In this document: positions 1-64,000 of the stretch, piece after piece
Layout of the letters: each line of letters opens with the position of its first letter
How positions within the stretch are numbered: position 1 is the stretch's first letter
IMG/VR virus record: IMGVR_UViG_3300045988_108377
Location: 25,214 to 89,213 of that record
Length of the DNA: 64,000 nucleotides
Strand: one strand, 5' to 3'
From: a virus
Notes under the pieces: model-generated
Databases searched by the model: none
Seen by the model: the letters and a program-made list of their open reading frames with translations, nothing else
Told to the model about the DNA's origin: nothing
Translations under genes and position numbers: made by a program

Positions 1-272
1 TCTATTCCGTTATGAACTTGATTGAAAAGAATCTCGTCTACGAGCTGTACTCCAGATACGAAATAGGCTGGTACTTCATGAATACCAATAGCTGTTGCAG
101 CTTTTGTACGCTGGTGTCCGGCAACAATGGTCTTGTTGTCACGATTCACGATAATCGGCAGAATAAAGCCGAGGTCGTTAAGACTACCTTGCAGGTTTAC
201 GAAAGCCTCTTGACTTAACTTTCGAGGATTGTAAGCTGCAGGCTTGATGTCTGAAATCTTGATAATCTCCAT
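1..272 (-). CDS. ParB/Srx-fold (ParB-like nuclease domain) protein, paralog 1; 3' end lies beyond window
   Basis: Own translation from ATG at complement 270-272: MEIIKISDIKPAAYNPRKLSQEAFVNLQGSLNDLGFILPIIVNRDNKTIVAGHQRTKAATAIG... The frame is open to base 1, so it is missing from the ORF track. Plus ORF 12-218 is its antisense shadow. Confidence 0.8.
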   Translation of the reverse strand, partial: MEIIKISDIKPAAYNPRKLSQEAFVNLQGSLNDLGFILPIIVNRDNKTIVAGHQRTKAATAIGIHEVPAYFVSGVQLVDEILFNQVHNGI

Positions 273-274
273 AA

Positions 275-955
275 TTATTTTTGATTTAATTTGTTAAACA
301 AAAACTTCACGAAACCAAAGTCAACTCCTATTTCATCAACATAATTCTCATATTGTTCAACAAGCTCGGCATATTCTTTTTTGCTGACTGCTACCGAATT
401 TTTGCCAAACATTAGTACGTTAATCTTCTTTGCGCTCTTAGAAAGTTTGTTCTTCTTAACCACCGTATCGTCTTCCGAAGCGTCATAGAAAAGACCTTCG
501 TCGAATCCAAAGTTAACGAGATTTATTTGGTCATACATCTTTGTAAGGCGGTCAAAGTCATATTCTCCGTATTCTTCGTTGTCCTTAAAGATGTACTCTT
601 TTTCTTCTTTCTCTGTTAAGTCTTTGGCTACAGATACTTCTACAACTGGATTCTTAACCCACTCTTTCCAGTAGTCAACGACTTGTTCTTGTTGCGATGG
701 TGAAAGCAACTTCCATTTTTCATTTTCTGACATCGTTAGAATCCAATCCATAGGAGAACTTTTTAATATCTCCTTGAGAATATCAGTACGTTGATTCCCA
801 CCAAGTACCATGTTATCTTTATTGATGGTAATGTCACGATAGTAAAGCATCTTAGGAAACAAAAGAATGCTCTGCTTTAAACGTGCTTTCTTGTCTTTGC
901 TAATCTTTCTAGGATTGTTTGGATTGGCGATTAATTCTGTTACATTTATCTTCAT
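275..955 (-). CDS. ParB/Srx-fold protein, paralog 2
   Basis: 226 aa. ParB-like N-domain strings LIANPNNPRKIS, MVLGGNQRTDIL, EKEYIFKDNEEYG. Full-length paralog of 955-1707. 1-nt overlap with the upstream gene. Confidence 0.8.
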   Translation of the reverse strand: MKINVTELIANPNNPRKISKDKKARLKQSILLFPKMLYYRDITINKDNMVLGGNQRTDILKEILKSSPMDWILTMSENEKWKLLSPSQQEQVVDYWKEWVKNPVVEVSVAKDLTEKEEKEYIFKDNEEYGEYDFDRLTKMYDQINLVNFGFDEGLFYDASEDDTVVKKNKLSKSAKKINVLMFGKNSVAVSKKEYAELVEQYENYVDEIGVDFGFVKFLFNKLNQK

Positions 956-1707
956 TATTCTTCCTCCTCTGAATTTTCGTTATTGTCAGCTTCGTACTCA
1001 ATTCCAAGTAGATATGAGAGGAAACCATCACCGCTTCCAAAATTCTGCTCACAATAATTTGTAAGAGCATTATCGAGCATTTTGTACTCTTCATCTGTGA
1101 TGGTTACTTCGATATATCCGCACTTGAATGACTTGGAACGAACAACGGTTGTATCTACTTCTGCATCGTTAATCTTATTCTCGTCGTAATCATACAGATT
1201 CCAAGGCACAGAACCTACATATTCCTCTATATCACTACGGTCATACTCCTTTTTGAGAACTTCCACATCGTCCTCTCCATAATGAAGGTTGTCTTTGGCA
1301 AGAAACTCCTTTTCTTCCTCAGGTGTCATGTCATCTGCTATCTTTGCCGGCACGACAGGATTGTCCTTCCATTTGTTCCAAAAGGACTTCAACTCGTTCT
1401 GTTTCTCCTCGGGAGCGAGACGATACTTAGACTGGTTTTCCAGATATTCCTCAATCTCAGCATCTTCCATGTTGAGAATATTCAAGAGAACTTGGAGACG
1501 CTGATTGCCACCGAGAGCCACCTTGTCCTTATTTAAGATGATAGGGCGGAGCTCTAACATCTTAGGAAATACAAGAAGGCTCTCAGTGAGCTTGCCCATC
1601 ATGAACTCACTGATTGTTCGTGGATTCTCAGGGTTCACTTTCAATTGTGTTACTTTTATTTTCTTTTTCGTTGCCATATTATTAATCTTTAATTGCGATG
1701 ATTCCAC
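955..1707 (-). CDS. ParB/Srx-fold protein, paralog 3
   Basis: 250 aa. LKVNPENPRTIS, VALGGNQRLQVL, EKEFLAKDNLHYG. 26-nt overlap with the CmoA-like gene upstream. Confidence 0.8.
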   Translation of the reverse strand: MESSQLKINNMATKKKIKVTQLKVNPENPRTISEFMMGKLTESLLVFPKMLELRPIILNKDKVALGGNQRLQVLLNILNMEDAEIEEYLENQSKYRLAPEEKQNELKSFWNKWKDNPVVPAKIADDMTPEEEKEFLAKDNLHYGEDDVEVLKKEYDRSDIEEYVGSVPWNLYDYDENKINDAEVDTTVVRSKSFKCGYIEVTITDEEYKMLDNALTNYCEQNFGSGDGFLSYLLGIEYEADNNENSEEEE

Positions 1708-2443
1708 AAAAATTCAGGTGCTTCCAGAAGGTATCAATCTTTCGAAAACCTGCCATCTTTAACATACTGATGTTCATTTCTTCGGTAAGAGGGCAGAGCA
1801 CACCTTCCAGGGACTTACGCTTGCCAGCTATCTGTTCTTCCGTATATTGGTTCTCTCGCTTCATGTCGTAATAGATTGAAGAGAAGAGTTCACCAATCTC
1901 GGCTGAGTTGCCGAGTACTTTTTCCACCAAGATGAAGGCACCGCCATCGTTTAGGCTGTTATAAACACTCTCTATGATTCCTTGGCGATACTCTATTGGT
2001 ATAAACTGCAAGGTGAGGCATGAGAGAATGACAGAGCAACCACCACTAAAACTAAGGTAACCAATTGGGTGCTTAGCGAGGTCTAAACCCATGACACGAA
2101 CATAACCTTCTGAAATCTGTTGTTTGTAGTGTTCACGACATTTTGCAAGCATCGGCTCGCTAACATCATAAAGATAGGAGATAACTTCTTTCGAATGGTT
2201 AGCGATAATGCCTTCTGCCGACAGACCATTGGCGCAACCTAAGTCCACGAACCGAGTGTTTGGCTTGATAAAATGCTCTGCAACATTATCCACCAACTTT
2301 CGCATGACAGAGTAGTCTGGTATGGAGCGTTCCAACATATCCGTAAAAACGTCGGCTACGTTTTGGTCAAAATCCCAACTACCGGACAGATTTCTTATGT
2401 CGTCTCGTTTCTTTGCTTCTATATTATTGTTTTGCTGTGCCAT
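1682..2443 (-). CDS. cmoA: CmoA-like carboxy-S-adenosylmethionine synthase (class I SAM-MTase fold)
   Basis: 253 aa, collinear with E. coli CmoA as I recall it. WDFDQNVADVFTDMLERSIPDYS (Ec [23 protein letters not shown]); FVDLGCANG (Ec VYDLGCSLG); LTLQFIP (Ec FTLQFLE); GGAFILVEK (Ec GGALVLSEK); YTEEQIAGKRKSLEGVL (Ec YSELEISQKRSMLENVM); LNFCGIIAIK (Ec FNFGSLVALK). Confidence 0.75.
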   Translation of the reverse strand: MAQQNNNIEAKKRDDIRNLSGSWDFDQNVADVFTDMLERSIPDYSVMRKLVDNVAEHFIKPNTRFVDLGCANGLSAEGIIANHSKEVISYLYDVSEPMLAKCREHYKQQISEGYVRVMGLDLAKHPIGYLSFSGGCSVILSCLTLQFIPIEYRQGIIESVYNSLNDGGAFILVEKVLGNSAEIGELFSSIYYDMKRENQYTEEQIAGKRKSLEGVLCPLTEEMNISMLKMAGFRKIDTFWKHLNFCGIIAIKD

Positions 2444-2449
2444 GATTCT

Positions 2450-2839
2450 TTATTTTATTGTTGCAACCTCAAATCCGAAATAGTCAATCAAGGCATACAA
2501 CACCTTTGCCGACATCTTCCTTTTCTCGTTTACTATTGTCGAAAGTGTGCTACCGCTCACGTTTGTTGTCTTGGCGATAGTTACCATTTTCTCCTTGCAA
2601 TCTTTAAGACATGCCTTCACTTTGTCCTCTATTAGATTGGGTGAGAAGGCTGAATCGTCTTTCTTCCAAGTTAGATTCAAGAGTTCCATGACTTTCACGA
2701 GATTTTCTGTTGTCAAGTTGCGATTTCCTTTCAAAAATGCATTGAAGTTCTGAACGACCAATCCACATTCCTTACACACCATCGTCTGATTGACACCCCG
2801 ATAGTGCATTCTTTCCTCTATAATTTCATTTATCTTCAT
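2450..2839 (-). CDS. XRE-family transcriptional regulator with two tandem HTH domains
   Basis: 129 aa. Two HTH-like repeats (GVNQTMVCKECGLVVQNFNAFLKGNRNLT and MVTIAKTTNVSGSTLSTIVNEKRKMS). First gene of the CmoA/ParB-like operon. Confidence 0.7.
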   Translation of the reverse strand: MKINEIIEERMHYRGVNQTMVCKECGLVVQNFNAFLKGNRNLTTENLVKVMELLNLTWKKDDSAFSPNLIEDKVKACLKDCKEKMVTIAKTTNVSGSTLSTIVNEKRKMSAKVLYALIDYFGFEVATIK

Positions 2840-2927
2840 AATTTCGTATTCAAGTGTTTGCCATTAATGACGGCACTATTTATTATTTGCTTTCTTGTTC
2901 GTTTTGCAGAAGTTTGCAATTATGTTG

Positions 2928-2935
2928 CAAAGATA
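2928..2935 (-). promoter_or_regulatory. Bacteroides-type -7 box for the regulator/CmoA operon
   Basis: caaagata on plus strand = TATCTTTG (TAnnTTTG) on minus, ~90 nt upstream of the ATG at 2839. The -33 match is weak. Confidence 0.4.
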
Positions 2936-3020
2936 ATCAAAAATACAATTATATACAAGTGTTTGATAAGTATTTTTGCAATTAACCTCAAAAATCTTTC
3001 ATTTATCGGTATTTTTTGAC

Positions 3021-3028
3021 TATCTTTG
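3021..3028 (+). promoter_or_regulatory. Plus-strand Bacteroides-type -7 box (TATCTTTG) with no ORF behind it
   Basis: tatctttg read directly on plus strand. TTTC (3 of 4 of TTTG) sits 20 nt upstream at 2997-3000. The downstream ATG opens only a 4-codon ORF. Confidence 0.35.
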
Positions 3029-3083
3029 CAGTATTAAATATGAACTTTATTTAATTTTGTGTTCCGCCTAACGGCAGTTCATA

Positions 3084-3122
3084 ATTTTGAATTTAAAGTG
3101 AAAATTTATTATTTGCATAAGA
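3084..3122 (-). repeat. Short-form (promoter-less) early leader cassette, decoy copy
   Basis: cataattttgaatttaaagtgaaaatttattatttgc matches the leader part of the early cassettes, but the attached minus-strand ORF is only MNCR-stop. Confidence 0.5.
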
Positions 3123-3159
3123 ACGAGCTCGTCCGTGAGGATAAGCTCTTCTGTTTTTT
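3120..3159 (+). terminator. Plus-strand intrinsic terminator candidate
   Basis: AGAA(C)GAGCT ... AGCTCTTCT, a 9-bp stem with one bulge, followed by G + TTTTTT on the plus strand. Confidence 0.4.
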
Positions 3160-3233
3160 ATATGGGTATGGGCTCTATAATTTCTTTCTGTATCTTCTTC
3201 TGATAACATCATAAATGACGGTATCACTTATTA

Positions 3234-3407
3234 TCATACAACCTCCTTCTCTTTTACATCAAATGTAACACTTTCTAACTCGCCATTCTCCAAAGCACCC
3301 AAATCATACAAACGTCTTACGGCATTTTCTGCGCCTTCGGATGATGCTGCGTCAATCGAAACCTTGTAGGTGATTTTCTCTACAATCTCTACTACATACT
3401 TTTTCAT
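3234..3407 (-). CDS. Hypothetical small protein (57 aa)
   Basis: Own translation MKKYVVEIVEKITYKVSIDAASSEGAENAVRRLYDLGALENGELESVTFDVKEKEVV. Below the ORF-track size cutoff. 25 nt downstream of the stop of gene 3433-3705. Confidence 0.45.
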   Translation of the reverse strand: MKKYVVEIVEKITYKVSIDAASSEGAENAVRRLYDLGALENGELESVTFDVKEKEVV

Positions 3408-3432
3408 ATCAAATCATTTCTATCTTATAGTT

Positions 3433-3705
3433 TTATTTTACTTTATCGAGATCACATATTAAAACGTTTCCTACAATGATGTCTTGTCTACCTGCAGACT
3501 GGATAATATTTGTTACGAAGATATTCATAGGAAGACCTAATAATTTCCCTTCTTCATTGACTATTACAAGTCTGTTATCTCCGAGCCTGATAATCTCAAT
3601 GTAGCCACCAACAAATCCATTAAGTTCTTCTAAGGAAAAGTCTGTGCCATTGGATGGGGTTACTTTTCTTCGCTCTCCATCCGTAGTGTAAAGTATTGAA
3701 TCCAT
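3433..3705 (-). CDS. DUF3846-like protein
   Basis: 90 aa. LEELNGFVGGYIEIIRLGDNRLVIVNEEGKLLGLPMN resembles the DUF3846 pattern as I recall it. Confidence 0.55.
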   Translation of the reverse strand: MDSILYTTDGERRKVTPSNGTDFSLEELNGFVGGYIEIIRLGDNRLVIVNEEGKLLGLPMNIFVTNIIQSAGRQDIIVGNVLICDLDKVK

Positions 3706-3778
3706 ATTTTTTTATTATGCTATTTATATTTGAGAATCTTTGTTTCAAAAAAACATCCATGCATCATCTCTATACTTG

Positions 3779-4183
3779 TTAGCTTCCGTAGCCGGTAAAC
3801 CTTCCAACTGCGGAACTGACGTTCTCGTTATGTACAGAACCTGGCTTTAGAAAATATTTATAATGTGAACTTCTCTCTAAGTTCTCATGCCAACCAAATC
3901 CGTAGGCATCAAACTCTTTTCCGCACCATTCATGTGCGTAATAATATTCATTAGCGTGTATCTTCCCTTCTTTATGAAAACAGAAATTGTAATAACAGTA
4001 TTCTGCTGCCATGTCGGATTTGTTAGCCTCATAACGAGAAACTACGTCTTCTCGTTTCTTTTTGTATTCAGCCAACTTCTGCTGATACTCTTCTTCCGTG
4101 TCGCAAAGATAATAATCTGTATCTGTCCAATGGCTTTCCCAATAGGAATTGGAAGACTGATGTATATGATAAATATTCTTCAT
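3779..4183 (-). CDS. Hypothetical protein
   Basis: 134 aa ORF, co-directional; no motif recognised. Confidence 0.6.
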   Translation of the reverse strand: MKNIYHIHQSSNSYWESHWTDTDYYLCDTEEEYQQKLAEYKKKREDVVSRYEANKSDMAAEYCYYNFCFHKEGKIHANEYYYAHEWCGKEFDAYGFGWHENLERSSHYKYFLKPGSVHNENVSSAVGRFTGYGS

Positions 4184-4291
4184 TTCTTCTCTCCCTCCAT
4201 CATTAAAAGTTTGTGTTCTTCTTCGCTGTCACCAACATGGCCAAAAGACTTGATAAGATTGAAATTTGAATTTCTCATAATTGTTCCCTTT

Positions 4292-4456
4292 CTATTTTTT
4301 AAGATTAAAATTGTATAATAATGCCAAATGGCTATCGTCCAACTCTCTCCAATCATCAACCGTGTCAAGATAAGCCTTGACTTTTGAAATTGTAATAGGA
4401 ACTGATGGGTAGGCAGAACGGAATCTGCGAAGCATGTACTCAGAAAGTGTCTCCAT
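4292..4456 (-). CDS. Hypothetical small protein (54 aa)
   Basis: Own translation METLSEYMLRRFRSAYPSVPITISKVKAYLDTVDDWRELDDSHLALLYNFNLKK. ATG is 2 nt after the stop of 4459-4890. Competes with track ORF 4180-4368 in another frame. Confidence 0.4.
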   Translation of the reverse strand: METLSEYMLRRFRSAYPSVPITISKVKAYLDTVDDWRELDDSHLALLYNFNLKK

Positions 4457-4458
4457 AA

Positions 4459-4890
4459 TTAATCCTCCTGGTCTAATTTATTGTACTCATTATATTTAAT
4501 TTCTATATTGTGTAGGAAGTTCTTCATCTCTGACTGTAACTTATCCAGCAAGTCTTTATTGGAAAGAAACACACCCAGAGCAATATAATACTTAGCTTTA
4601 CTATTAGTACTATCTATATCAATACTGGATGCTGCGTCTATTTCTGTTGCGAACTCAACATTTCCATGGAATCCGCATTTGCATTCATTATACACGACAG
4701 TCAACTCTCTGTTCTCATCGCAAGTTAAGGCAAACTTGACTTTTATCTGATTGCGAGAATCTTGAACGTTCACAAACTTCCAATCAGGGCACACAGAAAC
4801 TATATTTTCTACAAGTCCACCGAACTGGTTAAACAAGTTCTTAACCTCGTTCTTGATTTCGTTCTTTCTTAATTCAATAGTTGTATTCAT
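4459..4890 (-). CDS. Hypothetical protein
   Basis: 143 aa ORF; no motif recognised. Confidence 0.65.
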   Translation of the reverse strand: MNTTIELRKNEIKNEVKNLFNQFGGLVENIVSVCPDWKFVNVQDSRNQIKVKFALTCDENRELTVVYNECKCGFHGNVEFATEIDAASSIDIDSTNSKAKYYIALGVFLSNKDLLDKLQSEMKNFLHNIEIKYNEYNKLDQED

Positions 4891-5026
4891 AATCTTTATA
4901 ATTTTAATTGGTTCAACTTGTAAGGTAGGCTCTGAATAGTCAAAAGTACTACCTTTATCTATATGAAAAGGTACGAAAAATATTTGATATATGCTTGATT
5001 TTAACTATGATTTAAGACAAATCCTG

Positions 5027-5464
5027 TTAATCGAAGTCATGTGTTGCAGAAAACACATGCTCATTATATTTTTTAAATATCTCCTCCGATGAGAAATCAC
5101 TCCTTTTTAGATTTAAAGGCATGTTTAGTCTCATAAAGGCCTCATAGCTAAAATATGGGAAACAATCTGATATGTCTTCGCATTCAGGAAGAGGAACGTT
5201 CTTCTCGCAGAAGTCAATGAGCTCCAGCTGTTCCTTGCTACCTTCCTCAAAAGCATCCACTATAAAATACTCAGTGCAAGAGTATTTGTTAGTATCGTAA
5301 CGCTTCTCGCTGCCAATCTCCTGCAAATGCTTATTTATTATCTCTGCGCATTTAGCGTTATACAGAGCGAAATACTCTTCCTGCATTGTTTGTAAGGTGC
5401 GATACTCTTTTTTGGTTGCTACTTCCTTTGCAATAGCCAACTCATATTCTCTAATCTTGTTCAT
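5027..5464 (-). CDS. Hypothetical early protein
   Basis: 145 aa. ATG abuts early cassette copy A. Confidence 0.7.
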   Translation of the reverse strand: MNKIREYELAIAKEVATKKEYRTLQTMQEEYFALYNAKCAEIINKHLQEIGSEKRYDTNKYSCTEYFIVDAFEEGSKEQLELIDFCEKNVPLPECEDISDCFPYFSYEAFMRLNMPLNLKRSDFSSEEIFKKYNEHVFSATHDFD

Positions 5465-5585
5465 AATCTTGAATGTTTAAAGTGAATGTTATTTGTTTAT
5501 TATTTACACTACAAAGATAGGTATTTTTCATCAAATATGCAAGTAAATGACAGATTAATTTTATCAGAAACGAAAGATTTTTATG
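5465..5585 (-). promoter_or_regulatory. Early promoter+leader cassette, copy A
   Basis: -7 box complement at 5512-5519 (TATCTTTG). Conserved leader ...TAAATAATAAACAAATAACATTCACTTTAAACATTCAAGATTATG. Confidence 0.7.
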
Positions 5586-5595
5586 AACAGAAAAT

Positions 5596-5627
5596 GAGGG
5601 AGTACACCTTGATAGATGTGCTCCCTC
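5596..5627 (-). terminator. Intrinsic terminator
   Basis: GAGGGAGTACA / TGTGCTCCCTC, an 11-bp stem (one G-U), followed on the minus strand by ATTTTCTGTT. Confidence 0.6.
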
Positions 5628-5628
5628 T

Positions 5629-5797
5629 TACGGAACTTTAATTTGTAAATAATAAAACAATCACTCTTGATTATGGCCGTATGTTCCGTATAAGAAGGAG
5701 CTGGCGAAATCAACTTGAAACAATTCTATTAATCATTTAAAGGACATTCCTTAATGCCCCAATTTTAAATTTACTAAAAACATGATGCCAGCTCCTT
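5629..5797 (-). ncRNA. Candidate structured untranslated RNA (3' UTR element or sRNA)
   Basis: TACGGAAC 5629-5636 pairs with GTTCCGTA 5683-5690. AAGGAGCTGGC 5695-5705 pairs with GCCAGCTCCTT 5787-5797. No ORF longer than 10 codons. Confidence 0.25.
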
Positions 5798-5805
5798 TAT
5801 GTCTA

Positions 5806-6054
5806 TCAATCTATTCTTACGACAAGACGGCCTTTTGCTAATCTCCTCGTTCCTACATAACCACTATCGTTGCTTTTGATGTTGAAGACAATAGTCTTGT
5901 CGGTTTCCTTGACAATTCCCAAGATAGTTTCTTTTTTGCCGTAATTCCACATCGTTACGTCACCACTCTCTAATTCTGCAGCTCTTACCGCAGGCTTGAT
6001 GCCAACTCCTTGTAAGTGTAATGTTTCCGTCGCTAAATCGGTTTTGTACACCAT
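5806..6054 (-). CDS. Hypothetical protein
   Basis: 82 aa ORF, 3 nt from the upstream gene. Confidence 0.6.
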   Translation of the reverse strand: MVYKTDLATETLHLQGVGIKPAVRAAELESGDVTMWNYGKKETILGIVKETDKTIVFNIKSNDSGYVGTRRLAKGRLVVRID

Positions 6055-6057
6055 ACC

Positions 6058-6483
6058 TCAGTCCTCCATTATATTGATGTATTCTTGCTTTGCTTCCTCG
6101 TAGACTTTTGCTTTGTGCTTGTTGGAGAGGAATTTCTTTACATTGAACCCGAGTGCCTTTATTCCATCCTCAAAGTTCCATGTGTAACCGCATTCATGGT
6201 TCCAGAACTCATATTGCAATGCACTCTTCAAGCCATCTTCGGTAGAAAGAAAATCTATCTTTTCTTTCTTGTGCTTTGTCGTGAGATTGTCAAACTCTGC
6301 CTCGTCTGACTTGCGGATGTAGCATCCACAACCTATTGAAAGAATCTTTTTCAGGTCTTCCTTGTTAGTGGTCAACCCCCATTTCTTCATCATTTCCTCG
6401 AAACTCTGTTGAGTAAATGCTGCTCCTATTGGAAAGCTATTTAACTCTTTGCTTTGCCTTGCCTTTAATTCTGCGTATGTCAT
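6058..6483 (-). CDS. Hypothetical protein
   Basis: 141 aa ORF; no motif recognised. Confidence 0.65.
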   Translation of the reverse strand: MTYAELKARQSKELNSFPIGAAFTQQSFEEMMKKWGLTTNKEDLKKILSIGCGCYIRKSDEAEFDNLTTKHKKEKIDFLSTEDGLKSALQYEFWNHECGYTWNFEDGIKALGFNVKKFLSNKHKAKVYEEAKQEYINIMED

Positions 6484-6486
6484 AAT

Positions 6487-6789
6487 TTAATTCTCCTTTA
6501 CTCCGTAAATGTTATTCTTCTTGAAACTCTCCTCTTCATCCTTTGATACGAGGGAAATAATAACGGTGTCGTAAGTGTTATATAATGGAATATCGCCAAC
6601 TTTCGTTACCTTTATCAAAAGGAATTCTGTGCGATGACGGCAAGTCATTTGAACCTTATAGCCTGCATTGTTGGCTCTTTCCATAAGGCTTTCGAAAGAA
6701 CAACTTTGTTTTACAAACGGCTTTTTGTTCCATGAAGTATAAACAACCTTGTTGCTAACCTTTGCTGAATTTGAATTATTTGTTGCCAT
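6487..6789 (-). CDS. Hypothetical early protein (MATNN N-terminus)
   Basis: 100 aa. ATG abuts cassette copy B. The first 8 codons are shared at DNA level with 58703-59056. Confidence 0.65.
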   Translation of the reverse strand: MATNNSNSAKVSNKVVYTSWNKKPFVKQSCSFESLMERANNAGYKVQMTCRHRTEFLLIKVTKVGDIPLYNTYDTVIISLVSKDEEESFKKNNIYGVKEN

Positions 6790-6905
6790 AATCTTGAAAG
6801 TTTAAAGTATTATTGTTTATTATTTACATTACAAAGATACAAACAACTTATCAAATACGCAAATTTCTTGCAAGATATTTTAGTCAAAAATGAAAGTTTT
6901 TTTGC
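6790..6905 (-). promoter_or_regulatory. Early promoter+leader cassette, copy B
   Basis: -7 box complement 6832-6839. -33 TTTG complement 6860-6863. Spacer is exactly 20 nt. Confidence 0.75.
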
Positions 6906-6909
6906 TTGA

Positions 6910-6937
6910 ATGGAGGTGAGATTTCTCCCACCTCCAT
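6910..6937 (-). terminator. Hairpin after parB (weak terminator candidate)
   Basis: ATGGAGGTG / CACCTCCAT, a 9-bp stem. No T-run follows on the minus strand. Confidence 0.3.
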
Positions 6938-6965
6938 GTGCAATAAAACAACTCACATTTCATAA

Positions 6966-8588
6966 TTACTTCTGTGTCTTGAGCGTTTCGATGTATTTTT
7001 CCATTTCAGCTGTTTTCTTGGCGCATACATCCATCGCTTTTTGGGTAATCTCTCCAAGATCGTTCGGGAATTGCTTCTCCATTAACATGCCGAGCATTCC
7101 TGCCAAGTCATGTGAGTAACACACAGACCTCTCTGATAGAATCGCCTTGATAAACTCTCGTTTGATAGAATTGCGGTTCTTCTCGATGATAGCAACGTTC
7201 TTTTTGAATGAGGTTTCTGTGTTCTCCCATTCCATACCGATTTCTTTCTTGAAGGCCTGTGGAACAAACTTCATGAGGACAGCATGGAATATCTTTGTCT
7301 CGTCTGCTGACAATGGAGTGTTGAGTTTTGAGTACTCGCTCTTGGCTAAAGTCTCACGGTAGCCTTCGGTAATTTCCTGTCTGGCTTGCTCCTTGTAGCG
7401 TTGAATCATTGTCTTGCTCTCGCTAATTTTAGCCTTTTTGTCGATGGCAGTCTTTATCTCTTCTTCTGAGGCTCCTTTTGGTGCCATGAAAGAATACTTA
7501 ATTTCTCCAGAAAGTTTGCCACTGAAACATACCTCATAAACCTTTTCTGTTGTACCATCTGCCAAGTTGCTATCAAAGACCGCCTTTGCCTTGTCGTAGT
7601 TATCCTTGCGAACTCTGTAGTTTTCCTCATCAGAGAACTTTGTCTTGTCTGGCTCTACTAAAGGGTACACGTAGCTTCGCTTGGTATAATCCTTCAATTC
7701 GATACCGGCATCATGCGCTGCCTTGATGATGTCTTCGCAGCCGTCACCCTTGTAGATACATGGCAGACCGCTCCGCTTTGCCTCACGGAAGATGAACTCT
7801 TGGGTTTTCTTATTGAAACATGATGGGTTCATGCAGCGGTCACGGCCCTCGTTGTATTCCTCAGGCTTGTTCTTTGTGTTGAGAGGACAGCCCTCACAGT
7901 TCTTGCCACATGAGAAACTTTCGTCGAGCAACGAAAAACGTGCAGTATCAAGATACTTCATCACGCACTCATCAATCCATTCGTGAAGTACGTCCATAGG
8001 AAGAATCTTTCTCGTCCAACGTTCAATACACTCTGGTGTGAACTTCTCCATGTAGAGGGTTTCTTGTTGTCCCTTTGTGAGCTTGCAAATATCCAGAAGG
8101 TGGACAAGGTAAAGCGTTCCATTTCGCATCAGGTCAATATAACCTTGTGTGATGTTAGAGAGATTGATTCGGCTGATAACGTATGAGGAAGACTTACCAA
8201 GCATTTTGGCAATTTCCTTCACCTTCATGGTTTTGTCTTTCGTGAGCTTCGAGAATGCGGCTGCTTCCTCAATAGGGTCTACGTCTTTTCGTTGTAAGTT
8301 CTCGATAATCATGGCTGCAAACGCTTGCTTGTCGTCGAGATCCGTGCGCACGATGGCTTGAATTTCTTCCATTCCTGCGAGCAATGATGCTCGGTATCTG
8401 CGCTCTCCGCATACGATTTCATATTTCTTACCACTCTCTTTTGGAGCCTTACGGATGGTGATAGGCTGTATCAGACCGTTCTCCTTGATGTTATCAGCTA
8501 ATTCCTTAAGGCTTTCCTGGTCGAAAGTCTTACGTGGGTTCAACGAACTTGGGCAAATGTCTGCCAACGAAATAGTCTTTACTTGCAT
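6966..8588 (-). CDS. parB: ParB/Spo0J-family protein with long C-terminal extension
   Basis: 540 aa. LNPRKTFDQESLKELADNIKENGLIQPITIRK, IVCGERRYRASLLAG (GERRxRA box II), IIENLQRKDV, HTH VKEIAKMLGKSSSYVISRI. Cys cluster CGKNCEGCP...RCMNPSC. No parA seen. Confidence 0.85.
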   Translation of the reverse strand: MQVKTISLADICPSSLNPRKTFDQESLKELADNIKENGLIQPITIRKAPKESGKKYEIVCGERRYRASLLAGMEEIQAIVRTDLDDKQAFAAMIIENLQRKDVDPIEEAAAFSKLTKDKTMKVKEIAKMLGKSSSYVISRINLSNITQGYIDLMRNGTLYLVHLLDICKLTKGQQETLYMEKFTPECIERWTRKILPMDVLHEWIDECVMKYLDTARFSLLDESFSCGKNCEGCPLNTKNKPEEYNEGRDRCMNPSCFNKKTQEFIFREAKRSGLPCIYKGDGCEDIIKAAHDAGIELKDYTKRSYVYPLVEPDKTKFSDEENYRVRKDNYDKAKAVFDSNLADGTTEKVYEVCFSGKLSGEIKYSFMAPKGASEEEIKTAIDKKAKISESKTMIQRYKEQARQEITEGYRETLAKSEYSKLNTPLSADETKIFHAVLMKFVPQAFKKEIGMEWENTETSFKKNVAIIEKNRNSIKREFIKAILSERSVCYSHDLAGMLGMLMEKQFPNDLGEITQKAMDVCAKKTAEMEKYIETLKTQK

Positions 8589-8705
8589 AATCTTTTGAAT
8601 TTAAAAGTGAATGTTTATTTATTATTTGCACTACAAAGATACAAAGTATTTATCAAATACGCAAACTTTTTGGCATTTATTTTATACTATATGAATGTTT
8701 TTTTG
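8589..8705 (-). promoter_or_regulatory. Early promoter+leader cassette, copy C
   Basis: -7 box complement 8634-8641 (TATCTTTG). Confidence 0.7.
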
Positions 8706-8749
8706 TCTCTGATTTATAGTTATATATTTGTATTAGTTAAAGTCTTTCT

Positions 8750-9376
8750 TTAGTCTATCCAGCTCAGAACTTTCTTTTGAGCTTCGTCTTTCCATGAGTT
8801 GAATACATAGTCGTTGATGAAATTCTCGTAGGAAAATACCGTACACGTATCATCAAACTCGGAGACAAAATCTATATCCTTCTCGTTATATTCCATTGGC
8901 ATGATTATCCCCTTGAATTTCTCACCATCTACCAGTACAGATTTCAATCTGTCATAGAAAGAAAAGGTCTGCTCCTTTCCAAAGAGTGAAACCGTTTTTA
9001 GAAAACGTAGCAATGTGTTTACGTTCAGTCCGACACCACATATAACAACCCGGTCTATATCCAAAGCTGATGGTTTCTTGCAGTGCCATATACAAGCGTT
9101 CTTCAACTGCTCTACGTCAATCTGTATTTCTGTATGTTTGGCATTCTCGGATGGTAACACAGAATCGACATTAGGGTATTTTCCGTCTTGTTCAGTTCCT
9201 TCTAAAAGAATTGTCTTTCCTGCTAAACGAACGCTACCTTCGTTATAGATAATCAGCAAGTGCCCATCACAAGCGTAGCAACGTTCTTCCTCAAAGTGTA
9301 TGCCGTTCATGATTGGTTTCAACTCGTTTTTAGCACAGATATTGTCATACATAGACTTAATAATCTTTTTATCCAT
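8750..9376 (-). CDS. Hypothetical protein, weak beta-clamp (DnaN)-like resemblance
   Basis: 208 aa. CYACDGHLLI, GKYPNVDSVLP..., IQIDVEQLKNAC, KGIIMPM resemble DnaN strings (TDGHRLA, FPdY..viP, ylimPm). About half the length of a real clamp. Confidence 0.55.
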   Translation of the reverse strand: MDKKIIKSMYDNICAKNELKPIMNGIHFEEERCYACDGHLLIIYNEGSVRLAGKTILLEGTEQDGKYPNVDSVLPSENAKHTEIQIDVEQLKNACIWHCKKPSALDIDRVVICGVGLNVNTLLRFLKTVSLFGKEQTFSFYDRLKSVLVDGEKFKGIIMPMEYNEKDIDFVSEFDDTCTVFSYENFINDYVFNSWKDEAQKKVLSWID

Positions 9377-9381
9377 ATCTA

Positions 9382-9633
9382 CTAAATTTTTTGTTTATAA
9401 CAATGAATCGCTTTAATACTATCCGTGTCAATGAAAGTTCCTCCTTCTTTTTTCTTGACAATGATTGCTTCTAAATCTGGGTCATAACTAAACCCTTCGT
9501 TACAATAAGGTCTTATCTCTGTTGAATTCCCCATCCCGCCAGTTCCGTTAATGGTAATAACAATTCTATCGTTGAACTTTGCGCACAACTTAACTGCGTA
9601 TTCTATAGCTTGTCTTACTAACTTTGGATTCAT
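9382..9633 (-). CDS. Hypothetical protein
   Basis: 83 aa ORF. Confidence 0.55.
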   Translation of the reverse strand: MNPKLVRQAIEYAVKLCAKFNDRIVITINGTGGMGNSTEIRPYCNEGFSYDPDLEAIIVKKKEGGTFIDTDSIKAIHCYKQKI

Positions 9634-9645
9634 ATTCTTTAAAAC

Positions 9646-9921
9646 TTAATATGCGTATTGTGTCTGCATGAACACTCTCATTAACTCATCTTGCTCTTCA
9701 AAGTAGCAATACATGTCATAATTTGATATTGCATCATCTACACCAGAAGCCTCTGAATCTATCAAGGCATATTTCTTTTCAAGCTTTTCTACTGCCTCCC
9801 AAGTCTCCTTGCAAGGATGCTCCTTCAAATCATGCTCAGCCCCCTGTAAGTCTTGGTTCAGCAACTCCATTGCTTTCTGCAACTCAATCTTTCTTTTCTT
9901 TAAATAACTTAATGGTCTCAT
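9646..9921 (-). CDS. Hypothetical early protein
   Basis: 91 aa. ATG abuts cassette copy D. Confidence 0.65.
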   Translation of the reverse strand: MRPLSYLKKRKIELQKAMELLNQDLQGAEHDLKEHPCKETWEAVEKLEKKYALIDSEASGVDDAISNYDMYCYFEEQDELMRVFMQTQYAY

Positions 9922-10033
9922 AATCTGTGAATTTAAAGTGAATGTTTATCTTATTATTTACATTACAAAGTTAAGCATTTTTCATCAAATACGCAAATAT
10001 TTGAGCAATTATTTTTATCAGATATGAAAGATT
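9922..10033 (-). promoter_or_regulatory. Early promoter+leader cassette, copy D
   Basis: -7 box complement 9966-9973 (TAACTTTG). Confidence 0.65.
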
Positions 10034-10159
10034 TTACGACTCTTCTTGCCAGTCTTCACAGCCTTCGTTGCGGTCAACTTCTTTTTGATGGTGCTCGCAG
10101 TACCATCTATGGTAACCGCAAGCGCTCATGTTGTTACAATAATAGCAAATCTTTTCCAT
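10034..10159 (-). CDS. Cys-rich microprotein (41 aa)
   Basis: Own translation MEKICYYCNNMSACGYHRWYCEHHQKEVDRNEGCEDWQEES. TAATG stop/start overlap with 10159-10647. Confidence 0.45.
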   Translation of the reverse strand: MEKICYYCNNMSACGYHRWYCEHHQKEVDRNEGCEDWQEES

Positions 10160-10647
10160 TATTTCAAAACAACTAAACGATACCCTTCTCTCTTTGCCTC
10201 AGAACCTAAAATGATATTCATTTCCTTCTGTGACACATAAACAGTTATTCTTCCATACTCATCTACGAACTCATGATAGGTGTCGCAAAGGGTCTTGGCT
10301 ATTTGCGAATCCTGGAAGTAGAAGAAAAGAAGATCACCTTTCTTCTCGCAAACAAGCGGCTCATCCCATTCGTTCTCCTTGATGTGAGCATTTCCGTAGC
10401 GAACGAGGAAATCTGCCATGTTGAATGCCGTGGCTCCTTTGCTGATAGCTGCATAAAGGAACATACCTTTTGATTCTTCCTTGTCTTGTTTGCAGCAGTC
10501 TGCCTTTACGATAAGACTACAATTGCCTGCCCAATTAGACCAGCCAACTACATAGTTGTAGAATGTACTACCATCCATCATCTTTTTGATGTTCTTACAA
10601 TCTTTCTCACTGAAGTTTCCGAGCTTTTCAAAATACAATTCTTCCAT
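10159..10647 (-). CDS. Hypothetical protein
   Basis: 162 aa ORF. Confidence 0.65.
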   Translation of the reverse strand: MEELYFEKLGNFSEKDCKNIKKMMDGSTFYNYVVGWSNWAGNCSLIVKADCCKQDKEESKGMFLYAAISKGATAFNMADFLVRYGNAHIKENEWDEPLVCEKKGDLLFFYFQDSQIAKTLCDTYHEFVDEYGRITVYVSQKEMNIILGSEAKREGYRLVVLK

Positions 10648-10654
10648 GATTCTA

Positions 10655-11071
10655 TTATTTAAATTCGTGACTATTACAATTATCTATATCATTCATGGAT
10701 ACTCTGAGTAGCTCACAATACCCAGGCTCATCGCCAAAGAGACAGTTGCCACATCTTTTCGTAATTACACCGGCTTCAACTTCCATCTTAAAGTAATCTC
10801 TCCTTGTAATGTGATGTTTACCTGCCTCTTTCAGAACAGTCAAAGCAAACTCTTCGTTCGCTACTTCCAAGGCTTTTAGGGTGTTGAGGTCAACGTTGCA
10901 ATTCTCGTCTGCTACACAAAGAGGAATATACCCCTCATGAGGGAAGTTTGTGCGACCGATATTCCAAACGATGTAGCCATAAGGAAAGTCTGGTACAATC
11001 TCAAAGGTATGGATGGTTCCCCATCCGTTGTCATCTACGAATTTTTCCATATCAAGTGATATTGTGTTCAT
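10655..11071 (-). CDS. Hypothetical early protein, Cys-rich C-terminus
   Basis: 138 aa. ATG abuts cassette copy E. RCGNCLFGDEPGYCE...NCNSH. Confidence 0.65.
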   Translation of the reverse strand: MNTISLDMEKFVDDNGWGTIHTFEIVPDFPYGYIVWNIGRTNFPHEGYIPLCVADENCNVDLNTLKALEVANEEFALTVLKEAGKHHITRRDYFKMEVEAGVITKRCGNCLFGDEPGYCELLRVSMNDIDNCNSHEFK

Positions 11072-11195
11072 AATCTTTAATGTTTAAAAGTGAATGTTAT
11101 GTTTATTATTTACAATACAAAGATACAAACAATTTATCAAATATGCAAGTTTTTAGGTGTATTTTTTTATCAAAAATGAAAGTTTTTTTTTCAAG
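11072..11195 (-). promoter_or_regulatory. Early promoter+leader cassette, copy E
   Basis: -7 box complement 11118-11125. Confidence 0.7.
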
Positions 11196-11200
11196 AAAAA

Positions 11201-11222
11201 GGGTGAGCCTTCCGACCCACCC
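11201..11222 (-). terminator. Intrinsic terminator
   Basis: GGGTGAG / CCCACCC stem (one mismatch), followed on the minus strand by TTTTTCTTG. Confidence 0.5.
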
Positions 11223-11269
11223 AAAGTTAAATAAAACAATCTTACTTATAGCTAACAATATTCAATTTC

Positions 11270-11404
11270 CTAACAGAAAATCCACATAGCCACCAAAGTC
11301 AACACCAATCCTGCACAGGAAAGCAATGCGCCTTTTGCTGCTTCCTTTATTTCTTCTTTACCCCAATTCAAGGGATTCATCATATTTTTTTCTTCTGTCT
11401 TCAT
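11270..11404 (-). CDS. Small membrane protein (44 aa)
   Basis: Own codon-by-codon translation MKTEEKNMMNPLNWGKEEIKEAAKGALLSCAGLVLTLVAMWIFC. AGGAGGAA lies 4 nt upstream of the ATG. One TM helix. Confidence 0.45.
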   Translation of the reverse strand: MKTEEKNMMNPLNWGKEEIKEAAKGALLSCAGLVLTLVAMWIFC

Positions 11405-11415
11405 ACCGGTTCCTC

Positions 11416-11793
11416 CTATATTTCAAGCCCCTTAATCTTTTCCATGAAACGGGCATTGTCTTTTTCAGCCCATTTGTTTTCAACACGATAGATGATTTTA
11501 CCAATATCTGTGCCGTTCCCTCCGTTATCCCATGTGGTATAACGATACTCCAAACTTACTATAAAATCAACGGAATCTTCTTTTTCGTTGACAACCGACT
11601 TGACAATACCTTCTATATGAATATTCTTAAATATCATAGGCTGCATAAAGAAGTTGCTGCCTGTAATCTTGATGTATTCCTCGTTTCTGTAATCTTTAGC
11701 TACTCCGAGGGTAAACTGGCAATTAACACCAAGTCTAAGCATTTTAGACTGAACATCATTTACGATAGCGTTTAAAATATTCTGATACTTCAT
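11416..11793 (-). CDS. Hypothetical protein (start corrected)
   Basis: Track ORF 11416-11877 reads through a short leader cassette. The ATG at 11791-11793 (MKYQNILNAIV...) sits in the canonical cataatctt context. Confidence 0.65.
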   Translation of the reverse strand: MKYQNILNAIVNDVQSKMLRLGVNCQFTLGVAKDYRNEEYIKITGSNFFMQPMIFKNIHIEGIVKSVVNEKEDSVDFIVSLEYRYTTWDNGGNGTDIGKIIYRVENKWAEKDNARFMEKIKGLEI

Positions 11794-11840
11794 AATCTTT
11801 GAATTTAAAAATGATTTATTATTTGCTTTTTTCTCTTGTT
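11794..11840 (-). repeat. Short-form (promoter-less) leader cassette
   Basis: cataatctttgaatttaaaaatgatttattatttgc, between two cistrons. Confidence 0.5.
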
Positions 11841-12002
11841 TTAGATTTCTACCATCATGCCGTTCTCGTATTTGCAAACAACGAAAGCGTCTGTATTGTT
11901 TACCTTGTTACACTTTGCAGCAAGTTTATTAATTTTTGCTTTGTCAGCTAAGCCTTTTACAGGCTTACTGCTTCCTTTTTTTACTACATAAAACATTTCC
12001 AT
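11841..12002 (-). CDS. Hypothetical small early protein (53 aa)
   Basis: Own translation MEMFYVVKKGSSKPVKGLADKAKINKLAAKCNKVNNTDAFVVCKYENGMMVEI. ATG abuts cassette copy F. Confidence 0.5.
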   Translation of the reverse strand: MEMFYVVKKGSSKPVKGLADKAKINKLAAKCNKVNNTDAFVVCKYENGMMVEI

Positions 12003-12115
12003 AATCTTGAAAGTTTAAAGTATTATTGTTTATTATTTACAATACAAAGATACAAACAATTTATCAAATACGCAAGTTTTTAAGCAATTATTTTATCAAA
12101 ATTTGAAGTTTTTAC
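12003..12115 (-). promoter_or_regulatory. Early promoter+leader cassette, copy F
   Basis: -7 box complement 12045-12052. Confidence 0.7.
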
Positions 12116-12123
12116 ATAAGAAA

Positions 12124-12155
12124 ATACCCTCGTCCAATCATTTTGGCGAGGGTAT
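12124..12155 (-). terminator. Intrinsic terminator ending the lysis/SAM-cycle unit
   Basis: ATACCCTCG / CGAGGGTAT, a 9-bp stem, followed on the minus strand by TTTTCTTATG. Confidence 0.65.
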
Positions 12156-12184
12156 ATTACAAAACCTTAAAACTATGGAACATT

Positions 12185-12928
12185 TTATTTCAGGCTTTGC
12201 CTTCGATACTTACTGAATACCCAACGAGCTAAAACGCTCGCCAGTATGACAAGTGCAATCCCTAAAAAGGTGAGAGCGATGTAAAGTGTCTGCTTGGATT
12301 CGGACACGGATTGTTTCTTGTCGGTTGAACGTTTTGTTTCTTTTCTCTTGTTCGTGGTCGCAGACGATGAGCTTTCGGAATTTGTATTGTTTTCCTCTTT
12401 CTCGTTGGCAACCACTGTTGAAGCTTTATTTGTCATTTCCTTTTGCGCAGACGATGTTGAGGCTCCACGCTTCTCTATCTTCGTCTGCCTGATGGTCTTA
12501 CTTACCTTTGGCTTGGCATCCTTGGCAGTATCGCTTGTGTCGTAGATGGTTGTTTCAGTAATAGTGACGGTCTCACTATTCTCTGAAGACTCATTCTTTT
12601 GCTCTGTGGTCGTGCTGACGGAATCGGTTGCGGACTTAGCCTTGTCTGACGATGTGGTGGAGTTAGTTTGCTCCGACGTATCTATTTGGGTCTGTTCCGT
12701 CTCGTTCTCGTTGACCTGCTCTGAGGACATTTGCTTGCTACTTCCACAAGATACAAGAATGATGATTGTGAACCATGCTATGCAGGAAAGCACAAATACG
12801 GATAGCACACCATGGTAACCTCCAAGAAAGCTCATAATGTTATGCGTTCCGAAACGTGATGCTCCGGACTCCTGGCTACTTCGCTCCATACGTAGGGCTT
12901 TGAATAACTTGTTTATGACTTTTTCCAT
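12185..12928 (-). CDS. Ser/Thr/Asn/Glu-rich membrane or lipoprotein-like protein
   Basis: 247 aa. N-terminal hydrophobic stretch ending in the lipobox-like LVSCGSS. ~150-aa low-complexity S/T/E/N/K region. C-terminal TM LYIALTFLGIALVILASVLA. Confidence 0.65.
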   Translation of the reverse strand: MEKVINKLFKALRMERSSQESGASRFGTHNIMSFLGGYHGVLSVFVLSCIAWFTIIILVSCGSSKQMSSEQVNENETEQTQIDTSEQTNSTTSSDKAKSATDSVSTTTEQKNESSENSETVTITETTIYDTSDTAKDAKPKVSKTIRQTKIEKRGASTSSAQKEMTNKASTVVANEKEENNTNSESSSSATTNKRKETKRSTDKKQSVSESKQTLYIALTFLGIALVILASVLARWVFSKYRRQSLK

Positions 12929-12939
12929 GATGATGTAAT

Positions 12940-13416
12940 TTAATATGGGTAACTCAAATTCTCTGCCTTGATGTCAGACAGAAAGTCCACAAACTCGTTT
13001 GCTGTTGACTTCGCTTGCTTTAGATCGTGTAAGGAATAGTTGCCACATTCCTTTGGTGAACTGCCTGGTATCACACCTTCATAGTCAGCAATGACTATGA
13101 ACATATCCCTAATAAGGTCTATCACTTGCAAACTATCGTAGTCGCCATTGAGAATGAGGTAGAAACCTGTGAGGCATCCCATAGGTCCGAAATAAACGAC
13201 CTTATCCTTCCATTTGCTGTCGTTGCGTAGGATTGTCGCTCCGATGTGTTCGATGGTGTGAGCGCACTCTGGAGTTAACATGTCGTAGTTCGGCTTCTTG
13301 ATACGAATATCAATAGTTGTGATGGTCTCACCCATGGAAGTAACATCTTTGCGAGAAACATAGATTCCACGGTCTAACTTCGTGTGGTCCACTTTAAAAC
13401 TTGCAATTTTACTCAT
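12940..13416 (-). CDS. luxS: S-ribosylhomocysteine lyase LuxS
   Basis: 158 aa. SFKVDHTKL, HTIEHI (metal His pair), GPMGCLTGFYL, ECGNYSLHDLKQAK match B. subtilis LuxS strings. ATGA overlap with mtnN. Confidence 0.9.
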   Translation of the reverse strand: MSKIASFKVDHTKLDRGIYVSRKDVTSMGETITTIDIRIKKPNYDMLTPECAHTIEHIGATILRNDSKWKDKVVYFGPMGCLTGFYLILNGDYDSLQVIDLIRDMFIVIADYEGVIPGSSPKECGNYSLHDLKQAKSTANEFVDFLSDIKAENLSYPY

Positions 13417-14105
13417 ACCAATTCCTCCAAGATTTTCTTTGTTTTGTCAAACGACCATTTTGCTACGTATTTCCAAAAATTCTCATATTGCTCTTCTTCA
13501 CAATTATCACTTATGATTCTGATGGCCACGAACGGAACCTTATAGCGGTAGCAGGTCTGTGCGATACTGCAACTCTCCATGTCTACAACGGAAGCCAATG
13601 GATATGTTGCTTTAAGTTTAGCCTTTATTACCGGGTCGACAATGAACTGGTCGCCACTGATAACACCAGCTATTCTTATGTTGTGTCCGAGTATTTTTCC
13701 AATACGAGCACATAAGTCACCTTCGGTGTTGATGCCAACCTCCAAAGGTGTGAATGTGCTTGGCATTCCTTGTACTTGTCCCTTGACAAGTTCTTTTCCA
13801 CAGAACACATCATGATAATGATACCATACACCCATGATAGTCTCACCCGAATGTAATTCTTCGTCCAGTGAGCCTGCTACTCCGGTAGATAGTATAAAGT
13901 CTGGTTCGTAGAGGGTAATCATTTCAGCAGCTCCCAAAGCAGAGTTGACCTTGCCTATTCCGCACTGCTGTATGACCACTTCATTCTTGCCGACATTACC
14001 GATCAAATAGTCAAATACTCTGCCATGTTCGGCTTGTCCTTCTGAAATGAATCCTTTTAGCAGCTCCATTTCCTTAGACATAGCTACTAATATTCCTATC
14101 TTCAT
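13413..14105 (-). CDS. mtnN: 5'-methylthioadenosine/S-adenosylhomocysteine nucleosidase (MtnN/Pfs)
   Basis: 230 aa. GIGKVNSALGAAEMI, STGVAGSL, VVDMESCSIAQ, VAIRIISD. ATGA overlap with metK. Confidence 0.88.
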   Translation of the reverse strand: MKIGILVAMSKEMELLKGFISEGQAEHGRVFDYLIGNVGKNEVVIQQCGIGKVNSALGAAEMITLYEPDFILSTGVAGSLDEELHSGETIMGVWYHYHDVFCGKELVKGQVQGMPSTFTPLEVGINTEGDLCARIGKILGHNIRIAGVISGDQFIVDPVIKAKLKATYPLASVVDMESCSIAQTCYRYKVPFVAIRIISDNCEEEQYENFWKYVAKWSFDKTKKILEELV

Positions 14106-15379
14106 AAGCCAAAAGCCTCTTTGATGTAATCAACAGAATCAAGCTTTTCCCATGTAAAAAGCTCAACTTCAATACTATGACCTTCGATTTTCTTGCGTTT
14201 CTTGCAAGGAATTCTGCCCATGTGCCCATAAGCAGCAGTTTCTTCATAGATAGGCTGATTAAGTTTCAACTTCTCAACGATTGCTCTTGGACGCATGTCG
14301 AAATTAGAAGCAATCCATTCTGTAACACCTTCGTCAGTCATTTCTACGTGTGAAGTACCATAGGTGTCAACACAGATACTTACTGGCTCTGCCATACCGA
14401 TAGCGTAGGAAATCTGAATGAGCATCTTATCGGAAACACCTGCAGCAACCATATTCTTCGCGATATAGCGAGCCATATAGGCTGCTGAACGGTCTACCTT
14501 ACTGCTATCTTTACCTGAGAAGGCACCTCCTCCATGCGCTCCAGCACCTCCGTATGTATCTACGATAATCTTACGACCTGTGAGACCTGTATCTCCATGA
14601 GGACCACCAATTACGAACTTGCCAGTCGGATTCACAAGCAACTTGAATCCCTTGTCAAACATCTTGACAACATTGTCGTCAGCAATCTGTTCCTTAACTT
14701 CTTGAAGAACGTAGTTCTCAACATCGTATGCTATCTGTTTCTGCATTTCTGCATCGGCTTCATCTTGCGACATCGTTTTCGATGGCTTGATAAAGTCCTC
14801 GTGCTGAGTTGAGACAACAATGGTGTCAATGCCGAAAGGTTTGCTGTCTTTGTATTCGACGGTTACTTGACTCTTCGAATCCGGACGCAAATATTTCATG
14901 CCACGCCCATTCTTTCTAATGAAAGCAAGTTCCTTGACAATCTTTGTGGCGATGTAGTGGGAGAGAGGCATGAATGTTTCAGTCTCGTTGGTTGCGTAAC
15001 CGAACATCATACCCTGGTCGCCGGCACCTTGCTCATCTTTTGACTGCCGGATAACACCCCTGTCGATGTCTGCGCTCTGCTCATGCAAAAGATTGATGAT
15101 ACTACAACTCTCGAAGTCAAAGTTGTCACCATATTCCGTGTAGCCAATGCGCTTGATGGTCTTACGTACAACCTTAGACACATCTACATGAGCGGTTGAT
15201 TTTACCTCACCAGCGAGAACTACCTGGTTGGTAGTAACCAAAGTTTCGCAAGCTACATGAGCATCAGCATCCTTTGCTATATAAGCGTCAAGAATAGCAT
15301 CGGAAATCTGGTCTGCAACCTTGTCAGGGTGTCCTTCTGATACGGATTCTGATGTAAAAAGTTTCTTTTCTTCTATCAT
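14102..15379 (-). CDS. metK: S-adenosylmethionine synthetase MetK
   Basis: 425 aa. FTSESVSEGHPDKVADQISDAILDA, GAGDQGMMFGYA, GGGAFSGKD. Confidence 0.95.
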   Translation of the reverse strand: MIEEKKLFTSESVSEGHPDKVADQISDAILDAYIAKDADAHVACETLVTTNQVVLAGEVKSTAHVDVSKVVRKTIKRIGYTEYGDNFDFESCSIINLLHEQSADIDRGVIRQSKDEQGAGDQGMMFGYATNETETFMPLSHYIATKIVKELAFIRKNGRGMKYLRPDSKSQVTVEYKDSKPFGIDTIVVSTQHEDFIKPSKTMSQDEADAEMQKQIAYDVENYVLQEVKEQIADDNVVKMFDKGFKLLVNPTGKFVIGGPHGDTGLTGRKIIVDTYGGAGAHGGGAFSGKDSSKVDRSAAYMARYIAKNMVAAGVSDKMLIQISYAIGMAEPVSICVDTYGTSHVEMTDEGVTEWIASNFDMRPRAIVEKLKLNQPIYEETAAYGHMGRIPCKKRKKIEGHSIEVELFTWEKLDSVDYIKEAFGL

Positions 15380-15392
15380 AATATACTGATTT

Positions 15393-15956
15393 TTATGCGA
15401 TTACTTTTCCGTTGTCGGCAATAAGCTTTCCATATTGAATGTTCTTGACTCGTCTAAGCCATCCGTTGAGATTAACCTCTTGCGACGGGTCATTTTTCAC
15501 TATTTGATGAAAATAAGCTATGCGTTTTACTTTTAAAGCGTCAAAAAGCACCCACTGACCTTTCCTGTAATTGTTGATGGCTGAAATCGTAGCAGGTCCC
15601 ATGACTCCATCTTGCTTTGTGCCGACGCAACTTTGAATATATCTCACGGCTCGGCTTACTCCGCTGTTGTAGGCAAAGTCTACCAATAGGTTTGCTACGC
15701 TCTGGTTCTTTATATGGTCACCCCAACAAGCATCCCAATAATTGAGTTTAAAGACTCTGTTGTAGTCGTCTTCCGTCAATAGCTTGATGTCCTCAGCTGT
15801 AATAGCTCTATCGCCATTCTTGTCATAACCAACCTTTTTCCACGTTGCAAGTGTAATGCCGTATTTTGTCGGTCCACCTCTATCAGACCTATGGTTGGTG
15901 TACTTGTTAGACTCAAAGCTAAGAACAAACTTTGATAATTGTCTTGAATCTGCCAT
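15393..15956 (-). CDS. Endolysin (GH108-like lysozyme + PG_binding_3-like domain)
   Basis: 187 aa. FESNKYTNHRSDRGGPTKYGIT (GH108 N-terminal signature). C-terminal NGWLRRV. Confidence 0.8.
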   Translation of the reverse strand: MADSRQLSKFVLSFESNKYTNHRSDRGGPTKYGITLATWKKVGYDKNGDRAITAEDIKLLTEDDYNRVFKLNYWDACWGDHIKNQSVANLLVDFAYNSGVSRAVRYIQSCVGTKQDGVMGPATISAINNYRKGQWVLFDALKVKRIAYFHQIVKNDPSQEVNLNGWLRRVKNIQYGKLIADNGKVIA

Positions 15957-16240
15957 TATTCATCTGTTTTAAATTCTTGTTTACGTTCTCCTCGTTCTCC
16001 AATGGTCTTTGTCAGACCTGCAGAGACAAATAGGGTAGAGATACTGCCAACGTATGCACTGATACCCATGAGGTCTGTCTTGATCGTCCCATAAGTGATA
16101 ACTTCCCAAATAAGGATAAATACTACAGACAGCAACATCAGGCAACCTATAAGCGTAACAGATACCAAGAAGAATGCCTTACTTGAATGTCCGCTGTTTA
16201 CCTTTATGAGTTTAGTGAAATAATCCGCTATCTTTTTCAT
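15956..16240 (-). CDS. Holin-like membrane protein
   Basis: 94 aa, two TM segments and a charged C-terminus, immediately upstream of the endolysin. Confidence 0.5.
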   Translation of the reverse strand: MKKIADYFTKLIKVNSGHSSKAFFLVSVTLIGCLMLLSVVFILIWEVITYGTIKTDLMGISAYVGSISTLFVSAGLTKTIGERGERKQEFKTDE

Positions 16241-16698
16241 ATCTCTTCATTTTCTCCATCGGTTCGGTCTATGTATTGGTTGTTTTCCATTTCAACCCTC
16301 CTGATAAGCTCTTCTCGCTTTCTGGGAGGCTTTCTTTTGGGGCAGCCGTTTACTTCACACTTATTCCAATCTAACTCTGCATTGAGCATCTGCAAATCGT
16401 GGTTCTTACTTTCGAGTCCGCTAATCGTATCTCGTAAGATGTTAATCTTGTCGTATAAAGAATCTATCTTGCCATCCTTAACCTTGATTTCTTCTTCCTT
16501 ATTCCGTACATCTTCATCACGTTTCTCGCAAAGTTTCCTCCAACCATCGGCTGAGGTGGCTATAGCCTTACCTTCCTCTTGTGAAGCCTCGGCTGCTGCT
16601 TTACGTTTACGAATACTAAAAAATAATGCACCACTCAATATTGGAATAACGCCTGTATTTATGATGGTTATGATTTCTACAATGCTCGATATTGACAT
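16237..16698 (-). CDS. N-terminal TM + coiled-coil protein (lysis-associated, spanin/holin-like)
   Basis: 153 aa. TM IITIINTGVIPILSGALFF, then coiled coil. ATGA overlap with the holin-like gene. Confidence 0.5.
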   Translation of the reverse strand: MSISSIVEIITIINTGVIPILSGALFFSIRKRKAAAEASQEEGKAIATSADGWRKLCEKRDEDVRNKEEEIKVKDGKIDSLYDKINILRDTISGLESKNHDLQMLNAELDWNKCEVNGCPKRKPPRKREELIRRVEMENNQYIDRTDGENEEI

Positions 16699-16714
16699 AT
16701 TCTTCTTTTTGCCA

Positions 16715-16748
16715 CAAAGTTACTTTTATTCTATGCTAAAGTAACAAA
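16715..16748 (-). promoter_or_regulatory. Promoter of the lysis/SAM-cycle unit
   Basis: -7 box complement 16715-16722 (TAACTTTG). TTTG complement 16745-16748. 22-nt spacer. Confidence 0.5.
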
Positions 16749-16749
16749 A

Positions 16750-16795
16750 AAGGGGACTAACTTACTGCATCATGCCTTGCAGTGTTAGTCCCTTT
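16750..16795 (-). terminator. Strong intrinsic terminator after dut
   Basis: GGGACTAAC / GTTAGTCCC outer stem plus ACTGCA / TGCAGT inner stem. TTTTTTG follows on the minus strand. Confidence 0.7.
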
Positions 16796-16816
16796 ATTAA
16801 AAATGAAAAAGTAGCC

Positions 16817-17359
16817 TTACCTTGTACCTGTATGCCCGATTCCTCCACCTCTGTTAGGATAGTTTTCGTCATAGTCTTTCGCTTCTATCATTTTACTGCT
16901 ATAAGTTTTGTAAAATGTCAGCTGTGCTATACGAGTACCTTTCTTGATTGTAAACTCTCCGTCGTCATTCTTGACAACTACGTTCAGTTGGTCTTGATAG
17001 CCTGGGTCTATCTTGCCTGATATTACATCAGCATTAAAACGATGCTTCCCGTTGAACTTCTTCCAATACGTTATGAGGCCGAAGAGCTTTCTTTTTTCCT
17101 TCCATACTCCGTAACCTTCAAACCCCTTTGCTGCAAATCCACTACGTGATTCTATTTTACATTCTACTCCGTATGGGAGCTGCACACCGAAACCTAATTG
17201 CACCATTGCCCTTGAATGAGCTGGAATTATGGTGTCATATGGCGCATATACATCGAATCCTATCGAGTATTTATCAGCTTTCTTTGGATTGATAAAATCT
17301 CCAAGAGGAATGATTTTAATGGTTCCTCTTGGATGTCTCTTCTTATTTGTTTTCTTCAT
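16817..17359 (-). CDS. dut: dUTP diphosphatase
   Basis: 180 aa. GFDVYA, ESRSG, GKIDPGYQD, RIAQLTF, NRGGGIGHTG. Carries an internal insertion. Confidence 0.85.
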   Translation of the reverse strand: MKKTNKKRHPRGTIKIIPLGDFINPKKADKYSIGFDVYAPYDTIIPAHSRAMVQLGFGVQLPYGVECKIESRSGFAAKGFEGYGVWKEKRKLFGLITYWKKFNGKHRFNADVISGKIDPGYQDQLNVVVKNDDGEFTIKKGTRIAQLTFYKTYSSKMIEAKDYDENYPNRGGGIGHTGTR

Positions 17360-17762
17360 TTTGTTGTTTTCTTTTCAAAGTATCTTTGTAACTTTCTAAC
17401 ACTTCCAAAAGTCTGTTTAGAGAGTAAGAGGCAAAGGACTTTTCCCATCCTTTTACGCTATAGTATTTGACGTTGTAACCAGATAGACTTAACAACTCTT
17501 TGTTTGTCTTGTGCAGTTCTTCTGTCGCCTTTGTTCTGATGGTAAGGACTACGCAGAAAATTGCCGATAACAAATCGTTTGTCAACTTGTCTTCATCAAG
17601 TTTCAACGAACCGTTGTACGCATCTATCTTGTTGTTCCATGTTGTAATTCTCGTGATGGTATCGTTATTAACTTTGATAGGTTCCTTTGCTCCAAATACG
17701 AACTGCTGGTCTTTACCTACCAACTTAACTACGGCTTGCTCGTAATCATATTCCTTTTCCAT
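17343..17762 (-). CDS. Hypothetical early protein (start corrected)
   Basis: Track ORF 17343-17852 reads through cassette G. The ATG at 17760-17762 (MEKEYDYEQ...) is in the canonical cassette context. Confidence 0.65.
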   Translation of the reverse strand: MEKEYDYEQAVVKLVGKDQQFVFGAKEPIKVNNDTITRITTWNNKIDAYNGSLKLDEDKLTNDLLSAIFCVVLTIRTKATEELHKTNKELLSLSGYNVKYYSVKGWEKSFASYSLNRLLEVLESYKDTLKRKQQNEENK

Positions 17763-17871
17763 AATCTTTGTATTTTTAAAGTGAATGTTATGTTTATTAT
17801 TTACATTACAAAGATACAAACAACTTATCAAATACGCAAATGTTTTGAGCAATTATTTTTGTAAATTTGCA
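17763..17871 (-). promoter_or_regulatory. Early promoter+leader cassette, copy G
   Basis: -7 box complement 17809-17816. Confidence 0.7.
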
Positions 17872-18705
17872 TTATTTTTTCGTCACTTTAAACTTGTTTT
17901 CTAATCTTTCCACTCCCATTGTTTCCAACTCGCAGCTCTTAACTTCCTTGTCGAAATGGCCTAACCGTAAGGCATCAAGGCAATATTGGTTCCGGAAGCC
18001 ATCATCTGACAATTTCTCGTTTATAGCTTTGTATGCTTGTTCTGATGCGTAGTTTCGTGTCGGGTGTAAATTGTTCTTCTTGTAATGAACCTTTGAGTCT
18101 GCAAAGGCATACATGGCACCTACAGCCACATTTAATGTCGCCTCCTTATAGCTTTTGCTAAAGTCTATATGATACTCGTCCTTGTAAATCTGAATGTGTG
18201 CCTTGAATACCTCATCGTATAAGTTTATCATGGCTCTTGCCGTCTCTATCTGAGCTATAATGTCGCAGTCCTTTAAACCTTTTCGCTCATAGTAAAACTT
18301 AAATGTAAGCGTCAAGTCAAACAATAGTTTCTCCAGACCTTCGTATGCCTTGTTACATGAATCACTAACCAATCCTCTTGCCCTCGTCTCCATGTGTTTC
18401 GCAAGATAGTCATTGTATTTATCAAAATCTTTTTTGATGGCTTCCAACCATTTCTTGTTTTGAAACTTGATAAGGTTTCGCTCGTCGTACCAGTCGTATA
18501 CCTTTAGAAACTCCTGTTCTGCAATATATCGGTAGACTAATACGATAGTAAAGAATAAGTCTCGGCAATTCTTCCTGGCAAACTCCTTTGTCTTCGGGTC
18601 AAGCAACTTTTTAATGTTCATGACCACTGTCTTTTCAATGTAATGCGGATTGCCTTTGTTAGTCTTATTTGCAAAAGCTTTACTAATATTTTCTTTCGTC
18701 TCCAT
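17872..18705 (-). CDS. Hypothetical protein
   Basis: 277 aa ORF; no motif recognised. Confidence 0.7.
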   Translation of the reverse strand: METKENISKAFANKTNKGNPHYIEKTVVMNIKKLLDPKTKEFARKNCRDLFFTIVLVYRYIAEQEFLKVYDWYDERNLIKFQNKKWLEAIKKDFDKYNDYLAKHMETRARGLVSDSCNKAYEGLEKLLFDLTLTFKFYYERKGLKDCDIIAQIETARAMINLYDEVFKAHIQIYKDEYHIDFSKSYKEATLNVAVGAMYAFADSKVHYKKNNLHPTRNYASEQAYKAINEKLSDDGFRNQYCLDALRLGHFDKEVKSCELETMGVERLENKFKVTKK

Positions 18706-18719
18706 TTTGCTTGAATTAA

Positions 18720-18866
18720 TTATTCAATACCGTGATATGATTTTCTACTCCACATTCTTATCGCCGTCTCAAGTCTTGTGTCGTTACCAGCAAGCCTGTC
18801 AATCCAGACGCGAGAGAGGCGATTGGCGGGGGTATGGGCGAGCTTCTTTGCTAATCGTGCTTTCAT
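18720..18866 (-). CDS. Hypothetical small basic protein (48 aa)
   Basis: Own translation MKARLAKKLAHTPANRLSRVWIDRLAGNDTRLETAIRMWSRKSYHGIE. Fills the gap between 18871 and 18705. Confidence 0.35.
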   Translation of the reverse strand: MKARLAKKLAHTPANRLSRVWIDRLAGNDTRLETAIRMWSRKSYHGIE

Positions 18867-18870
18867 AAAG

Positions 18871-19260
18871 CTATTCGTCTTTTAAGTTCAACTTCTCCTG
18901 CCAAACTTGTTCATGGATATTGCCTATAATAACAGAATCGAAACAACGCAACGTTTCTCCTAATGATTTAACGCAATGAAGTTTTGCGCCATCCTCCTTC
19001 AGATAAAAGCCACCTGCGTCTTCATCCCATTCGACAACACCAACACACGGTCCGACATTCACCACGTCACCTTCATAAATTTCCTTGCCGTTCTTGTCTT
19101 TCAGCCCGGTATATTGCCCTACGGAATCTATATTTACACGAACCATAGCAAAATTCTTGTAGGCAATAAAGACTTTCCCATCACTAAACTGCCTAAGGTC
19201 ACCATTGTACCATTTATTGTTATCTAGTGACTTTCCACGAAATACTATCTTATGTTTCAT
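18871..19260 (-). CDS. YopX-family protein
   Basis: 129 aa. FRGKSLDNNKWYNG, VGQYTGLKDKNGKEIYEGDVV, IIGNIHE. Confidence 0.75.
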   Translation of the reverse strand: MKHKIVFRGKSLDNNKWYNGDLRQFSDGKVFIAYKNFAMVRVNIDSVGQYTGLKDKNGKEIYEGDVVNVGPCVGVVEWDEDAGGFYLKEDGAKLHCVKSLGETLRCFDSVIIGNIHEQVWQEKLNLKDE

Positions 19261-19295
19261 ACTAATCTAATGTCATAATCTATGCTTTATAATTC

Positions 19296-19946
19296 TTATT
19301 TATAGATGCGGATAAGACTAGGAATGCAGCAATCGTAATTTTTATATCCTGGTTCTACGTAGCTGACTTCGGGATTTTTATCACGCATAGCATTTATTTC
19401 ATCCAGGGAGTAAGGACCTACGCAGAAGCGGATGAAACCTATGTAAAGGAGAGAACCTTCGTTGTCGTAGCCAGCAAGACGGCCCAAAGAGGTTCCTTTC
19501 GCCTTACCTGCCGTAATCAGGACTTCACGACCTTGATAGAGAAGATAAATCTCCTTAACCGTCAGTCCGGAAAGATTCTCAAACACGGAATCAGCAGATG
19601 CATGCGTATTCTTCTGCTCCATCCTCTCCTCGATAGGTTCAACCTCCATTTTAACATGTAATTCAGATTCCTCACGCTCTCTCCTGCTTTTTAGAACGAA
19701 AAGCTTTGCCTTTCTCCAACTATCTGCCCAGCCAAGGAGCAAGAGGCCTACAAAGAAACCAGCCATCACTACGATGGTTGCCTCTAAGCAGCAATCGTAT
19801 ATCTCTTGCGATAGAACGCAGGGATGCGTATAGATATTCTTCAGCTTACCGAAGCCATAGATAAGGACAACGGCAAGGATGGGTACCAAAATCGCCAACA
19901 AGTTAACACCGATAACCTGGGCGTAATACTTCAATTTACTTTTCAT
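19296..19946 (-). CDS. Membrane protein, unknown function
   Basis: 216 aa with two N-terminal TM segments. Confidence 0.65.
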   Translation of the reverse strand: MKSKLKYYAQVIGVNLLAILVPILAVVLIYGFGKLKNIYTHPCVLSQEIYDCCLEATIVVMAGFFVGLLLLGWADSWRKAKLFVLKSRREREESELHVKMEVEPIEERMEQKNTHASADSVFENLSGLTVKEIYLLYQGREVLITAGKAKGTSLGRLAGYDNEGSLLYIGFIRFCVGPYSLDEINAMRDKNPEVSYVEPGYKNYDCCIPSLIRIYK

Positions 19947-20217
19947 AATCTTATTTTTTATCTTTTTGTTTTTCTGCCTAAATCTAAGTTCATAATTTTA
20001 TTATTTAAAATACGTCTTTAATATCGCACCCGGCTACTGCCTTATATTCTGCCTTGAGGAAAGCAATCTCATCTTTCAGACGTTTGATTTCTGCGGTAGG
20101 CTGATGACGTTCCATATTCAGCTTCCAGTTGCGGTAGGCATAATAGTACTTATCACATAGCTTCAGCTCCTCATCGGTGTACTTTTGCTTATGCAGGCAT
20201 GGCGCTCGTTTTACCTC

Positions 20218-20736
20218 TTATAGCTTACCATTCTCCGTAAGTATGATCAGTCCAGCATAATCAGGAAGGAGAGGAAGTAATTTCCCACTAAGGTACCATG
20301 GTACGCAATAGTAGAAATAGTTCGGGCGGCGATGCTCTCTACGGAACACCTCCTGACTCTTGTAGTAGATATTCCAAGCCTTGCCAGCCTTCTCAATATG
20401 ATAGTTAGGGTATGACTCATACTTCGACAAGGCTTTCTCGTCTATTTCTCTACGTACGAAAGTAAGAGGGTGCCACTCTCCTGTCTTCAGTAGTTCATGC
20501 TTCTGCCACTTGTGGGTGAAATCGTTCTTGAAATCGGCGAAGGAGATTTTGCATTCTATCTCATACCAATATCCGCTTCGGGTCTTGATGAGCTGGTCGC
20601 TCTCCCAACCGAACACGTAAAGGTTTTCTACGATATACTTAGGGTTCGATTTCCAGCCGCGCAAATGCTGCTGAAGAAGCTGCTCTGTTATCTGTTCCTT
20701 TGTAAGAAGCGATGTTTGTTTACGCTTTATTCCCAT
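20218..20736 (-). CDS. PD-(D/E)XK-like nuclease (MmcB-like)
   Basis: 172 aa. FGWESD ... GYWYEIECKISFADF fits the D...E-x-K arrangement. Confidence 0.5.
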   Translation of the reverse strand: MGIKRKQTSLLTKEQITEQLLQQHLRGWKSNPKYIVENLYVFGWESDQLIKTRSGYWYEIECKISFADFKNDFTHKWQKHELLKTGEWHPLTFVRREIDEKALSKYESYPNYHIEKAGKAWNIYYKSQEVFRREHRRPNYFYYCVPWYLSGKLLPLLPDYAGLIILTENGKL

Positions 20737-20774
20737 ATTATTTTTCCTTTCTCTTCTTGATGATGGTACCCTTT

Positions 20775-20957
20775 TCAGGGCTGTCGATTGTACAGAAGGA
20801 TTGCTCTGCCATGTTTCTGATAATATTCTTCACGCTCTTTCTTTTCGGTACAATTTAGATTTTTAAGAAAGACATCTGTACCTCTAACCAAATCATGCAA
20901 TTTTGTTCCTTGTGGCTTTCCTCTAAGGATAGCCGGAATTTCTGTTGTTTCATTCAT
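20775..20957 (-). CDS. Hypothetical small early protein
   Basis: 60 aa. ATG abuts cassette copy H. Confidence 0.55.
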   Translation of the reverse strand: MNETTEIPAILRGKPQGTKLHDLVRGTDVFLKNLNCTEKKEREEYYQKHGRAILLYNRQP

Positions 20958-21030
20958 AACTTGCTGAATTTAAGTGATTTATTATTATTTGCACTGCACA
21001 AAGATAAGAAAAAGTTATCAAATACGCAAA
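20958..21030 (-). promoter_or_regulatory. Early promoter+leader cassette, copy H (compact)
   Basis: -7 box complement 20999-21006. TTTGCGTATTTGATAA complement present. Confidence 0.65.
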
Positions 21031-21810
21031 TTATTTTGCAATATTTTTAATCGCATTTGATATTTTTCCTATAAAGCCATTTTTCTTAGTCTCCATAAGT
21101 TTCTTGATATATTGCAATCTGCCTTCATCGAAAGCTTTTTGTAAATCTTCTCCACTCATGGCCTTTTCCTTCATTTCGGATTTCTCCTTTTCTTCACGTT
21201 CCTTTCTGTCTACTTCCTCTTTGACGCAATAGTCATGGTCTCTATCTTTCAAAAATTCTTTGAATGCCACCAAAATCTTCTGAGGGTCTACAGAACCGTA
21301 GAAGATACCATATTGCCCTGCTCTAAGACGAGCACAGAACAGAATGAACTCTACCATCGTAAGTGTAGGAAACATGGTGAGTATCTGTTCGCCTACGGCT
21401 CTGAGCTGGTTAGGTGTGATTTTATTCTTGGCTCCCACAAAATCTGATACCACCAGCAAGTGCGCATTCATAAACGAGATTGCTGCTCCCTCGTTGATTG
21501 TTCCGTCAGAAGCATAAGTCGACGGATAAGCCTCATTTAAGATACAGAGTGTAGGTGACTTAATCAGCTCGCATTGGTCAACGGAACGGCAAGCGCCACA
21601 GATAACATCCTGCAAATCTGTATTAAAGGAAGTCAAAAGGGTCGTAGCCTGGTAATTGTCTCTCAGGCTTTTGGCTTTCTGGCTTACCTGCTTTGATCCA
21701 TTGTTCTCGTTGCTCGTCAAGTTTCTTGACGTTAGCCATGATAGCTGCTCTCTGACGTTCGCTATCAAGTCTGTTTCTTTCTTGTTCTGTCGTGCAATTT
21801 GATTTTCCAT
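21031..21810 (-). CDS. Hypothetical replication-module protein
   Basis: 259 aa. 188-nt overlap with the initiator gene, and no in-frame ATG until codon ~110, so the start is uncertain. Confidence 0.55.
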   Translation of the reverse strand: MENQIARQNKKETDLIANVREQLSWLTSRNLTSNENNGSKQVSQKAKSLRDNYQATTLLTSFNTDLQDVICGACRSVDQCELIKSPTLCILNEAYPSTYASDGTINEGAAISFMNAHLLVVSDFVGAKNKITPNQLRAVGEQILTMFPTLTMVEFILFCARLRAGQYGIFYGSVDPQKILVAFKEFLKDRDHDYCVKEEVDRKEREEKEKSEMKEKAMSGEDLQKAFDEGRLQYIKKLMETKKNGFIGKISNAIKNIAK

Positions 21811-22819
21811 TTCTGTTGTTTTTTATATCTTGAACTATTTCGTTATATTTCGATGTTATGTTGCTGATAGAAAAATTATCTATAATCCACTTCGTCTGTA
21901 TCATACTTAGCAGTTCCTTGAATGCCGATAGCAGACTATCATCGTCAACACTCAAAGGTTTGGTCCTTTTTGTTCGGGAGTATTTGATTTTCTTGAGCAG
22001 TTCTGAAAGCATCTTCATGTCTTTCTTTGAAAAATAATACGCCTCGCCATATTTGCTTTTATAGAAATCATCAAATGTTAGTCGTGCTCTGTAAGTCAAA
22101 GTATATTCTTCTTCCGAATTCTTCTTTGTAGGTTTCTTCTCTTCTGCTGGTGTTTCAGGAGTAAGAACGAAGTTGCTTTCCTCGCGCGTGCGTAACCCCA
22201 TTTCTTTTTCTTTTTCTTTATTTGTTTCTTTTATAGGGGGTATGGGGGAAAGTTTTTCTTTCTTTGTTTCTTGTTCTGTTTCTTTGTTCTGTTTCTGAGG
22301 TGTCCTCTGAGGTGTCTCGGGGGTATTGTTAACATCTTGGTTATCAGTATACTTACGTGTCCTTTGAGGTGTCTCGTAGAATTGTGGTGTCCTTTGAGGT
22401 GTCCTTTGAGGTGTCTCGGGGGTATTGTTAACATCTTGGTTATCAGTATACTTACGTGTCCTTTGAGGTGTCCTCTGAGGTGTCTCTGTAAGTAAATATG
22501 ATTGATAATCTGCAATACGAATGATAGAAGCTGCCTTTGTGGTTCTCACAGAAATTTTGCCACTTTGCTCTAAGTCGTTGAGGAAAGAGCATACTTTAGT
22601 TTTGCCCCATCCCCAACGTTTAGCCAATACACGTACTGATGTTGCTAATTCTCCTTGTTCTAAGTCAATGTTAATACCATTCAAGCGTAATGACTTACTT
22701 GCGTTTTCTGCAAGATTAATCAAGTCTATCCACGCATGAAATTTATCGTACTTATCATCTAAAAACAATTTTGACTCCAAGCATGAATACTCGATTTTAA
22801 TATAATCAGATTGCTTCAT
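21623..22819 (-). CDS. Replication initiator / replisome-organizer-like protein with internal repeats
   Basis: 398 aa. N-terminal winged-helix pattern FHAWIDLINLAENASK...LEQGELATSVRVLAKRWGWGKTKVCSFLNDLEQSGKISV. Central 33-aa tandem repeat (ETPQRTPQRT...). Confidence 0.65.
   Translation of the reverse strand: MKQSDYIKIEYSCLESKLFLDDKYDKFHAWIDLINLAENASKSLRLNGINIDLEQGELATSVRVLAKRWGWGKTKVCSFLNDLEQSGKISVRTTKAASIIRIADYQSYLLTETPQRTPQRTRKYTDNQDVNNTPETPQRTPQRTPQFYETPQRTRKYTDNQDVNNTPETPQRTPQKQNKETEQETKKEKLSPIPPIKETNKEKEKEMGLRTREESNFVLTPETPAEEKKPTKKNSEEEYTLTYRARLTFDDFYKSKYGEAYYFSKKDMKMLSELLKKIKYSRTKRTKPLSVDDDSLLSAFKELLSMIQTKWIIDNFSISNITSKYNEIVQDIKNNRNGKSNCTTEQERNRLDSERQRAAIMANVKKLDEQREQWIKAGKPESQKPERQLPGYDPFDFL
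22296..22487. repeat. 99-bp tandem duplication with seven TGAGGTGT (minus: ACACCTCA) 8-mers; candidate ori iterons
   Basis: 8-mer at 22296, 22308, 22365, 22395, 22407, 22464, 22476. Three pairs are offset by exactly 99 bp. Confidence 0.6.
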
Positions 22820-22830
22820 GGCTCATAAAT

Positions 22831-23289
22831 TTACCTGCTGAGGTATCGGGTGATAATAGCCTTGAATTCCTCAACACTACGACACACTACATACTTGTTC
22901 CCGTATTTCTCACACGCTGCTTGCCATGCTTTTTGATCAGGTGTTTGGTAAGTAGCATTATGGTCGAAAGTCTTAGGACGCTTCATTTCAATATAGAGCG
23001 CACCATAACCGTGATTAGGTATTGCCAAGCAAATGTCGGCAACACCCCTCACAACACCCTCACGCTTTGCTCTGCCGCCCATTCTGCCAATTCTGATGCC
23101 TTCATTAGCTATGTGGAAGAGCATGCCTTCCTCGGCAAGTTTCGGGTACTGCAACTTGAACCATCTAAAGCATGATTGCTGTATCTCCGATTCAGTCTGT
23201 GTAACCGTTCTTGTTGATGGTGTCTTGATAAACTTTTCTCCTTTTGCTATTGCTGATAGTAACTGCTTGTTATATGAATTGTTAGCCAT
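22831..23289 (-). CDS. VRR-NUC domain nuclease
   Basis: 152 aa. ESEIQQSCFRWFKLQYP, GVADICLAI, ALYIEMKRP (D...E-x-K). Confidence 0.8.
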   Translation of the reverse strand: MANNSYNKQLLSAIAKGEKFIKTPSTRTVTQTESEIQQSCFRWFKLQYPKLAEEGMLFHIANEGIRIGRMGGRAKREGVVRGVADICLAIPNHGYGALYIEMKRPKTFDHNATYQTPDQKAWQAACEKYGNKYVVCRSVEEFKAIITRYLSR

Positions 23290-23313
23290 GTTAAGTTAAA
23301 TAGAATATTTTAA

Positions 23314-24585
23314 TTAATAATACGCATTTGTCAAGTATTTCCATTGACCTTCTATATACCCAATGTAGGCATACTCTCCTGGCTTATTTTCGACAAGATG
23401 AAAGTTCTCAACTTCACCAAATCTCTCTACGTTTCCGCAGAGGTCTACGACCCAACCTTGTTTGCTTGGATATGGGCGAATAATTCGACCGACCATTTGA
23501 TAGTACAGAGATAACGACATTGTAGGACGAGCCAAGACGATTGTATCAAGTTCGGGGTAGTCGAAGCCGGTTGTCAGAATACCAACATTTGCCAATACTT
23601 TAATTTTTCCGCTCTTGAAATCTCCGATTGTTTTCTCTCTGTCTTTCTTCTTGGTCTCGCCAGTGAGATAAGCACTATTTGGGATAGCCTTACATAAGGC
23701 TATACTCTCTTCCACAAACTTTGTGAACACCAAGATACCCTTTCGTTGTATGCCGTTCTTTGGATGAAGTAAGCGATTAACGATTTCAGCCAATCTCTCG
23801 GTGAGGTTACATCGCTCAAACTCATCACTTAACGATTGCTCGTCATAATCTCGACCTGTGCTGTTTATTTTAACTCGGCTAACATCTACTAACTTTAGTT
23901 GCGAAAAGTACGTTAGACGAGCTAAAAATCCCTTTGTCAGCAATTCTTGTATGCTAACTTGGTAGATAACATCGTTGAACATTCTCGGTCTTGTGCGAGT
24001 AAGGAACTTTTCGATGCACTTGTTGGCGAGAATAACACCAGGCTTTGGCTCGTATTCATTCTTAAAATAATCGCTTTCCTTGTACGACCCATTTGGCAAG
24101 AACTTACCTTTTGCAATGATGCCTTGCTGTGTATAGAGACGATATGGGGTAGCGGTGAAACCCAACACCTTACGTTTTACATGGGTCAGAAAATCCTTGT
24201 ACATTCCACCTGTAGCATTGATAACATGGCATTCATCTACGATGATCGCCTTGAACTTATCGAACTCTTCCTTGTGATTGATGATACTACCGATAGTTGC
24301 AAACGTTATTCTGTCTATGTTCTTGCTTTTGAGGCTCGCAGAATAGATGGCGCAGTCGGTCACTCCATAGCTTAGTAGCTTGGAGAAGTTCTGCTCCAAT
24401 ATCTCTTTCGATGGCTGCAATACCAACACATTTCCATCCAACTGCCGTGCGATGTCAGCAAGGATAATGCTCTTACCTCCGCCTGTAGGAACAACGATAA
24501 TAGAGTTCTTCTTTTCTTTGGATTTGAAGAACCTTACTGCAGCGTCTGATGCTTCTTTCTGGTATGGTCTTAGTTCATATTTCAT
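23314..24585 (-). CDS. SF2 (DEAD/DEAH-like) helicase
   Basis: 423 aa. RPYQKEA, VPTGGGKS (Walker A), IVDECH (Walker B), FTATP, QMVGRIIRP (motif VI). Confidence 0.88.
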   Translation of the reverse strand: MKYELRPYQKEASDAAVRFFKSKEKKNSIIVVPTGGGKSIILADIARQLDGNVLVLQPSKEILEQNFSKLLSYGVTDCAIYSASLKSKNIDRITFATIGSIINHKEEFDKFKAIIVDECHVINATGGMYKDFLTHVKRKVLGFTATPYRLYTQQGIIAKGKFLPNGSYKESDYFKNEYEPKPGVILANKCIEKFLTRTRPRMFNDVIYQVSIQELLTKGFLARLTYFSQLKLVDVSRVKINSTGRDYDEQSLSDEFERCNLTERLAEIVNRLLHPKNGIQRKGILVFTKFVEESIALCKAIPNSAYLTGETKKKDREKTIGDFKSGKIKVLANVGILTTGFDYPELDTIVLARPTMSLSLYYQMVGRIIRPYPSKQGWVVDLCGNVERFGEVENFHLVENKPGEYAYIGYIEGQWKYLTNAYY

Positions 24586-24586
24586 A

Positions 24587-24724
24587 TTACTTCATTTTTG
24601 TTTCCTCTTCTATATCAATACCATTAGCGATAACTTTTATGATTACTACGGCAACGCAGAAGAGTAGGAGTAACATGATACAAGCTAATATACCGATTAT
24701 TCCATAGATAATGATTTCGTTCAT
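24587..24724 (-). CDS. Single-pass TM miniprotein (45 aa), paralog a
   Basis: Own translation MNEIIIYGIIGILACIMLLLLFCVAVVIIKVIANGIDIEEETKMK. Its stop is 1 nt before the helicase ATG. Confidence 0.45.
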   Translation of the reverse strand: MNEIIIYGIIGILACIMLLLLFCVAVVIIKVIANGIDIEEETKMK

Positions 24725-24864
24725 ATTTTATCTTTTTTATATGGATATGGTGGCATATCTTTGCGATATACGATGATTAACACTATCATAAAGATAGACA
24801 CTACAACACTAAATGCTATCAATGCCAATATCAAATATCCGATTATGATAATGATTTCATTCAT
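24721..24864 (-). CDS. Single-pass TM miniprotein (47 aa), paralog b
   Basis: Own translation MNEIIIIIGYLILALIAFSVVVSIFMIVLIIVYRKDMPPYPYKKDKI. ATGA overlap with paralog a. Confidence 0.45.
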   Translation of the reverse strand: MNEIIIIIGYLILALIAFSVVVSIFMIVLIIVYRKDMPPYPYKKDKI

Positions 24865-24964
24865 ATCTATCGTTTCTTGAATAGTAAAGCAGTATTGCAA
24901 ATAGTGCTAATACAAGCACTACTGCAATACTAATTAGAGTTAAGTAGAAGTACCAAAACCACAT
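24857..24964 (-). CDS. Single-pass TM miniprotein (35 aa)
   Basis: Own translation MWFWYFYLTLISIAVVLVLALFAILLYYSRNDRYE. 8-nt overlap with paralog b. Confidence 0.4.
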   Translation of the reverse strand: MWFWYFYLTLISIAVVLVLALFAILLYYSRNDRYE

Positions 24965-24970
24965 TTCTGT

Positions 24971-25465
24971 TTATTTGGCTTCTTCTTTGTCATCATTCTT
25001 CTCTTCGTTTTTGTCGGAAGGTGCATGATGTTCGAAGACATCATGGAGTTTGGTTTCATTCAAACCTACCACATCATAATCTATCATGGTCTTGCCCATC
25101 ACCTCATCAATATAACGGAGGGCACGGACGAGAGACTTAGCCTGAACAAGATAATTCACGTTGCTGCGCTTCTCACGTTCTGTCTTTTCGTCAATGGTAA
25201 AGAACTGGAGTTTAGCCTTATACCACTTGTCGTCATCATCTACATCACTGAAGAAGACTTCCTTAAAATTGGCTTGACCAAGGTTGCTTACCTTTAGTTC
25301 GCCACTTACGTAAACAGACATTTCTTCTATGATAGCATTCTCGGCTTCTGTAAAGCTCAATGCGTCAATCAAATACTGCTCTGTTACGACTTTCTCACAA
25401 CCATCTTCCATGGTCTTTTGGTAACGCACCTTGGTAGCGTACCATATTCCTGATCTTGCTCTCAT
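24971..25465 (-). CDS. DUF4494-like protein
   Basis: 164 aa. WYATKVRYQKTMEDGCEKVVTEQYLIDALSFTEAE resembles the Bacteroidota DUF4494 pattern as I recall it. Confidence 0.55.
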   Translation of the reverse strand: MRARSGIWYATKVRYQKTMEDGCEKVVTEQYLIDALSFTEAENAIIEEMSVYVSGELKVSNLGQANFKEVFFSDVDDDDKWYKAKLQFFTIDEKTEREKRSNVNYLVQAKSLVRALRYIDEVMGKTMIDYDVVGLNETKLHDVFEHHAPSDKNEEKNDDKEEAK

Positions 25466-25606
25466 TTTTAATCTGTATTATAAAGTTCTACAATGTAAGT
25501 TACTGAATTATTACCACCACCTTTTGCTATAGAAGCACAAATGCAAATGGATTTTTCCCTACCCCCCTAATCTGTCTATATATGAGGTCTAATTGATGTT
25601 CTGCTA

Positions 25607-25948
25607 TCATTTTTCAAAAATCTCTAACACAAAAGGCCGCAAGTCAAATCCTCCCACACCATGTGAATAAAAGGCGGTAAGTGTGCCGACCTTACTTTTT
25701 GTTGTGGGAGGAATCACTATATCCTTGAAAAGTGTAGGGTAAAATACTAGTCTACGTTTCATTGTTCCAAAAATCTTTGAATGCTTCTTTTTTCCTTCGG
25801 TAGGTTCTATTACGTTGACCTGATAACCGCATGAAGTACATTGGTAGTTATACTCCATAGCGCTTTCGTCACACTCTCTTTCGTGAGATTCCGCTAAAAC
25901 CATTTCTTTACCGCAATTAGGGCAAATTTGTTTCTTGTTCTGTTTCAT
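25607..25948 (-). CDS. Zinc-ribbon protein
   Basis: 113 aa. CPNCGK ... CTSCGY. Confidence 0.6.
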   Translation of the reverse strand: MKQNKKQICPNCGKEMVLAESHERECDESAMEYNYQCTSCGYQVNVIEPTEGKKKHSKIFGTMKRRLVFYPTLFKDIVIPPTTKSKVGTLTAFYSHGVGGFDLRPFVLEIFEK

Positions 25949-26073
25949 ATATTACCATTACATGAGGGTATCTCTGATGTTGAGATTGTAGATGTGACAG
26001 TCCTGATACCAAACAAGGGCATTTTTTGCCAAGATTGCTCATGCTTTCTTTGTAGGCTACACCAACTAACAAC

Positions 26074-27435
26074 TTATGTACCACACCAAATATCCTTTAA
26101 CCGTTCAACTTCTTGTTTAAGTCCATTCTTTGCTATCTCATTGATTTTTTCTTTTAACAGCTGAGGCTCAAGCCGGTGAATTTCTTCACTCAATTCCTCA
26201 AGAGTCATTTGCGGTTTCATTATGTAGTCTTTGAGTTTCGCTTTCTCTGTCCTATCAAGGAGTTTGCCGACAATATCATCTTTCAGATAGTATTTATCTC
26301 CAGCTTCATTTTGAAGAATATCGTCAATAACGATTCCTCTATCTTTCGGTTGAGGAATATCCGACTTCTTGGTTGGCGGTTCAAAAGGATCGTCGTCAAA
26401 ATCAAACAAGTTCGTCTTACCGGTGTCTTTTACTCTGATGTTCGTCCAATAGATACGCTTGCGCTGCTGGGCAGATACCAAAGCAGAATTGATGTGAACA
26501 CCACGAATACCGATAGCATGAGACAGACAACGCTCCCATTTGTCAAGCATTTCTACGTTTTCGAGGAAGAAGAGTATATTTTGGTTATACTTGCGTAATT
26601 CTGTGAGAACACGCATATACTCCCAAAATAGATACGACTGGCCTTCAAACTCAAAACCTTGTGCTTTTAGTTCCAAGTACCGGTCAAGAGTGTAAATCTC
26701 CTCTCCATGACTTGTTGCTGCGCCTTTCAGCTTACCGCTCATAGAAAAGCCCTGGCATGGTGAACCACCGATAAGAATGTCAGGAATACCATATTGCCGT
26801 ACCATTTCGTCCACATTTAACTCTGTGACACTACCTATCTGAATAGTATTCGGGAAATTGTGCATTGTGTTTGCGATAGCATGCTTGTCTATCTCTGACG
26901 CAAGGTAGGTAGACACATTGGCACCAATACCATTGAGAGCCATCTGACCGCCGGATATTCCGTCAAACAACGACAATACTTTCATGTCTTTCTTTATCTC
27001 TTCGGGGATAAACTGAAAGATGTGCTTGATAGTCTCTATGTTCCATCCGTTACCAATACCATGGTACTGCTGTGTTTCGGAAGAAACAAACTCATAGTCG
27101 TGTGGAATTGTCTGCAACTTCGCACATTCTGATGGTGTCAGTCTACGTATGAAAGAAACAAAGGTGTGGCCGTTTATTTTAATCTCATAGCCTTGCTTGT
27201 CCTCCGGCATACGTTTCCTTATCTCTTCAAGCTGTCTTTTCCGAATGTTTCTGATGGCTTGTGATGCTATTTCTTCTTCATTACGCATATTCTCAAATAT
27301 TTGTAAAATGGCGGCTTTGTCACCACGTTTTCCTATACTTACGATGTGCTCAGTAGATAACGATCGGCACTTTTCTTTTCCACCTTTTATTATAAGGTGT
27401 GCTTGCGTACTAGGATAAATGACCGCTTGCCTCAT
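26074..27435 (-). CDS. DNA (cytosine-5)-methyltransferase, circularly permuted motif order
   Basis: 453 aa. Order in the ORF: IX RRLTPSECAKLQTIPHDYEF, X GIGNGWNIETIKHIF, then I LSLFDGISGG, IV GGSPCQGFS, VI FFLENV, VIII SAQQRKRIYWTN. Confidence 0.85.
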   Translation of the reverse strand: MRQAVIYPSTQAHLIIKGGKEKCRSLSTEHIVSIGKRGDKAAILQIFENMRNEEEIASQAIRNIRKRQLEEIRKRMPEDKQGYEIKINGHTFVSFIRRLTPSECAKLQTIPHDYEFVSSETQQYHGIGNGWNIETIKHIFQFIPEEIKKDMKVLSLFDGISGGQMALNGIGANVSTYLASEIDKHAIANTMHNFPNTIQIGSVTELNVDEMVRQYGIPDILIGGSPCQGFSMSGKLKGAATSHGEEIYTLDRYLELKAQGFEFEGQSYLFWEYMRVLTELRKYNQNILFFLENVEMLDKWERCLSHAIGIRGVHINSALVSAQQRKRIYWTNIRVKDTGKTNLFDFDDDPFEPPTKKSDIPQPKDRGIVIDDILQNEAGDKYYLKDDIVGKLLDRTEKAKLKDYIMKPQMTLEELSEEIHRLEPQLLKEKINEIAKNGLKQEVERLKDIWCGT

Positions 27436-27824
27436 AAATTCTTGAACTCTAAAATGAACTCGTTGTAACCCTTATCTTCTGGCAGAGGAAGGATAACACC
27501 ATACTCTGCAGTAGCATCTGCTTGGACTTGACGCATAAAGTGTGTCATAGCCCTTGTGCTGATGTCGCTAATTCCATGCTTGTATGGTGGTATGAACCTA
27601 TCTACGTAATAGTCATGCCAATCAATCCTTGACTGCCCAGACCAGTATTCGAGTTGAGTCATCCACATCCAAAAGAGCTTTCTTTGCGATGACGTGGTTA
27701 TGTAGCCGACCTCCGTCACGTAGATATTGTACGTTCCTATAGGAAGGCCGGCGACAACCTCCTTGAGGGACTTGTCTGTCTTCATCCCCCAAGAAGATTT
27801 TCTGAGTTCAATTTTCTCCACCAT
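27432..27824 (-). CDS. Hypothetical recombination-module protein
   Basis: 130 aa; ATGA-type overlap with the MTase. Function not recognised; a NinB-like role is only a guess. Confidence 0.6.
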   Translation of the reverse strand: MVEKIELRKSSWGMKTDKSLKEVVAGLPIGTYNIYVTEVGYITTSSQRKLFWMWMTQLEYWSGQSRIDWHDYYVDRFIPPYKHGISDISTRAMTHFMRQVQADATAEYGVILPLPEDKGYNEFILEFKNL

Positions 27825-27836
27825 GATTAAGGTATG

Positions 27837-28280
27837 CTAAAAGGGGAGATCATCATCTTGTGCTGCAGCTGTTGCTGCTTCAGGCTGAATAGTAGCAGCC
27901 TGATTGCTGGAAGGTATCTCCACAGGCTTCAAGTCGCCAAGATATGTCTTGTTCATAGCCTCTACTTCTTCCGGACTATGACAGTTGACATACTCCTTGC
28001 TGACCGCACGTTTCAGATAATGGCTGTTGCCGTATTGGTCTACGTTCATTTTTTCGTAAACTTCAACACCTAACCCGAAGATACGGGATTCGTATTGCTG
28101 CCCGTCTGTACGTGTCTTTGTTGATACCTTAACGAAAATATCATTATCCTCAATAGGTATAACGATACATTTCTTTTTTACGCCACTCTTTCCGGTGACT
28201 CCCATGATACCTACGTTCTTCAACTTAGCGAGGTTCACGGAACCGATTAATTTTACGTTACTCATTTCTGTTTTCTCCAA
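27837..28280 (-). CDS. ssb: Single-stranded DNA-binding protein (non-canonical body, canonical acidic tip)
   Basis: 147 aa. C-terminus ...AAAQDDDLPF is the SSB interaction tip (DDDIPF type). Sits in the Sak4/exonuclease module. Confidence 0.65.
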   Translation of the reverse strand: MEKTEMSNVKLIGSVNLAKLKNVGIMGVTGKSGVKKKCIVIPIEDNDIFVKVSTKTRTDGQQYESRIFGLGVEVYEKMNVDQYGNSHYLKRAVSKEYVNCHSPEEVEAMNKTYLGDLKPVEIPSSNQAATIQPEAATAAAQDDDLPF

Positions 28281-29166
28281 AAATTCTTGTTGTACTTCTG
28301 TCTATATTCTCTATGTTGTTATTGATGAAGTCTATGAAACTTTCACAGTTCTGTCTAAGAATTTCCACACTCTGCTTCATGTCAAACGTGTAGACCTCTC
28401 TGTTCTGTACTCCGCTTATCAGAAGATTACGAGAGTTTCCACCTGTCAGCCTGTAAGCCGTAAATTCTACGTCTTGCACCTCAGCCATCATACCTGACGT
28501 AATCATGCAGTAAGGATATGCAAAACGCTGGTTGTAATGGGCATAATCTCCAAAGGTATAGTTCTTGCAAGTCTTCAAGTCTAAAATAGACTTCATTCGG
28601 AAATAGTCCAGGAACCCATGCAGTTCTACGATGATGCCGTTCGATAATTCCAAGTTTGCTGACGTATAGAATTGGCAGATGCAGTCGTGAAAATACTCTG
28701 CTACAGACTTGCAAAAATCAATGTCAAAGAAAAATTCGAAATCTTCAAGGCTTGCATATATGAAAGCTTTCCCGATTTTCGATAGCAACTCTTGTGATTG
28801 TTTGGCTATTTTCTTTTGTTCCTCTTCTGTTTCCGGCTTGGCTTTCGCAAATGCAATTTCCAAGAAGTCTTCCATGCAGCGAATGGTCTTAATGAAAACA
28901 CCATTACTTGGTTCAGCCTTCTTCTTGATTATGCAGTCGATGATTTCATTGAAACAAGTACCCTTTGCTTGTGATTCCGTCGTAGGAGTCTTGACGTTAT
29001 TGATACGGTCTATCAACTCTTGATACTTCATTTCGTGAAACTCCTCAGTTGTGTACTGAGGGGTTTCACTCTTGCCGTAGTACTTTTCCCAAATAGCATC
29101 GCTGTTGCAAAGGTTGCAAAATTGGTCGAGCAATGTAGGGGAGAAGAAATAACTAGGCTGCCTCAT
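28258..29166 (-). CDS. PD-(D/E)XK exonuclease (Cas4/RecB-like)
   Basis: 302 aa. ELHGFLDYF ... SILDLKT fits the D ... (D/E)-x-K motif. Typical partner of AAA_24/Sak4. Confidence 0.55.
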   Translation of the reverse strand: MRQPSYFFSPTLLDQFCNLCNSDAIWEKYYGKSETPQYTTEEFHEMKYQELIDRINNVKTPTTESQAKGTCFNEIIDCIIKKKAEPSNGVFIKTIRCMEDFLEIAFAKAKPETEEEQKKIAKQSQELLSKIGKAFIYASLEDFEFFFDIDFCKSVAEYFHDCICQFYTSANLELSNGIIVELHGFLDYFRMKSILDLKTCKNYTFGDYAHYNQRFAYPYCMITSGMMAEVQDVEFTAYRLTGGNSRNLLISGVQNREVYTFDMKQSVEILRQNCESFIDFINNNIENIDRSTTRIFGENRNE

Positions 29167-30094
29167 ACTTCTTTGTATTTTTGTTGAACTTCAAGCCAAG
29201 CTCCTTGCATCTGTCTGTGATGAGCGACTTCGCATGAGCGTTGGAATCCCATATCTGCTTCTTGTCTTTCATTGACAATACGTAAGAGTTTGCCTGCTCA
29301 GCATCGCTGATACAAGCCACCTCGCCCTCAATCTCTGAAATCAGCTCATCGTATTCCTTACGAGTGTTTGACTCTTGCTTCAAGTAGCTGTCGTAATTCT
29401 CAAAGATATTCGACATAAAATCATTATGGCCGATAATCTTGCCTTGGGCATCGATAATTACTGGAATCTCTTGCATAGGTGGCAAATTGCAAGTATTCTT
29501 TGCGTAGAACTTTTCTTGTGGTGTCCATGAGATAGTTCTCTTGTTGCCAATAGCTTGCATGTAGCCTACCAAATCCAGCTCTTTGATGAGGTCGCCTGCA
29601 GATGAACCACCAATCTCGGGACGAACAATGCGAATGTCTCCATCCTTTTCTTCACGCTCATGGGCAACGAAGATTACGTGTTTGCCCATCATCGAAACTC
29701 GCTTTAAAAAGTTGATGAACATAATCTTTCTTGCTCCGAATCCCTGCAAGGTTAAAGAACCGTCACGCTTGCCAAGACGATTGTCTTGCTGAATGATGTA
29801 TGTGCTCATGTAGTCAAGCATCTTTCCTGCTGTATCAATAACGATAGTCATGAAATCGTTTGATTGTGTTTCCAACTCTTGTAAGGCCTGTAACACCTCG
29901 TTCCAATTCTGTACTTGAAGCGTTGGACATTGAAATGCTCCATTTACTCGTTGGATGCCTCCGTCAAAGTCAAAAAGTACCGGATTCGGGGTGCTAAGTG
30001 CAAGGGTGCTCTTGCCCAAGCCAGGTTGACCATACACCAATGCCTTAATTGTGGAGTTATAAGCCAACTCCGAAGGCTTCTTAAACATGCTCAT
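29153..30094 (-). CDS. Sak4-like (AAA_24) RecA-fold ATPase
   Basis: 313 aa. ALVYGQPGLGKSTLA (Walker A), NPVLFDFDGG, HVIFVAHE (Walker B-like). Confidence 0.7.
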   Translation of the reverse strand: MSMFKKPSELAYNSTIKALVYGQPGLGKSTLALSTPNPVLFDFDGGIQRVNGAFQCPTLQVQNWNEVLQALQELETQSNDFMTIVIDTAGKMLDYMSTYIIQQDNRLGKRDGSLTLQGFGARKIMFINFLKRVSMMGKHVIFVAHEREEKDGDIRIVRPEIGGSSAGDLIKELDLVGYMQAIGNKRTISWTPQEKFYAKNTCNLPPMQEIPVIIDAQGKIIGHNDFMSNIFENYDSYLKQESNTRKEYDELISEIEGEVACISDAEQANSYVLSMKDKKQIWDSNAHAKSLITDRCKELGLKFNKNTKKYEAA

Positions 30095-30140
30095 AATCTT
30101 GTAATTTAATTGTCGTTTTGAAATTTATTATTTGCAATCT
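30095..30140 (-). repeat. Short-form (promoter-less) leader cassette
   Basis: cataatcttgtaatttaattgtcgttttgaaatttattatttgc. Confidence 0.45.
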
Positions 30141-30217
30141 TTTTTGGCGAATAAAATCGCCCTTAAATCTCGTAAGAGATAGCTTTCCGATGGCTCAAAC
30201 TTGACGTTTTTGTCGTT

Positions 30218-30472
30218 TTAAGCTAATTTAACCCTTCGTGGGTTTGGCTTCACGTTCTCAAAAATATCACTTGCATTGAACTGCCATTTAGTGTTTGGTG
30301 CTCCTGCTGGTTTTTTATATCTGACTTTCTCTTCCAACATCAGCCGTTCAAGCCTCTTCTTGCCTCCAACGACCTTCTGGGCGATTTTCCATGAAAGGTT
30401 GATTCCATTCATCTGTGTCAGTATTTGAAGATATTTTTGAGCCATGATTGCTGTTTTCAAATCTTCCATCAT
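30218..30472 (-). CDS. Hypothetical protein
   Basis: 84 aa ORF. Confidence 0.55.
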   Translation of the reverse strand: MMEDLKTAIMAQKYLQILTQMNGINLSWKIAQKVVGGKKRLERLMLEEKVRYKKPAGAPNTKWQFNASDIFENVKPNPRRVKLA

Positions 30473-30476
30473 CTAA

Positions 30477-30710
30477 TCATTTTAAGATAGCTTTCAAGCC
30501 AAGCTCTCTGATGTTTTCTAAATCGAACACGGAACCTACGAATTTGGCGACCATATAAAGAACCAACTCTTGTTGGGAGGATATTCCTAACTTCTTGTAT
30601 ATGTGTTTCTTATGTGTCCGTATAGTCCAAATCGGTTTGCTCAATCTTTCTGCCACCTCCTTGTCTATAAACCCATGGCAGTAAAGTTCAGCTACTTTAT
30701 GTTCTACCAT
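30477..30710 (-). CDS. LuxR/GerE-type HTH protein (sigma region-4-like)
   Basis: 77 aa. DKEVAERLSKPIWTIRTHKKHIYKKLGISSQQEL. Confidence 0.7.
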   Translation of the reverse strand: MVEHKVAELYCHGFIDKEVAERLSKPIWTIRTHKKHIYKKLGISSQQELVLYMVAKFVGSVFDLENIRELGLKAILK

Positions 30711-30726
30711 GCTTAACTCGATAGCT

Positions 30727-30930
30727 TTAGCTGACCCGAAGAATAGTGATGCTACAATCCTTCTTATTAACTATCTTTTTGACATCCCATTTTTCACGCA
30801 TCAATTCTCTTTTCAGACGGCTGATAACCGTTGTAATGGAGCTGTAGCGTTCCATCGGGAATGTCAGTCGGTCTCCGATTCTCAATTCTCGGAGTTCCGC
30901 TGTGATTGGTTTTTTGATAAGCTCTTCCAT
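30727..30930 (-). CDS. Hypothetical protein, first gene of leftward early operon (Cro position)
   Basis: 67 aa. First ORF downstream of the switch promoter at 31084-31091. Confidence 0.55.
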   Translation of the reverse strand: MEELIKKPITAELRELRIGDRLTFPMERYSSITTVISRLKRELMREKWDVKKIVNKKDCSITILRVS

Positions 30931-30953
30931 TTCTCTATTTTTTGTTAAACTTT

Positions 30954-30969
30954 GCCCCCTAAAGGGGGC
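30954..30969. other. GC hairpin / palindrome in early leader
   Basis: GCCCCC-TAAA-GGGGGC, 24 nt upstream of the ATG at 30930. No T-run on either strand. Confidence 0.5.
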
Positions 30970-31039
30970 CGACTTGTAATAATCTAGCCTAAATCATCTT
31001 TTTGTTACTTTTAGGTACGTTAAAAATTTGCATAAGAAC

Positions 31040-31125
31040 GAATAATTTTGTAATTTTGTTGTTGTTGTTATTATTTGACATTGCAAAGATAAGAAAAAGT
31101 TATCATTTGTGCAAGTTTTTAAGGA
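31040..31125 (-). promoter_or_regulatory. Early promoter cassette, copy I (leftward switch promoter)
   Basis: -7 box complement 31084-31091 (TATCTTTG). Cassette-like ttatcatttgtgcaag. Long diverged leader. Confidence 0.6.
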
Positions 31126-31135
31126 GAAAATTTTA

Positions 31136-31143
31136 TATTTTTG
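31136..31143 (+). promoter_or_regulatory. Plus-strand -7 box for the repressor gene
   Basis: tatttttg (TAnnTTTG), 70 nt upstream of the ATG at 31214. Divergent to 31084-31091. Confidence 0.4.
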
Positions 31144-31213
31144 ATAAAAAAGTTGTAAAACGGAACGCTGATAAGTGGTTCTTGTTGGTATTCACATTAT
31201 TATATATAGAATT

Positions 31214-31675
31214 ATGAACGAAGGAACTAATAAGTATAACGTGCGTGAGATAATCGCTAACGTGCTGCAAGCGGTTGGAATGAACGGACCTGGATTTGCC
31301 AAAGCCATAGGTCTTCCATATACCGTGGTTTATAATTTGCAAAGTGGTAGGACGAAGAAGTTCAGACCAGCTATAGCTAACCCAATGGTCAAGGCTTTCC
31401 CACGACTTAATTTGGAATACCTATATACTGGTGACGGTGAAGTACTAAAAGATGAGGTTCCTTCTGAAACAGAACGTGTCTCTAAATTTGCCGGTTCATT
31501 GGATAATGTTGTGGAACTTCAAAAGAAGATTTTCGATAAACTAGATGAACTTAGCAAAAAGGAAAAAGAACTGAACGAAATGGAAAGAAGACTCAACTTA
31601 AAAGAACTTGAACTAATAAAACGAGAAAGTGAGTGTCAATTACGGGAAAGTAAGCTTGGTATTCAAAAAGTATAG
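31214..31675 (+). CDS. CI-like phage repressor (HTH + coiled coil)
   Basis: Started at ATG 31214 (the track used GTG 31175). HTH GPGFAKAIGLPYTVVYNLQSGRT. LEYLYTGDGEVL signature typical of Bacteroidota phage repressors. C-terminal coiled coil. Confidence 0.7.
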   Translation: MNEGTNKYNVREIIANVLQAVGMNGPGFAKAIGLPYTVVYNLQSGRTKKFRPAIANPMVKAFPRLNLEYLYTGDGEVLKDEVPSETERVSKFAGSLDNVVELQKKIFDKLDELSKKEKELNEMERRLNLKELELIKRESECQLRESKLGIQKV

Positions 31676-31720
31676 TCTGATATATCACATTGAGTTTTTT
31701 ATTGCCTTTTACGAACCGAT

Positions 31721-31734
31721 TTGTTGTCGGAGTA
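31721..31734 (+). repeat. Direct repeat TTGTTGTCGGAGTA (candidate integrase arm site)
   Basis: Repeated as CTGTTGTCGGAATA at 31898-31911 and GTTGTCGCA at 31941-31949. Both long copies are preceded by TACGAA. Confidence 0.4.
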
Positions 31735-31897
31735 AATCTTAAAGATGAGTAACTAACAGAAAACAAGAGTATTATATATAGATGAAGAAGAATACGATAG
31801 TTCACTTTGGTTTTATTTCAAAAAGCTTTGTGGTTAGTTAAAACTTTGATATATAACTTGTTATATAAATATGGGTCATTCAAAAGTAGATACGAAA

Positions 31898-31911
31898 CTG
31901 TTGTCGGAATA
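31898..31911 (+). repeat. Direct repeat CTGTTGTCGGAATA (candidate integrase arm site)
   Basis: See 31721-31734. Confidence 0.4.
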
Positions 31912-31950
31912 CTTGCGAATGGCTCGTAACAAACCGAAAAGTTGTCGCAA

Positions 31951-33180
31951 ATGAATCTGAGAGTTGTCATACTTCCTGCTAAGGTCTTGACGGACGGAAG
32001 TCATAAAGTTAGAATTGCAATTTCACACAGAGGTAACACAAGATACTTTGTTACCAGATTTACCGTGCCATCGGAGAAAAACTTGGTTAATGGCAATGTC
32101 GTTGGAATACCGAATGCCGCATACATCAACAACCAAATCAGACTGAAACTAAATAAAATCTATAATGCCTTCGACTCCCTGGAGGAATCTGATTATTATA
32201 CGTGTTCTCAGTTGGTAACTATGATTGAGGAAAAGATTTCCGGCACCAAACCAATGACGCTTCATCAGCTTGGAGTGGAATATATCAAAGTGAGGCGTTC
32301 TGTGGTAGCTGATGGTACAGTCTATATATACGAGCGAGGAATGGCAGAAATTGACTCGTTCTTTGGCACAGACTTTATCCTTCCTAAACTTAAGGTTACT
32401 GATGTAAGTGCTTTCAAGGAATACTTGTCGAAAAAGCTTAATCCAACGACAACCAACTTAAGATTGCGTGTTCTAAACATGATTGTTACCTATGCTGTTA
32501 GGCACAATTATGTCAAGTATGATGTATCTCCGTTTACCGATGTGCCATTGCCTCACGGAAACGTTAGAAACTGCGCAATATCAATCGAACAATTACGTGT
32601 TGTAAGAGATATGGAGTTCTCAAATTCTCGTCTTGATGTTTGCCTTTCTTTTGTTAGAGACATCTTTATGCTTTCGTTCTATCTGTGTGGTATGAACTTA
32701 GCGGATATTCTCTCTATGGATTTACGTAAAGACTCTGTTTCGTTTGTCAGACAGAAGACTAAGAACAGAAAAACTGACGGGGTTAAGACTGAATTTACGA
32801 TTCAGCCCGAGGCGAGAAAAATCCTTGATAGATTACTTGACAAAGACGGAAATATTGTATTCAAAGGAAAGAAAATGAGATACGACCCTATATCATGTTT
32901 GTTCTCCCGTAACTTTTCTGAGATTGCAGTAAGATGCGGAATTGAAACTCAATTCATATTCTATTCGGCCCGCAAGACTTTTGCACAAATCGCAAATGAG
33001 CTTATGGTAAAAGACTCCATCATAGAATATTGTATAGGTGACACTGTTACTTCTAGTAAAAAGATAATTGGCTACTATATTTCTGTTAACCAACGTATGG
33101 CAGACAAGGCAATACGAAAAATTTTTGATGCCGTTGCCTCTGACAAAAGTATAGAAGAACTTGTTGAGGATGCCATATAA
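31951..33180 (+). CDS. int: Tyrosine recombinase / phage integrase
   Basis: Started at ATG 31951 (the track used TTG 31942). N-terminal arm-binding-like LRVVILPAKVLTDGSHKVRIAISHRGNTRYF. C-terminal boxes SARKTFAQ and IIGYYISV. Confidence 0.8.
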   Translation: MNLRVVILPAKVLTDGSHKVRIAISHRGNTRYFVTRFTVPSEKNLVNGNVVGIPNAAYINNQIRLKLNKIYNAFDSLEESDYYTCSQLVTMIEEKISGTKPMTLHQLGVEYIKVRRSVVADGTVYIYERGMAEIDSFFGTDFILPKLKVTDVSAFKEYLSKKLNPTTTNLRLRVLNMIVTYAVRHNYVKYDVSPFTDVPLPHGNVRNCAISIEQLRVVRDMEFSNSRLDVCLSFVRDIFMLSFYLCGMNLADILSMDLRKDSVSFVRQKTKNRKTDGVKTEFTIQPEARKILDRLLDKDGNIVFKGKKMRYDPISCLFSRNFSEIAVRCGIETQFIFYSARKTFAQIANELMVKDSIIEYCIGDTVTSSKKIIGYYISVNQRMADKAIRKIFDAVASDKSIEELVEDAI

Positions 33181-33206
33181 CGGCATCCTCTTTGTATTTA
33201 CCATGA

Positions 33207-33395
33207 TTATTTCTCAATTTCAAATAGATATTGGGTATCGCCACCATCAAGAGTGAGGATAACCGAAGGCTTGCCGAGCATTGGCTGCTTATGAAAACCA
33301 TACAAGTACCAATGATTCCGTTTCAACTTACCTTCTATCACATTCAGATTCTTTATAGGAGCCTCAATATAATCTTTGTCTTGTCGAATATCCAA
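33207..33395 (-). CDS. Hypothetical protein; TTG start, or N-terminus interrupted by an in-frame TAG
   Basis: 62 aa from TTG. A well-placed ATG at 33429-33431 is in the same frame but is followed by TAG at 33405-33407. Confidence 0.4.
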   Translation of the reverse strand: MDIRQDKDYIEAPIKNLNVIEGKLKRNHWYLYGFHKQPMLGKPSVILTLDGGDTQYLFEIEK

Positions 33396-33446
33396 TCGGT
33401 GAATCTACATTAATACGTCAAATGCTTTCATTATTTATTTTTTGTA

Positions 33447-34130
33447 TTAAAGTTTTCCTTTGTCATGATATGAATAATAGGTATTTACCTTACTACTGAT
33501 GATAACGTGATCCGAAAAGAAAAGGTTCATTACTTGACAAGCCTTTTGTATCTTCATAGTCAGTATATCGTCATTCTTGCTGGGCGTAGTGTTACAGCTT
33601 GGATGGTTGTGAACGAGTGCTATAATGGTAGCGTTACACATTATAGCCTCCTTGCATATCAGTCTTATATCTACAGTAGTTTCTGTATTGCCTCCAACAG
33701 AAATGCGTACTCTTTTGATTAGTTTGAAATTTTGGTCCATACATAAAACCCATGATTCTTCGTGGTCCAAGTCAAGGGTAAACGGACGCATATAGTTGTA
33801 TATAAATAAAGAACTTCCTAAGTCTGTAATATCTTCCGCTTCCTCTTTCATCAGCCTTCTTCCTATTTCAAAGGCAGCGAGCAGAGCTGCAGCCTTCTTT
33901 TCGCCAATACCTTTTACCTTTACAAGTTCATCAAATGTTTTCTTTTTCGCCAATTTGCGTAAGCTATGACTACCATCGAATAAATCACGGACAGGTTGGT
34001 TTGCCTCATTCATAATATCAATGCCGAGAACGGCTGCTATCAAATTCTCGTTGCTTACGTATTCCGTTCCATATCGCTCTATCATGGTTGCGGTAGTATC
34101 ATACCAACACTTCTTGCTATTGTCTCTCAT
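33447..34130 (-). CDS. radC: RadC-like JAB/MPN domain protein
   Basis: 227 aa. KGIGEKKAAALLAAFEIGRR (HhH), HNHPSCNTTPSKNDDILT (JAMM-like). Confidence 0.88.
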   Translation of the reverse strand: MRDNSKKCWYDTTATMIERYGTEYVSNENLIAAVLGIDIMNEANQPVRDLFDGSHSLRKLAKKKTFDELVKVKGIGEKKAAALLAAFEIGRRLMKEEAEDITDLGSSLFIYNYMRPFTLDLDHEESWVLCMDQNFKLIKRVRISVGGNTETTVDIRLICKEAIMCNATIIALVHNHPSCNTTPSKNDDILTMKIQKACQVMNLFFSDHVIISSKVNTYYSYHDKGKL

Positions 34131-34135
34131 GGTTT

Positions 34136-34573
34136 CTATTTAGATGTTTCAATATTGCAACCTTCTTGATAATATCTCAAGATTCTTTCCATACACTTGT
34201 TAATAAACTCTGCTTGTACTCTCATCCATTCTGTAATGGTGAATGTGTGACCAATAACCTTTGTTATTTCCTGGTCTAACGTTGGATTCCAACAATCTTC
34301 GTGTTTGTAGCATTCCTCAGCAAGAAACTTTGCCTTAGTGGCTATATCATTAACACTTTCGGTTAAATCTTCTGTTATCCCATAAACTTCCCAAAGATTT
34401 CTCATTTCACTAAAAGAAGTTCGAAGTTTCAAGAAAGGAGTTTCTAAGTCGTTATTTCTTAGCCAACAACTCATCTTGTCATAGCCTGTACATAATCTTT
34501 TGTAAGACGTTATATTGCACTCGATTATAAAATCATTGATTCTATCAAAAAACATTTGCTTTGTAGCTTCCAT
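34136..34573 (-). CDS. Hypothetical protein
   Basis: 145 aa ORF. Confidence 0.65.
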   Translation of the reverse strand: MEATKQMFFDRINDFIIECNITSYKRLCTGYDKMSCWLRNNDLETPFLKLRTSFSEMRNLWEVYGITEDLTESVNDIATKAKFLAEECYKHEDCWNPTLDQEITKVIGHTFTITEWMRVQAEFINKCMERILRYYQEGCNIETSK

Positions 34574-34621
34574 AACTAAGAAATGTGTTTAATAATTTTT
34601 TGTTTTTCCTTTTTGTTTAGA

Positions 34622-34637
34622 AAGGGAGATTTCTCCC
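34622..34637 (-). terminator. Short hairpin + TTTCT (attenuator/terminator candidate)
   Basis: AGGGAG-ATTT-CTCCCT, immediately after the stop at 34641. Confidence 0.35.
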
Positions 34638-34640
34638 TAT

Positions 34641-35060
34641 CTATTTGTTGTACTTATTCATTCCCTCAATCAAATAGCTTAGTTCATCATCCGATAACTC
34701 TAGCTTTGCATCAAACTTAGTGTTGATGATAAACTTCTTATCGAATTGGTTCTCCAATGTCTTATAGATATCGTCTACGCACATTTCATTCTCAACAATA
34801 AGCTTCTTTCCGAACTCTTCCATTTCAATCTTATGGGTAGCGTTCAACTTCTCCATCTCTGCTTTATGAGCAGCTTCCATTTCAGAAACCTGCTTTTTCA
34901 AAGCCTGTATTTGGGAATTGAATTGGCAAGCCATCTCTATAGGAAAATCATTCTTGATATTCTCACACATCTGGTCGATGTCGTGATTGTTGAAGAACTC
35001 ACTGAAGTACGTGTCACCTTTCAATGACTGCAAAGTCTTAATTTCTGTTTGCTTATCCAT
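34641..35060 (-). CDS. Hypothetical early coiled-coil protein
   Basis: 139 aa. ATG abuts cassette copy J. Confidence 0.65.
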   Translation of the reverse strand: MDKQTEIKTLQSLKGDTYFSEFFNNHDIDQMCENIKNDFPIEMACQFNSQIQALKKQVSEMEAAHKAEMEKLNATHKIEMEEFGKKLIVENEMCVDDIYKTLENQFDKKFIINTKFDAKLELSDDELSYLIEGMNKYNK

Positions 35061-35180
35061 AATTTTGAATGTTTAAGATGAATATTATTTGTTTATTATT
35101 TACACTACAAAGGTATGTATTTTTCATCAAATACGCAAGTTAATAACAGATTATTTTTATCAGAAACGAAAGATTTTTTA
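35061..35180 (-). promoter_or_regulatory. Early promoter+leader cassette, copy J
   Basis: -7 box complement 35108-35115 (TACCTTTG). Confidence 0.7.
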
Positions 35181-35187
35181 TAAGAAA

Positions 35188-35219
35188 AATCCGTATTATC
35201 TTCGCAGACAACACGGATT
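35188..35219 (-). terminator. Intrinsic terminator
   Basis: AATCCGT / ACGGATT, a 7-bp stem, followed on the minus strand by TTTTCTTAT. Confidence 0.55.
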
Positions 35220-35360
35220 GTATTCACATTTAAATTCTTCTTATTATAAACGAATAATACCTATTGAATGGTATCATAAATTATGATGCAAAGATATAGA
35301 TATATTTTCTTGCGTGATTAAAAATGGGCTAAAATCTACTGCATATTAATTTGCAGAAAA

Positions 35361-35386
35361 GGAGAATGGAACAATCTCCATCCTCC
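35361..35386 (-). terminator. Intrinsic terminator
   Basis: GGAGAATGGA / TCCATCCTCC (one mismatch), followed on the minus strand by TTTTCT. Confidence 0.55.
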
Positions 35387-35454
35387 TAAAAGAACCTTCT
35401 TTTTACCCCGAAACAATTTGGTCTTTTAATTTAGAAATGTGTTTTTAAACCTTA

Positions 35455-35958
35455 TTATACATCAAAATACTCCCTTACATCGAACACTCTATCCTTATCT
35501 TCCAATTTGTCTAAAGCCAGCATGTGAATATCGCTAAACAACTCATCATTTGGCATGTCTTCCAAAGTCTTACCGGCTATTACAGCCACAGACTTTGCGC
35601 TATCGGAATAAATCATGTTCATGGTGACGAACAATGCCCACTTGTTGTAATAAGGCTTATCCTCCAATCGTAAACCAAGGCTCTCCATTACCTTCTCCCA
35701 CTCGGTGGAATCCCAACCACCCTTAGGATTCATATTTCCGACAATAGTCATGGCTTCCTTCTTTGTCAAGTAGTTGTCCCATTCTATGGAGTACAGCTTG
35801 TTGACGTACTCACAAGCTAACTCTGGCTTCATAGCAGCCATATCCTGCATCATACACTTCATCGTCTCACCGAAGGCGTGCATATACTTTGGTTCATTTG
35901 AAGTAACCATCGTATTATACAGACCATTGAAAACATTCATCAATTCTTTCTGTTCCAT
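35455..35958 (-). CDS. Hypothetical protein
   Basis: 167 aa ORF. Confidence 0.65.
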   Translation of the reverse strand: MEQKELMNVFNGLYNTMVTSNEPKYMHAFGETMKCMMQDMAAMKPELACEYVNKLYSIEWDNYLTKKEAMTIVGNMNPKGGWDSTEWEKVMESLGLRLEDKPYYNKWALFVTMNMIYSDSAKSVAVIAGKTLEDMPNDELFSDIHMLALDKLEDKDRVFDVREYFDV

Positions 35959-35984
35959 ATTTAAATTAATTTTTAATGTTCATA

Positions 35985-36422
35985 CTATTGTTCTTCTAAG
36001 AGCAAGTCTTTCAGCTCCAAGAAATCGTTCTCATTGAGGGTGATAGCCTTTTTGCTACCGAAAACTATATTTGTCAAGATGTTGTCTGGTAACGTGAGAG
36101 ACACGTTTCCTTTTCCTACCACGCCTTTTACTATTCCAAGATCAAAGGAAGTATCTTCCATCGCCATAAACATCTTCATAACATCTTCAAAGATTGTCTT
36201 AGCATTGATATTTCCGTTCTCGTCAGTGAGGAACAATGCTACATTGTCAATCCCATCACTTATTTTACCTTCGTACTTGTTGATGATATTGTGGCAACCC
36301 CGTTTCAGATATACAGATGGTATTGCCAACGATGCATTGTCCTTTATCATATCATCAATACGCTCCTCCAACCACAAGTCGATGCTGGCGAGGAACTTTT
36401 CTTTGAGTGTAGATATATTCAT
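35985..36422 (-). CDS. Hypothetical protein
   Basis: 145 aa ORF. Confidence 0.65.
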   Translation of the reverse strand: MNISTLKEKFLASIDLWLEERIDDMIKDNASLAIPSVYLKRGCHNIINKYEGKISDGIDNVALFLTDENGNINAKTIFEDVMKMFMAMEDTSFDLGIVKGVVGKGNVSLTLPDNILTNIVFGSKKAITLNENDFLELKDLLLEEQ

Positions 36423-36916
36423 TTCTGTGATTCTTTCTGTCTTTGTTTAACAATCTCCATAAACTCTTGCCAAGTCTTGTCACTGTATTTCGTTATGTAC
36501 TCGTTCATGAGGGCTCTTTCGCTCTCATCTGCTTGTAACGCACTCTTCTTTAGCCTCTTTATCAGAGTAAGGTGTTTATCTAATGCGTCCTTACCATCCT
36601 TCGTCTGTTCCACTAAAGGGCGCATAACACGCAAGTATTCACGTTGTAAAATGTTGGCAACCTCATTGTAGCTATCTACGAACTCCTGATTTTTGTTCAA
36701 ATAGCTTTTCTGTGAGTCTGTCAAGCCGTCCATAATTTTATCTATCTCATCCCACGTAGGAGTTTTAGACTGCTGAGGCTGCATCGTGAAGCCACCTCGT
36801 TTTTGCATTTCTGCTACCTTTTTGGCATACTCGTTGTTGAGTTCTGCCATCTGGTCTATGGCGGAAGGATTCTGCTGTCCGCAACCGCCAAGGATAGGGT
36901 CTTGCATAAAGTTCAT
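36419..36916 (-). CDS. Hypothetical protein
   Basis: 165 aa; ATGA overlap with the downstream gene. Confidence 0.65.
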   Translation of the reverse strand: MNFMQDPILGGCGQQNPSAIDQMAELNNEYAKKVAEMQKRGGFTMQPQQSKTPTWDEIDKIMDGLTDSQKSYLNKNQEFVDSYNEVANILQREYLRVMRPLVEQTKDGKDALDKHLTLIKRLKKSALQADESERALMNEYITKYSDKTWQEFMEIVKQRQKESQK

Positions 36917-37039
36917 AATAATATCTTTTTAAGTTGGCGAATATAGAGTAGGGAGGTGTGGGCTCACCCATAAGGATATTGCCCATTCACCAACCCTATT
37001 TCTTTTTTTTGTCTTTAGCCTTTGCAGGCTTTACCTTTA

Positions 37040-37849
37040 CTACGCTCCTGTCGTTGCTGTGGTTGCTGTTCGTTGGCAGTTGCAACCGAAAGGGCTTGCG
37101 CCCTCCAGGACTGTAACTGTCGGTGTCGAAGGCAAGCCAACAACTCCATAGAGACAGCGGCAAGTCTTACGGTCTGTGTAGTTGATGCTACGATCGTAGT
37201 GGTTTTCGATGTCGCACATCAAGAGTTTGTCCTGATATGGACGGATAGCCTCCATCACAGCGACCTTCTTGTCAAGCTCGTTGAATTTGGCTGAGTACTT
37301 TTCGTTGAGTGCATCGTATGCATCCCTCTGATTCTTGTAAAGGCTGAAACCTTGCTCTACCATCGCATCCTTTATGCGACCATCGCCTTCCGTCTGAGAC
37401 TTGTAAAGGTCAAACTCTGCCTGCATACTTCTGTGGTTCTCAGCGTTAATTGCATCTACATAGCCCTTCCACAAACTGAATTTCTCGTTAACATCAGTCT
37501 CTCGATGATTGTACATTTGTCTCTCTGTGCCAAGCTTAAGATTGAACATTTCTTTGGTGAGAGACAGCTCGTCCGCACATTCCTTTTCCAACACCTCGTA
37601 AGCTGTAGGAGTGGTGTTGCTTGCTGTTAAGCCACCGTAAGTGTTGATGTTTACGTTGTCTGGCATTCCATTACCGAAAGAGCCAAACAGACCACGACCG
37701 CCACCATTGAGCCAAGCACCTACACCGAGAGCTGTACCAGCTATACCCAAGCCGAGGGCGGTACCGGCGACACCCTTAGAAGCATAGTCGTGCTTCTTGC
37801 CATCTTCGTAGATTTTCTTCTCTACTACTTTTGCATCTGTCATTTCCAT
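37040..37849 (-). CDS. Hypothetical protein with Gly-rich hydrophobic segment
   Basis: 269 aa. GVAGTALGLGIAGTALGVGAWLNGGG. Cys-rich C-terminus. Confidence 0.65.
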   Translation of the reverse strand: MEMTDAKVVEKKIYEDGKKHDYASKGVAGTALGLGIAGTALGVGAWLNGGGRGLFGSFGNGMPDNVNINTYGGLTASNTTPTAYEVLEKECADELSLTKEMFNLKLGTERQMYNHRETDVNEKFSLWKGYVDAINAENHRSMQAEFDLYKSQTEGDGRIKDAMVEQGFSLYKNQRDAYDALNEKYSAKFNELDKKVAVMEAIRPYQDKLLMCDIENHYDRSINYTDRKTCRCLYGVVGLPSTPTVTVLEGASPFGCNCQRTATTATTGA

Positions 37850-37907
37850 AAAACAAATCTTTTTAGTTATCCTTAAAGTTATCTAACACTATTGTAACGT
37901 TACGATG

Positions 37908-37915
37908 CAAAGGTA
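37908..37915 (-). promoter_or_regulatory. -7 box for the 37849-35455 unit
   Basis: caaaggta = TACCTTTG on minus, 59 nt upstream of the ATG at 37849. Confidence 0.45.
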
Positions 37916-38139
37916 CAGCGAATTAATAAGAACAAATATAACTCTATCACACTTTCTTTTAGTGGTTGATTATCAGTGTTTTAAGGTGATAGTAGGTAAT
38001 GTCATTTTGAGCTAATATATATTTTTAATAAAATATTGTATATAATTTCCTCGAAATATTGTATTTTAAAAACCTACGAAATCGGGGGAATTAAAATCCT
38101 TTCCAATGTTTGCAAGATTGGACAGGATTGAAAACAAAA

Positions 38140-38163
38140 AGAGAGGCAATCACTTACCTCTCT
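38140..38163 (-). terminator. Intrinsic terminator ending the late operon
   Basis: AGAGAGG / CCTCTCT, a 7-bp stem, followed on the minus strand by TTTTGTTTTC. Confidence 0.6.
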
Positions 38164-38168
38164 TTAGC

Positions 38169-38375
38169 TTATAAGAAACAATTAAAATACAAATACAGTC
38201 CAACTCCGAACCACATTGTCAATATCATAGTTAACATCGTTACCCAAGCCAGGAAGAACTTATCGACCTTCTCGTACTCATGCGTAATGTATAGGTATGC
38301 AATGAACGTGCAATTAATGACGACTATCATTGCTACTATAATCAAAGTCTGAAACACAAAGTCCATAATACTCAT
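38169..38375 (-). CDS. Small membrane protein (2 TM)
   Basis: 68 aa, almost entirely hydrophobic. Confidence 0.55.
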   Translation of the reverse strand: MSIMDFVFQTLIIVAMIVVINCTFIAYLYITHEYEKVDKFFLAWVTMLTMILTMWFGVGLYLYFNCFL

Positions 38376-38412
38376 ACATACTCGCTTATCCGTAATGCGT
38401 AAGGCTTATACG

Positions 38413-38760
38413 TTATGATTTTCTCTTACTCTTTATGAAGTGCAGAATATCCCACTTCTTCCAATATCGGGTGTGCCCATGCTTTTTGCACTCGCCATTC
38501 GGAATAACACCCTTTGCAACCATACGATTGAGTGTAGCATCGGAAACGTGAAGCTTCTCTTTTACCTCCTCTGTGCTCATCATCGGGTTGAGCATATCTG
38601 GAATGATGTCACACAGTCTATCCAGGTCATCGTCACTCATACCGCAAGCGGTGACCTTCTCGCCATTTTTCTGCTGCTCGTCAGCCTTAAAGCAAGCATC
38701 GCTCAGCGACTTCAAAGCCGTGCCGAGCAACTTATAATTTAGTATCTTTCCCATAATCAC
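38413..38760 (-). CDS. HTH (MerR/excisionase-type) DNA-binding protein
   Basis: 115 aa. STEEVKEKLHVSDATLNRMVAKGVIP ... RYWKKWDILHFI. Confidence 0.55.
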   Translation of the reverse strand: MIMGKILNYKLLGTALKSLSDACFKADEQQKNGEKVTACGMSDDDLDRLCDIIPDMLNPMMSTEEVKEKLHVSDATLNRMVAKGVIPNGECKKHGHTRYWKKWDILHFIKSKRKS

Positions 38761-39263
38761 GCACAGATTTTTCGTCCTAACTTGGTTTTGCTGATAAACA
38801 TGTCACAGAATCCGTAAATATAAAATATTGCCGTTACTATCATGATAGTGAAGCAGGAATCGATCATATCTTGAGTTGTGTACCAACTATATTCCACGAT
38901 ATGAGCCGCATTGATACCGAAGAAATAAAAGAAGGGAATGCGGTATCTCCAACATAAGAAAAAGAACCTACTTGCTAATATCAAAACCATTGGCAAAATA
39001 TAAATCATGAAGTAGATGAATAAATAGCAGGGAAAATTCTCATTATTAGTTATGAACATTTCCCTTGGATGCTGCGAGAAATCCCACATACCGTAAGCGT
39101 GGAAGCACATAATAGCAATGGGTACGTACTTACAGAACCAGCGGAAGAATTTCAAAATCCTTCTGCTATACCGATTACCATGCTTCATAAGCATTCCCAT
39201 CAGTTCTGTCACGTCAATGTCCTTTATCAACAGTTGGACTTCGGCTTCTTGTTCTAGTGTCAT
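38757..39263 (-). CDS. Multi-pass membrane protein
   Basis: 168 aa, about 4 TM segments. Confidence 0.6.
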   Translation of the reverse strand: MTLEQEAEVQLLIKDIDVTELMGMLMKHGNRYSRRILKFFRWFCKYVPIAIMCFHAYGMWDFSQHPREMFITNNENFPCYLFIYFMIYILPMVLILASRFFFLCWRYRIPFFYFFGINAAHIVEYSWYTTQDMIDSCFTIMIVTAIFYIYGFCDMFISKTKLGRKICA

Positions 39264-39327
39264 TGAAAAACCTCCTTTTGTCTATAGTTAATTTGTTCAT
39301 ACTCTCTTAATAAAATTAAATCTGTGG

Positions 39328-39335
39328 CAAAATTA
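39328..39335 (-). promoter_or_regulatory. -7 box (TAATTTTG) upstream of 39263
   Basis: caaaatta on the plus strand. Confidence 0.35.
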
Positions 39336-39514
39336 CAATATTTTGCTCAATCAATTCATTTTGAGTAAAATTTTAAAGTTAAGCTTTATTAAAGTAACAA
39401 TCTGTAAGCAAATTATTCGTATACCAGTGTTTGATGAGCCATCTTTTATTTTACATCCTTATATTCCGATTTTGCATCGAAACAAAGACGCCATTTCTTC
39501 CAAATTCTTTTTAT

Positions 39515-39748
39515 CTATAATAATGAATCTAAAATAAAGTAATTAATAATACTACCGAGTAAGATTACTACGGAATACCTCACAACGTCTTCCCACTCAA
39601 ATCGCGAGAGATGATAGTGCTTGTACTGGTATATCTCTCTGCCTACCATGACTGGCAAGGCAAGCAGACCTATCAATATGCTGATAAGCAGCCAACAAGC
39701 GAGACCAATGTAGTCTCGCTTGTTCAATTTAAATATATTCTTCATCAT
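39515..39748 (-). CDS. Small membrane protein (2 TM)
   Basis: 77 aa ORF. Confidence 0.55.
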   Translation of the reverse strand: MMKNIFKLNKRDYIGLACWLLISILIGLLALPVMVGREIYQYKHYHLSRFEWEDVVRYSVVILLGSIINYFILDSLL

Positions 39749-39775
39749 ACATTATTATTTGTTATACACTCAGGA

Positions 39776-40129
39776 CTACATTTCCTTTATCCCCATTGTC
39801 TCACCAATGGAAAGAAGCTCCTTGGCTCTTGCCTTGCACTTCTCTCTGTACTCTTGAAACTCATTGAACTCATTCATCTTCTCATTGGATTCCTCCTCGC
39901 TTACACTTGAAGGATTTTGCATAAGCATAAGAGAGTTACTTACTATTGCCTCAACCTCGCTCTCAGAATACTTATGTCTGATTAAGGCTGAGACTATAGC
40001 TCCGTAGTTCCAGACTGACGGTGGTAGGGTAATAAGTTCATTATTACCATCCTCAACCAAGAAGGACACAATTCTCTGTCCAAAATTATTCCCTATAACA
40101 ATGTTAGGTGTAATTATATTATTCTCCAT
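39776..40129 (-). CDS. Hypothetical protein (fibre-associated position)
   Basis: 117 aa ORF directly after the 907-aa fibre gene. Confidence 0.6.
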   Translation of the reverse strand: MENNIITPNIVIGNNFGQRIVSFLVEDGNNELITLPPSVWNYGAIVSALIRHKYSESEVEAIVSNSLMLMQNPSSVSEEESNEKMNEFNEFQEYREKCKARAKELLSIGETMGIKEM

Positions 40130-40146
40130 AATGACTTTTTATAAAA

Positions 40147-42870
40147 TTATAACTCTAATGCAACTATTGGTCTTATATTGTAACTATTAACTTTATATCC
40201 CAAAGTAGTATTACCAGTAAACACATATTCCCCAAAATTTAAAGCATGTGCTGATCTCTCTGAATATTCAGAAGAAGATAAATAATACGAATTAGCCATC
40301 TTGTGAAAAACATTATCCTTTACAGCTTGAGCAAAAATATTATTTTCTGCACCAACAGTGTACCCCTTTTTTACATACCATGCAATCCTTGCCAATTCTC
40401 CAATACTAAACAAAAACCAATGTCCCTCACCAAGACATTCTGCCAGCTTTGAACTCTTTGAAATTACTGGCACATACGCATTGCAATAGCTTGCGGCTGG
40501 ATAGTAGTACTGTGCATACTTTTTCTTATTATTATTTTTGGACATTATATATTGTATTCCATTAGTTATACTTTCAGCCAATGTGTATCTATCATCAGCA
40601 TTAGGAATCGGGCAGTTGACATTTGCATCTTGCAAGATGTAGTCACGGTGTGCAATAATCTTCAAGGTATTTAACTGACCTCTGGCGATACTATCACCAA
40701 TAGACAAACCTACATTTTTAATATAAGTTCCTAAAATGGTGTGCCCAACATTAGTATTCCACATATCAGAAGTAATTTCGTCAAATCCCAAGTCACTTAG
40801 GGTGTTTAATTCGGAATATTCCTTAAAACCGTCATTCTTGGTATTATACTCATCACGCATATTAGAATCTGTCAGTTGTATTGTTTTTTGGAAATTTTCT
40901 ATTGTGTGTATATCAAAAACGTTATATATTGAATTGTCTTCGAGAGTAATAGAAGAGAATCCTTGGTTATTTTCTACTTCATGATACAATCCCCAATTTG
41001 CATATATTGTAAAATAATCTGATAAAGATATAGCCAATGCGTGTTTTCTATCTGGACTGAGATAAAAGATAACGGCAACAGGAGAATTACTGCTGTCATT
41101 AAAATTAGTTCCATAAGTACCATCTGAAAAGACATAATCACCAAGGGCTGCATCTTTTTTGTAGAAATGAATTTCCTTGCTTGCTTCGAGAACAGTGTCA
41201 TCAATCAAAGTGACAATCACACCGATAGTAGCCTTGTCATCACTTTCCTTATCCCCTAATTTTGTCACCTTACACTTTCCTGTAGATTTATCAATAGAGG
41301 CGAACTTATTGTCACTTATAGACCAAACGATAGACCTGATGTTGTTTCCACCCGTAGGAACTGTATTTAACACATAATCATACGTTCCAATCTCATTAAA
41401 GTAGCTGCGTCCAGAAATGCTAATACGACTTAATACAGAAACTTTGTAACTAATGTATAGACTGTTTGACTTGTTGTCAATGTTTCCCCATGCAGACAAC
41501 ATAGCTTGCTTTTGTGTAGCAGTAATACTAACAGAATTGTCAATATTTATCTTTCCTTGCAATTTTGCCCCTTTATTTGCAAGATAAAGCAATAAGTCTA
41601 TATTACTTAATGACCAGTCAACATTTTTTATTGTCACATCACTCAACTTAGCCCCTGCATCATAGCAAGTCTTGCAGATGGAATAGCTGTCAAGGTTAGG
41701 GCAATCCTCAATGTGCAAGGTATCAATGTTTGAGTAGCCTGCCACTTGAAAACCACTAACTTCTAAGTTTGTATATCCAACAAGGTTGAGTTCCTTGATA
41801 GAATTAGGAAGCACCAGCTTTGTGAGCATATCAGTAGGAGGTGTCGTTACACCTGTAATAGGAGTATTGGTGAAGTCAATCTCCTCCAAGAGGTCAGAGG
41901 ATAAGATGATACTCTTTTTCAGATTCTTCACGTTCCTGACAATCACCTGTCTCAGCATACCCATGTTACTGAGGTCAAAACTCGTTCCTGTCTCCCTTGT
42001 GTTTGGATTGGATGCGGTATAGTTCATGACGAACTTTGTGAGCCTTTTTAATAAGCCCATATTGAGGTCGAACTTAAAGTCACCAAGACCTTCTAAGCCA
42101 TAGATGGTGTAATTTCCATTGCTCCCCTTGGCATAGGTTGATAACTCTGTGATAAGGTCTGCATCATCAATATCGAAGGTCGCATCCTGTGGGTTAGAGA
42201 ACTTGAATGGCATATAAGAATAAGTGCCTGGTTTGATATTACGATGATCATCAAAGTTGCCTACACCCCACTGTAGGGTACAATAGATGGCTTGGTAGTG
42301 CTTGATGGCAAAGCCCCTACCAACTTCATATAAACGCAAGCGAAGGTTATTACCAACAGACGATCCACAATGATACTTACTGTCAAGGTATCTCTGACGC
42401 TTGCCGTAGAAGTAGTCCATCACTTGCACCTTGTCACCATAAGCCTTTGTAAAGTTGTTGGTGTTAGCATAACCGAAGGCATCTGCGTTATATAGATTCT
42501 CACACCAATACTTCCAAAAATCCTTATACTTTGTGAGCATGTCTTGATAAGTAAGACCATTTCCTCTCATCTTGGCATACATCGCTTCCACCTCGTTAGG
42601 GAAACAATTTACAATATTATCCCACAAGGCAGACAGTCTGCCATTGAATACAGGAGAGAAACCTTCCGGACAATTAGGCTTGTATGAGTTCGTTGTTTCA
42701 TCATAGACCTCGCCAGCAATCTGTGCAGTCTCACCTGTTACCTGATTGTAACAGTCATTCCACTCATGGTAGTATTTGAATGATAACACACCAGAGTTAT
42801 TAAAAAGGGACTGGCTGTCTGTGTCCCTCAGAAATATATCAGCCTTAGCTTCTTTTACCGTCTTTGCCAT
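40147..42870 (-). CDS. Tail fibre / receptor-binding protein (Big_2-like + DUF1566-like C-terminus)
   Basis: 907 aa. Ig-like stretch YDYVLNTVPTGGNNIRSIVWSISDNKFASIDKSTGKCKVTKLG. C-terminal HWFLFSIGELARI...YLSSSEY...IRPIVAL resembles DUF1566. Confidence 0.7.
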   Translation of the reverse strand: MAKTVKEAKADIFLRDTDSQSLFNNSGVLSFKYYHEWNDCYNQVTGETAQIAGEVYDETTNSYKPNCPEGFSPVFNGRLSALWDNIVNCFPNEVEAMYAKMRGNGLTYQDMLTKYKDFWKYWCENLYNADAFGYANTNNFTKAYGDKVQVMDYFYGKRQRYLDSKYHCGSSVGNNLRLRLYEVGRGFAIKHYQAIYCTLQWGVGNFDDHRNIKPGTYSYMPFKFSNPQDATFDIDDADLITELSTYAKGSNGNYTIYGLEGLGDFKFDLNMGLLKRLTKFVMNYTASNPNTRETGTSFDLSNMGMLRQVIVRNVKNLKKSIILSSDLLEEIDFTNTPITGVTTPPTDMLTKLVLPNSIKELNLVGYTNLEVSGFQVAGYSNIDTLHIEDCPNLDSYSICKTCYDAGAKLSDVTIKNVDWSLSNIDLLLYLANKGAKLQGKINIDNSVSITATQKQAMLSAWGNIDNKSNSLYISYKVSVLSRISISGRSYFNEIGTYDYVLNTVPTGGNNIRSIVWSISDNKFASIDKSTGKCKVTKLGDKESDDKATIGVIVTLIDDTVLEASKEIHFYKKDAALGDYVFSDGTYGTNFNDSSNSPVAVIFYLSPDRKHALAISLSDYFTIYANWGLYHEVENNQGFSSITLEDNSIYNVFDIHTIENFQKTIQLTDSNMRDEYNTKNDGFKEYSELNTLSDLGFDEITSDMWNTNVGHTILGTYIKNVGLSIGDSIARGQLNTLKIIAHRDYILQDANVNCPIPNADDRYTLAESITNGIQYIMSKNNNKKKYAQYYYPAASYCNAYVPVISKSSKLAECLGEGHWFLFSIGELARIAWYVKKGYTVGAENNIFAQAVKDNVFHKMANSYYLSSSEYSERSAHALNFGEYVFTGNTTLGYKVNSYNIRPIVALEL

Positions 42871-42872
42871 AA

Positions 42873-45800
42873 TTATTCTTCATTCCAAGTTATTGAATCA
42901 AATGCTAAACTCATGTTTTTGTCCATGGAATCCATACCGATAATCCACTGACAGAAATTGAAATAAAATATCGCACTATCAAGTCTCAGGTATGTACTTG
43001 CCTCCATTGTAAACTTTGCACGTCTGTATGCAGGATTATCCTTCTTATAGGTAGTTCCATTATAGACTACTGGAGTTTCAAGTGTTGCATAATCACCATT
43101 CTCACGCTTGTATCTCTCGGCAAGGAGTACATTGGTGGAAACCACCCAGTTATGAAAACGCTTGATTACCGCAAGCTCCTGGTTGGCAGCATCTATGTTA
43201 TCCGTAGTTTTCTTTGCTACACCCAGTTTATTTGATTTATTGACAGGTGACTTCTTTGGTACTCTCGCATAGTAAAGTGGAATACCAGTCAGCACACTAC
43301 TCTGTAATGAATCACCATCAACGCTATAGTCTCCAGCCTCCTGATTGAACATATTGACATTCTCATCTATCTCCCATATCTGAGCCTTCATGTAGTCCTT
43401 TGCAGGGAAGCCAAGGAAAGACGCAGAATATTTGTTATTGATGAAATTATATATGCTGAGGAAGGTAGGCGCAGCAGTTCCACTTGTTGAGGTTCTTCGG
43501 AATCCTATCTCAGGGAATCCACTAAGTGACTTCCTGTATGTTACAGCCTTACCTAAATCTGCCTGTTCTTTCTGATAGGCAGTATAGAGCGATTCATTAC
43601 CTTTAGCACAAGCAAGAAGTATCTGCTGGTACATATTCATGGCATGAATATTGAAGATACCTTCGGATGAAGCAAAGTTTACCTTGTGTACCATTTCCTT
43701 CTCACCAGTCTCTACACCAATAGTAATGGAGTAAAGTGTATGGTTCTCTGTCTCACCAACCAATCCTACAGTAATATTAACAGAATCGCCATTGCCCGTT
43801 TCAAATATCTCAGCAAAATTCTTGTATGGCAGGGGGTAACCATTTGACGATGTACCATCGGCATTGAACATGTGCGCGCCTACGGTGAAAGGAGCTTGTG
43901 CCCATCCATCAGTAGCCTTATTCCAAAGTGGATTTTCAAAGGTCGTACCATTGATAGGAACATCATCATTGTTCTTGTTGTAAGGCAAGTTGTCGATATT
44001 CCATACGATGATAGGGGATTGAGGTAACGCCTTTTTCACCTTCTCATAGGATATAATCTCATCAGGGTTATGAATGTTGCCACTGCTGTTGAGAATATCG
44101 TTGCGCTTGGCGAGGTTAATCTTTCCATAGTGTTCAAAGATTCCGTTGCTATCATACACATCATTAACATCTGGTGTGTCGTAAGCAAAATTATCCAATG
44201 CTTGATAAGGGTTGATGGATTTCTCATATCCTCTTATAGAATAGAGGATGACCTGTGCCATATCCGAACCTATGACTATATCCTTTGGAGTTCCCTGCTT
44301 CCAGTTTGCGTTAGAATAATCGAACATTCTTACACATACACCATTAAGACACAGATAAGCCAAGTTCACGTCCTTCTCTGTTGCATCACCACCACCAAGA
44401 TTGTTGACAGTATGAGTAGTAGTTCCATCAATAGACAAAGAGAATTTCATTCGCTTAGTCTCAGGATAGTAAGTCATTACACTATCCGTAGAACATTTTA
44501 CCTCAATTCTATTTGCGTATATGCGGAAACCTGTTGTATCATCCATGCAATCTACGATAACTGCATTCTCATCAGAACAGATACCTGTCTCGAACTCAAT
44601 CTCGATGGTTCTTCCCTTTTTGTTTCCACTTACACCGAAGTTCTCTGCAAATGGGTGCCAGTCTTTCAGTGTAACATGCTTTCCTGCTCCGATGGTCATA
44701 CCCTTTCCGTCCAGGAAGCCATTATAGGCATTCAGCTTAAAGTTGGCAGAACGCTCCAAATAGGAAGTTCTTACTCCTTCATAATAACTCTCCAAGTTCT
44801 CAATACCCTTATCGGAGTTTGTCTTACCCTTCATAGAGTAATAGACCTTGCATTCGCTGACTGGCTGCAAGGTAACTCCTGCACCCTTGATTATTACATC
44901 GTGGGTAGCACTCACCTCACCAATGGATATTACTATGCTAATCTTTGGAGCATAGTCATTTAAATCCAATGGCACCGTCGCTTTTAAGGGGGTCTCTCCT
45001 GATGTATGATTATCATCTACGGTGCATAACTGGTCTGTCAGAACAACCTCCTCTGTATTGTTATTATACAATACCTTAATTTCTATTGCAACCTGTGAGC
45101 CAATCTCATTGTCAGGAAGGTAGAAATAATAAGGTACTTGGATTGTTGAATACTGGGTAGCAGATACAGGAGCATCTTTTCCTATGGCAATAGCAGAGAT
45201 ATTACCCTTCTTGATATAGGAAGTTCGTATCTTTTCTGTTGTAATACCATACTCTGAATTGACTGCCCATACTTCAATTTCATGCTTGCCAGCAATATAA
45301 GTACCTTTTGAATCAATGATAAACTCACCAGATGAGTTGTTGATTGTCTTTGTCATGGTTTCACTACCATCACCATTACTTACCTTACAATAGACTGTGG
45401 CATTCGCACCTTGGCAATTCACACGCAAAGCCCACTTTCCGTCTCTTACGGAAGTCTCTACATAACTGGCATCAAAAGAGAGGTTGATTGATACCGTTCT
45501 GATACTGAAAGAGAAAGTTCTGCTTTGACCATGCGTATTAGCCACAGTAATCTTTACAGTATTCGTTTCTGACACAAGATAGTTGGTCAGGTCAATATCA
45601 TAATTATTACCAGTTGCCGTACCAGAGGCTTCAAGCGTCTGTTTCAATTCCGGAATATCAACACCATTTACTGATACCACAAGAGTTCCACTGGTCTCAT
45701 CCTTTTCGCTTGGTTCTCCGTAATAGCTATTGTAATTGATGGTCACAACACACTCTGTCCCCTTTACGATAACATCATTAGGTCTCTTTGTTATAGAAGT

Positions 45801-46100
45801 TCTCAGAATATACTGGAGTTCAGCCTTTGCCGTAACAAAGTCATACGACTGTTTTACGTTATTGGCATAAGTCTCCTTATCTTTATACCACTGTCGATAA
45901 CTGTCCTCATCTGAGAAGAACCTCCAATAGATGTGCGAGTTGTTTCCCTCCGGCACTACCTCTTGGTCAATGTAACCGAACTTCCCATCTTTTAAGGAAA
46001 TCAAGTTGTCCTTGATGAGCTTCTGTACCCATTTACCCAAGTAACCTCCCCAATCGGTCTTGAGGTCAGTTATTTCCTTGTCTATTTTTTCTGTGGCCAT
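42873..46100 (-). CDS. Large virion/tail-associated protein (1075 aa)
   Basis: Longest ORF in the window, 2 nt from the fibre gene. Function inferred from size and position only. Confidence 0.65.
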   Translation of the reverse strand: MATEKIDKEITDLKTDWGGYLGKWVQKLIKDNLISLKDGKFGYIDQEVVPEGNNSHIYWRFFSDEDSYRQWYKDKETYANNVKQSYDFVTAKAELQYILRTSITKRPNDVIVKGTECVVTINYNSYYGEPSEKDETSGTLVVSVNGVDIPELKQTLEASGTATGNNYDIDLTNYLVSETNTVKITVANTHGQSRTFSFSIRTVSINLSFDASYVETSVRDGKWALRVNCQGANATVYCKVSNGDGSETMTKTINNSSGEFIIDSKGTYIAGKHEIEVWAVNSEYGITTEKIRTSYIKKGNISAIAIGKDAPVSATQYSTIQVPYYFYLPDNEIGSQVAIEIKVLYNNNTEEVVLTDQLCTVDDNHTSGETPLKATVPLDLNDYAPKISIVISIGEVSATHDVIIKGAGVTLQPVSECKVYYSMKGKTNSDKGIENLESYYEGVRTSYLERSANFKLNAYNGFLDGKGMTIGAGKHVTLKDWHPFAENFGVSGNKKGRTIEIEFETGICSDENAVIVDCMDDTTGFRIYANRIEVKCSTDSVMTYYPETKRMKFSLSIDGTTTHTVNNLGGGDATEKDVNLAYLCLNGVCVRMFDYSNANWKQGTPKDIVIGSDMAQVILYSIRGYEKSINPYQALDNFAYDTPDVNDVYDSNGIFEHYGKINLAKRNDILNSSGNIHNPDEIISYEKVKKALPQSPIIVWNIDNLPYNKNNDDVPINGTTFENPLWNKATDGWAQAPFTVGAHMFNADGTSSNGYPLPYKNFAEIFETGNGDSVNITVGLVGETENHTLYSITIGVETGEKEMVHKVNFASSEGIFNIHAMNMYQQILLACAKGNESLYTAYQKEQADLGKAVTYRKSLSGFPEIGFRRTSTSGTAAPTFLSIYNFINNKYSASFLGFPAKDYMKAQIWEIDENVNMFNQEAGDYSVDGDSLQSSVLTGIPLYYARVPKKSPVNKSNKLGVAKKTTDNIDAANQELAVIKRFHNWVVSTNVLLAERYKRENGDYATLETPVVYNGTTYKKDNPAYRRAKFTMEASTYLRLDSAIFYFNFCQWIIGMDSMDKNMSLAFDSITWNEE

Positions 46101-46107
46101 ATCTTAA

Positions 46108-46278
46108 TTAATTTTTCCAAGTTTCATCATTAATCCAAGGTTTCTCATTTACCCACCATCCACTGCCGAAACAGCTTCTGATAGCTTGCCAAATAAGTAC
46201 ACTTCCCTTATACACTGCCGAAATCACATTACTTCCTAACCTGATAGCAGAGATGTCTTTAGTTCCTAACTTTATCAT
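46108..46278 (-). CDS. Small fibre-module protein (56 aa)
   Basis: Own translation MIKLGTKDISAIRLGSNVISAVYKGSVLIWQAIRSCFGSGWWVNEKPWINDETWKN. The IKLG...I..LG...I..VY..G repeat is typical of fibre N-termini. Confidence 0.5.
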   Translation of the reverse strand: MIKLGTKDISAIRLGSNVISAVYKGSVLIWQAIRSCFGSGWWVNEKPWINDETWKN

Positions 46279-46281
46279 AGG

Positions 46282-46848
46282 CTATTCCTCCGTAAGCATA
46301 TAGTAGGTATCGGCTTCCTTTGTTTCCAAAGCCTCATATGCAGTCTCTGTCATGGTAACCAATTTTGGAACGGATGACGCTATGTTGTCTACACTCTTCT
46401 TTAATGTGTCTATACGACTTACCGCATTAGCCAAGTCATGCTTATTGGTGTTGGCGATTTCTGTTGTACTGCTTAATGCAGAATTTAGTTTGATTAAAAT
46501 CGAAGAGAGATTATCAGAGTCCTTTAGTCCGTCCAAGAACTTGATAATTTCATTGTAATTATCTATAGCTACACTAGTATCACTACTGACAAGGGTTTCA
46601 AAGGATTTTTTCAGTGTATCAACGGCACTTTGTGCTTGTTCTGCTTTTGATTTGGCTGTGTCTGCAGTGCTTTTGACGGTTTGAAGTACTTCATTGTCTC
46701 CTTTATCTCCTATACTGGATTCGTGTTGCTGTAATATCTGTGCTATATTCTCAAAAAGACCACCAACACGTTCTGCGGTATTTTCTCCTGCCACTGTAGC
46801 ATTCTTAACCAAAGATGCTATGTCTTTTATTTCTTGTATTGTTGCCAT
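46282..46848 (-). CDS. Coiled-coil structural protein
   Basis: 188 aa, Ala/Ser/Thr-rich heptad-like sequence. Confidence 0.6.
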   Translation of the reverse strand: MATIQEIKDIASLVKNATVAGENTAERVGGLFENIAQILQQHESSIGDKGDNEVLQTVKSTADTAKSKAEQAQSAVDTLKKSFETLVSSDTSVAIDNYNEIIKFLDGLKDSDNLSSILIKLNSALSSTTEIANTNKHDLANAVSRIDTLKKSVDNIASSVPKLVTMTETAYEALETKEADTYYMLTEE

Positions 46849-46860
46849 AAGCTGTTTAGA

Positions 46861-47403
46861 TTAACCGATTTTTCGTATTGTACATCCTCCTATGTTTACC
46901 TTACTCTTCCCCTGCTCCTTTATGAGTCCGCATACCTTACAGAATACCACACATTCGTCTAAGTAGCTTTTGGCAATTTCGATAATGCCATTATATAGTG
47001 TTGACCGTGACTTGTCGGACACATGGTTGGAATATTCGTTTTCTTTGATGTTCATTCCAAACCTTGTGCTTTCAATATCCCCACTCATAACATTCTTTGC
47101 ATAAACATAATAGGAGAGCGCTTCACGTAAACCCATGAACAAATGCACATCATCATCTTTACTTTTACCATAGTCTTTGCTGTTATATTTTCCACCTTCA
47201 AGTAAAAGTAAAATATCCCTATCCTTAATCTCTTCTTTTTCTATCTCGGAAAGTAGGCGTAAATAGAGAGAATCGCCAATAATCGGTTTAACATGAAGTT
47301 GTTCCGCTTCTGTGATGAAAGCTTCCAACTTCGTGCTATCAACCATTTTACCTATTGGCCTTCCCAACTTTCTTAGTTGCTCGACAGATAAAATATGTGT
47401 CAT
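46861..47403 (-). CDS. Hypothetical structural protein (adaptor position)
   Basis: 180 aa; ATGA overlap with the putative portal. Confidence 0.6.
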   Translation of the reverse strand: MTHILSVEQLRKLGRPIGKMVDSTKLEAFITEAEQLHVKPIIGDSLYLRLLSEIEKEEIKDRDILLLLEGGKYNSKDYGKSKDDDVHLFMGLREALSYYVYAKNVMSGDIESTRFGMNIKENEYSNHVSDKSRSTLYNGIIEIAKSYLDECVVFCKVCGLIKEQGKSKVNIGGCTIRKIG

Positions 47404-48578
47404 ACCTTACTATTGTTTGTACTGATAAAACTTAATGGCTGTATCTCGTAGTCATCGCTGGAATTTGCATTGAAACACCAATTGTCAAATATACGTTTTA
47501 GTTCTCGGCTGATAGCCCTTCGCTCCTTGCTGACGTATGAGTTATAATAAGAATAAGCATCTGTAAGAATATCGCCAGAAAATCCAACAGAGCCTTCCAA
47601 AATTCTATACCATGGCTCCTGGGCGAAGGCTATGTAAATTTTCTTCATAGAGCTACCTTCTGTAGACTCAAACTTCTTGTCGAAATTATTTCCTTCTAAC
47701 GAGACAAACTTAGGTATATCTTCTTCATTTTCCACGGTAACGTCCATTAAAGCACAAGCGTTCTCGTCACCTTGAAATATTCGGAGGCTGTCACTGACAG
47801 CATTTTCTTCGTCCTCATTCTCGATAGCTTGTCCTGTTTCCGGGTCTACTCCCACACTTTGCCCTTTTTTATGCACGACCATTCCTGCAACTAGAAAGTT
47901 GTTTCTTACATTTCTGTATTTGACGTTATCCAAGCCTTCATCAATGGATAGGTTCGTAACAACTTTATCATAGATAGGCACAGGATAAACAAACTTACCA
48001 TCCATGGAAAACCACAAGATTTGTCCTCTGTAGTTTTCTATTCCTCCCGACTTAACGATTTGTGCGAGAACTACTTCCTTACGTGGATTGAAGCAATAGA
48101 TTTTTTTTATATTCTTCTTATCTACTCGGATTGCATTACCTTTTCTCGTTTTCTTTCCCGTCCAATCGGGGTGGACATTGATATAAACGACTTTACCGTC
48201 TGCACTTTCCTCTTCTAATCTGCATTGCTGAAACGGAACATGGCTGACTTCTACGATTTCGCACATCATGTTATAATTGACATGTAGTGCAAATCCGTGA
48301 TACAAAGCCATGTCTTGTGCGATAAGTCTATAAAGGTCGTCCACTGTATCACCTCGTCTATTGCAAATAAATTCGGAAAATTCAGTGTTTCTAAGTCCAT
48401 CACCTTCTATGAATGTCTCGTAACGGTCAAGACACGCTCCACCCACACTGGAGTTTCTGATAAGGTCAAACAAACGTTGTGGATAAAGGTTATCTTTTCC
48501 GTATGCTTGAATATTCAAGTAACTCCAATATGGGTCTATATATCTTGGTTGTGGTCTCTTTACGTTATTAATATTCAT
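47400..48578 (-). CDS. Putative portal protein
   Basis: 392 aa. Call rests on position and a loose resemblance to the portal family (LYRLIAQDMALYHGFALHVNY...). Not verified. Confidence 0.45.
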   Translation of the reverse strand: MNINNVKRPQPRYIDPYWSYLNIQAYGKDNLYPQRLFDLIRNSSVGGACLDRYETFIEGDGLRNTEFSEFICNRRGDTVDDLYRLIAQDMALYHGFALHVNYNMMCEIVEVSHVPFQQCRLEEESADGKVVYINVHPDWTGKKTRKGNAIRVDKKNIKKIYCFNPRKEVVLAQIVKSGGIENYRGQILWFSMDGKFVYPVPIYDKVVTNLSIDEGLDNVKYRNVRNNFLVAGMVVHKKGQSVGVDPETGQAIENEDEENAVSDSLRIFQGDENACALMDVTVENEEDIPKFVSLEGNNFDKKFESTEGSSMKKIYIAFAQEPWYRILEGSVGFSGDILTDAYSYYNSYVSKERRAISRELKRIFDNWCFNANSSDDYEIQPLSFISTNNSKV

Positions 48579-48597
48579 AAGGCGGTGGACTTATAAT

Positions 48598-49149
48598 TTA
48601 CTTACTTAATGGTCTGCCTCTTCTTAATGTTGGCTTGTCTTCCTCGTCAGATGGTGTTTCAATCTTCTCTGTTGCAGATGGTGTTTCTTTTGCTGCAGCT
48701 TTCTTAACCTCCTCAAGATCGATAGGTTCGTCATCTGGAGCGATACCAAGCTCTACTTTTTTCTTGTTTGCTATTGCCTCCCAATCAGAAGGTGTGCGTT
48801 CGAAAAGGTCTATATCGTTAGGATATTGAGCAAGATGTTTCTCAGCTACTTCATCGGGAATGTTGCTGAGCGTATAAAAGTTTGAACTTCCGAAGCCATC
48901 ACTAAGAACGACTCCGGCTTTCAATACGTAATTCGGTGTTGTTGGCATAGTTCCTAATCTTTTAAGTGTTGTTACTATTTCTATGTATGCGTCTCTGTAA
49001 CAATCAGAGCAGCCACTCCTACGGATAGGCTTTCCACATATTCTATTATATAAACTTTCAATAGCACCCCTCTCAGAAGATGAAAAGCCATCATCGTAAT
49101 GAGGTCTCATCTCCTCGAGGAGTGCCATCGTATTATCATATTCTATCAT
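48598..49149 (-). CDS. Hypothetical structural-module protein
   Basis: 183 aa with an acidic/Pro-rich C-terminus. Confidence 0.6.
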   Translation of the reverse strand: MIEYDNTMALLEEMRPHYDDGFSSSERGAIESLYNRICGKPIRRSGCSDCYRDAYIEIVTTLKRLGTMPTTPNYVLKAGVVLSDGFGSSNFYTLSNIPDEVAEKHLAQYPNDIDLFERTPSDWEAIANKKKVELGIAPDDEPIDLEEVKKAAAKETPSATEKIETPSDEEDKPTLRRGRPLSK

Positions 49150-49168
49150 AAGTTATATAGGCTAATAA

Positions 49169-49777
49169 TTATGATTCGAGCGTATTTCCTATAAGCAAAG
49201 ACTCTAATAGCGTTCTTGTTGCCTTTATACTCTCATTGAAGAGGAAAATACCTGCAGAAGGAGCGTTTTCCTCTACCATTGTGACAGCCCAACCTCCATC
49301 GGTGTCCTCGGAATACTTCTCGTTCGTGATTTCTGAAGCTGTCAAGCCTTGCTCCAAACCATAAATCTCAAAAGTATTCTTTTTGTCTGCACCTTGGTAG
49401 ACATTCTCCATAACAAAGACATATCGACCATTTGCTAAGTTGTTGATAATGTTCTTTACCACATCTGGGCCTGAGTCCAAAACAACAATAGATGCTGTCT
49501 TTGTGAATTTGTTAGCATAAGTACCCGTGGCCATCTCTGCCTTGGTGCCAGTATAAGGTGTCTTGCCAGGCACGTAAGCCGAGTAAGCCTTGGCACCTTT
49601 CTGCAAGGTGAGAGCTTTGACGATAAGATTATTTGACTCGTCCCTTTGGATCGAGTCAAAATCTATATCATCAAAGTTCATGATGTATGCTCTGTTTCTC
49701 AAGCCTTGCACCTGTGGATTGTCGCATGATGCTCCAATGTTCTGTGCTAATTTGTAATCACAAGCTTCTGTTGGCAT
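49169..49777 (-). CDS. Hypothetical structural protein
   Basis: 202 aa, directly after the capsid gene. Confidence 0.6.
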   Translation of the reverse strand: MPTEACDYKLAQNIGASCDNPQVQGLRNRAYIMNFDDIDFDSIQRDESNNLIVKALTLQKGAKAYSAYVPGKTPYTGTKAEMATGTYANKFTKTASIVVLDSGPDVVKNIINNLANGRYVFVMENVYQGADKKNTFEIYGLEQGLTASEITNEKYSEDTDGGWAVTMVEENAPSAGIFLFNESIKATRTLLESLLIGNTLES

Positions 49778-49792
49778 ATACTACCTCCTTTC

Positions 49793-50860
49793 TTAAAGTG
49801 CGATCTGAACGAGCTCATCCTCACCTATGAGGGTGTCAATATCACCGCCAACGTAGATTGAGTTCTTTCGTGTCTTATGGTCGAAAGTGATGTCAAGCTG
49901 ACCGAACAAGTCCGTGTCTGATGTACCGACGAGCAGGTTGTCTGGATTGCAAAGCACTGCACGGTGTGGCAAATTGTACTTGGTTCCATCATCCTCGTAC
50001 TTCTTAATCATTCGGTCCCAAATGTCAAGAGCGAATATCTTAACGCCATCATACTGAGATACCAAGATACCATCCATCAATTTATCCGTAGTAAGCTGAT
50101 ACTTAGTGCGACGATACACATCCGCACGAAGAGCTTTGAAGAGGGAATTTGTCATAAGGATGGCATGGTCCTTATCAAAGATACGACCGTCTGCGTCTGT
50201 CAGCAATGTGTCGATGATGTTAATAGCTACGCCCTCATCACGAATCTTGCTTTTCTGTTCTGCGTATGTCGCTTCTTCGTTTGCAGCAATAGCAGTCTTT
50301 TGAGCTGCGCTGGATGCAATGATAGCCTTCAGGCGCTTCCAAAGGCCATCGCAAGGCTTGAACAATTTTGGTTCAACACCAGCTTTGAGCACACCTGATT
50401 CGGTTGCCAACTTCGCGTCAGTATCACCAAACCATGTGAATCGCCAGAACATGTCTGTGATAGCCTTCTGCAAGAGAGGAATGAGGAACTTATCCCAATA
50501 AGGGGTGTCCTGCAAGTCTCCACGCATAGTACCTGGCTTCATGCCATACTTGGCGAGGGTGTTTGTCAACTCCTTGTAGCAGAACTCCTTAGGAATCTCC
50601 CATTCACCGAGTTTCCACGCCTTCTCATAGCCATGGATTTTAACGTTGGAGTAGGTTGGGTCGCAACCACCACCTGCCTCGCCTACGTCATCGATGGAAT
50701 CAATCCAACCGAGTTTCTTGCCGTTCTCGGCTGACTTGACAATTCTAACTACCTCTTCCAAGTTAGGGTCGTTGAAAGTGGAGGTGAAGAGCAATTCGTT
50801 AAGGTCACGAATCGCTCCATTGTCAACTGTAAAATTATTGAAATCAATTAACTGTGCCAT
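49793..50860 (-). CDS. Major capsid protein
   Basis: 355 aa, immediately downstream of the protease-scaffold gene. Size and composition are typical of an HK97-fold MCP. Confidence 0.7.
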   Translation of the reverse strand: MAQLIDFNNFTVDNGAIRDLNELLFTSTFNDPNLEEVVRIVKSAENGKKLGWIDSIDDVGEAGGGCDPTYSNVKIHGYEKAWKLGEWEIPKEFCYKELTNTLAKYGMKPGTMRGDLQDTPYWDKFLIPLLQKAITDMFWRFTWFGDTDAKLATESGVLKAGVEPKLFKPCDGLWKRLKAIIASSAAQKTAIAANEEATYAEQKSKIRDEGVAINIIDTLLTDADGRIFDKDHAILMTNSLFKALRADVYRRTKYQLTTDKLMDGILVSQYDGVKIFALDIWDRMIKKYEDDGTKYNLPHRAVLCNPDNLLVGTSDTDLFGQLDITFDHKTRKNSIYVGGDIDTLIGEDELVQIAL

Positions 50861-50895
50861 AAATCTTTCTTACGTTTTATTAATTCAACAATAAG

Positions 50896-52173
50896 TTACT
50901 TGCGAGCGTTGCGCTTTGCCTCTTGCTCAGCTTTCTTATTAGCGAGCATCTGCTGAGTCTTTGACAAGCCCTTGTTATTACCACCGTCACCATGTGCGAC
51001 AAACTGACGATTGCCCGCATGGTATGTGGATGCCAGGTTACAAACAGTTTCAAGCCATGCCTTGCCACCAGCCTTTGCCACTACATCAAGGATAGAGGTT
51101 TCCTCGTCTGTCTTCTGCGACTTGATGAGGTCTTCCTTTTCCGATTTCAGGCTATCGTTCTCAGTTCTCAAGCTCTCGTTCTCGGACTGCAAAGTTTCGT
51201 TGGTGGCTGTCAACTCATCGACCTTGGCCTGCAGTGCCGAAATCTGCTCGTCCTTGTCATCATTGTTTTCGCCACCGCCATTTTCTCCTCCGTTGTCTGC
51301 AGGAGTGATAGAACTGATAAGCTCGTCCTCAACGACAATAATGGTACCATCATCAAGGGTATAGGTACCGTTAGGGTAAGCTTTATCGCCAACCTGTGGG
51401 TCTCCATCCTCACGCTCCACGGTAAACTCCGTTCCGTCGGCAGCGGTTATCTTCTGGTCGAGTGGAACTGTAACATCTTCAATCTTGGCTACACCAGCCA
51501 AAGCAAGCAAGCGCTTTACGAGCTTGTTCTCAATTGTAATTTTCTCTTTTGCCATTTTGTTATGATATTTGTTTGGTTTTTTACTTGCAGTATTAGGTGC
51601 GATGGTGTCTGTTATGAAACCTAACTCCTTTGCTTTATCCATATCAATGAACTTATCTTCGTTCATGATGGCTTGCAACTCACCTCTGTCTGCTCCTGTT
51701 CTCTCAACATAAACATCTAAGATTCTGTTCTGCTCTTCCAATAGCGAAGACTCTTGTGCAGTCAGTTTACCTTTCATCTTAGCGATCTCGTCTGCTGTTA
51801 AACGTTCGCTTGAATAAACATCAACCCACTCAACCGCTGGATTGTGGATGCACATTCTCGCATTCTCGTAGGCATATCGTCTCTCTTTTGGTGCAGCAAG
51901 CAAGATGATGGTAGCCATGGAAGAACAATTACCTTCGATGGTAGCGGAAATCTGCTTTCCAGACTGACGCAATTTGTCGTAGATAGCCCAGCCCTCCAAG
52001 CAGTTGCCACCCGGGCAGTGGATAAGGAGCTCTATGTTATTATCCCCTTCCTCCATTTTCTCCAAGAAATCCGTGATGTCTTTGTAGCATACGCCGTCTG
52101 TACCAAACCAATCTCGGTACATGACTTTTGTCTCTTCATCGACAATTTCGTTATAAATCTTTAATTGTGCCAT
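50896..52173 (-). CDS. ClpP/S14-like prohead protease fused to scaffold domain
   Basis: 425 aa. LLIHCPGGNCLEG, NCSSMATIILLAA, RMCIHNP (ClpP-type). C-terminal coiled coil ISALQAKVDELTATNETLQSENESLRTENDSLKSEKEDL. Confidence 0.8.
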   Translation of the reverse strand: MAQLKIYNEIVDEETKVMYRDWFGTDGVCYKDITDFLEKMEEGDNNIELLIHCPGGNCLEGWAIYDKLRQSGKQISATIEGNCSSMATIILLAAPKERRYAYENARMCIHNPAVEWVDVYSSERLTADEIAKMKGKLTAQESSLLEEQNRILDVYVERTGADRGELQAIMNEDKFIDMDKAKELGFITDTIAPNTASKKPNKYHNKMAKEKITIENKLVKRLLALAGVAKIEDVTVPLDQKITAADGTEFTVEREDGDPQVGDKAYPNGTYTLDDGTIIVVEDELISSITPADNGGENGGGENNDDKDEQISALQAKVDELTATNETLQSENESLRTENDSLKSEKEDLIKSQKTDEETSILDVVAKAGGKAWLETVCNLASTYHAGNRQFVAHGDGGNNKGLSKTQQMLANKKAEQEAKRNARK

Positions 52174-52199
52174 TTGAAAAAATTATACGTTTACACTCG

Positions 52200-52207
52200 C
52201 AAAATTA
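52200..52207 (-). promoter_or_regulatory. Late-operon -7 box (TAATTTTG)
   Basis: caaaatta on the plus strand, 27 nt upstream of the ATG at 52173. Confidence 0.4.
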
Positions 52208-52282
52208 AAAATAAATAAGGTATGAACGAGCAAGACTACTATGTAAAGCAGTGCAACCATTATTGCAGAAAAGATAACAAAA

Positions 52283-52315
52283 AAGCCGCTCTATCTATCA
52301 CAGACAAAGCGGCTT
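52283..52315 (-). terminator. Intrinsic terminator
   Basis: AAGCCGCT / AGCGGCTT, an 8-bp stem, followed on the minus strand by TTTTTGTTATC. Confidence 0.6.
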
Positions 52316-52377
52316 GGGACAATTATTTTCAATATTCAAGAATCTATTTACTTTTGAATGCGTCTAACAATCCGTTT

Positions 52378-52809
52378 TTATACATTCTGACCTCTTTCTT
52401 TAAGTATTCCTGTATATGTTTCAATCATAAATTCGAACCATCTTTTTTTAGAAAGATAATCAGTACAATTTATCTTTCGCTTACAGAAATCGACATCGTT
52501 CTGAGCATTAAGGTATTTGTACAGATAGAAATATGAAATGATGCGACGTGTAGCTCTATCCTTGTCTATGTCATCACACAGCTTCGATAAATCATCGTTC
52601 CGCTTCATCAGTTCAGCATTGTGTTGTGCGAGCTTGTCGTTAATACGCGATTGCGCCCATAACATGAACCAAAGGAAGCTGAACATCATTACTACCAAGC
52701 AATCAGTCCAATGCCCATAAATACCTGCGAATAAGCTCCAGCCTACACACCAAACAAAAGCAATCAGCACTATCCACTTCCTAAACCATTTCTTTAATCT
52801 TGTTTTCAT
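52378..52809 (-). CDS. Membrane protein
   Basis: 143 aa with two N-terminal TM segments. Confidence 0.6.
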   Translation of the reverse strand: MKTRLKKWFRKWIVLIAFVWCVGWSLFAGIYGHWTDCLVVMMFSFLWFMLWAQSRINDKLAQHNAELMKRNDDLSKLCDDIDKDRATRRIISYFYLYKYLNAQNDVDFCKRKINCTDYLSKKRWFEFMIETYTGILKERGQNV

Positions 52810-53537
52810 TTCTTTGTTTTATTAATAAAATACTCACCATAGGCATCAATGAGGTCTTTCTCTGTGATACCTCTCACAAGACAATCATTTGCGAAATCTA
52901 AGCGTACATTTTCAAGCCTTTGCACCTTTGTGTATCGTTCAGAATATTTCTGAATAAGGTCAGCTACTACTATGTAAGCTTTGATTTGCGACTCTTTTAG
53001 CATATCTATGCTTATAAATGTCTTGCAAATATTAATACCTCGTTTGCAGTCAACCTTTTGCAAGTATAGCCCCATAGAGGTAGCTATAACCTTGCTCGTT
53101 TCATTTTTATAAATAAGCACCGTATAAGCAACTTCACGCTCGATATGAGCAAGCACACGATTGATAGGCATACTTCCAACGCCTAACGCACGTTCGGCAT
53201 ATCTGTGTAAGAAATGAGGAGTATATGAAAATTGCTCCATGTTATTCTCTTCATCTATGAGAACAGCAACGCAAACATAATCGTTGGTTTCCTTGCAATA
53301 GATGAACATATCAGAGTAGTAGTTTCTGATACTGCTTCTATTTACAAAGACGCAAACCTTGTATTCAGTCTGTTCTTTTGTCTTAAAATCGTAACACTGC
53401 GTGGTGTACTTATTCATACCTTTTCGAAGCTCACGCAAAAGTTTTCTTGCCTTGTCGGACGCGAACTTTTCAAGTTTCGGTTTATCTTTTTTGAATATCT
53501 CAAAAAGCTCTCTACCTGTCATTGAACCTGTAATCAT
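52806..53537 (-). CDS. Hypothetical protein
   Basis: 243 aa; ATGA overlap. Confidence 0.65.
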   Translation of the reverse strand: MITGSMTGRELFEIFKKDKPKLEKFASDKARKLLRELRKGMNKYTTQCYDFKTKEQTEYKVCVFVNRSSIRNYYSDMFIYCKETNDYVCVAVLIDEENNMEQFSYTPHFLHRYAERALGVGSMPINRVLAHIEREVAYTVLIYKNETSKVIATSMGLYLQKVDCKRGINICKTFISIDMLKESQIKAYIVVADLIQKYSERYTKVQRLENVRLDFANDCLVRGITEKDLIDAYGEYFINKTKK

Positions 53538-53539
53538 AA

Positions 53540-54238
53540 CTAAAGATGTTTTTTGGCTTTTTCGTACAATCCAAGGAGGTATTCGTCCGTAAACTCTTTG
53601 TCCTCGTGCAATCCAAATCTAAAGAATTGTTCCTTAGTTAGGGTGCTGACACCATACTCTCTTCCTATCATGGCGATACCTCTAAGAGAGCCGTTTTTTC
53701 TAAAGCTTTCAATAAGTTCACGCACATAGCATATAAATTTCCTTTCTTGCGTGCTCATTTCGGCATTAATACCATATATCGTTATCTCTTCTTCCTTCTT
53801 TGGTGTTATTTCCTCATGACCGGCAATAGCATCTGAGCAGAAATCTTCAATTTTGTTGTATGTGCGGCAAATAGTACCCCTAACGGAATCTAAAATATTC
53901 TTCGTTTTTTGTAACTCGCTTGTAAGTTTTGAGATTTTGTTTGCCTGACTGGTAACTTTCTCTCCACGTTGTAAGTATTGGGTTCTGAGAACTTTATACT
54001 GATGCTCCCAATCTTCCCCATCGATATTCTTTTTATCGTTGAAGTGCTTGAGCATATTCTTGTACAGAATATCCTTCTTCTCTAATTCCTCCTTGAAATG
54101 ATTTTCATTGACTTCAAGTCGTTTTTTCAACTCAGCGTTTTCTTTCTTGAGAGAATCGCACTCGGTTTGCTTTTTGTCGTAGTTACGTAGCACCATTCGA
54201 AGCTGCTCTTCGTTTGGCAAATCTTTGTTTCTAATCAT
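53540..54238 (-). CDS. Hypothetical coiled-coil protein
   Basis: 232 aa ORF. Confidence 0.65.
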   Translation of the reverse strand: MIRNKDLPNEEQLRMVLRNYDKKQTECDSLKKENAELKKRLEVNENHFKEELEKKDILYKNMLKHFNDKKNIDGEDWEHQYKVLRTQYLQRGEKVTSQANKISKLTSELQKTKNILDSVRGTICRTYNKIEDFCSDAIAGHEEITPKKEEEITIYGINAEMSTQERKFICYVRELIESFRKNGSLRGIAMIGREYGVSTLTKEQFFRFGLHEDKEFTDEYLLGLYEKAKKHL

Positions 54239-54379
54239 ATTTCTAATTTAATTGAAAGAGGCCTCGTAGGAAGCAACCTCCTGGTTAGTTGAACATTCTT
54301 ATTGTAGCTATCTCGCTAAACTTTAGCTTTGATAATCTGTTACATGTCTGCCAGTTCTTTATTGGCCATTGTAATTTTC

Positions 54380-54931
54380 TTATTTGTATTTTTTGTAATT
54401 ATAAAGTTTCTCGAAAAAAGTACGCAGAGACTTGTACTTCTCCAAATTAGCCATGTATTCGGAGAGAGGATAAGAAAAAAGACCTTCTCTTTTAGCGATT
54501 TCCTCAAATTCTTTAAATCTCTTGTCATAGCCAAGAAGTTTTATCAAGTCTTTAGGATAACACCAGGCAATCTGTAATTTTTGAGGCTGGTTCTCTCCTG
54601 AAGGAAATCTGACACTGCTAATATCAAAATAACTCTCTGCGTTTGTAAAACGCATGAGTTCTATATCTGGCTGATTTTTACCTCTTCTTACATCTCTAAA
54701 GAAAACGAAAATCTCGTTCTTACCACACGGCTCGTTAACAGGATGAAGAATACTGCTAATCCGTTCTTTCTCGTCTTCTTTGCTCTGCTTATAGCCTTTC
54801 GTGTAACCTTCTACGAAAGCATTACGACAAACTATGGAGATGGTTTCGGTGCAGTTGGCAAGACCTAATGGGCATTTGCCACAAGCATGACTTTTGCCGT
54901 TTGCTTTTAAAGCTTTTTCTTGAATATTCAT
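54380..54931 (-). CDS. Hypothetical early protein
   Basis: 183 aa. ATG abuts cassette copy K. N-terminal Cys cluster CGKCPLGLANC. Confidence 0.65.
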   Translation of the reverse strand: MNIQEKALKANGKSHACGKCPLGLANCTETISIVCRNAFVEGYTKGYKQSKEDEKERISSILHPVNEPCGKNEIFVFFRDVRRGKNQPDIELMRFTNAESYFDISSVRFPSGENQPQKLQIAWCYPKDLIKLLGYDKRFKEFEEIAKREGLFSYPLSEYMANLEKYKSLRTFFEKLYNYKKYK

Positions 54932-55021
54932 AACTTTAAATTTAAATGTTTTGTTTATTATTTGCAGTTACAAAGGTATAAATAAATTATCATATACGCA
55001 AATGCTCCGTCATTTATTTTT
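54932..55021 (-). promoter_or_regulatory. Early promoter+leader cassette, copy K
   Basis: -7 box complement 54971-54978 (TACCTTTG). Confidence 0.65.
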
Positions 55022-55243
55022 TCATTTTTTCGGCTTCTCCTTATTTTTCGGTTCTCCTTTGATATAATGAGCACATTCATTATTGACAGTTCCTCTTATA
55101 ATCCACCATTCGGCATAAGGACAAGTGAGGCATATAGGCTTGCCTTGTAGGTCTATATGCTCATGTTTCCATTGCCAGGTAGCGCAAGCGCACTCGCTAC
55201 AAATTTGGTTTGGTTTACTTGCCTTTTCTCTTTTTGCCATCAT
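55022..55243 (-). CDS. Cys-rich (zinc-binding-like) small protein
   Basis: 73 aa. CSECACATW ... CLTCPY ... ECAH. Confidence 0.55.
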   Translation of the reverse strand: MMAKREKASKPNQICSECACATWQWKHEHIDLQGKPICLTCPYAEWWIIRGTVNNECAHYIKGEPKNKEKPKK

Positions 55244-55598
55244 CTACGACTTTAAGGATTTTTGCAAGTGGTTCTTCGCCATAGGTTCCGTAATCCATCG
55301 GGTTATCAGAATCAACAGTGAAGTTGCTACGTTGTCCTGCCGGTCTCTCCTTCCATAAAGCATGACGGAACACACGATGCAAGTCAAATAAAGTGTCAGC
55401 ATGGCTATCGTAGTTGATTCCATAATAGTGGAATTTATCGCACTTCCAACAAAGCTGGCGCAATTCATCAATATGCTTTTCTACTTTTGCACGCACATCA
55501 TACCATTCTTCAGGAAGCGTTCTGAGCGCACCTTTGATGTTATTCTCCTTTTTGTACTCACGTTCCCAAGCATCAAGACAATCGTACTCTAAGGACAA
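55215..55598 (-). CDS. Hypothetical protein lacking an ATG start (TTG in track)
   Basis: 127 aa from TTG. The frame stays open upstream to ~55670 with no ATG. See the (CAGA)4 finding. Confidence 0.5.
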   Translation of the reverse strand: MSLEYDCLDAWEREYKKENNIKGALRTLPEEWYDVRAKVEKHIDELRQLCWKCDKFHYYGINYDSHADTLFDLHRVFRHALWKERPAGQRSNFTVDSDNPMDYGTYGEEPLAKILKVVDDGKKRKGK

Positions 55599-55698
55599 GT
55601 CCAGCTGTCCAATAATCTGTCTGTCTGTCTGCCTTCTCGCAAGCGTAGGAGAGTAATTGTAGCTGTCTCTCCGTCACTTCTATCTGATATTTCTTCAT
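55573..55698 (-). CDS. 41-codon ATG-initiated ORF overlapping the 5' end of 55215-55598
   Basis: Own codon-by-codon translation MKKYQIEVTERQLQLLSYACEKADRQTDYWTAGLVLRVRLS. Probably the true N-terminus of the downstream ORF after a frame change. Confidence 0.4.
   Translation of the reverse strand: MKKYQIEVTERQLQLLSYACEKADRQTDYWTAGLVLRVRLS
55616..55631. repeat. (TCTG)4 = (CAGA)4 tetranucleotide tract
   Basis: Read directly: aataa tctg tctg tctg tctg cc. Confidence 0.95.
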
Positions 55699-55860
55699 AT
55701 AGCTTTATTTAAATTTATACTTTTATATTTAGCGTTCCTGTTCTTTTTGTATTCTGATATGTAATGCAAGCACTAAAGGCATCACAGAGGTATCGTACAC
55801 GAGGTTAAGGTTTGATAAGAATAACTCGCTCAATACTTGTATGCCTTTGTGCTTGAAAGA

Positions 55861-56427
55861 TTACACGTAATCTACTTCATAAATATAAAAATCATCTAAA
55901 TCTTCGGCTTGTTCCCATGTTAATTTATCATTACCAACCTCTTCTTGTATTGCCTTTAAAGCTTCTTCTTGGTTGTGGAAGTATTGGCTCCCGTGTTCTG
56001 GCGTGTCTACGATGATGGTGTCATGGAAATACTTCTCGCATGAATCATTGCTTTGAAACAACCCACAACCTAACTCTTCTGCTATCCAATATAGATTGCA
56101 GTCGTACTTCTCTGCCAATTTCTCGAAGAGTTCATTGCATGGTGACCAAGCTGTGTATGCTGATACTTCAAATGTGAGCCAATTATCGTCATAAGGGCAA
56201 ATGTTAATATCACACAAATTAAACTCACCACGACAGCTAATCTTATCTGGATCCAAATCTAAGACTTTCTCTGCAATATATCCAAGCCAGTTTGGCTGAA
56301 TGTGCCAATCGTGGTAATTGGTACATTTAGGCTTGTCTTTTGCTATCTTCTCTAACAGTGAGTGAAGGGCACGAATCAGTGTGCCCTCACCTTCGAAGAT
56401 ATATTCTGTACTACATGTGTTTGCCAT
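55861..56427 (-). CDS. DUF1281/Api92-like (ferredoxin-like) protein
   Basis: 188 aa. TFEVSAYTAWSPCNELFEKLAEKY...WIAEELGCGL resembles that family as I recall it. Confidence 0.5.
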   Translation of the reverse strand: MANTCSTEYIFEGEGTLIRALHSLLEKIAKDKPKCTNYHDWHIQPNWLGYIAEKVLDLDPDKISCRGEFNLCDINICPYDDNWLTFEVSAYTAWSPCNELFEKLAEKYDCNLYWIAEELGCGLFQSNDSCEKYFHDTIIVDTPEHGSQYFHNQEEALKAIQEEVGNDKLTWEQAEDLDDFYIYEVDYV

Positions 56428-56852
56428 TACTTTTCTCCTTTCTCTAATTGTTTTGCCAAATCGAGCGTTTCTTGCTTTACTCTCTCTTTATTCCAATTTT
56501 CCTTGTTGTCGCCCCAATGAATCGTATCAAACCCAAGTATGAACCAATCATCGGGAATCTCTTTCTGTTTATCATCAAGGAACAAAAGCTCTTTTCTTGC
56601 AAAGATTCTTTTTCCAACAAATTCTGGTTTAAACTCTCGCAATCCTGAGCAAGTGGTTTTTCCGTTAGTGACGAACTCAGCGAATGTGATGCCTCCATGG
56701 ACGGACAACGACTCTACTTCTGGGGTGTAGTAAGGTAAACCATAGTACTTATTTGTTGGAGGTATGGCAACATATCCGTTTGCTTCTCCGCAATTTTCAA
56801 AACCTTCTGGGAAATAAGGAGCAATATTGACGATAAAAGGAATAACTTTCAT
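56427..56852 (-). CDS. Hypothetical protein
   Basis: 141 aa; 1-nt overlap with the downstream gene. Confidence 0.65.
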   Translation of the reverse strand: MKVIPFIVNIAPYFPEGFENCGEANGYVAIPPTNKYYGLPYYTPEVESLSVHGGITFAEFVTNGKTTCSGLREFKPEFVGKRIFARKELLFLDDKQKEIPDDWFILGFDTIHWGDNKENWNKERVKQETLDLAKQLEKGEK

Positions 56853-56909
56853 AACTTAATAACTTTTTATATTTAATATTTATTTGTATTAATCAGAAAA
56901 GATTGAAAA

Positions 56910-57368
56910 CTAAGCATCTTTCGTATTTAACTCTCTCCATTTCTTTCTCAGCCCACGGATAACTGCTGCGTGAACAATCAAAACAGTTTTGATGTCACTG
57001 AGTAATTCTGAATCACCAAGGACCTTGCCTACCTGGATATAAAAGTTAGCACGAGACCCCCTGCTTGTGTCTTCCAAATCAAAATCTCCAGTAGTGCTGA
57101 TATTTGTTACAAACCGCTTGCCTTTACCTGTGTCAAAGATGTCTTCTTCTAAAGACAACTTCAATGTACTACAACGAGCAGTCTCTTCTTTCTCAGGGTC
57201 AGTATAAATAACCAACGTAATTGAAGCTTGGTCGCTATCTACACTTGATGTGCCAACACGAAAATCCGTCTTTGACACCATGTTGTTTACAACGTCTTCA
57301 AGTAACTTGTAGTCATTAGTGATAGCCTCCTTAATCTTTTCTGCTGATGTATATTTTATTGTAGCCAT
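56910..57368 (-). CDS. Hypothetical protein
   Basis: 152 aa. ATG abuts a short-form leader cassette. Confidence 0.65.
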   Translation of the reverse strand: MATIKYTSAEKIKEAITNDYKLLEDVVNNMVSKTDFRVGTSSVDSDQASITLVIYTDPEKEETARCSTLKLSLEEDIFDTGKGKRFVTNISTTGDFDLEDTSRGSRANFYIQVGKVLGDSELLSDIKTVLIVHAAVIRGLRKKWRELNTKDA

Positions 57369-57417
57369 AATTTTAAATTTTAAAGTGTTATTATTTGCGT
57401 TATTGAAGTTGGGAGCT
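57369..57417 (-). repeat. Short-form (promoter-less) leader cassette
   Basis: cataattttaaattttaaagtgttattatttgc. Confidence 0.45.
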
Positions 57418-57690
57418 TTAGGCTACCCAACTCATTAGTTCATTCTCATCGAAATCGTTCTCGGTTACACAACCTTCATTATTCCAACTTTCAACATTCA
57501 CAATATAGAGTTCCTTAGAGGTCTCTATAAAAGCACCTGTACCATTGAAGTAATCGGACTCACAATAGCCTTCTGTTTCCATCTTGCACTCTATAGCGAT
57601 AGTTTCGTTACCTTTATCGTATTCAATGTAATTAGAACCTTCAGAAATTTTTTCTGAAATTGCTCTGTAATCAATGCTGTTTAATTTCAT
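57418..57690 (-). CDS. Hypothetical early protein
   Basis: 90 aa. ATG abuts cassette copy L. Confidence 0.6.
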   Translation of the reverse strand: MKLNSIDYRAISEKISEGSNYIEYDKGNETIAIECKMETEGYCESDYFNGTGAFIETSKELYIVNVESWNNEGCVTENDFDENELMSWVA

Positions 57691-57800
57691 AATCTTGAAT
57701 GTTTAAAGTGAACATTGTTTGTTTATTATTTACATTACAAAGATAAGTGTTTTTTATCAAATACGCAAATAATTTGCAAGTTTTTTCTTCAAAAATGAAA
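57691..57800 (-). promoter_or_regulatory. Early promoter+leader cassette, copy L
   Basis: -7 box complement 57738-57745. Confidence 0.7.
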
Positions 57801-57870
57801 AATAATTGCAGCGCATCATCACGACGAACTGCAATTTCCATTTGTTACTATGAGTTTAAATAATTCAATT

Positions 57871-58023
57871 TTAAGTATAACACCCTTGCGCACATCTTGC
57901 TGGATTCCTGCCTAATTTGCATTCATAATAATCATACTCCGGGCTGATAGGAGAGAAATGATATTTGCTATACTCGCAATTTGAGCAATACTGCTCTTCT
58001 GTACACGTTATCATAGTAGGCAT
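57871..58023 (-). CDS. Cys-rich microprotein (50 aa)
   Basis: Own translation MPTMITCTEEQYCSNCEYSKYHFSPISPEYDYYECKLGRNPARCAQGCYT. TAATG overlap with 58023-58322. Confidence 0.45.
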   Translation of the reverse strand: MPTMITCTEEQYCSNCEYSKYHFSPISPEYDYYECKLGRNPARCAQGCYT

Positions 58024-58322
58024 TACCACATATCGTTTTCACTAAATCCATTCATGTGGATTTCTTTCTTTTCGTGGTCTATCTCAATATCAATAGCTGC
58101 TGACCAGTTGTATTTGCGCTGCATTTCGTCTTCAAATGTTCCCATCCTCCAACCTCCAGGTTGAAGGATCTTACGCTCTCCTTCACGATTAATTTCATAC
58201 TCTCCAGCTCCACGATAAGCGAAACCACTTCTCCAAAAGACTCTGTATGATGGGTTTGTTGCCAATACCTCCCTGCATTTCTTGCCACCAGCTAACTTGA
58301 ATGTTTCAATATTCTTTTCCAT
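58023..58322 (-). CDS. Hypothetical protein
   Basis: 99 aa ORF. Confidence 0.6.
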   Translation of the reverse strand: MEKNIETFKLAGGKKCREVLATNPSYRVFWRSGFAYRGAGEYEINREGERKILQPGGWRMGTFEDEMQRKYNWSAAIDIEIDHEKKEIHMNGFSENDMW

Positions 58323-58333
58323 AATTCTATAAA

Positions 58334-58654
58334 TTAATCTTCAATTTTTATAATATAAAGCCAGTCGTTATTACCAACATCGTTTGTTGATTCATTATAT
58401 ATACTTATGGTTCCGTCTTTGTACTCCTTTTTCATGTTCTTTTCTAAGAACTCTGTTACAATATCGTCACAGAATGAGTTGTTTACAGTCCATACCTGCA
58501 GATAGACACCATTAGCTTTCTTGTCGGAACCTTCCTCCGAATCACTTATACCAAATGCATCTTTAAAACTCTGTTCATGAAATTCATCAACGCTGAATAG
58601 AATCTGCTGTCTACTGAGTATATCAAAGAACTTTGCAAGGATTGTTGCTTTCAT
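58334..58654 (-). CDS. Hypothetical protein
   Basis: 106 aa ORF. Confidence 0.6.
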   Translation of the reverse strand: MKATILAKFFDILSRQQILFSVDEFHEQSFKDAFGISDSEEGSDKKANGVYLQVWTVNNSFCDDIVTEFLEKNMKKEYKDGTISIYNESTNDVGNNDWLYIIKIED

Positions 58655-58702
58655 TTTTTTGATTTTTAAGTAGGGGAGAGGTTAATCTCCCCTTGGTTAA
58701 AC

Positions 58703-59056
58703 TTAATCTATAACTTCTTCTACTCCCAGGAATGTTGCAATTGAGAAAGAGCGGAAAGCCTTCTTCTCCAGGTCGAAGTAACATACGGTAGAGTAGCAAG
58801 GCTTGCGGTTACCCTTCTTTGTGTAATCGAAATTGAGTTTCAGCGTAGCCAAAGCCTCACGTACAGAACCATCAGCTTTGATGTAGTGAATCTTAACCTT
58901 GTGTGAGTACATGATAGCTTTAGCTTTCATTGCAACCCATGCCTTGTGCAATGCTTCTGACAATGTCTTTGCTGACTTAGCCTTTAACATAGCCCAAGCT
59001 GATTTCATTACATTTGACTTGTTAACTCTTACTGAATTTGTATTATTTGTTGCCAT
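58703..59056 (-). CDS. Hypothetical early protein (start corrected; MATNN N-terminus)
   Basis: Track ORF 58703-59158 reads through cassette M. ATG at 59054-59056 (MATNNTNSVRV...). KIHYIKADGSVREALATL hints at a DUF2693-like SH3 barrel (weak). Confidence 0.6.
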   Translation of the reverse strand: MATNNTNSVRVNKSNVMKSAWAMLKAKSAKTLSEALHKAWVAMKAKAIMYSHKVKIHYIKADGSVREALATLKLNFDYTKKGNRKPCYSTVCYFDLEKKAFRSFSIATFLGVEEVID

Positions 59057-59170
59057 AATCTTTATGAATTTAAAGTGAATGTTATGTTTATTATTTACAC
59101 TACAAAGATAGGCATTTTTTATCAAATATGCAAACTTTTGAGTAACTTTTTTAATCAAATATGAAAGTTT
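59057..59170 (-). promoter_or_regulatory. Early promoter+leader cassette, copy M
   Basis: -7 box complement 59103-59110. Confidence 0.7.
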
Positions 59171-59752
59171 TTATGGCACGCTTACGTTGAAGTAAGAAAG
59201 CAAGTTCTTTCTTCTCTCTATATACAACTCCTTCCATATAAAACCGCAACATTTCCTTTCTGAGCAAAACCCCTTGAAAACGCATTGAGGTTGACAAGCC
59301 TCTGCAAGTTCTGGCTCAATCTTAGATAGCTCATAGACCACTTTACTCCATATAGTCCTCGTCACAGAATCTGCCTTCCGACACAAGCGCAAGCGACTGA
59401 TGTTGATAACCTCCTGAGCGTTGAGGCTGAGCTGCATGTTTACCGGAGCATCTTGCGGCATTTCGTTGCGAGAAACCTTTGAACCGGTAATATCAGGTCT
59501 TGACGTACTCACAAATGGCTGTGCATGAACGTGGCGAACGAAATGCCCCATGTTGCAATAGGGTATGCCATATACCTTAATGTCAAATTCCAAAAGTCGG
59601 AGAGGGGAGTGCTCACTGACAATCATCTGCTTCTTGAACTCTTGACTTGGTTCCTTACCCAATCCTTCTTTGCGTTGGGTGAAGCGAGCGGCATCGACCA
59701 CTCGTTCCCAATCTGTCAACTTTTTAATTTCTATTTTAATGTTTTCAATCAT
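59171..59752 (-). CDS. ThyX-like (flavin-dependent thymidylate synthase fold) protein, short and motif-divergent
   Basis: 193 aa. SEHSPLRLLEFDIKVYGIPYCNMGHFVRHVHAQPFVSTSRPD aligns with ThyX ...EH..F.F.V......Q..RHRxxSxxxxSxRY, but the second R and the first S are replaced. NAQEVINISRLRLCRKA matches the ThyX helix. Confidence 0.6.
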   Translation of the reverse strand: MIENIKIEIKKLTDWERVVDAARFTQRKEGLGKEPSQEFKKQMIVSEHSPLRLLEFDIKVYGIPYCNMGHFVRHVHAQPFVSTSRPDITGSKVSRNEMPQDAPVNMQLSLNAQEVINISRLRLCRKADSVTRTIWSKVVYELSKIEPELAEACQPQCVFKGFCSERKCCGFIWKELYIERRKNLLSYFNVSVP

Positions 59753-59754
59753 AA

Positions 59755-60090
59755 TTAAACCTCCAAATATTTAAATCCACGAAATGGTTTGCACTCGATA
59801 GGCTCTTTGAAATAATGGAACTTACCACTGCGCTGAATAAAGTTGCCATTCCACCGCTTGCCAGTAGTCGTACATTCAAAGTCTCCTTTCTTGGCATAAC
59901 CAACGATGTTGTGCCAACCTATAATCTTTCCATTATAACACAAATAACATCGTTTGATGCTTTTTATGTCCTTTGGTAAGTTTGGAACCTTAAAGTTTAA
60001 TACATGGCTTCTATCTTCTACAGCCTTTAATTCTTTCTCGTAATCTTCCCACTTGATTTTCTTTGGAATAGTAATACAAATCGCTTTCAT
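59755..60090 (-). CDS. Hypothetical protein
   Basis: 111 aa, 2 nt from the ThyX-like gene. Confidence 0.6.
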   Translation of the reverse strand: MKAICITIPKKIKWEDYEKELKAVEDRSHVLNFKVPNLPKDIKSIKRCYLCYNGKIIGWHNIVGYAKKGDFECTTTGKRWNGNFIQRSGKFHYFKEPIECKPFRGFKYLEV

Positions 60091-60093
60091 TCC

Positions 60094-60384
60094 CTAATTT
60101 CTTGATTTATAAAAATGCAAATAACCTATGGCATAAGGTATGGTTACAGAACGAGACACGCAAAACACTACAGACTCTTGCTGCTCGTTATCCCATTCGT
60201 TTAGCCACTCTAACTTCAAACCTATAATGGATAGCTTTGACTTGATTACTTCTACAGTCTTTATGCACTCTTCTTTTGAGTTAAACAATAGTCGATCACC
60301 ATACTCTTTTAAAACGTTCTCAACTCTTGCCGAAAGGTCTTTATCTCTTTCTTGACCAGGGGCAAATATTCCAAAAAACTTCAT
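60094..60384 (-). CDS. Hypothetical protein
   Basis: 96 aa ORF. Confidence 0.6.
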   Translation of the reverse strand: MKFFGIFAPGQERDKDLSARVENVLKEYGDRLLFNSKEECIKTVEVIKSKLSIIGLKLEWLNEWDNEQQESVVFCVSRSVTIPYAIGYLHFYKSRN

Positions 60385-60500
60385 TTCCGTAAAATTTTAA
60401 TAAGTTCTACTAATCTTTTATTATCTTCCGTTAACTTAGCAACCTCTAATTTAAGTTGCTTAATTTCATGAATATAAGAAAGTTGTTCTAATGTTCCCAT
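60381..60500 (-). CDS. Coiled-coil microprotein (39 aa)
   Basis: Own translation MGTLEQLSYIHEIKQLKLEVAKLTEDNKRLVELIKILRK. ATGA overlap with 60094-60384. Confidence 0.4.
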   Translation of the reverse strand: MGTLEQLSYIHEIKQLKLEVAKLTEDNKRLVELIKILRK

Positions 60501-60540
60501 TATCTTTCTTCCGTATTTCTAATATTAACTTTTTTATACG

Positions 60541-61341
60541 CTACTCTTCTTTATCATCTTTCGGCTTTTCAATCAAGAACCCGATGCTGGCGTGAATATT
60601 ACCCAACTTATACCATTTCTGACTGAGGGTCATCACGTAACTACTGAAGGCATTTTCTTTAATATCTAACTCGAAATCTTCATCAGTATCAGGTTTACCA
60701 TGCCTTACATAACCTTTGCCAGGAGTATAGACAAGACGATAATAAACACCATTCTTACATAGATACAAACCGCTATTCTCGCAATCAGATGACCAGAACT
60801 CCGGCTTGCTAACATAACAAAGCATCACATCGCCATCGTAGATAGGGATATATGATTTCTTACCCTCATTCTTACCTACATAGTCCTTGGCATCGACATT
60901 ATCTACCTGATGGGCAATAGTCATCAAAGTGTAGCCGTTTTTTATCATTTCGGCTATCTCGATAAACGTAACCTGACATTGTAGATCAAACTCCTGCCGG
61001 AAATACTCTCCATCCTTATTAATAAAGATTGCGAGAATATTCGGCTTTCCGTCCTCGTCGTTGGCATTGGCGTTCTTGATAAGACTATTCAGCGTCTGTA
61101 ATTTGCGAGCTTCCTGCGCCATACTTACCATGGCATAGAAGTAAGCATCTGATTTTTCTCTGATACACCAATACTGCCCGGAAGCCACCTTGCGCAAATA
61201 GCTGTACATGTCCATCGCCTCACGCTCCGAAATGTCATGCTGCTGGCATACAAACTTGTATTGGTCTGGATAAAAACCTTCCACCAAATTACAGAATGCC
61301 TGCATATTTTTGATGGTGCTTACATATTCTTCTGTTTTCAT
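60541..61341 (-). CDS. Hypothetical protein
   Basis: 266 aa ORF. Confidence 0.65.
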   Translation of the reverse strand: MKTEEYVSTIKNMQAFCNLVEGFYPDQYKFVCQQHDISEREAMDMYSYLRKVASGQYWCIREKSDAYFYAMVSMAQEARKLQTLNSLIKNANANDEDGKPNILAIFINKDGEYFRQEFDLQCQVTFIEIAEMIKNGYTLMTIAHQVDNVDAKDYVGKNEGKKSYIPIYDGDVMLCYVSKPEFWSSDCENSGLYLCKNGVYYRLVYTPGKGYVRHGKPDTDEDFELDIKENAFSSYVMTLSQKWYKLGNIHASIGFLIEKPKDDKEE

Positions 61342-61348
61342 ACGCTAA

Positions 61349-61741
61349 TCATTTATTTTTAAATTTCTCAAAATAAAACTCTACAGGGGCATCAAATGCA
61401 GGAATAAGTAAACCGTATGCAATACTCATGTTTACTTGAAATTTAGCTGCACCTCTCAGCAACCCTTCTGCCTGTTGCTTTATGGCATTTCTAAACTGTT
61501 CGACGCTCATATCACGTTTACGAAAATTACAGGCACGGCAAGAAGGCATATAGTTACTGATTTTATCTTCACCGTGGGAAACTATAAATTTTCCATCCTT
61601 AGCACTCCAGCGATAGTAATGACCTCTATTTTTAGGAACAATATGATCGACCTGCATGTCCTCGTACTTAATTGATTTTCCACAATAAGCACAATGACCA
61701 TCATACATTTTGTAAACACGAAGCCGTTCTTCTTTCTTCAT
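61349..61741 (-). CDS. HNH endonuclease
   Basis: 130 aa. HCAYCGK ... VDHIVPKNRG ... MPSCRACNFRK. Confidence 0.85.
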   Translation of the reverse strand: MKKEERLRVYKMYDGHCAYCGKSIKYEDMQVDHIVPKNRGHYYRWSAKDGKFIVSHGEDKISNYMPSCRACNFRKRDMSVEQFRNAIKQQAEGLLRGAAKFQVNMSIAYGLLIPAFDAPVEFYFEKFKNK

Positions 61742-61768
61742 ACACTATTCCTTTTTATCTAACAAGAT

Positions 61769-62737
61769 TTATAATTTTATGTCTTGCTCTTGCTTTGTCA
61801 TAACTTTGCAGCCAAGATGCTTATTAAAATACTTTAAGTCCTTTCCGTTAATTTTTCTATCTGCAACAAATCGGTTATGCTGCAAAATACGAGACGATGC
61901 TATAGTTCGGGAACATGCGATCTGCCTGGCAGATAGGCTTTGATGGTATTCTTCCAATGTTTTGTCTATCTCATAACCAACAAAGTTTCTACCACTGTCT
62001 AATGCGGCTTGCATTGTCGTTCCAAGACCAAGGAATGGGTCGAGCACCGTGTCTCCCTTGCACGAATACATGTTGATAAGACGGTAAGGTATTTCGTAAG
62101 GGAAGGCTGCGCTTCTTGTTCGAGATTTTCCGTCAGCCATCTTCTGCTTTACACCCTTCACATTCCAGGTGTCAGAGAACCACGTATTTCTCTCTTCCCA
62201 GAAGAATGCGCTTTGTCTTCGAATTTTCTTCTCCTCCTCGGTCTTAAACTTTCGCCTTTTGCCCTTTCTGAATATTAGTATGTATTCGTGTTCGAGGGTG
62301 ATATAAGCACCACATGGAAGCATACCACTTCCCATAAACTTATTTGGGGCATTTGTTTGCTTCCTCCAAATGACGCATGGAAGTTCCGTAAAACCAAGAC
62401 CTCTGCAATATAGCGATATTTTCGCATGGTTATTGAACAGCTGGAAGTTTCCATTGATAGTTCTTGTAGCATCTCCTATATTGATACAAAGGAAACCTCC
62501 TTCTGAAAGAACCCTGTAACACTCCCTCCATATATTGTTGAGTATTCCGTGCATTAAATCGAAAGATACGGATGGATTATCTGCAAGGTTGCACGCAATG
62601 GCTTTATTTTGCATTGCAAATATATCGTCCCACATTTCAACCATCGGATATGGAGGCGATGTTACTACAATATTGATGCTTTCATCTGCCAACTCTCCCA
62701 TATTGCATGCCGACTTATAATAGATATTTCTTTTCAT
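61769..62737 (-). CDS. Beta-class DNA amino-methyltransferase (N4-cytosine or N6-adenine; SPPY type)
   Basis: 322 aa. Motif IV VVTSPPY precedes motif I VLDPFLGLGTT. HEYILIFRKG, AAFPYEIPYRLI. Confidence 0.85.
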   Translation of the reverse strand: MKRNIYYKSACNMGELADESINIVVTSPPYPMVEMWDDIFAMQNKAIACNLADNPSVSFDLMHGILNNIWRECYRVLSEGGFLCINIGDATRTINGNFQLFNNHAKISLYCRGLGFTELPCVIWRKQTNAPNKFMGSGMLPCGAYITLEHEYILIFRKGKRRKFKTEEEKKIRRQSAFFWEERNTWFSDTWNVKGVKQKMADGKSRTRSAAFPYEIPYRLINMYSCKGDTVLDPFLGLGTTMQAALDSGRNFVGYEIDKTLEEYHQSLSARQIACSRTIASSRILQHNRFVADRKINGKDLKYFNKHLGCKVMTKQEQDIKL

Positions 62738-62740
62738 ACA

Positions 62741-63139
62741 CTACACGAATTTAATGACAAAAAACTCTGTATCAAGCCACTTATCAGGGCACATACCCTT
62801 CTTAGGCCTACCGATGCTGATGCTTTCAATCTCCTTTTCTACCTTTGGACTATCGTCATAGTAGCCGTTCTTGAAGAGAACGTGAGTGAATGGTACGAAC
62901 TTCATTGTACCATTATTAAGTTTCTCCTTGATGGTATCGATGTCTATAAGCATCTCAAATGTCTTACCGATATGAAGCTTATTGTACTTATCGAAATCTT
63001 TGAATTCCTCATCCTTGACAAGGAGAAGTCGACTCATCCAAAAGTCTTTAATTATCCGATACTCTTCATTCTTTTCGCCCGATACTATCATATCGAACCA
63101 TTCCTTGCTGACGGTGAGGGTCAAAACTTTCTTTTCCAT
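62741..63139 (-). CDS. ASCH domain protein
   Basis: 132 aa. LTLTVSKEWFDMIVSGEKNEEYR is the ASCH N-terminal signature. 3 nt from the MTase gene. Confidence 0.65.
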   Translation of the reverse strand: MEKKVLTLTVSKEWFDMIVSGEKNEEYRIIKDFWMSRLLLVKDEEFKDFDKYNKLHIGKTFEMLIDIDTIKEKLNNGTMKFVPFTHVLFKNGYYDDSPKVEKEIESISIGRPKKGMCPDKWLDTEFFVIKFV

Positions 63140-63143
63140 ACGC

Positions 63144-63461
63144 TTACTTATTAATCAGTTCGTACACCTTTTCGAGTTCATCGGTGGATAGCTTATCTAA
63201 AGGATAATGACTTATCTTTTGAATGAGCATATCACGCTTATTCTCATCTTCAACCTTGGCTATCATTTCTTCGGTAGCTCTACTGATTGATGATGAATAA
63301 TATCCTCTATCTCCAGTGCTTAATCCGTCTGCTTTGCGGAACTTTTCTCCATCGACTATAACCATAGTCTTAGTCAGCCTCTCCACCTTGCAAACTTTCT
63401 TGCAATATCTACGATAGAGGATAACCTTGTCTCCTATCTTAATATCTTCTAAATTCTCCAT
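63144..63461 (-). CDS. Hypothetical protein
   Basis: 105 aa ORF. Confidence 0.6.
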   Translation of the reverse strand: MENLEDIKIGDKVILYRRYCKKVCKVERLTKTMVIVDGEKFRKADGLSTGDRGYYSSSISRATEEMIAKVEDENKRDMLIQKISHYPLDKLSTDELEKVYELINK

Positions 63462-63577
63462 ATTTATTTTCCCTTCTTTTTAATGCCCTGCGCGCCCATT
63501 TGTTCCAAAATAAATAATTTCTGCCATTTTCTCTTCTTTTTTTACCCTCTCCATGTTGCCAAGGAGAGGGTGGTTAG

Positions 63578-63940
63578 TTACTCTGTTACAACTTCCCAGT
63601 CTTCTGCGAACACATCGCTGGAAGATGGAACCCAAGAATCTGCACGACCATCCGGATTGATAATCAACATCTGATTGGTGTAATAAATGTGAGGATTCTC
63701 ACGGCTCATCAAGATGCCCTTTGCTGACTGAGGGAGTGACTGCATATTTGGAATGATATCACCAGTGATATGAGAAGGAACTTGCTTCACAACAAACAAG
63801 CCCTTTCCATACCAACCACTACGGCGGATAGCTCCACCCGCCTCCAAGAACTTGATGGCTGTGCCGAAATCAAATAGCTTCAGCAATGGGTTATTATTCT
63901 CTGCGGCGTCAATTCTGTTCTCCAACAAGCCACAGTACAT
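63578..63940 (-). CDS. DUF2829 (Tad2-like) protein
   Basis: 120 aa. FDFGTAIKFLEAGGAIRRSGWYGKGLFVV ... DSWVPSSSDVFAEDWEVV matches DUF2829 (f..Al.alk.G..v.R.gW.....pw.ps..DllA.DW). The frame stays open upstream to the window end, so the 5' end is uncertain. Confidence 0.65.
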   Translation of the reverse strand: MYCGLLENRIDAAENNNPLLKLFDFGTAIKFLEAGGAIRRSGWYGKGLFVVKQVPSHITGDIIPNMQSLPQSAKGILMSRENPHIYYTNQMLIINPDGRADSWVPSSSDVFAEDWEVVTE

Positions 63941-64000
63941 TTTCTGAGTCTTGTTCTGCGCATAAAGAAGAACTCTTGCAACAAGAGGAAGCTCGTTAAA

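Follow-up and report, generated by a model that had tools for sequence, protein, structure and literature searches.

Which enzyme, if any, would use the carboxy-SAM (Cx-SAM) made by a CmoA-like protein that a phage encodes next to ParB-like proteins? The question is raised by the start of the window, as we call the whole 64,000-nucleotide stretch of viral DNA analyzed here, where five co-directional genes on the minus strand encode a helix-turn-helix (HTH) regulator, a CmoA-like protein, two short ParB-like proteins (ParB1 and ParB2) and the first part of a ParB fusion (Table 1). The operon is located just upstream of the packaging genes in a phage of Bacteroidales (gut bacteria). The original prediction had read the locus as five co-directional genes running from 2839 down to 1, with a dual-HTH regulator and with the box II strings GGNQR, GGNQR and AGHQR in the three ParB-like products. 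All five open reading frames are indeed there, the regulator matches both HTH_26 and HTH_3, and the three strings are present.

Table 1. Window features considered in this study, with positions in window coordinates
Feature	Position	Strand	Description
Two-domain HTH (Cro/C1-type) regulator, operon gene 1	2450..2839	-	129 aa; Pfam HTH_26 aa 7-57, HTH_3 aa 88-124
CmoA-family protein, predicted Cx-SAM synthase	1682..2443	-	253 aa; TIGR00740, PHROG 4752 and 4GEK matches
Short ParB-like protein 1 (ParB1)	955..1677	-	240 aa from ATG; alternative GTG start 1707; box II GGNQR
Short ParB-like protein 2 (ParB2)	275..955	-	226 aa; box II GGNQR
ParB-ParB-methyltransferase fusion, first 90 codons only	1..272	-	runs off the window; box II AGHQR
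C5-cytosine DNA methyltransferase, circularly permuted	26074..27435	-	PF00145 E 2.5e-36
N6/N4 DNA methyltransferase	61769..62737	-	PF01555 E 1.2e-41
LuxS	12940..13416	-	Pfam LuxS 179 bits
MtnN-like nucleosidase	13413..14105	-	PNP_UDP_1 121 bits
MetK	14102..15379	-	three S-AdoMet synthetase domains

One gene boundary differs from that first reading. A 26-nt overlap between the CmoA and ParB1 genes had been proposed because translation of ParB1 was assumed to start at the GTG codon. Gene calls on 10 contigs favor the ATG at 1677 instead, which yields a 240-aa protein and leaves 4 nt between the CmoA and ParB1 genes, and the homologs of ParB1 start at the same position. The remaining junctions are a 6-nt gap, a 1-nt overlap and, before the fusion, 2 nt between genes; the last two are as originally described, and the corrected five-gene arrangement is still operon-like. 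The pairing of an HTH gene with CmoA recurs in a divergent locus (L117), where a homologous 134-aa HTH protein is encoded directly upstream of CmoA.

The use of CmoA by a phage has a precedent. The original prediction stated that no phage Cx-SAM pathway had been described, a statement that is outdated: the CmoA/CmoX/CmoY pathway, which makes 5-carboxymethylcytosine in DNA, was published in December 2025 (PMC12783734). In Synechococcus phage S-B43, CmoA, CmoX and CmoY produce 5cxmC and 5-glycyl-cxmC in DNA (PMC12783734; PDB 8YF3), CmoY being an ATP-dependent, Asn-synthetase-like 5cxmC amide ligase (PMC12783734). Carboxymethylation of phage DNA by way of a phage CmoA is, in another phage, an experimentally established mechanism (PMC12783734).

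The second gene of the operon is a CmoA-family protein and, judging by its sequence, a predicted Cx-SAM synthase. Its proposed collinearity with CmoA is borne out by end-to-end alignments to TIGR00740 (E 8.9e-48, 163 bits, model positions 12-239 of 239) and to the E. coli CmoA structure 4GEK (E 3e-38), and it matches PHROG 4752 with 237 bits. The AGKRKSLEG segment, whose KR had been singled out as the likely ligand contact, aligns with E. coli SQKRSMLEN, such that K198 and R199 are both kept; in E. coli CmoA, Arg199 forms a salt bridge with the Cx-SAM carboxylate (PMC3663124). Also retained are Y39, D62, G64, D89, F137 and E164 (E. coli numbering), and the departures from the E. coli ligand residues are S66A, N90V, D117P and N132S, Asp117 being the adenine-binding residue of the E. 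coli enzyme. These substitutions, a TIGR00740 score below the NCBIfam equivalog cutoff of 193.3 bits (TIGR00740/NF011995), and the absence of Arg199 from the CmoA-like proteins of phages as distant as SM1, Evaa and HJ05 could mean that the protein does not synthesize Cx-SAM here and serves instead as an additional methyltransferase or as a partner subunit of the fusion with no catalytic role. We consider this improbable, as CmoA is by far the best-matching family (the next best, BioC, scores 35.7 bits) and R199, K198 and E164 are kept. Furthermore, the experimentally validated CmoA (SpCmoA) comes from S-B43, to which phage S-B05 is closely related. The S-B05 CmoA, near-identical to SpCmoA, is farther from bacterial CmoA than the window protein is: it scores 115.6 bits, likewise lacks Arg199, and varies at several of the same SAM-ligand positions. 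One CmoX-linked CmoA scores 163.7 bits. In a tree, CmoAs from loci with CmoX and from loci with the fusion are intermingled, which speaks against the non-synthase reading and suggests that either partner is served by one kind of CmoA.

We then consider the enzymes that might consume Cx-SAM. In bacteria, this role belongs to CmoB, which acts on tRNA (cmo5U34). No match to E. coli CmoB was found by tblastn in the window or its contig, nor by HMM in the 64 kb, so that the reported lack of a CmoB-like gene stands, with the amendment that a class I methyltransferase domain is encoded just beyond coordinate 1, still within this operon. A phage CmoA could still raise Cx-SAM and cause the host CmoB to make more cmo5U34, thereby reprogramming the tRNA wobble position. 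CmoA would in this way keep its ancestral role, and in PHROG and RefSeq the phage homologs are indeed labeled 'tRNA methyltransferase'. It is nonetheless highly improbable, given the missing CmoB, and it leaves unexplained the linkage of CmoA to ParB-fold DNA-binding proteins beside the terminase genes. Moreover, P. aeruginosa phages carry CmoA beside the fusion although their host already has both CmoA and CmoB.

Two DNA methyltransferases of the phage had been proposed as consumers, and neither is supported as one. The C5-methyltransferase at 26074-27435, the only one of its kind in this phage, is a PF00145 enzyme, and CmoA with a C5-methyltransferase homolog constitutes the validated system, with ParB-domain proteins frequent on such contigs; CmoA might accordingly feed this enzyme to produce 5-carboxymethylcytosine, the ParB proteins being accessory. 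Its sequence and location make this very unlikely. Motif IV reads GGSPCQGFS, whereas CmoX has DGSPPCSAFS with the SPPC signature, and the position of SpCmoX R350 (HhaI N304) is occupied by Asn (GIGNGW vs VGRMVPP). SpCmoX Arg350 contacts the carboxymethyl group and HhaI Asn304 represents the methyl-donor state; GR[MSA]VPP is found in 18 of the 19 CmoA-adjacent SPPC enzymes. A distance of 24 kb separates the gene from CmoA; CmoX genes proper lie within 0-2.5 kb of CmoA, and the other fusion-linked loci have no C5-methyltransferase within 6-10 kb. Lacking SPPC, Arg350 and adjacency to cmoA, the enzyme was rejected as a CmoX; more probably it is a conventional 5mC methylase that depends on SAM. 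For the N6/N4 methyltransferase (61769-62737), about 59 kb away, no link to CmoA was detected, and the CmoX study reported no CmoA-linked candidates for N6-adenine or N4-cytosine carboxymethyltransferases (PMC12783734). A search with S-B05 CmoY gave no tblastn match in the window or in contigs L001 and L002.

The best candidate for the Cx-SAM consumer is the fifth gene of the operon. It had been taken for a third plain ParB paralog because its methyltransferase part lay beyond the window edge; ParB1 and ParB2 are ParB-like as described, whereas the third protein is a ParB-methyltransferase fusion. On the source contig it encodes 458 aa (full gene L001:12172-13548), most of which the window edge removes. 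The product has an N-terminal ParB_N domain (Pfam PF02195, E 4.9e-10) that carries the GxxR arginine of box II; its second domain is ParB-like but degenerate, and its methyltransferase domain is of the class I Rossmann type. An AF2 model (pLDDT 85.5) contains the same ParB, ParB-like and Rossmann domains. Over its full length the protein belongs to PHROG 5475 (255 bits, with aa 4-448 aligned to positions 6-452 of the 458-position model). Its relatives form 210 clusters at 50% identity (E <= 1e-30), and the best 150 of these are nearly all 440-490 aa long with full-length matches. The motifs DFGxG, E264, VxNSV and EFxLP are family-wide, and GHQR is at least 90% conserved in both fusion subfamilies. 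For the methyltransferase domain, Pfam gives the generic Methyltransf_23 only, and its resemblances are confined to generic enzymes of class I, among them Trm9, GNMT and METTL6. Against CmoB, hhalign aligned 30 columns of the fusion profile around motif I only (42% probability), and the family comparison found no residue that cleanly divides CmoA-linked from unlinked fusions.

The linkage of the fusion to CmoA extends well beyond the window phage, as does the association of ParB-like proteins with CmoA that had been suspected. The published CmoX survey began from CmoX homologs (PMC12783734); ours covered the 80 closest CmoA loci on viral contigs in IMG/VR. The fusion adjoins CmoA in 49 of these loci and a C5-methyltransferase in 23, 20 of which have the SPPC signature; 8 loci end at a contig edge and are too short to judge. 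Both partners together were found beside CmoA in none of the 80 loci, and no locus with adequate flanks lacked both. The fusion-linked loci represent at least five lineages (GC 0.39-0.63) with 21-43% fusion identity between lineages and with varying gene order. In a sister fusion subfamily, a CmoA-like gene lies 0-1.3 kb downstream of the fusion in 79 of 80 loci, and the stop and start codons of the two genes often overlap; cultured carriers include the Pseudomonas phage SM1/PaMx31, the Gordonia phage Evaa and the Aeromonas phage HJ05. For the window's own subfamily (PHROG 5475), CmoA occurs within 10 kb in 11 of 80 viral loci and in 2 of 37 genomic loci. The fusion is thus a likely, if unproven, user of Cx-SAM, and no more than likely because CmoA is nearby in only about 5-14% of the loci of its own subfamily. 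Bacteroides phage BS-TP3 has the fusion, but CmoA was absent from the examined part of its genome (84%), and three Yersinia phages with the fusion are missing from the CmoA match list. A phage CmoA is therefore not required for the fusion to occur, and the usual cofactor of the fusion may be SAM.

Such cases bear on a different explanation, that the fusion is an ordinary SAM-dependent methyltransferase of DNA (or of RNA or protein) and that CmoA works separately, for example by diverting or depleting SAM to weaken SAM-dependent host defenses or by producing Cx-SAM that serves as a signal or inhibitor. CmoA is lacking near most members of the window's subfamily, Pfam detects nothing more specific than Methyltransf_23, and the CmoX paper raised a SAM drain as a possibility (PMC12783734). 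We regard this explanation as rather unlikely. A SAM drain within the same tight operon would counteract a SAM-dependent enzyme, and the phage invests in MetK, MtnN and LuxS, which keep SAM up. An independent CmoA would also leave both the 79 of 80 adjacency in the sister subfamily and the mutual exclusivity with CmoX unexplained. The linkage data fit the SAM-drain alternative poorly, as they do tRNA reprogramming. MetK, MtnN, LuxS and the two DNA methyltransferases are all encoded where they had been placed; the LuxS/MtnN/MetK block, as annotated, combines SAM synthesis with SAH recycling and would support heavy use of SAM or Cx-SAM.

The two short ParB-like proteins are true paralogs, with 36.7% identity over 229 aa (E 5e-41), and each also matches the ParB domain at the N-terminus of the fusion. 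The Pfam PF02195 search gave no match in either, whereas PHROG and family HMMs do: ParB1 matches the ParB-like PHROG families 498, 620, 8071 and 940 and the family ParB_N HMM (E 5e-8), and ParB2 matches PHROG 498 (E 6e-17), PHROG 620 (E 8e-15) and the same HMM (E 2.5e-9). Short ParB proteins accompany CmoX too, in our survey of CmoA loci as in the published work (PMC12783734). A role for ParB-like proteins as activators of phage DNA-modifying enzymes has experimental precedent, as phage thymine dioxygenases (5mYOX) need a ParB activator for activity on double-stranded DNA (PMC13229309); by analogy, the window ParBs may have the same role. The two cases share short ParB-like proteins, without a canonical DNA-binding domain, beside a phage DNA-modifying enzyme. 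They differ in enzyme class and chemistry, and the window has one ParB module fused and two free-standing.

CmoA beside an uncharacterized fusion, rather than beside the known DNA carboxymethylase, points to a second, undescribed route of phage DNA carboxymethylation. The explanation that we favor, at about even odds, is that the operon encodes a form of the phage carboxy-SAM DNA-modification pathway that does without CmoX. In such a pathway, CmoA would convert SAM and host prephenate to Cx-SAM, as its family membership and retained ligand residues suggest, and the Rossmann domain of the fusion would transfer the carboxymethyl group from Cx-SAM to nucleic acid of the phage, most likely its DNA, a step suggested by gene linkage. 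The ParB/CTPase-fold domains of the fusion, together with ParB1 and ParB2, may load or activate the enzyme on dsDNA, as in the ParB-dependent thymine dioxygenases, and the MetK, MtnN and LuxS of the phage would replenish SAM and remove SAH. The resulting modification need not be 5-carboxymethylcytosine. More tentatively, and with the balance somewhat against it, the fusions could constitute a second, structurally unrelated natural family of Cx-SAM-dependent DNA carboxymethyltransferases, clamp-tethered and loaded near the packaging site with the help of the short ParBs, that places a non-5cxmC mark (on another base or atom) in phages from Bacteroidales to Pseudomonas, Aeromonas and Gordonia. 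Of the carboxymethylation originally envisaged, the identity of CmoA and its tie to ParB persist; the novelty of the pathway and the two DNA methyltransferases named as consumers are not supported.

Compared with known systems, the operon resembles that of S-B43 in that the gene for a phage CmoA is packed tightly into one operon with that for a methyltransferase-fold enzyme, ParB-domain proteins being encoded nearby. The logic, a phage making its own Cx-SAM for nucleic-acid modification, would also be shared. Unlike in S-B43, the partner is a ParB-ParB-class I Rossmann fusion and not a PF00145 enzyme with SPPC and Arg350, and no CmoY-type amide ligase is present at the operon. The bacterial CmoA/CmoB pair shares the full-length CmoA alignment with Arg199 kept and a putative consumer of the class I Rossmann type. 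CmoB itself has no homolog here by tblastn, its determinants K91, Y200 and R315 cannot be mapped on the fusion, and the putative consumer is, unlike CmoB, joined to ParB DNA-clamp domains in a packaging-proximal phage module. The same architecture is found in phage ParB-CTPase-fold/methyltransferase fusions (PF02195 plus PF13489; PHROG 5475; CDD ParB_N_like_MT), which are phage-enriched and have a 'predicted DNA methyltransferase' activity, although that survey names no cofactor, substrate or CmoA link for them (PMC12704722).

Provision of Cx-SAM to a methyltransferase domain within a fusion is also seen in MccS/MccB of microcin C-like antibiotics, where a CmoA homolog is the supplier. There, the substrate is a small molecule, a peptidyl-cytidylate, the fusion partner is a ThiF-like adenylyltransferase, and phage DNA is not modified. 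In some relatives of the window phage, a ThiF-like gene adjoins CmoA.

The operon's second gene had been predicted to encode a 253-aa protein collinear with CmoA, the carboxy-SAM (Cx-SAM) synthase, along its whole length, and profile comparison confirmed this. The protein matches the whole of the NCBIfam CmoA model, TIGR00740, at 163 bits (E = 8.9e-48), with the next family at 36 bits, and it also matches PHROG 4752 (237 bits) and the E. coli CmoA structure 4GEK (E = 3e-38). Its score falls under the curated equivalog cutoff of TIGR00740, which is 193. The same model gives 163.7 bits to a CmoA adjoining a bona fide CmoX, the phage C5-cytosine carboxymethyltransferase that uses Cx-SAM, and 115.6 bits to the CmoA of Synechococcus phage S-B05, a close relative of phage S-B43, for whose CmoA Cx-SAM synthesis has been demonstrated (PMC12783734). 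The cutoff is probably too strict for phage CmoAs. Compared with E. coli CmoA, the window protein retains Y39, D62, G64, D89, F137, E164, K198 and Arg199, the last of which salt-bridges the carboxylate of Cx-SAM (PMC3663124), and carries the substitutions S66A, N90V, D117P and N132S. Judged by its sequence, gene 2 encodes a CmoA-family protein, which would be expected to synthesize Cx-SAM. In contigs L024–L030 of IMG/VR sample 3300045988, the protein encoded by the fifth gene is 93–99% identical to that of the window phage and CmoA only 71–83%, which indicates local mosaicism or replacement at cmoA.

ORF listing and translation bore out five co-directional minus-strand genes, and the window begins inside this operon. 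The original prediction had CmoA and ParB1, the first of two short ParB-like genes, overlapping by 26 nt. However, ParB1 starts at the ATG at 1677 in the gene calls of 10 public contigs with the identical 253-aa protein, and its homologs start at the same position, so that this overlap becomes a 4-nt gap and the junctions consist of gaps of 6, 4 and 2 nt and one 1-nt overlap. The corrected arrangement is operon-like. The predicted box II strings (GGNQR, GGNQR and AGHQR) were found. As for the three ParB paralogs that had been proposed, ParB1 and the second short gene, ParB2, are clear paralogs (36.7% identity over 229 aa, E = 5e-41), and each also matches the ParB domain at the N-terminus of the fifth gene's product, but that third member is a ParB-methyltransferase fusion, truncated by the window edge. 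Megablast of window positions 1–6000 against GenBank phages gave no match, and a scan of the operon for sigma-70 promoters and terminators, whose scope excludes Bacteroidetes promoters, gave nothing above shuffled sequences.

Features of the window and of compared loci that bear on the CmoA module
Feature	Coordinates	Strand	Basis or remark
Two-HTH protein, 129 aa	2450-2839	-	HTH_26 and HTH_3
CmoA-family protein, 253 aa	1682-2443	-	TIGR00740, PHROG 4752
ParB1, 240 aa	955-1677 (955-1707 if GTG start)	-	ORF translation
ParB2, 226 aa	275-955	-	ORF translation
Fusion, 5' part, frame open to window edge	from 272	-	ORF translation
Fourth ParB-family protein, 540 aa	6966-8588	-	ParB_N and canonical HTH_ParB, PHROG 18726
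LuxS-MtnN-MetK contiguous block	12940-15379	-	SAM synthesis and SAH salvage
C5-cytosine methyltransferase, the window's only one	26074-27435	-	PF00145
Tyrosine integrase	31942-33180	+	Bacteroidetes-type Arm-DNA-bind_5, SAM_5
HAD-like protein, about 160 aa	L115:6602-7081; L152:9478-9972; L267:2633-3115 (Gordonia phage Evaa gp4)		compared loci

On the 114.8-kb source contig the fifth gene is full length and encodes 458 aa, with a ParB_N domain (AGHQR) and a class I Rossmann methyltransferase domain (motif I VFDFGCGKA, weak Methyltransf_23 match). An AlphaFold2 model of P0001, a protein 98% identical to the fusion (mean pLDDT 85.5, pTM 0.77), predicts a pair of ParB-like domains with the methyltransferase C-terminal to them. 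ParB-methyltransferase fusions are known as a phage-enriched, uncharacterised architecture (PMC12704722). Genes for an SNF2 helicase and the large terminase are found downstream, after those for a 159-aa protein and a small HTH_8 protein, which puts the module at the genome's packaging end. The fusion belongs to PHROG 5475, labeled 'unknown function', with a full-length match of 255 bits, and its family comprises 210 clusters at 50% identity (E ≤ 1e-30), the best 150 of which are nearly all 440–490 aa long and matched over their full length. Common to this subfamily and a sister subfamily of longer fusions (about 505–520 aa; alignment A3) are invariant NPR and GHQR in the ParB domain and DFGxG, E264, VxNSV, Q377 and EFxLP in the methyltransferase domain. 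A Foldseek search of the PDB with the model returned only generic class I methyltransferases, which do not discriminate cofactor or substrate: Trm9 at the top, and GNMT, METTL6 and a Fusobacterium 'cmo5U34 methyltransferase' entry. The fusion profile matched only ParB and, weakly, UbiG among PDB sequences, and hhalign aligned the fusion with E. coli CmoB, the tRNA enzyme, at motif I only.

The original prediction knew of no phage Cx-SAM pathway, a statement outdated by the CmoA/CmoX/CmoY pathway published in December 2025 (PMC12783734). In S-B43, Cx-SAM made by CmoA goes to CmoX, a homolog of C5-methyltransferases distinguished by the motif SPPC and by having Arg350 where HhaI has Asn304, to yield 5-carboxymethylcytosine in DNA, onto which the amide ligase CmoY then ligates glycine (PMC12783734). 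ParB-domain proteins occur on many CmoX contigs, with no role assigned, and a preliminary search by the same authors gave no CmoA-associated N6-adenine or N4-cytosine carboxymethyltransferase candidates (PMC12783734). We took reference CmoA, CmoY and CmoX sequences from S-B05, whose CmoX has SPPC at 95–98 and R350 in VGRMVPP (numbering as in SpCmoX). The consumers originally proposed, the ParB-like trio and/or two DNA methyltransferases of the phage, were not supported: the C5-methyltransferase, 24 kb from CmoA, reads GGSPC at motif IV, with Asn (GIGNGW) opposite R350, and was rejected as CmoX on both residue signatures. CmoB and CmoY are likewise absent, as tblastn found no homolog of either in the window or flanking contig, in keeping with the earlier remark that no CmoB-like gene is present; motif regular expressions and local HMMs revealed no further class I methyltransferase in the window. 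The rejected enzyme is circularly permuted, with motifs IX–X (RRLTPSECAKLQ...GIGNGWNIETIKHIF, aa 97–141) preceding motif I (aa 152), and motif IV GGSPCQGFS, motif VI ENV and motif VIII QQRKRIYW following it. It matches short PHROG 'DNA methyltransferase' families ending in motifs IX–X, which suggests that in relatives the gene may be split or in tandem.

We then surveyed gene neighborhoods from CmoA, using its 80 closest IMG/VR loci. The fusion stands beside CmoA in 49 of them (43 complete, 6 cut by a contig end) and a C5-methyltransferase in 23, 20 of these with SPPC; 18 of 19 long SPPC ORFs also have GR[MSA]VPP. The remaining 8 are too short for the partner to be judged. The two partners never occur together at one locus, and every locus with adequate flanks has one of them. 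The fusion-linked loci span at least five lineages (GC 0.39–0.63), between which the fusions are 21–43% and the CmoAs 41–60% identical, and gene order varies from HTH-CmoA-antirepressor-ParB-ParB-fusion (L117) through ParB-ParB-fusion-CmoA-terS-TerL with overlapping stop and start codons (L115, L122) to fusion-164 aa-CmoA (L152 group). In a neighbor-joining tree, CmoAs from fusion and CmoX contexts interleave. CmoX-type loci (L113–L165) usually encode a short ParB protein (159–192 aa) immediately upstream of CmoX-CmoA, and in L131 CmoA adjoins a C5-methyltransferase with an ordinary GFPC motif in place of SPPC.

The predicted co-occurrence of CmoA with ParB-like genes thus held when viewed from CmoA, but much less so from the window-type fusion. 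Across 80 IMG/VR loci with this fusion, the ParB1-ParB2-fusion-SNF2-TerL block is conserved, but only 11 have CmoA within 10 kb, namely the window clade (CmoA adjacent) and a tandem-fusion clade (CmoA about 4–5 kb upstream). CmoA is nearby in only 2 of 37 fusion loci from bacterial genomes, where the nearest fusion relatives are in Bacteroidales prophages (Bacteroidaceae, Prevotella, Muribaculaceae, Barnesiella), with a window-type prophage in, for example, Prevotella lacticifex JCM 34664. Bacteroides phage BS-TP3 has a short ParB and the fusion with no CmoA in the 84% of its genome examined, and three Yersinia phages with a short ParB and the fusion are absent from the CmoA match list. Since most members of the subfamily lack a phage CmoA, the window-type fusion may be an ordinary SAM-dependent methyltransferase paired with CmoA only in some phages. 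Alternatively, phages with the fusion alone could rely on Cx-SAM from the host, which is plausible for enterobacterial hosts. Alignment columns that split CmoA-linked from unlinked fusions show only weak conservative differences (reference R199, E362) and no new basic residue; that no residue separates the two groups is among the main weaknesses of a Cx-SAM-using fusion, as are the generic class I enzymes given by the fold search and the restriction of the CmoB alignment to motif I. The tandem fusions themselves (about 450 aa; L013–L020, L036, L037, L052, L053, L110) are about 55% identical relatives, and in those with enough upstream DNA (L017–L020, L110) CmoA, 4–5 kb away, directly follows a ThiF-like (E1/adenylyltransferase) gene. 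ThiF with ParB recalls the uncharacterised PRTRC cassettes, and ThiF with a CmoA homolog recalls microcin C-type carboxymethylation.

The pairing is near-obligate in the sister subfamily, where a CmoA-like gene lies 0–1.3 kb downstream of the fusion in 79 of 80 loci and the one exception stops at a contig edge. This module, with a short ParB, fusion, CmoA-like gene and terminase, is present in isolated phages: the Pseudomonas SM1/PaMx31 group (Samunavirus), Gordonia phage Evaa, whose fusion is annotated as 'ParB-N-terminal-like domain methyltransferase', and Aeromonas phage HJ05. CmoA is the best-scoring NCBIfam family for the small methyltransferase of each of these three kinds of phage (92–121 bits, full length). 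We found no paper on the DNA chemistry of these phages, and the supplements of the CmoX study mention neither them nor ParB or PF13489 (PMC12783734). In several Samunavirus records the labels are clear annotation errors: the fusion is a 'hypothetical protein' in Pseudomonas phage SM1 (L266, NC_041877.1 46346-48706) and a 'tail fiber protein' in sister records, and RefSeq calls the CmoA-like gene 'tRNA methyltransferase', 'DNA replication protein' or 'tail assembly protein'. A HAD-like protein ('phosphatase', DLNYTLV) recurs in or beside the sister-subfamily module; at the cutoffs applied, neither Pfam nor NCBIfam matches it, and the window and contig lack a homolog.

The gene content, family assignments, retained CmoA residues, lack of CmoX, CmoB and CmoY, and linkage statistics observed here are best read as a Cx-SAM pathway independent of CmoX. 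Cx-SAM, made by CmoA, would be the donor used by the fusion's Rossmann domain as transferase, and DNA would be the substrate. The fused and free ParB-fold modules might load or activate the transferase on DNA, by analogy with ParB-dependent phage thymine dioxygenases (PMC13229309), and MetK, MtnN and LuxS would sustain the SAM cycle. The original idea that the phage makes Cx-SAM for nucleic-acid modification is plausible, with its mechanism established in S-B43, but is not new as stated; new is the recurrent pairing of CmoA with a ParB-methyltransferase fusion in place of CmoX.

Very few consumers of Cx-SAM are known: CmoB, which acts on tRNA, a domain of the microcin pathway and, from late 2025, phage CmoX, which acts on C5 of cytosine in DNA. 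If the fusion is a CmoA-linked carboxymethyltransferase, a natural modification of DNA (or RNA) and a fold that uses Cx-SAM would be added to those known. A function would also be assigned to a large orphan family, as PHROG 5475 and the sister subfamily comprise hundreds of clusters from human-gut and environmental phages, and phage ParB-like proteins would gain a definite task, loading or activating enzymes that modify DNA. Such a finding would be relevant as well to restriction evasion by gut phages and to methods for carboxymethylating DNA at chosen sites. The idea is testable now because cultured phages have the module.

Elsewhere in the window, the predicted phage-borne MetK, MtnN and LuxS genes are present as one block; relatives retain only an MtnN-like gene near the ParB module. 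The fourth ParB-family protein, separate from the CmoA operon, may serve a genuine partition or plasmid-prophage function, and the tyrosine integrase fits a temperate Bacteroidales phage.

Follow-up and report, generated by a model that had tools for sequence, protein, structure and literature searches.

A putative phage lysis operon with nested genes for MetK, MtnN and LuxS

The stretch of viral DNA analysed here, referred to below as the window, comprises 64,000 nucleotides (positions 25,214 to 89,213 of IMG/VR record IMGVR_UViG_3300045988_108377). Seven closely packed genes span 16698 to 12185 on its minus strand, and on re-reading the sequence we found their ORFs, strand, positions and junctions to be as originally predicted:

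16237-16698, minus strand, TM/coiled-coil protein (TMcc), first gene of the unit
15956-16240, minus strand, holin-like small membrane protein of 94 aa with a hydrophobic core and a charged C-terminus
15393-15956, minus strand, endolysin with GH108 and PG_binding_3 domains (Pfam and PHROG)
14102-15379, minus strand, MetK, methionine adenosyltransferase (SAM synthetase) of the Bacteroidales type (TIGR01034)
13413-14105, minus strand, MtnN (Pfs), MTA/SAH nucleosidase (TIGR01704)
12940-13416, minus strand, LuxS, S-ribosylhomocysteine lyase (NF002604)
12185-12928, minus strand, Ser/Thr-rich membrane protein with a lipobox and a C-terminal TM segment, candidate unimolecular spanin, last gene of the unit

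Read directly, the TMcc/holin, MetK/MtnN and MtnN/LuxS junctions are ATGA overlaps. The holin and GH108 genes overlap by 1 nt (TAATG), and gaps of 13 nt and 11 nt separate GH108 from MetK and LuxS from the Ser/Thr-rich gene, respectively. As judged from dN/dS, all seven genes are under purifying selection. The block is bordered by the following elements:

16746-16792, minus strand, terminator of the upstream dUTPase unit (hairpin 16753-16792 and T-run)
16715-16748, minus strand, Bacteroidetes-type promoter candidate (-33 TTTG at 16748-16745, N22, -7 TAACTTTG at 16722-16715)
12118-12155, minus strand, intrinsic terminator of the seven-gene unit (hairpin 12124-12155 and T-run)
12045-12075, minus strand, phage-type promoter box starting the next unit (TTGCGTATTTGATAA-N9-TATCTTTG)

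The promoter pattern is enriched in the window, with 17 matches versus 3.9 +/- 2.2 expected. Of the Bacteroides-type promoter proposed earlier at 16715-16748, the -7 box is unchanged in six of six relatives, but the -33 TTTG is found in the window only. This candidate is unlike the phage's own repeated promoter box, of which the window has 12 or more copies; the copy at 12045-12075 is conserved in relatives. The upstream hairpin folds at -22.1 kcal/mol (z = -5.1), and its stem is preserved through compensatory changes in contigs L002 and L006. The hairpin at 12124-12155, already recognized as a strong terminator, folds at -18.6 kcal/mol (z = -5.9), leads into a T-run, and is kept with compensatory changes in all six related contigs (L001-L006); equivalent hairpins lie 3' of the Ser/Thr-rich homolog in L224 and L238. 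Inside the block, there is no further match to TTTG...TAnnTTTG, and folding found no stable hairpin in either of the two intergenic gaps; the sole lone -7-like box near metK lies 535 nt upstream of it, within the GH108 gene. The single-unit anatomy is upheld by junctions that either overlap or leave no more than 13 nt, by a -7 box and two bracketing terminators that are all conserved in six relatives, and by the lack of an internal promoter match, and all seven genes are predicted to lie on one transcript with the lysis proteins, i.e. to be expressed in productive infection.

The window probably derives from a temperate gut phage, with Prevotella or Segatella as the likely host. The phage genes dUTPase, helicase, C5 methyltransferase and head protease lie upstream of the unit and ParB lies downstream, in keeping with the earlier statement that the block is not a host flank. 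A chimeric join with host DNA had been named as a possible artefact; the full synteny of the unit is common to six independent IMG/VR contigs, and the unit is therefore not such a join.

The arrangement bears on the possibility that the metabolic genes are lysogenic-conversion morons, expressed in the prophage state to the benefit of the lysogen's growth, biofilm or signalling. Lysis-gene neighbourhoods are common moron sites, and the phage encodes a tyrosine integrase and is thus probably temperate; moreover, the metK gene of an S. agalactiae prophage alters aggregation and biofilm (PMC8223999). However, the 13-nt gap between the endolysin gene and metK has no promoter-like site, the mapped promoter would express holin and endolysin as well, and MetK lies between holin and endolysin in relatives. 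We consider this possibility quite unlikely. The same layout makes it unlikely that lysogens raise their AI-2 output through the mapped promoter, as had been suggested, because the predicted transcript also carries holin and endolysin and shows no promoter of its own further in.

MetK, MtnN and LuxS all score above curated family cut-offs, which bears out their assignment: 498 bits against TIGR01034 (cut-off 309), 120.6 bits against TIGR01704 (cut-off 73.8) and 194.8 bits against NF002604 (cut-off 158), respectively. MetK has three MetK domains and aligns over residues 5-394 to solved MetKs, with GHPDK and GGGAFSGKD present; its nearest cellular relatives are Prevotella, Paraprevotella and Bacteroidales proteins at 64-69% identity. 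MtnN keeps the counterparts of E. coli M9, E12, F151, M173, E174, R193, S196 and D197, while the position of E. coli S76 is Val, as it is in 98 of 105 cellular homologs. The HTIEH, GPMGC and ECG motifs of LuxS align to the corresponding motifs of B. subtilis LuxS, whose residues we take to be H54, E57, H58, C84 and C126. The catalytic strings that had been described as intact are indeed all present and aligned to catalytic residues of solved structures. The dN/dS values of MetK (0.06-0.09), MtnN (0.05-0.13) and LuxS (0.05-0.07) together cover 0.05-0.13, comparable to GH108 and ParB. By sequence, then, the three look like working enzymes of the methyl-donor (SAM) cycle. The original prediction called this SAM arm complete; MetK, MtnN and LuxS provide three of the four activated-methyl-cycle steps, but no MetH or MetE for the homocysteine-to-methionine step was seen among the annotated ORFs, which are part of those in the 64 kb.

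At the other end of the unit, TMcc has a single hydrophobic segment (residues 2-29), giving an N-terminal TM followed by a coiled coil, carries a conserved C-x4-GC...PPRKRE motif, matches phrog_32423 (a PHROG without assigned function) and has a dN/dS of 0.03-0.05. Since the holin-like protein matches no Pfam or PHROG family, it is a putative holin; its gene overlaps both neighbours and is always directly 5' of the GH108 endolysin. The endolysin passes the Pfam cut-offs with 70 bits for PF05838 and 45 bits for PF09374, and it matches phrog_315 (endolysin) at 138 bits. A second phage clade has the same TMcc-holin-GH108 module at 41/72/71% identity, and no SAM-cycle genes adjoin the module there.

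The Ser/Thr-rich last gene had been described as lipoprotein-like. Its product does have a lipobox (LVSC at Cys61), but it also has a C-terminal TM helix at about residues 211-240, and we group the gene with the lysis genes. The lipobox Cys and the hydrophobic nature of the C-terminus are kept in 23/23 homologs, and the gene's dN/dS is 0.24-0.31. In 17 related phage contigs, a homolog lies directly 3' of the endolysin gene: at 15 loci it shares a 4-nt overlap with the endolysin stop, and at two further loci it lies 12 nt past an amidase endolysin. This position points to a protein that looks like a unimolecular spanin and is a candidate lysis protein, in which case the SAM-cycle genes would be nested within the lysis cassette and not appended to it. 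Thus, the union of lysis genes and SAM arm in one unit stands in its anatomy, but the metabolic genes appear to sit inside the cassette and not after it. The gene order in related contigs is holin, MetK, optional MtnN/LuxS/lipoprotein, endolysin (GH19-like or Amidase_2) and Ser/Thr-rich homolog; the holin of L224 belongs to Pfam Phage_holin_4_1 (46 bits).

The closest parallel is the unimolecular spanin gp11 of phage T1, which likewise combines an N-terminal lipoylation signal with a C-terminal TMD and is encoded by the last lysis-cassette gene, next to the endolysin (Kongari et al. 2018, PMC6139136). The two proteins share no sequence similarity, and the periplasmic part of the candidate differs in make-up: it is low-complexity and Ser/Thr/Glu/Lys-rich in the window protein but beta-rich in gp11. 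Furthermore, the window protein has 60 residues before the lipobox Cys, and its gene lies three metabolic genes away from that of the endolysin. The same spanin survey lists its single Bacteroides phage as spanin-less (PMC6139136).

Among relatives, MetK is present in every lineage with this layout, while the gene set varies between MetK alone (8 contigs), MetK+MtnN, MetK+LuxS and MetK+MtnN+LuxS. The likely hosts already encode all three enzymes, so that a need for extra copies is an assumption, and mtnN-luxS is an adjacent pair on Prevotella and Segatella chromosomes. These findings weigh on a reading in which LuxS, fed by MtnN and MetK, is the point of the operon and a burst of DPD/AI-2 at lysis alters neighbouring cells or informs other phages. 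LuxS is intact, under purifying selection and within the predicted lysis transcript; its relatives are encoded on 143 IMG/VR contigs. We also count in favour of this reading that LuxS is absent from PHROGs v4 and that the literature searched contained no experimental work on LuxS from a phage. However, sister lineages have MetK or MetK+MtnN in the equivalent slot without LuxS, certain lineages carry LuxS but no phage-encoded MtnN, AI-2 exits cells without lysis, and hosts with the adjacent mtnN-luxS pair would already make DPD. The annotated ORFs, which are part of the 64 kb, showed neither an AI-2 receptor gene nor an Lsr gene. Because sister lineages manage without LuxS and MtnN and the likely hosts have their own pair, signalling is the weaker reading, and we hold it to be rather unlikely; the constancy of MetK beside variable MtnN and LuxS favours instead SAM supply and SAH removal for methylation.

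The genes for a CmoA-like protein and two DNA methyltransferases, said earlier to accompany the unit, were all found:

26074-27435, minus strand, C5 cytosine DNA methyltransferase, a SAM consumer (PF00145, E = 2.5e-36)
61769-62737, minus strand, N6/N4 DNA methyltransferase, a SAM consumer in a mobile gene cassette (PF01555, E = 1.2e-41)
1682-2443, minus strand, class-I SAM methyltransferase, the earlier CmoA-like gene (Methyltransf_12/25/11)

The class-I enzyme matches phrog_4752, 'tRNA methyltransferase', at 237 bits. The C5 enzyme is present at 90-95% identity in four of the six window-clade contigs, two contigs being possibly incomplete. The N6/N4 gene has 92-98% nucleotide identity to more than 25 other viral contigs, with similarity stopping at the gene borders; a search of the six window-clade contigs did not turn up the cassette. 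An unrelated phage group has, in six contigs, an N6/N4 methyltransferase with 95-98% protein identity to that of the window, located 1.2-2.8 kb upstream of MtnN-LuxS. This arrangement, the MetK-LuxS loci of L007 and L137 described below and the metK+dcm co-occurrence reported by Kieft et al. independently connect SAM-cycle genes with DNA modification, in line with our preferred reading.

We propose that the three enzymes serve DNA methylation, but no feature of the sequence connects them with it in preference to any other use of SAM. Such a use could be counter-defence against host systems by which SAM is limited or consumed, or support for SAM-derived DNA hypermodification, with MtnN clearing MTA or 5'-deoxyadenosine. 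MtnN also cleaves these two compounds, and MetK alone is the conserved element. In one lineage (L007 and L137), the gene after MetK-LuxS encodes a DNA-modification protein of the Dam-like plus GNAT (Mom-like) type, with E1/E2-like and DUF488 genes nearby. Nevertheless, none of the window proteins scanned was assigned to a radical-SAM or aminocarboxypropyl-transferase family, we know of no host SAM-depleting defence, and the idea is speculative; we regard it as very unlikely.

The operon architecture is new, while the gene content is already known in gut viruses, given the catalogue of Kieft et al. and the streptococcal prophage metK. Among the organosulfur AMGs in human-associated viromes, viral metK, mtnN, luxS and dcm were reported to dominate, with co-occurrence of luxS+mtnN and of metK+dcm, dN/dS below 1, conserved functional residues and, for some AMGs, a position 'adjacent to lysis factors' (Kieft et al. 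2021, 10.1101/2021.01.05.425418). The same three enzymes thus appear there on human gut viral contigs with Bacteroidales/Prevotella links. That work is a catalogue read as sulfur metabolism; in the portion considered here, it describes neither one-operon nesting between holin/endolysin and a spanin-like gene, nor the constancy of MetK versus variable MtnN and LuxS, nor the native host mtnN-luxS pair.

The catalogue's reading is that viral metK, mtnN and luxS funnel methionine to homocysteine/sulfide (10.1101/2021.01.05.425418). Applied to the window, methionine would be rerouted to homocysteine (and on to cysteine/sulfide) plus adenine, feeding phage protein and nucleotide synthesis. The block adjoins dUTPase, a nucleotide-metabolism gene, and MtnN releases adenine. 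However, one ATP is spent per methionine, and a methyl acceptor is required between MetK and MtnN, so that the flux is set by methyltransferases. Lineages with MetK alone could not run the route on phage genes, and no cystathionine or sulfide enzymes were seen among the annotated ORFs. Hence, rerouting also appears unlikely.

At the protein level, 138 GenBank phage records match MetK. A streptococcal prophage (12/111phiA), Faecalibacterium phage FP_Brigit and Helicobacter prophages likewise have their own SAM synthetase, although these are phages of Firmicutes or Proteobacteria whose MetKs have 40-50% identity to that of the window; the metK of 12/111phiA lies beside a toxin-antitoxin pair and an endonuclease, not in a lysis cassette, and without MtnN-LuxS (PMC8223999). 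Chromosomal MtnN directly 5' of LuxS, in the phage order, is found in Segatella cerevisiae and Prevotella sp., and also in Bacteroidales MAGs, Maridesulfovibrio and others. The phage and chromosomal pairs have 40-43% (MtnN) and 57-58% (LuxS) identity, and mtnN-luxS with an adjacent MetK occurs in phage-like loci only. Phage T3 also manipulates the host SAM pool through its SAM lyase (SAMase), with a link to restriction-modification/BREX (10.1101/2023.02.27.530186), but in the opposite direction: it disarms host defence by destroying SAM and inhibiting MetK. The window phage, by contrast, contributes genes for making SAM and clearing SAH.

Taken together, our preferred reading, to which we give about an even chance (roughly 0.5), is a lysis operon whose nested MetK-MtnN-LuxS genes sustain phage methylation. 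Counting against it, the methyltransferase set differs among close relatives, the -33 element is not conserved, the second clade's lysis module has no SAM-cycle genes beside it, and the cycle is not closed. SAM-dependent methyltransferases are inhibited by SAH, and neither the MtnN nor the LuxS reaction is reversible. Under the preferred reading, the seven genes would be co-transcribed with the lysis proteins during productive infection; MetK would increase the SAM supply, while MtnN and then LuxS would irreversibly remove SAH, the product inhibitor. The C5, N6/N4 and class-I methyltransferases of the phage could in this way be kept active during the synthesis and packaging of progeny DNA, with DPD/AI-2, adenine and homocysteine as by-products. 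MetK would then be the core of the device, with MtnN and LuxS as optional supplements to an existing host pathway.

Almost every long ORF in the 64 kb window is on the minus strand, and the seven-gene block of the original prediction is confirmed among them: its ORFs (16698 to 12185) overlap at their ends or lie at most 13 nt apart, with the gene families and signals in place. The block and its flanking signals are as follows.

16746-16792, minus strand: hairpin and T-run terminator ending the dUTPase unit (-22.1 kcal/mol, z = -5.1)
16748-16715, minus strand: Bacteroidetes-type promoter candidate, TTTG-N22-TAACTTTG, after the dUTPase-unit terminator
16237-16698, minus strand: TMcc, 153 aa, with a single hydrophobic helix at the N-terminus and a coiled-coil-like tail
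15956-16240, minus strand: holin-like hydrophobic protein, 94 aa
15393-15956, minus strand: endolysin, GH108 and PG_binding_3
14102-15379, minus strand: MetK
13413-14105, minus strand: MtnN
12940-13416, minus strand: LuxS
12185-12928, minus strand: Ser/Thr-rich protein, 247 aa
12118-12155, minus strand: hairpin and T-run terminator ending the block (-18.6 kcal/mol, z = -5.9)

Matches to the Bacteroidetes promoter pattern are more frequent in the window than expected (17 versus 3.9 ± 2.2), and a scan of the window places none of the other 16 within the block. In the six related IMG/VR contigs that carry the whole block (L001-L006), the -7 box of the promoter candidate is invariant, the -33 TTTG is not conserved, and both flanking hairpins are maintained through compensatory changes. 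Internal promoters or terminators were considered and rejected, given that the block holds only a single lone TAGCTTTG, in GH108, and weak 3-GC hairpins at chance frequency; no folding was found in its two intergenic gaps. A sigma-70 scan is uninformative (21 sites versus 19.3 expected). One promoter, one terminator and no internal signals all fit a predicted single transcription unit, and the proposal that one promoter and one terminator bracket the seven genes is borne out at consensus level, which is the level of all promoter and terminator calls made here.

A different box, TTGCGTATTTGATAA-N9-TATCTTTG, opens most other units of the phage (at least 12 copies) and is absent from the lysis unit; given this absence, the lysis unit is probably regulated differently from the others. 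The copies are located as follows.

5528, 6848, 8650, 9982, 11134 and 12061, minus strand: starts of the 15-nt box, highly conserved and promoter-like
17825, 21015, 35124, 54987, 57754 and 59119, minus strand: starts of the remaining copies

A second, degenerate box is found exactly 33 nt upstream of five TTGCGTATTTGATAA copies (at 5561, 10015, 11167, 35157 and 59152), and this spacing suggests that the paired boxes may form an operator for a phage regulator. The TTGCGTATTTGATAA-N9-TATCTTTG box also occurs in L001-L006 and in the more distant relative L224, and the stretch at 57687-57764, which includes one copy, shows 82% identity over 78 nt to Prevotella Lak megaphages.

All three metabolic enzymes appear intact. 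MetK scores 498 bits on TIGR01034 (curated equivalog cut-off 309.4), its N-terminal, central and C-terminal domains (PF00438, PF02772 and PF02773) each exceed their cut-offs, and the substrate- and metal-binding motifs GHPDK, GAGDQG, GGGAFSGKD and DRS are all present in an alignment to the solved MetK 3iml. By these measures it is a methionine adenosyltransferase, predicted to make SAM from methionine and ATP. MtnN scores 120.6 bits on TIGR01704 (equivalog cut-off 73.8) and falls under the stricter NF004079 cut-off (152 versus 169). It retains residues matching the catalytic E12, E174 and D197 of E. coli, plus M9, F151, M173, R193 and S196, in what we take to be the E. coli MtnN reference sequence, whose residue numbering agreed. 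Val occupies the position of E. coli Ser76; we do not read this as a sign of inactivation, because Val is the norm of the subfamily, being found in 98 of 105 cellular homologs. LuxS scores 194.8 bits on NF002604 (curated cut-off 158) and 179 bits on PF02664, and alignment with B. subtilis LuxS 1j98 places its HTIEH, GPMGC and ECG motifs at the metal ligands (HxxEH plus Cys) and the catalytic Cys, presumably H54/E57/H58, C84 and C126. Apart from MtnN Ser76 to Val, the sole apparent deviation, the catalytic and ligand residues of all three enzymes are in place in alignments to solved structures. The catalytic strings of the original prediction are upheld by these alignments.

The surrounding genes are those of a phage. 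A head protease and a capsid-like protein are present, the latter with 47% identity to its counterpart in Bacteroides phage BS-TP3, together with a helicase, a DnaD-like loader, ParB, dUTPase and a protein of the AAA_24 family. Three SAM users are encoded as well, one a C5 DNA methyltransferase (MTase), one an N6/N4 DNA MTase and one a class-I MTase. No tRNA genes were found in the 64 kb. Two further genes lie side by side:

31942-33180, plus strand: Bacteroidetes-type tyrosine integrase (Arm-DNA-bind_5, Phage_int_SAM_5), the sole long plus-strand gene with a family match
33447-34130, minus strand: RadC-like JAB protein, adjoining the integrase

Given the tyrosine integrase, the phage is probably temperate. 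In the 540-aa ParB-like protein (6966-8588), ParB_N and HTH span residues 1-180 only; the other 360 residues include a CxxxCxxC motif and match only phrog_18726, a family of unknown function. A chimeric join or flanking host DNA was also considered as the source of the metabolic genes. This was rejected, since synteny is common to six independent contigs and the three genes resemble other phage genes in GC and GC3; the original claim of a phage locus rather than a host flank therefore holds. The three genes have viral genes on both sides, recur in independent assemblies and are under purifying selection, and are in this sense viral auxiliary metabolic genes.

The window clade is absent from all genomes searched with LuxS (one genome per GTDB species), so that the assignment of a host is indirect. 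The best GTDB LuxS matches, 60% in Prevotella RUG753 and 59% in Bacteroidaceae RGIG6784, are both sister lineages, whose elements are found in one Prevotella MAG and one Bacteroidaceae MAG. The nearest named cellular MetK is that of Prevotella lacticifex (68% identity), and the nearest named MtnN that of a Prevotella sp. The host is probably Prevotella or Segatella. Nucleotide searches of GenBank phages with the block and the structural region returned no named relative, the matches being short and confined to unannotated human faecal 'Bacteriophage sp.' contigs.

LuxS relatives occur on 143 IMG/VR contigs, and in the six with the whole block LuxS is 79-98% identical. Compared with these six, dN/dS is 0.06-0.09 for MetK, 0.05-0.13 for MtnN and 0.05-0.07 for LuxS, similar to the endolysin and ParB; the Ser/Thr-rich gene evolves faster (0.24-0.31). 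Identity to cellular proteins falls sharply, with MetK at 64-69%, LuxS at about 55-58% and MtnN at no more than 46%. By these comparisons, the SAM-cycle genes are old and phage-maintained, neither recent pick-ups from a host nor assembly artefacts. A chromosomal mtnN lies directly upstream of luxS in Segatella, Prevotella, other Bacteroidales and several unrelated anaerobes, while MetK adjoins mtnN-luxS solely in phage-like loci. The mtnN-luxS pair was probably captured as a unit, with the native host pair as its likely source. An ancestral MetK-MtnN-LuxS trio with differential loss was tried and set aside: in neighbour-joining (NJ) bootstraps, the MetK-linked phage family is monophyletic in 118 of 200 replicates for LuxS and 4 of 200 for MtnN, counts so low that gain and loss are indistinguishable.

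Overlapping MtnN-LuxS genes with no MetK nearby were also found in about 70 human-gut phage contigs (L011-L080, e.g. L014 7355-8462), mostly of 40-86 kb. Their MtnN and LuxS are 31% and 54% identical to the window proteins, the pair closes a run of small genes just ahead of scaffold-like and capsid-like genes, and in crude NJ trees their LuxS is separate from the MetK-linked phage family.

The place of the metabolic genes becomes clearer from the gene that closes the block. Homologs of the Ser/Thr-rich protein, found by searching with an alignment of it (n = 23), all carry a lipobox Cys at motif level (LVSC at Cys61 in the window, [LF][ASTV][AS]C at Cys16-20 in short-N homologs) and a C-terminal hydrophobic segment (about residues 211-240 in the window protein; 19-residue Kyte-Doolittle maximum 2.3-3.0), which ends in a conserved AYWVF(T/S)KYR tail. 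Ser, Thr, Glu, Lys, Asn, Gln and Asp together make up about 55-60% of the periplasmic part, in which a single ETT(I/W)YD motif is conserved; searches of Pfam, NCBIfam and PHROGs gave only low-complexity noise. An N-terminal lipoylation signal, a C-terminal TMD and a position as last gene of the lysis cassette define a unimolecular spanin (PMC6139136). However, the protein has no sequence similarity to T1 gp11, and its periplasmic part is of low complexity whereas that of gp11 is beta-rich; for these reasons, we call it spanin-like and not a spanin. That it founds the first unimolecular-spanin family for Bacteroidota phages is a tentative proposal, to which we give somewhat less than an even chance.

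Outside the window clade, the homolog directly follows the endolysin in 17 loci and is itself followed by a terminator; in 15 of these loci its start and the stop codon of a GH19-like endolysin share 4 nt, and in the other two it begins 12 nt past an Amidase_2 endolysin. The window gene is last in the unit and parted from the endolysin by MetK-MtnN-LuxS. Related contigs show the following gene orders.

L224 and seven similar contigs: dUTPase, holin (Pfam Phage_holin_4_1, 46 bits), MetK, endolysin, spanin-like
L236: holin, MetK, MtnN, endolysin, spanin-like
L010 and L223: holin, MetK, lipoprotein, LuxS, endolysin, spanin-like
L238: holin, MetK, MtnN, LuxS, amidase, spanin-like

From these orders, the metabolic genes are nested within the predicted lysis cassette. 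A lipoprotein of 207-236 aa with no family match (L010 7276-7956, L223 3131-3754, L233 3637-4347) sits in the MetK/LuxS or MetK/endolysin slot, which MtnN takes in other lineages.

In the window clade, MetK is preceded by a TMcc-holin-GH108 module, and the spanin-like gene no longer has an endolysin ahead of it. The same module occurs in a second phage clade without SAM-cycle genes, which suggests a module swap. The 94-aa protein has no match in Pfam, NCBIfam or PHROG, hence belongs to no holin family described there, and is read as holin-like from its size, hydrophobic core, charged C-terminus and position. An i-spanin role for TMcc was considered and set aside: a small lipoprotein ORF is neither embedded nor adjacent, and an RKRK stretch follows its TM helix, which suggests a cytoplasmic C-terminus. 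TMcc may act as an antiholin, in an i-spanin-like way or otherwise. The second clade comprises L087-L117, L123 and L130 (contigs of about 32-130 kb; module at e.g. L097 6286-7567), with convergent genes after the endolysin. TMcc is 41% identical overall between the clades and shares the motif W-N-(K/R)-C-x4-G-C-x3-PPRKRE (window 16237-16698, L097 6286-6714). About 2.5 kb downstream in the second clade (e.g. L097 10057-10650) lies a protein of 197 aa that combines a lipobox-like MMYGC with a coiled-coil middle and a TM helix at its C-terminus, another spanin-like architecture without similarity to the Ser/Thr-rich protein.

MetK is the sole metabolic gene found in every lineage, while MtnN and LuxS are each seen without the other. 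Where LuxS occurs without phage MtnN, it must depend on a host nucleosidase; where MtnN occurs without LuxS, no DPD, the AI-2 precursor, is made. A constant MetK with optional MtnN and LuxS therefore best fits a SAM-supply device and is a poor fit for an AI-2 device. The core of such a device would be SAM supply by MetK, with SAH clearance as optional reinforcement. Three independent observations link the SAM-cycle genes with nucleic-acid modification: the three MTases of the window genome; a single gene, Dam-like plus GNAT (Mom-like), adjoining MetK-LuxS in the L007/L137 lineage; and, in an unrelated and abundant phage group (six contigs: L037, L043, L045, L062, L066 and L067), an N6/N4 MTase that lies upstream of MtnN-LuxS by 1.2-2.8 kb and is 95-98% identical in protein sequence to that of the window. 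On the other hand, the MTase set is inconstant among close relatives, and the hosts already possess all three enzymes. We put the probability that the SAM-cycle genes support phage methylation at about 0.5.

The window's N6/N4 MTase gene (61764-62746) is a discrete mobile cassette, 92-98% identical in nucleotides to more than 25 other IMG/VR contigs, with similarity that ends where the gene does; a search of the six window-clade contigs did not find it. In L007 (4388-10145; also L008, and L137 from a Prevotella MAG), MetK, an 85-aa ORF and LuxS are followed by one 471-aa protein that has both DAM-like-phage1 and GNAT-phage-like domains (Mom-like DNA modification), and preceded by Prok-E2_D, ThiF (E1-like) and DUF488-N3a genes; this locus may be a DNA hypermodification island.

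The original prediction had also raised AI-2 output from infected cells or lysogens. In lysogens, this is unlikely via the block promoter, because holin and endolysin would be co-expressed. LuxS in the predicted lysis transcript could instead give a timed DPD/AI-2 pulse per lysing cell, by which gut Prevotella phages would report lysis to neighbouring bacteria or to prophages. We consider this very improbable; if true, a family of common human-gut Prevotella phages would be using a universal interspecies signal. The identities, phage context and predicted single unit of that interpretation stand, while an AI-2 purpose fits the gene pattern poorly.

The gene content itself is already known. Kieft et al. 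(bioRxiv 10.1101/2021.01.05.425418) report that, of the organosulfur auxiliary metabolic genes in human-associated viral contigs, nearly 97% are metK, mtnN, luxS, dcm, cysD and cysH, that luxS+mtnN and metK+dcm co-occur, that dN/dS is below 1, and that there are links to Bacteroidales/Prevotella, with some of these genes beside lysis genes. Phage LuxS is listed as an auxiliary metabolic gene in a 2026 digester study, and phage MetK was studied earlier in a streptococcal prophage (PMC8223999). At the protein level, MetK matches 138 GenBank phage records; no close LuxS was found in GenBank isolated phages, about 50% identity being reached only by unannotated faecal contigs, and PHROGs holds no LuxS family. 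What is added here is the operon-level picture, in which the genes are nested in the predicted lysis cassette and MetK is the constant element, a likely source in the mtnN-luxS pair native to the hosts, and a candidate spanin family for Bacteroidales phages.

In human gut viromes, phage metK, mtnN and luxS count among the most frequent 'metabolic' genes, and their purpose has only been guessed at, as sulfur metabolism, methylation or quorum sensing. The locus and its relatives provide a comparative handle, with a constant MetK in the lysis cassette, optional MtnN and LuxS, and recurrent DNA-modification genes nearby, and this pattern points to SAM/SAH balance and virion DNA methylation (anti-restriction) rather than AI-2. 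For Bacteroidales phages, about whose lysis systems little is known, the Ser/Thr-rich protein is a candidate for disrupting the outer membrane. The clade is abundant, the clusters of homologous proteins comprising hundreds of sequences, and any effect that it has on methylation or signalling in its hosts could therefore be relevant to the ecology of microbiomes rich in Prevotella.
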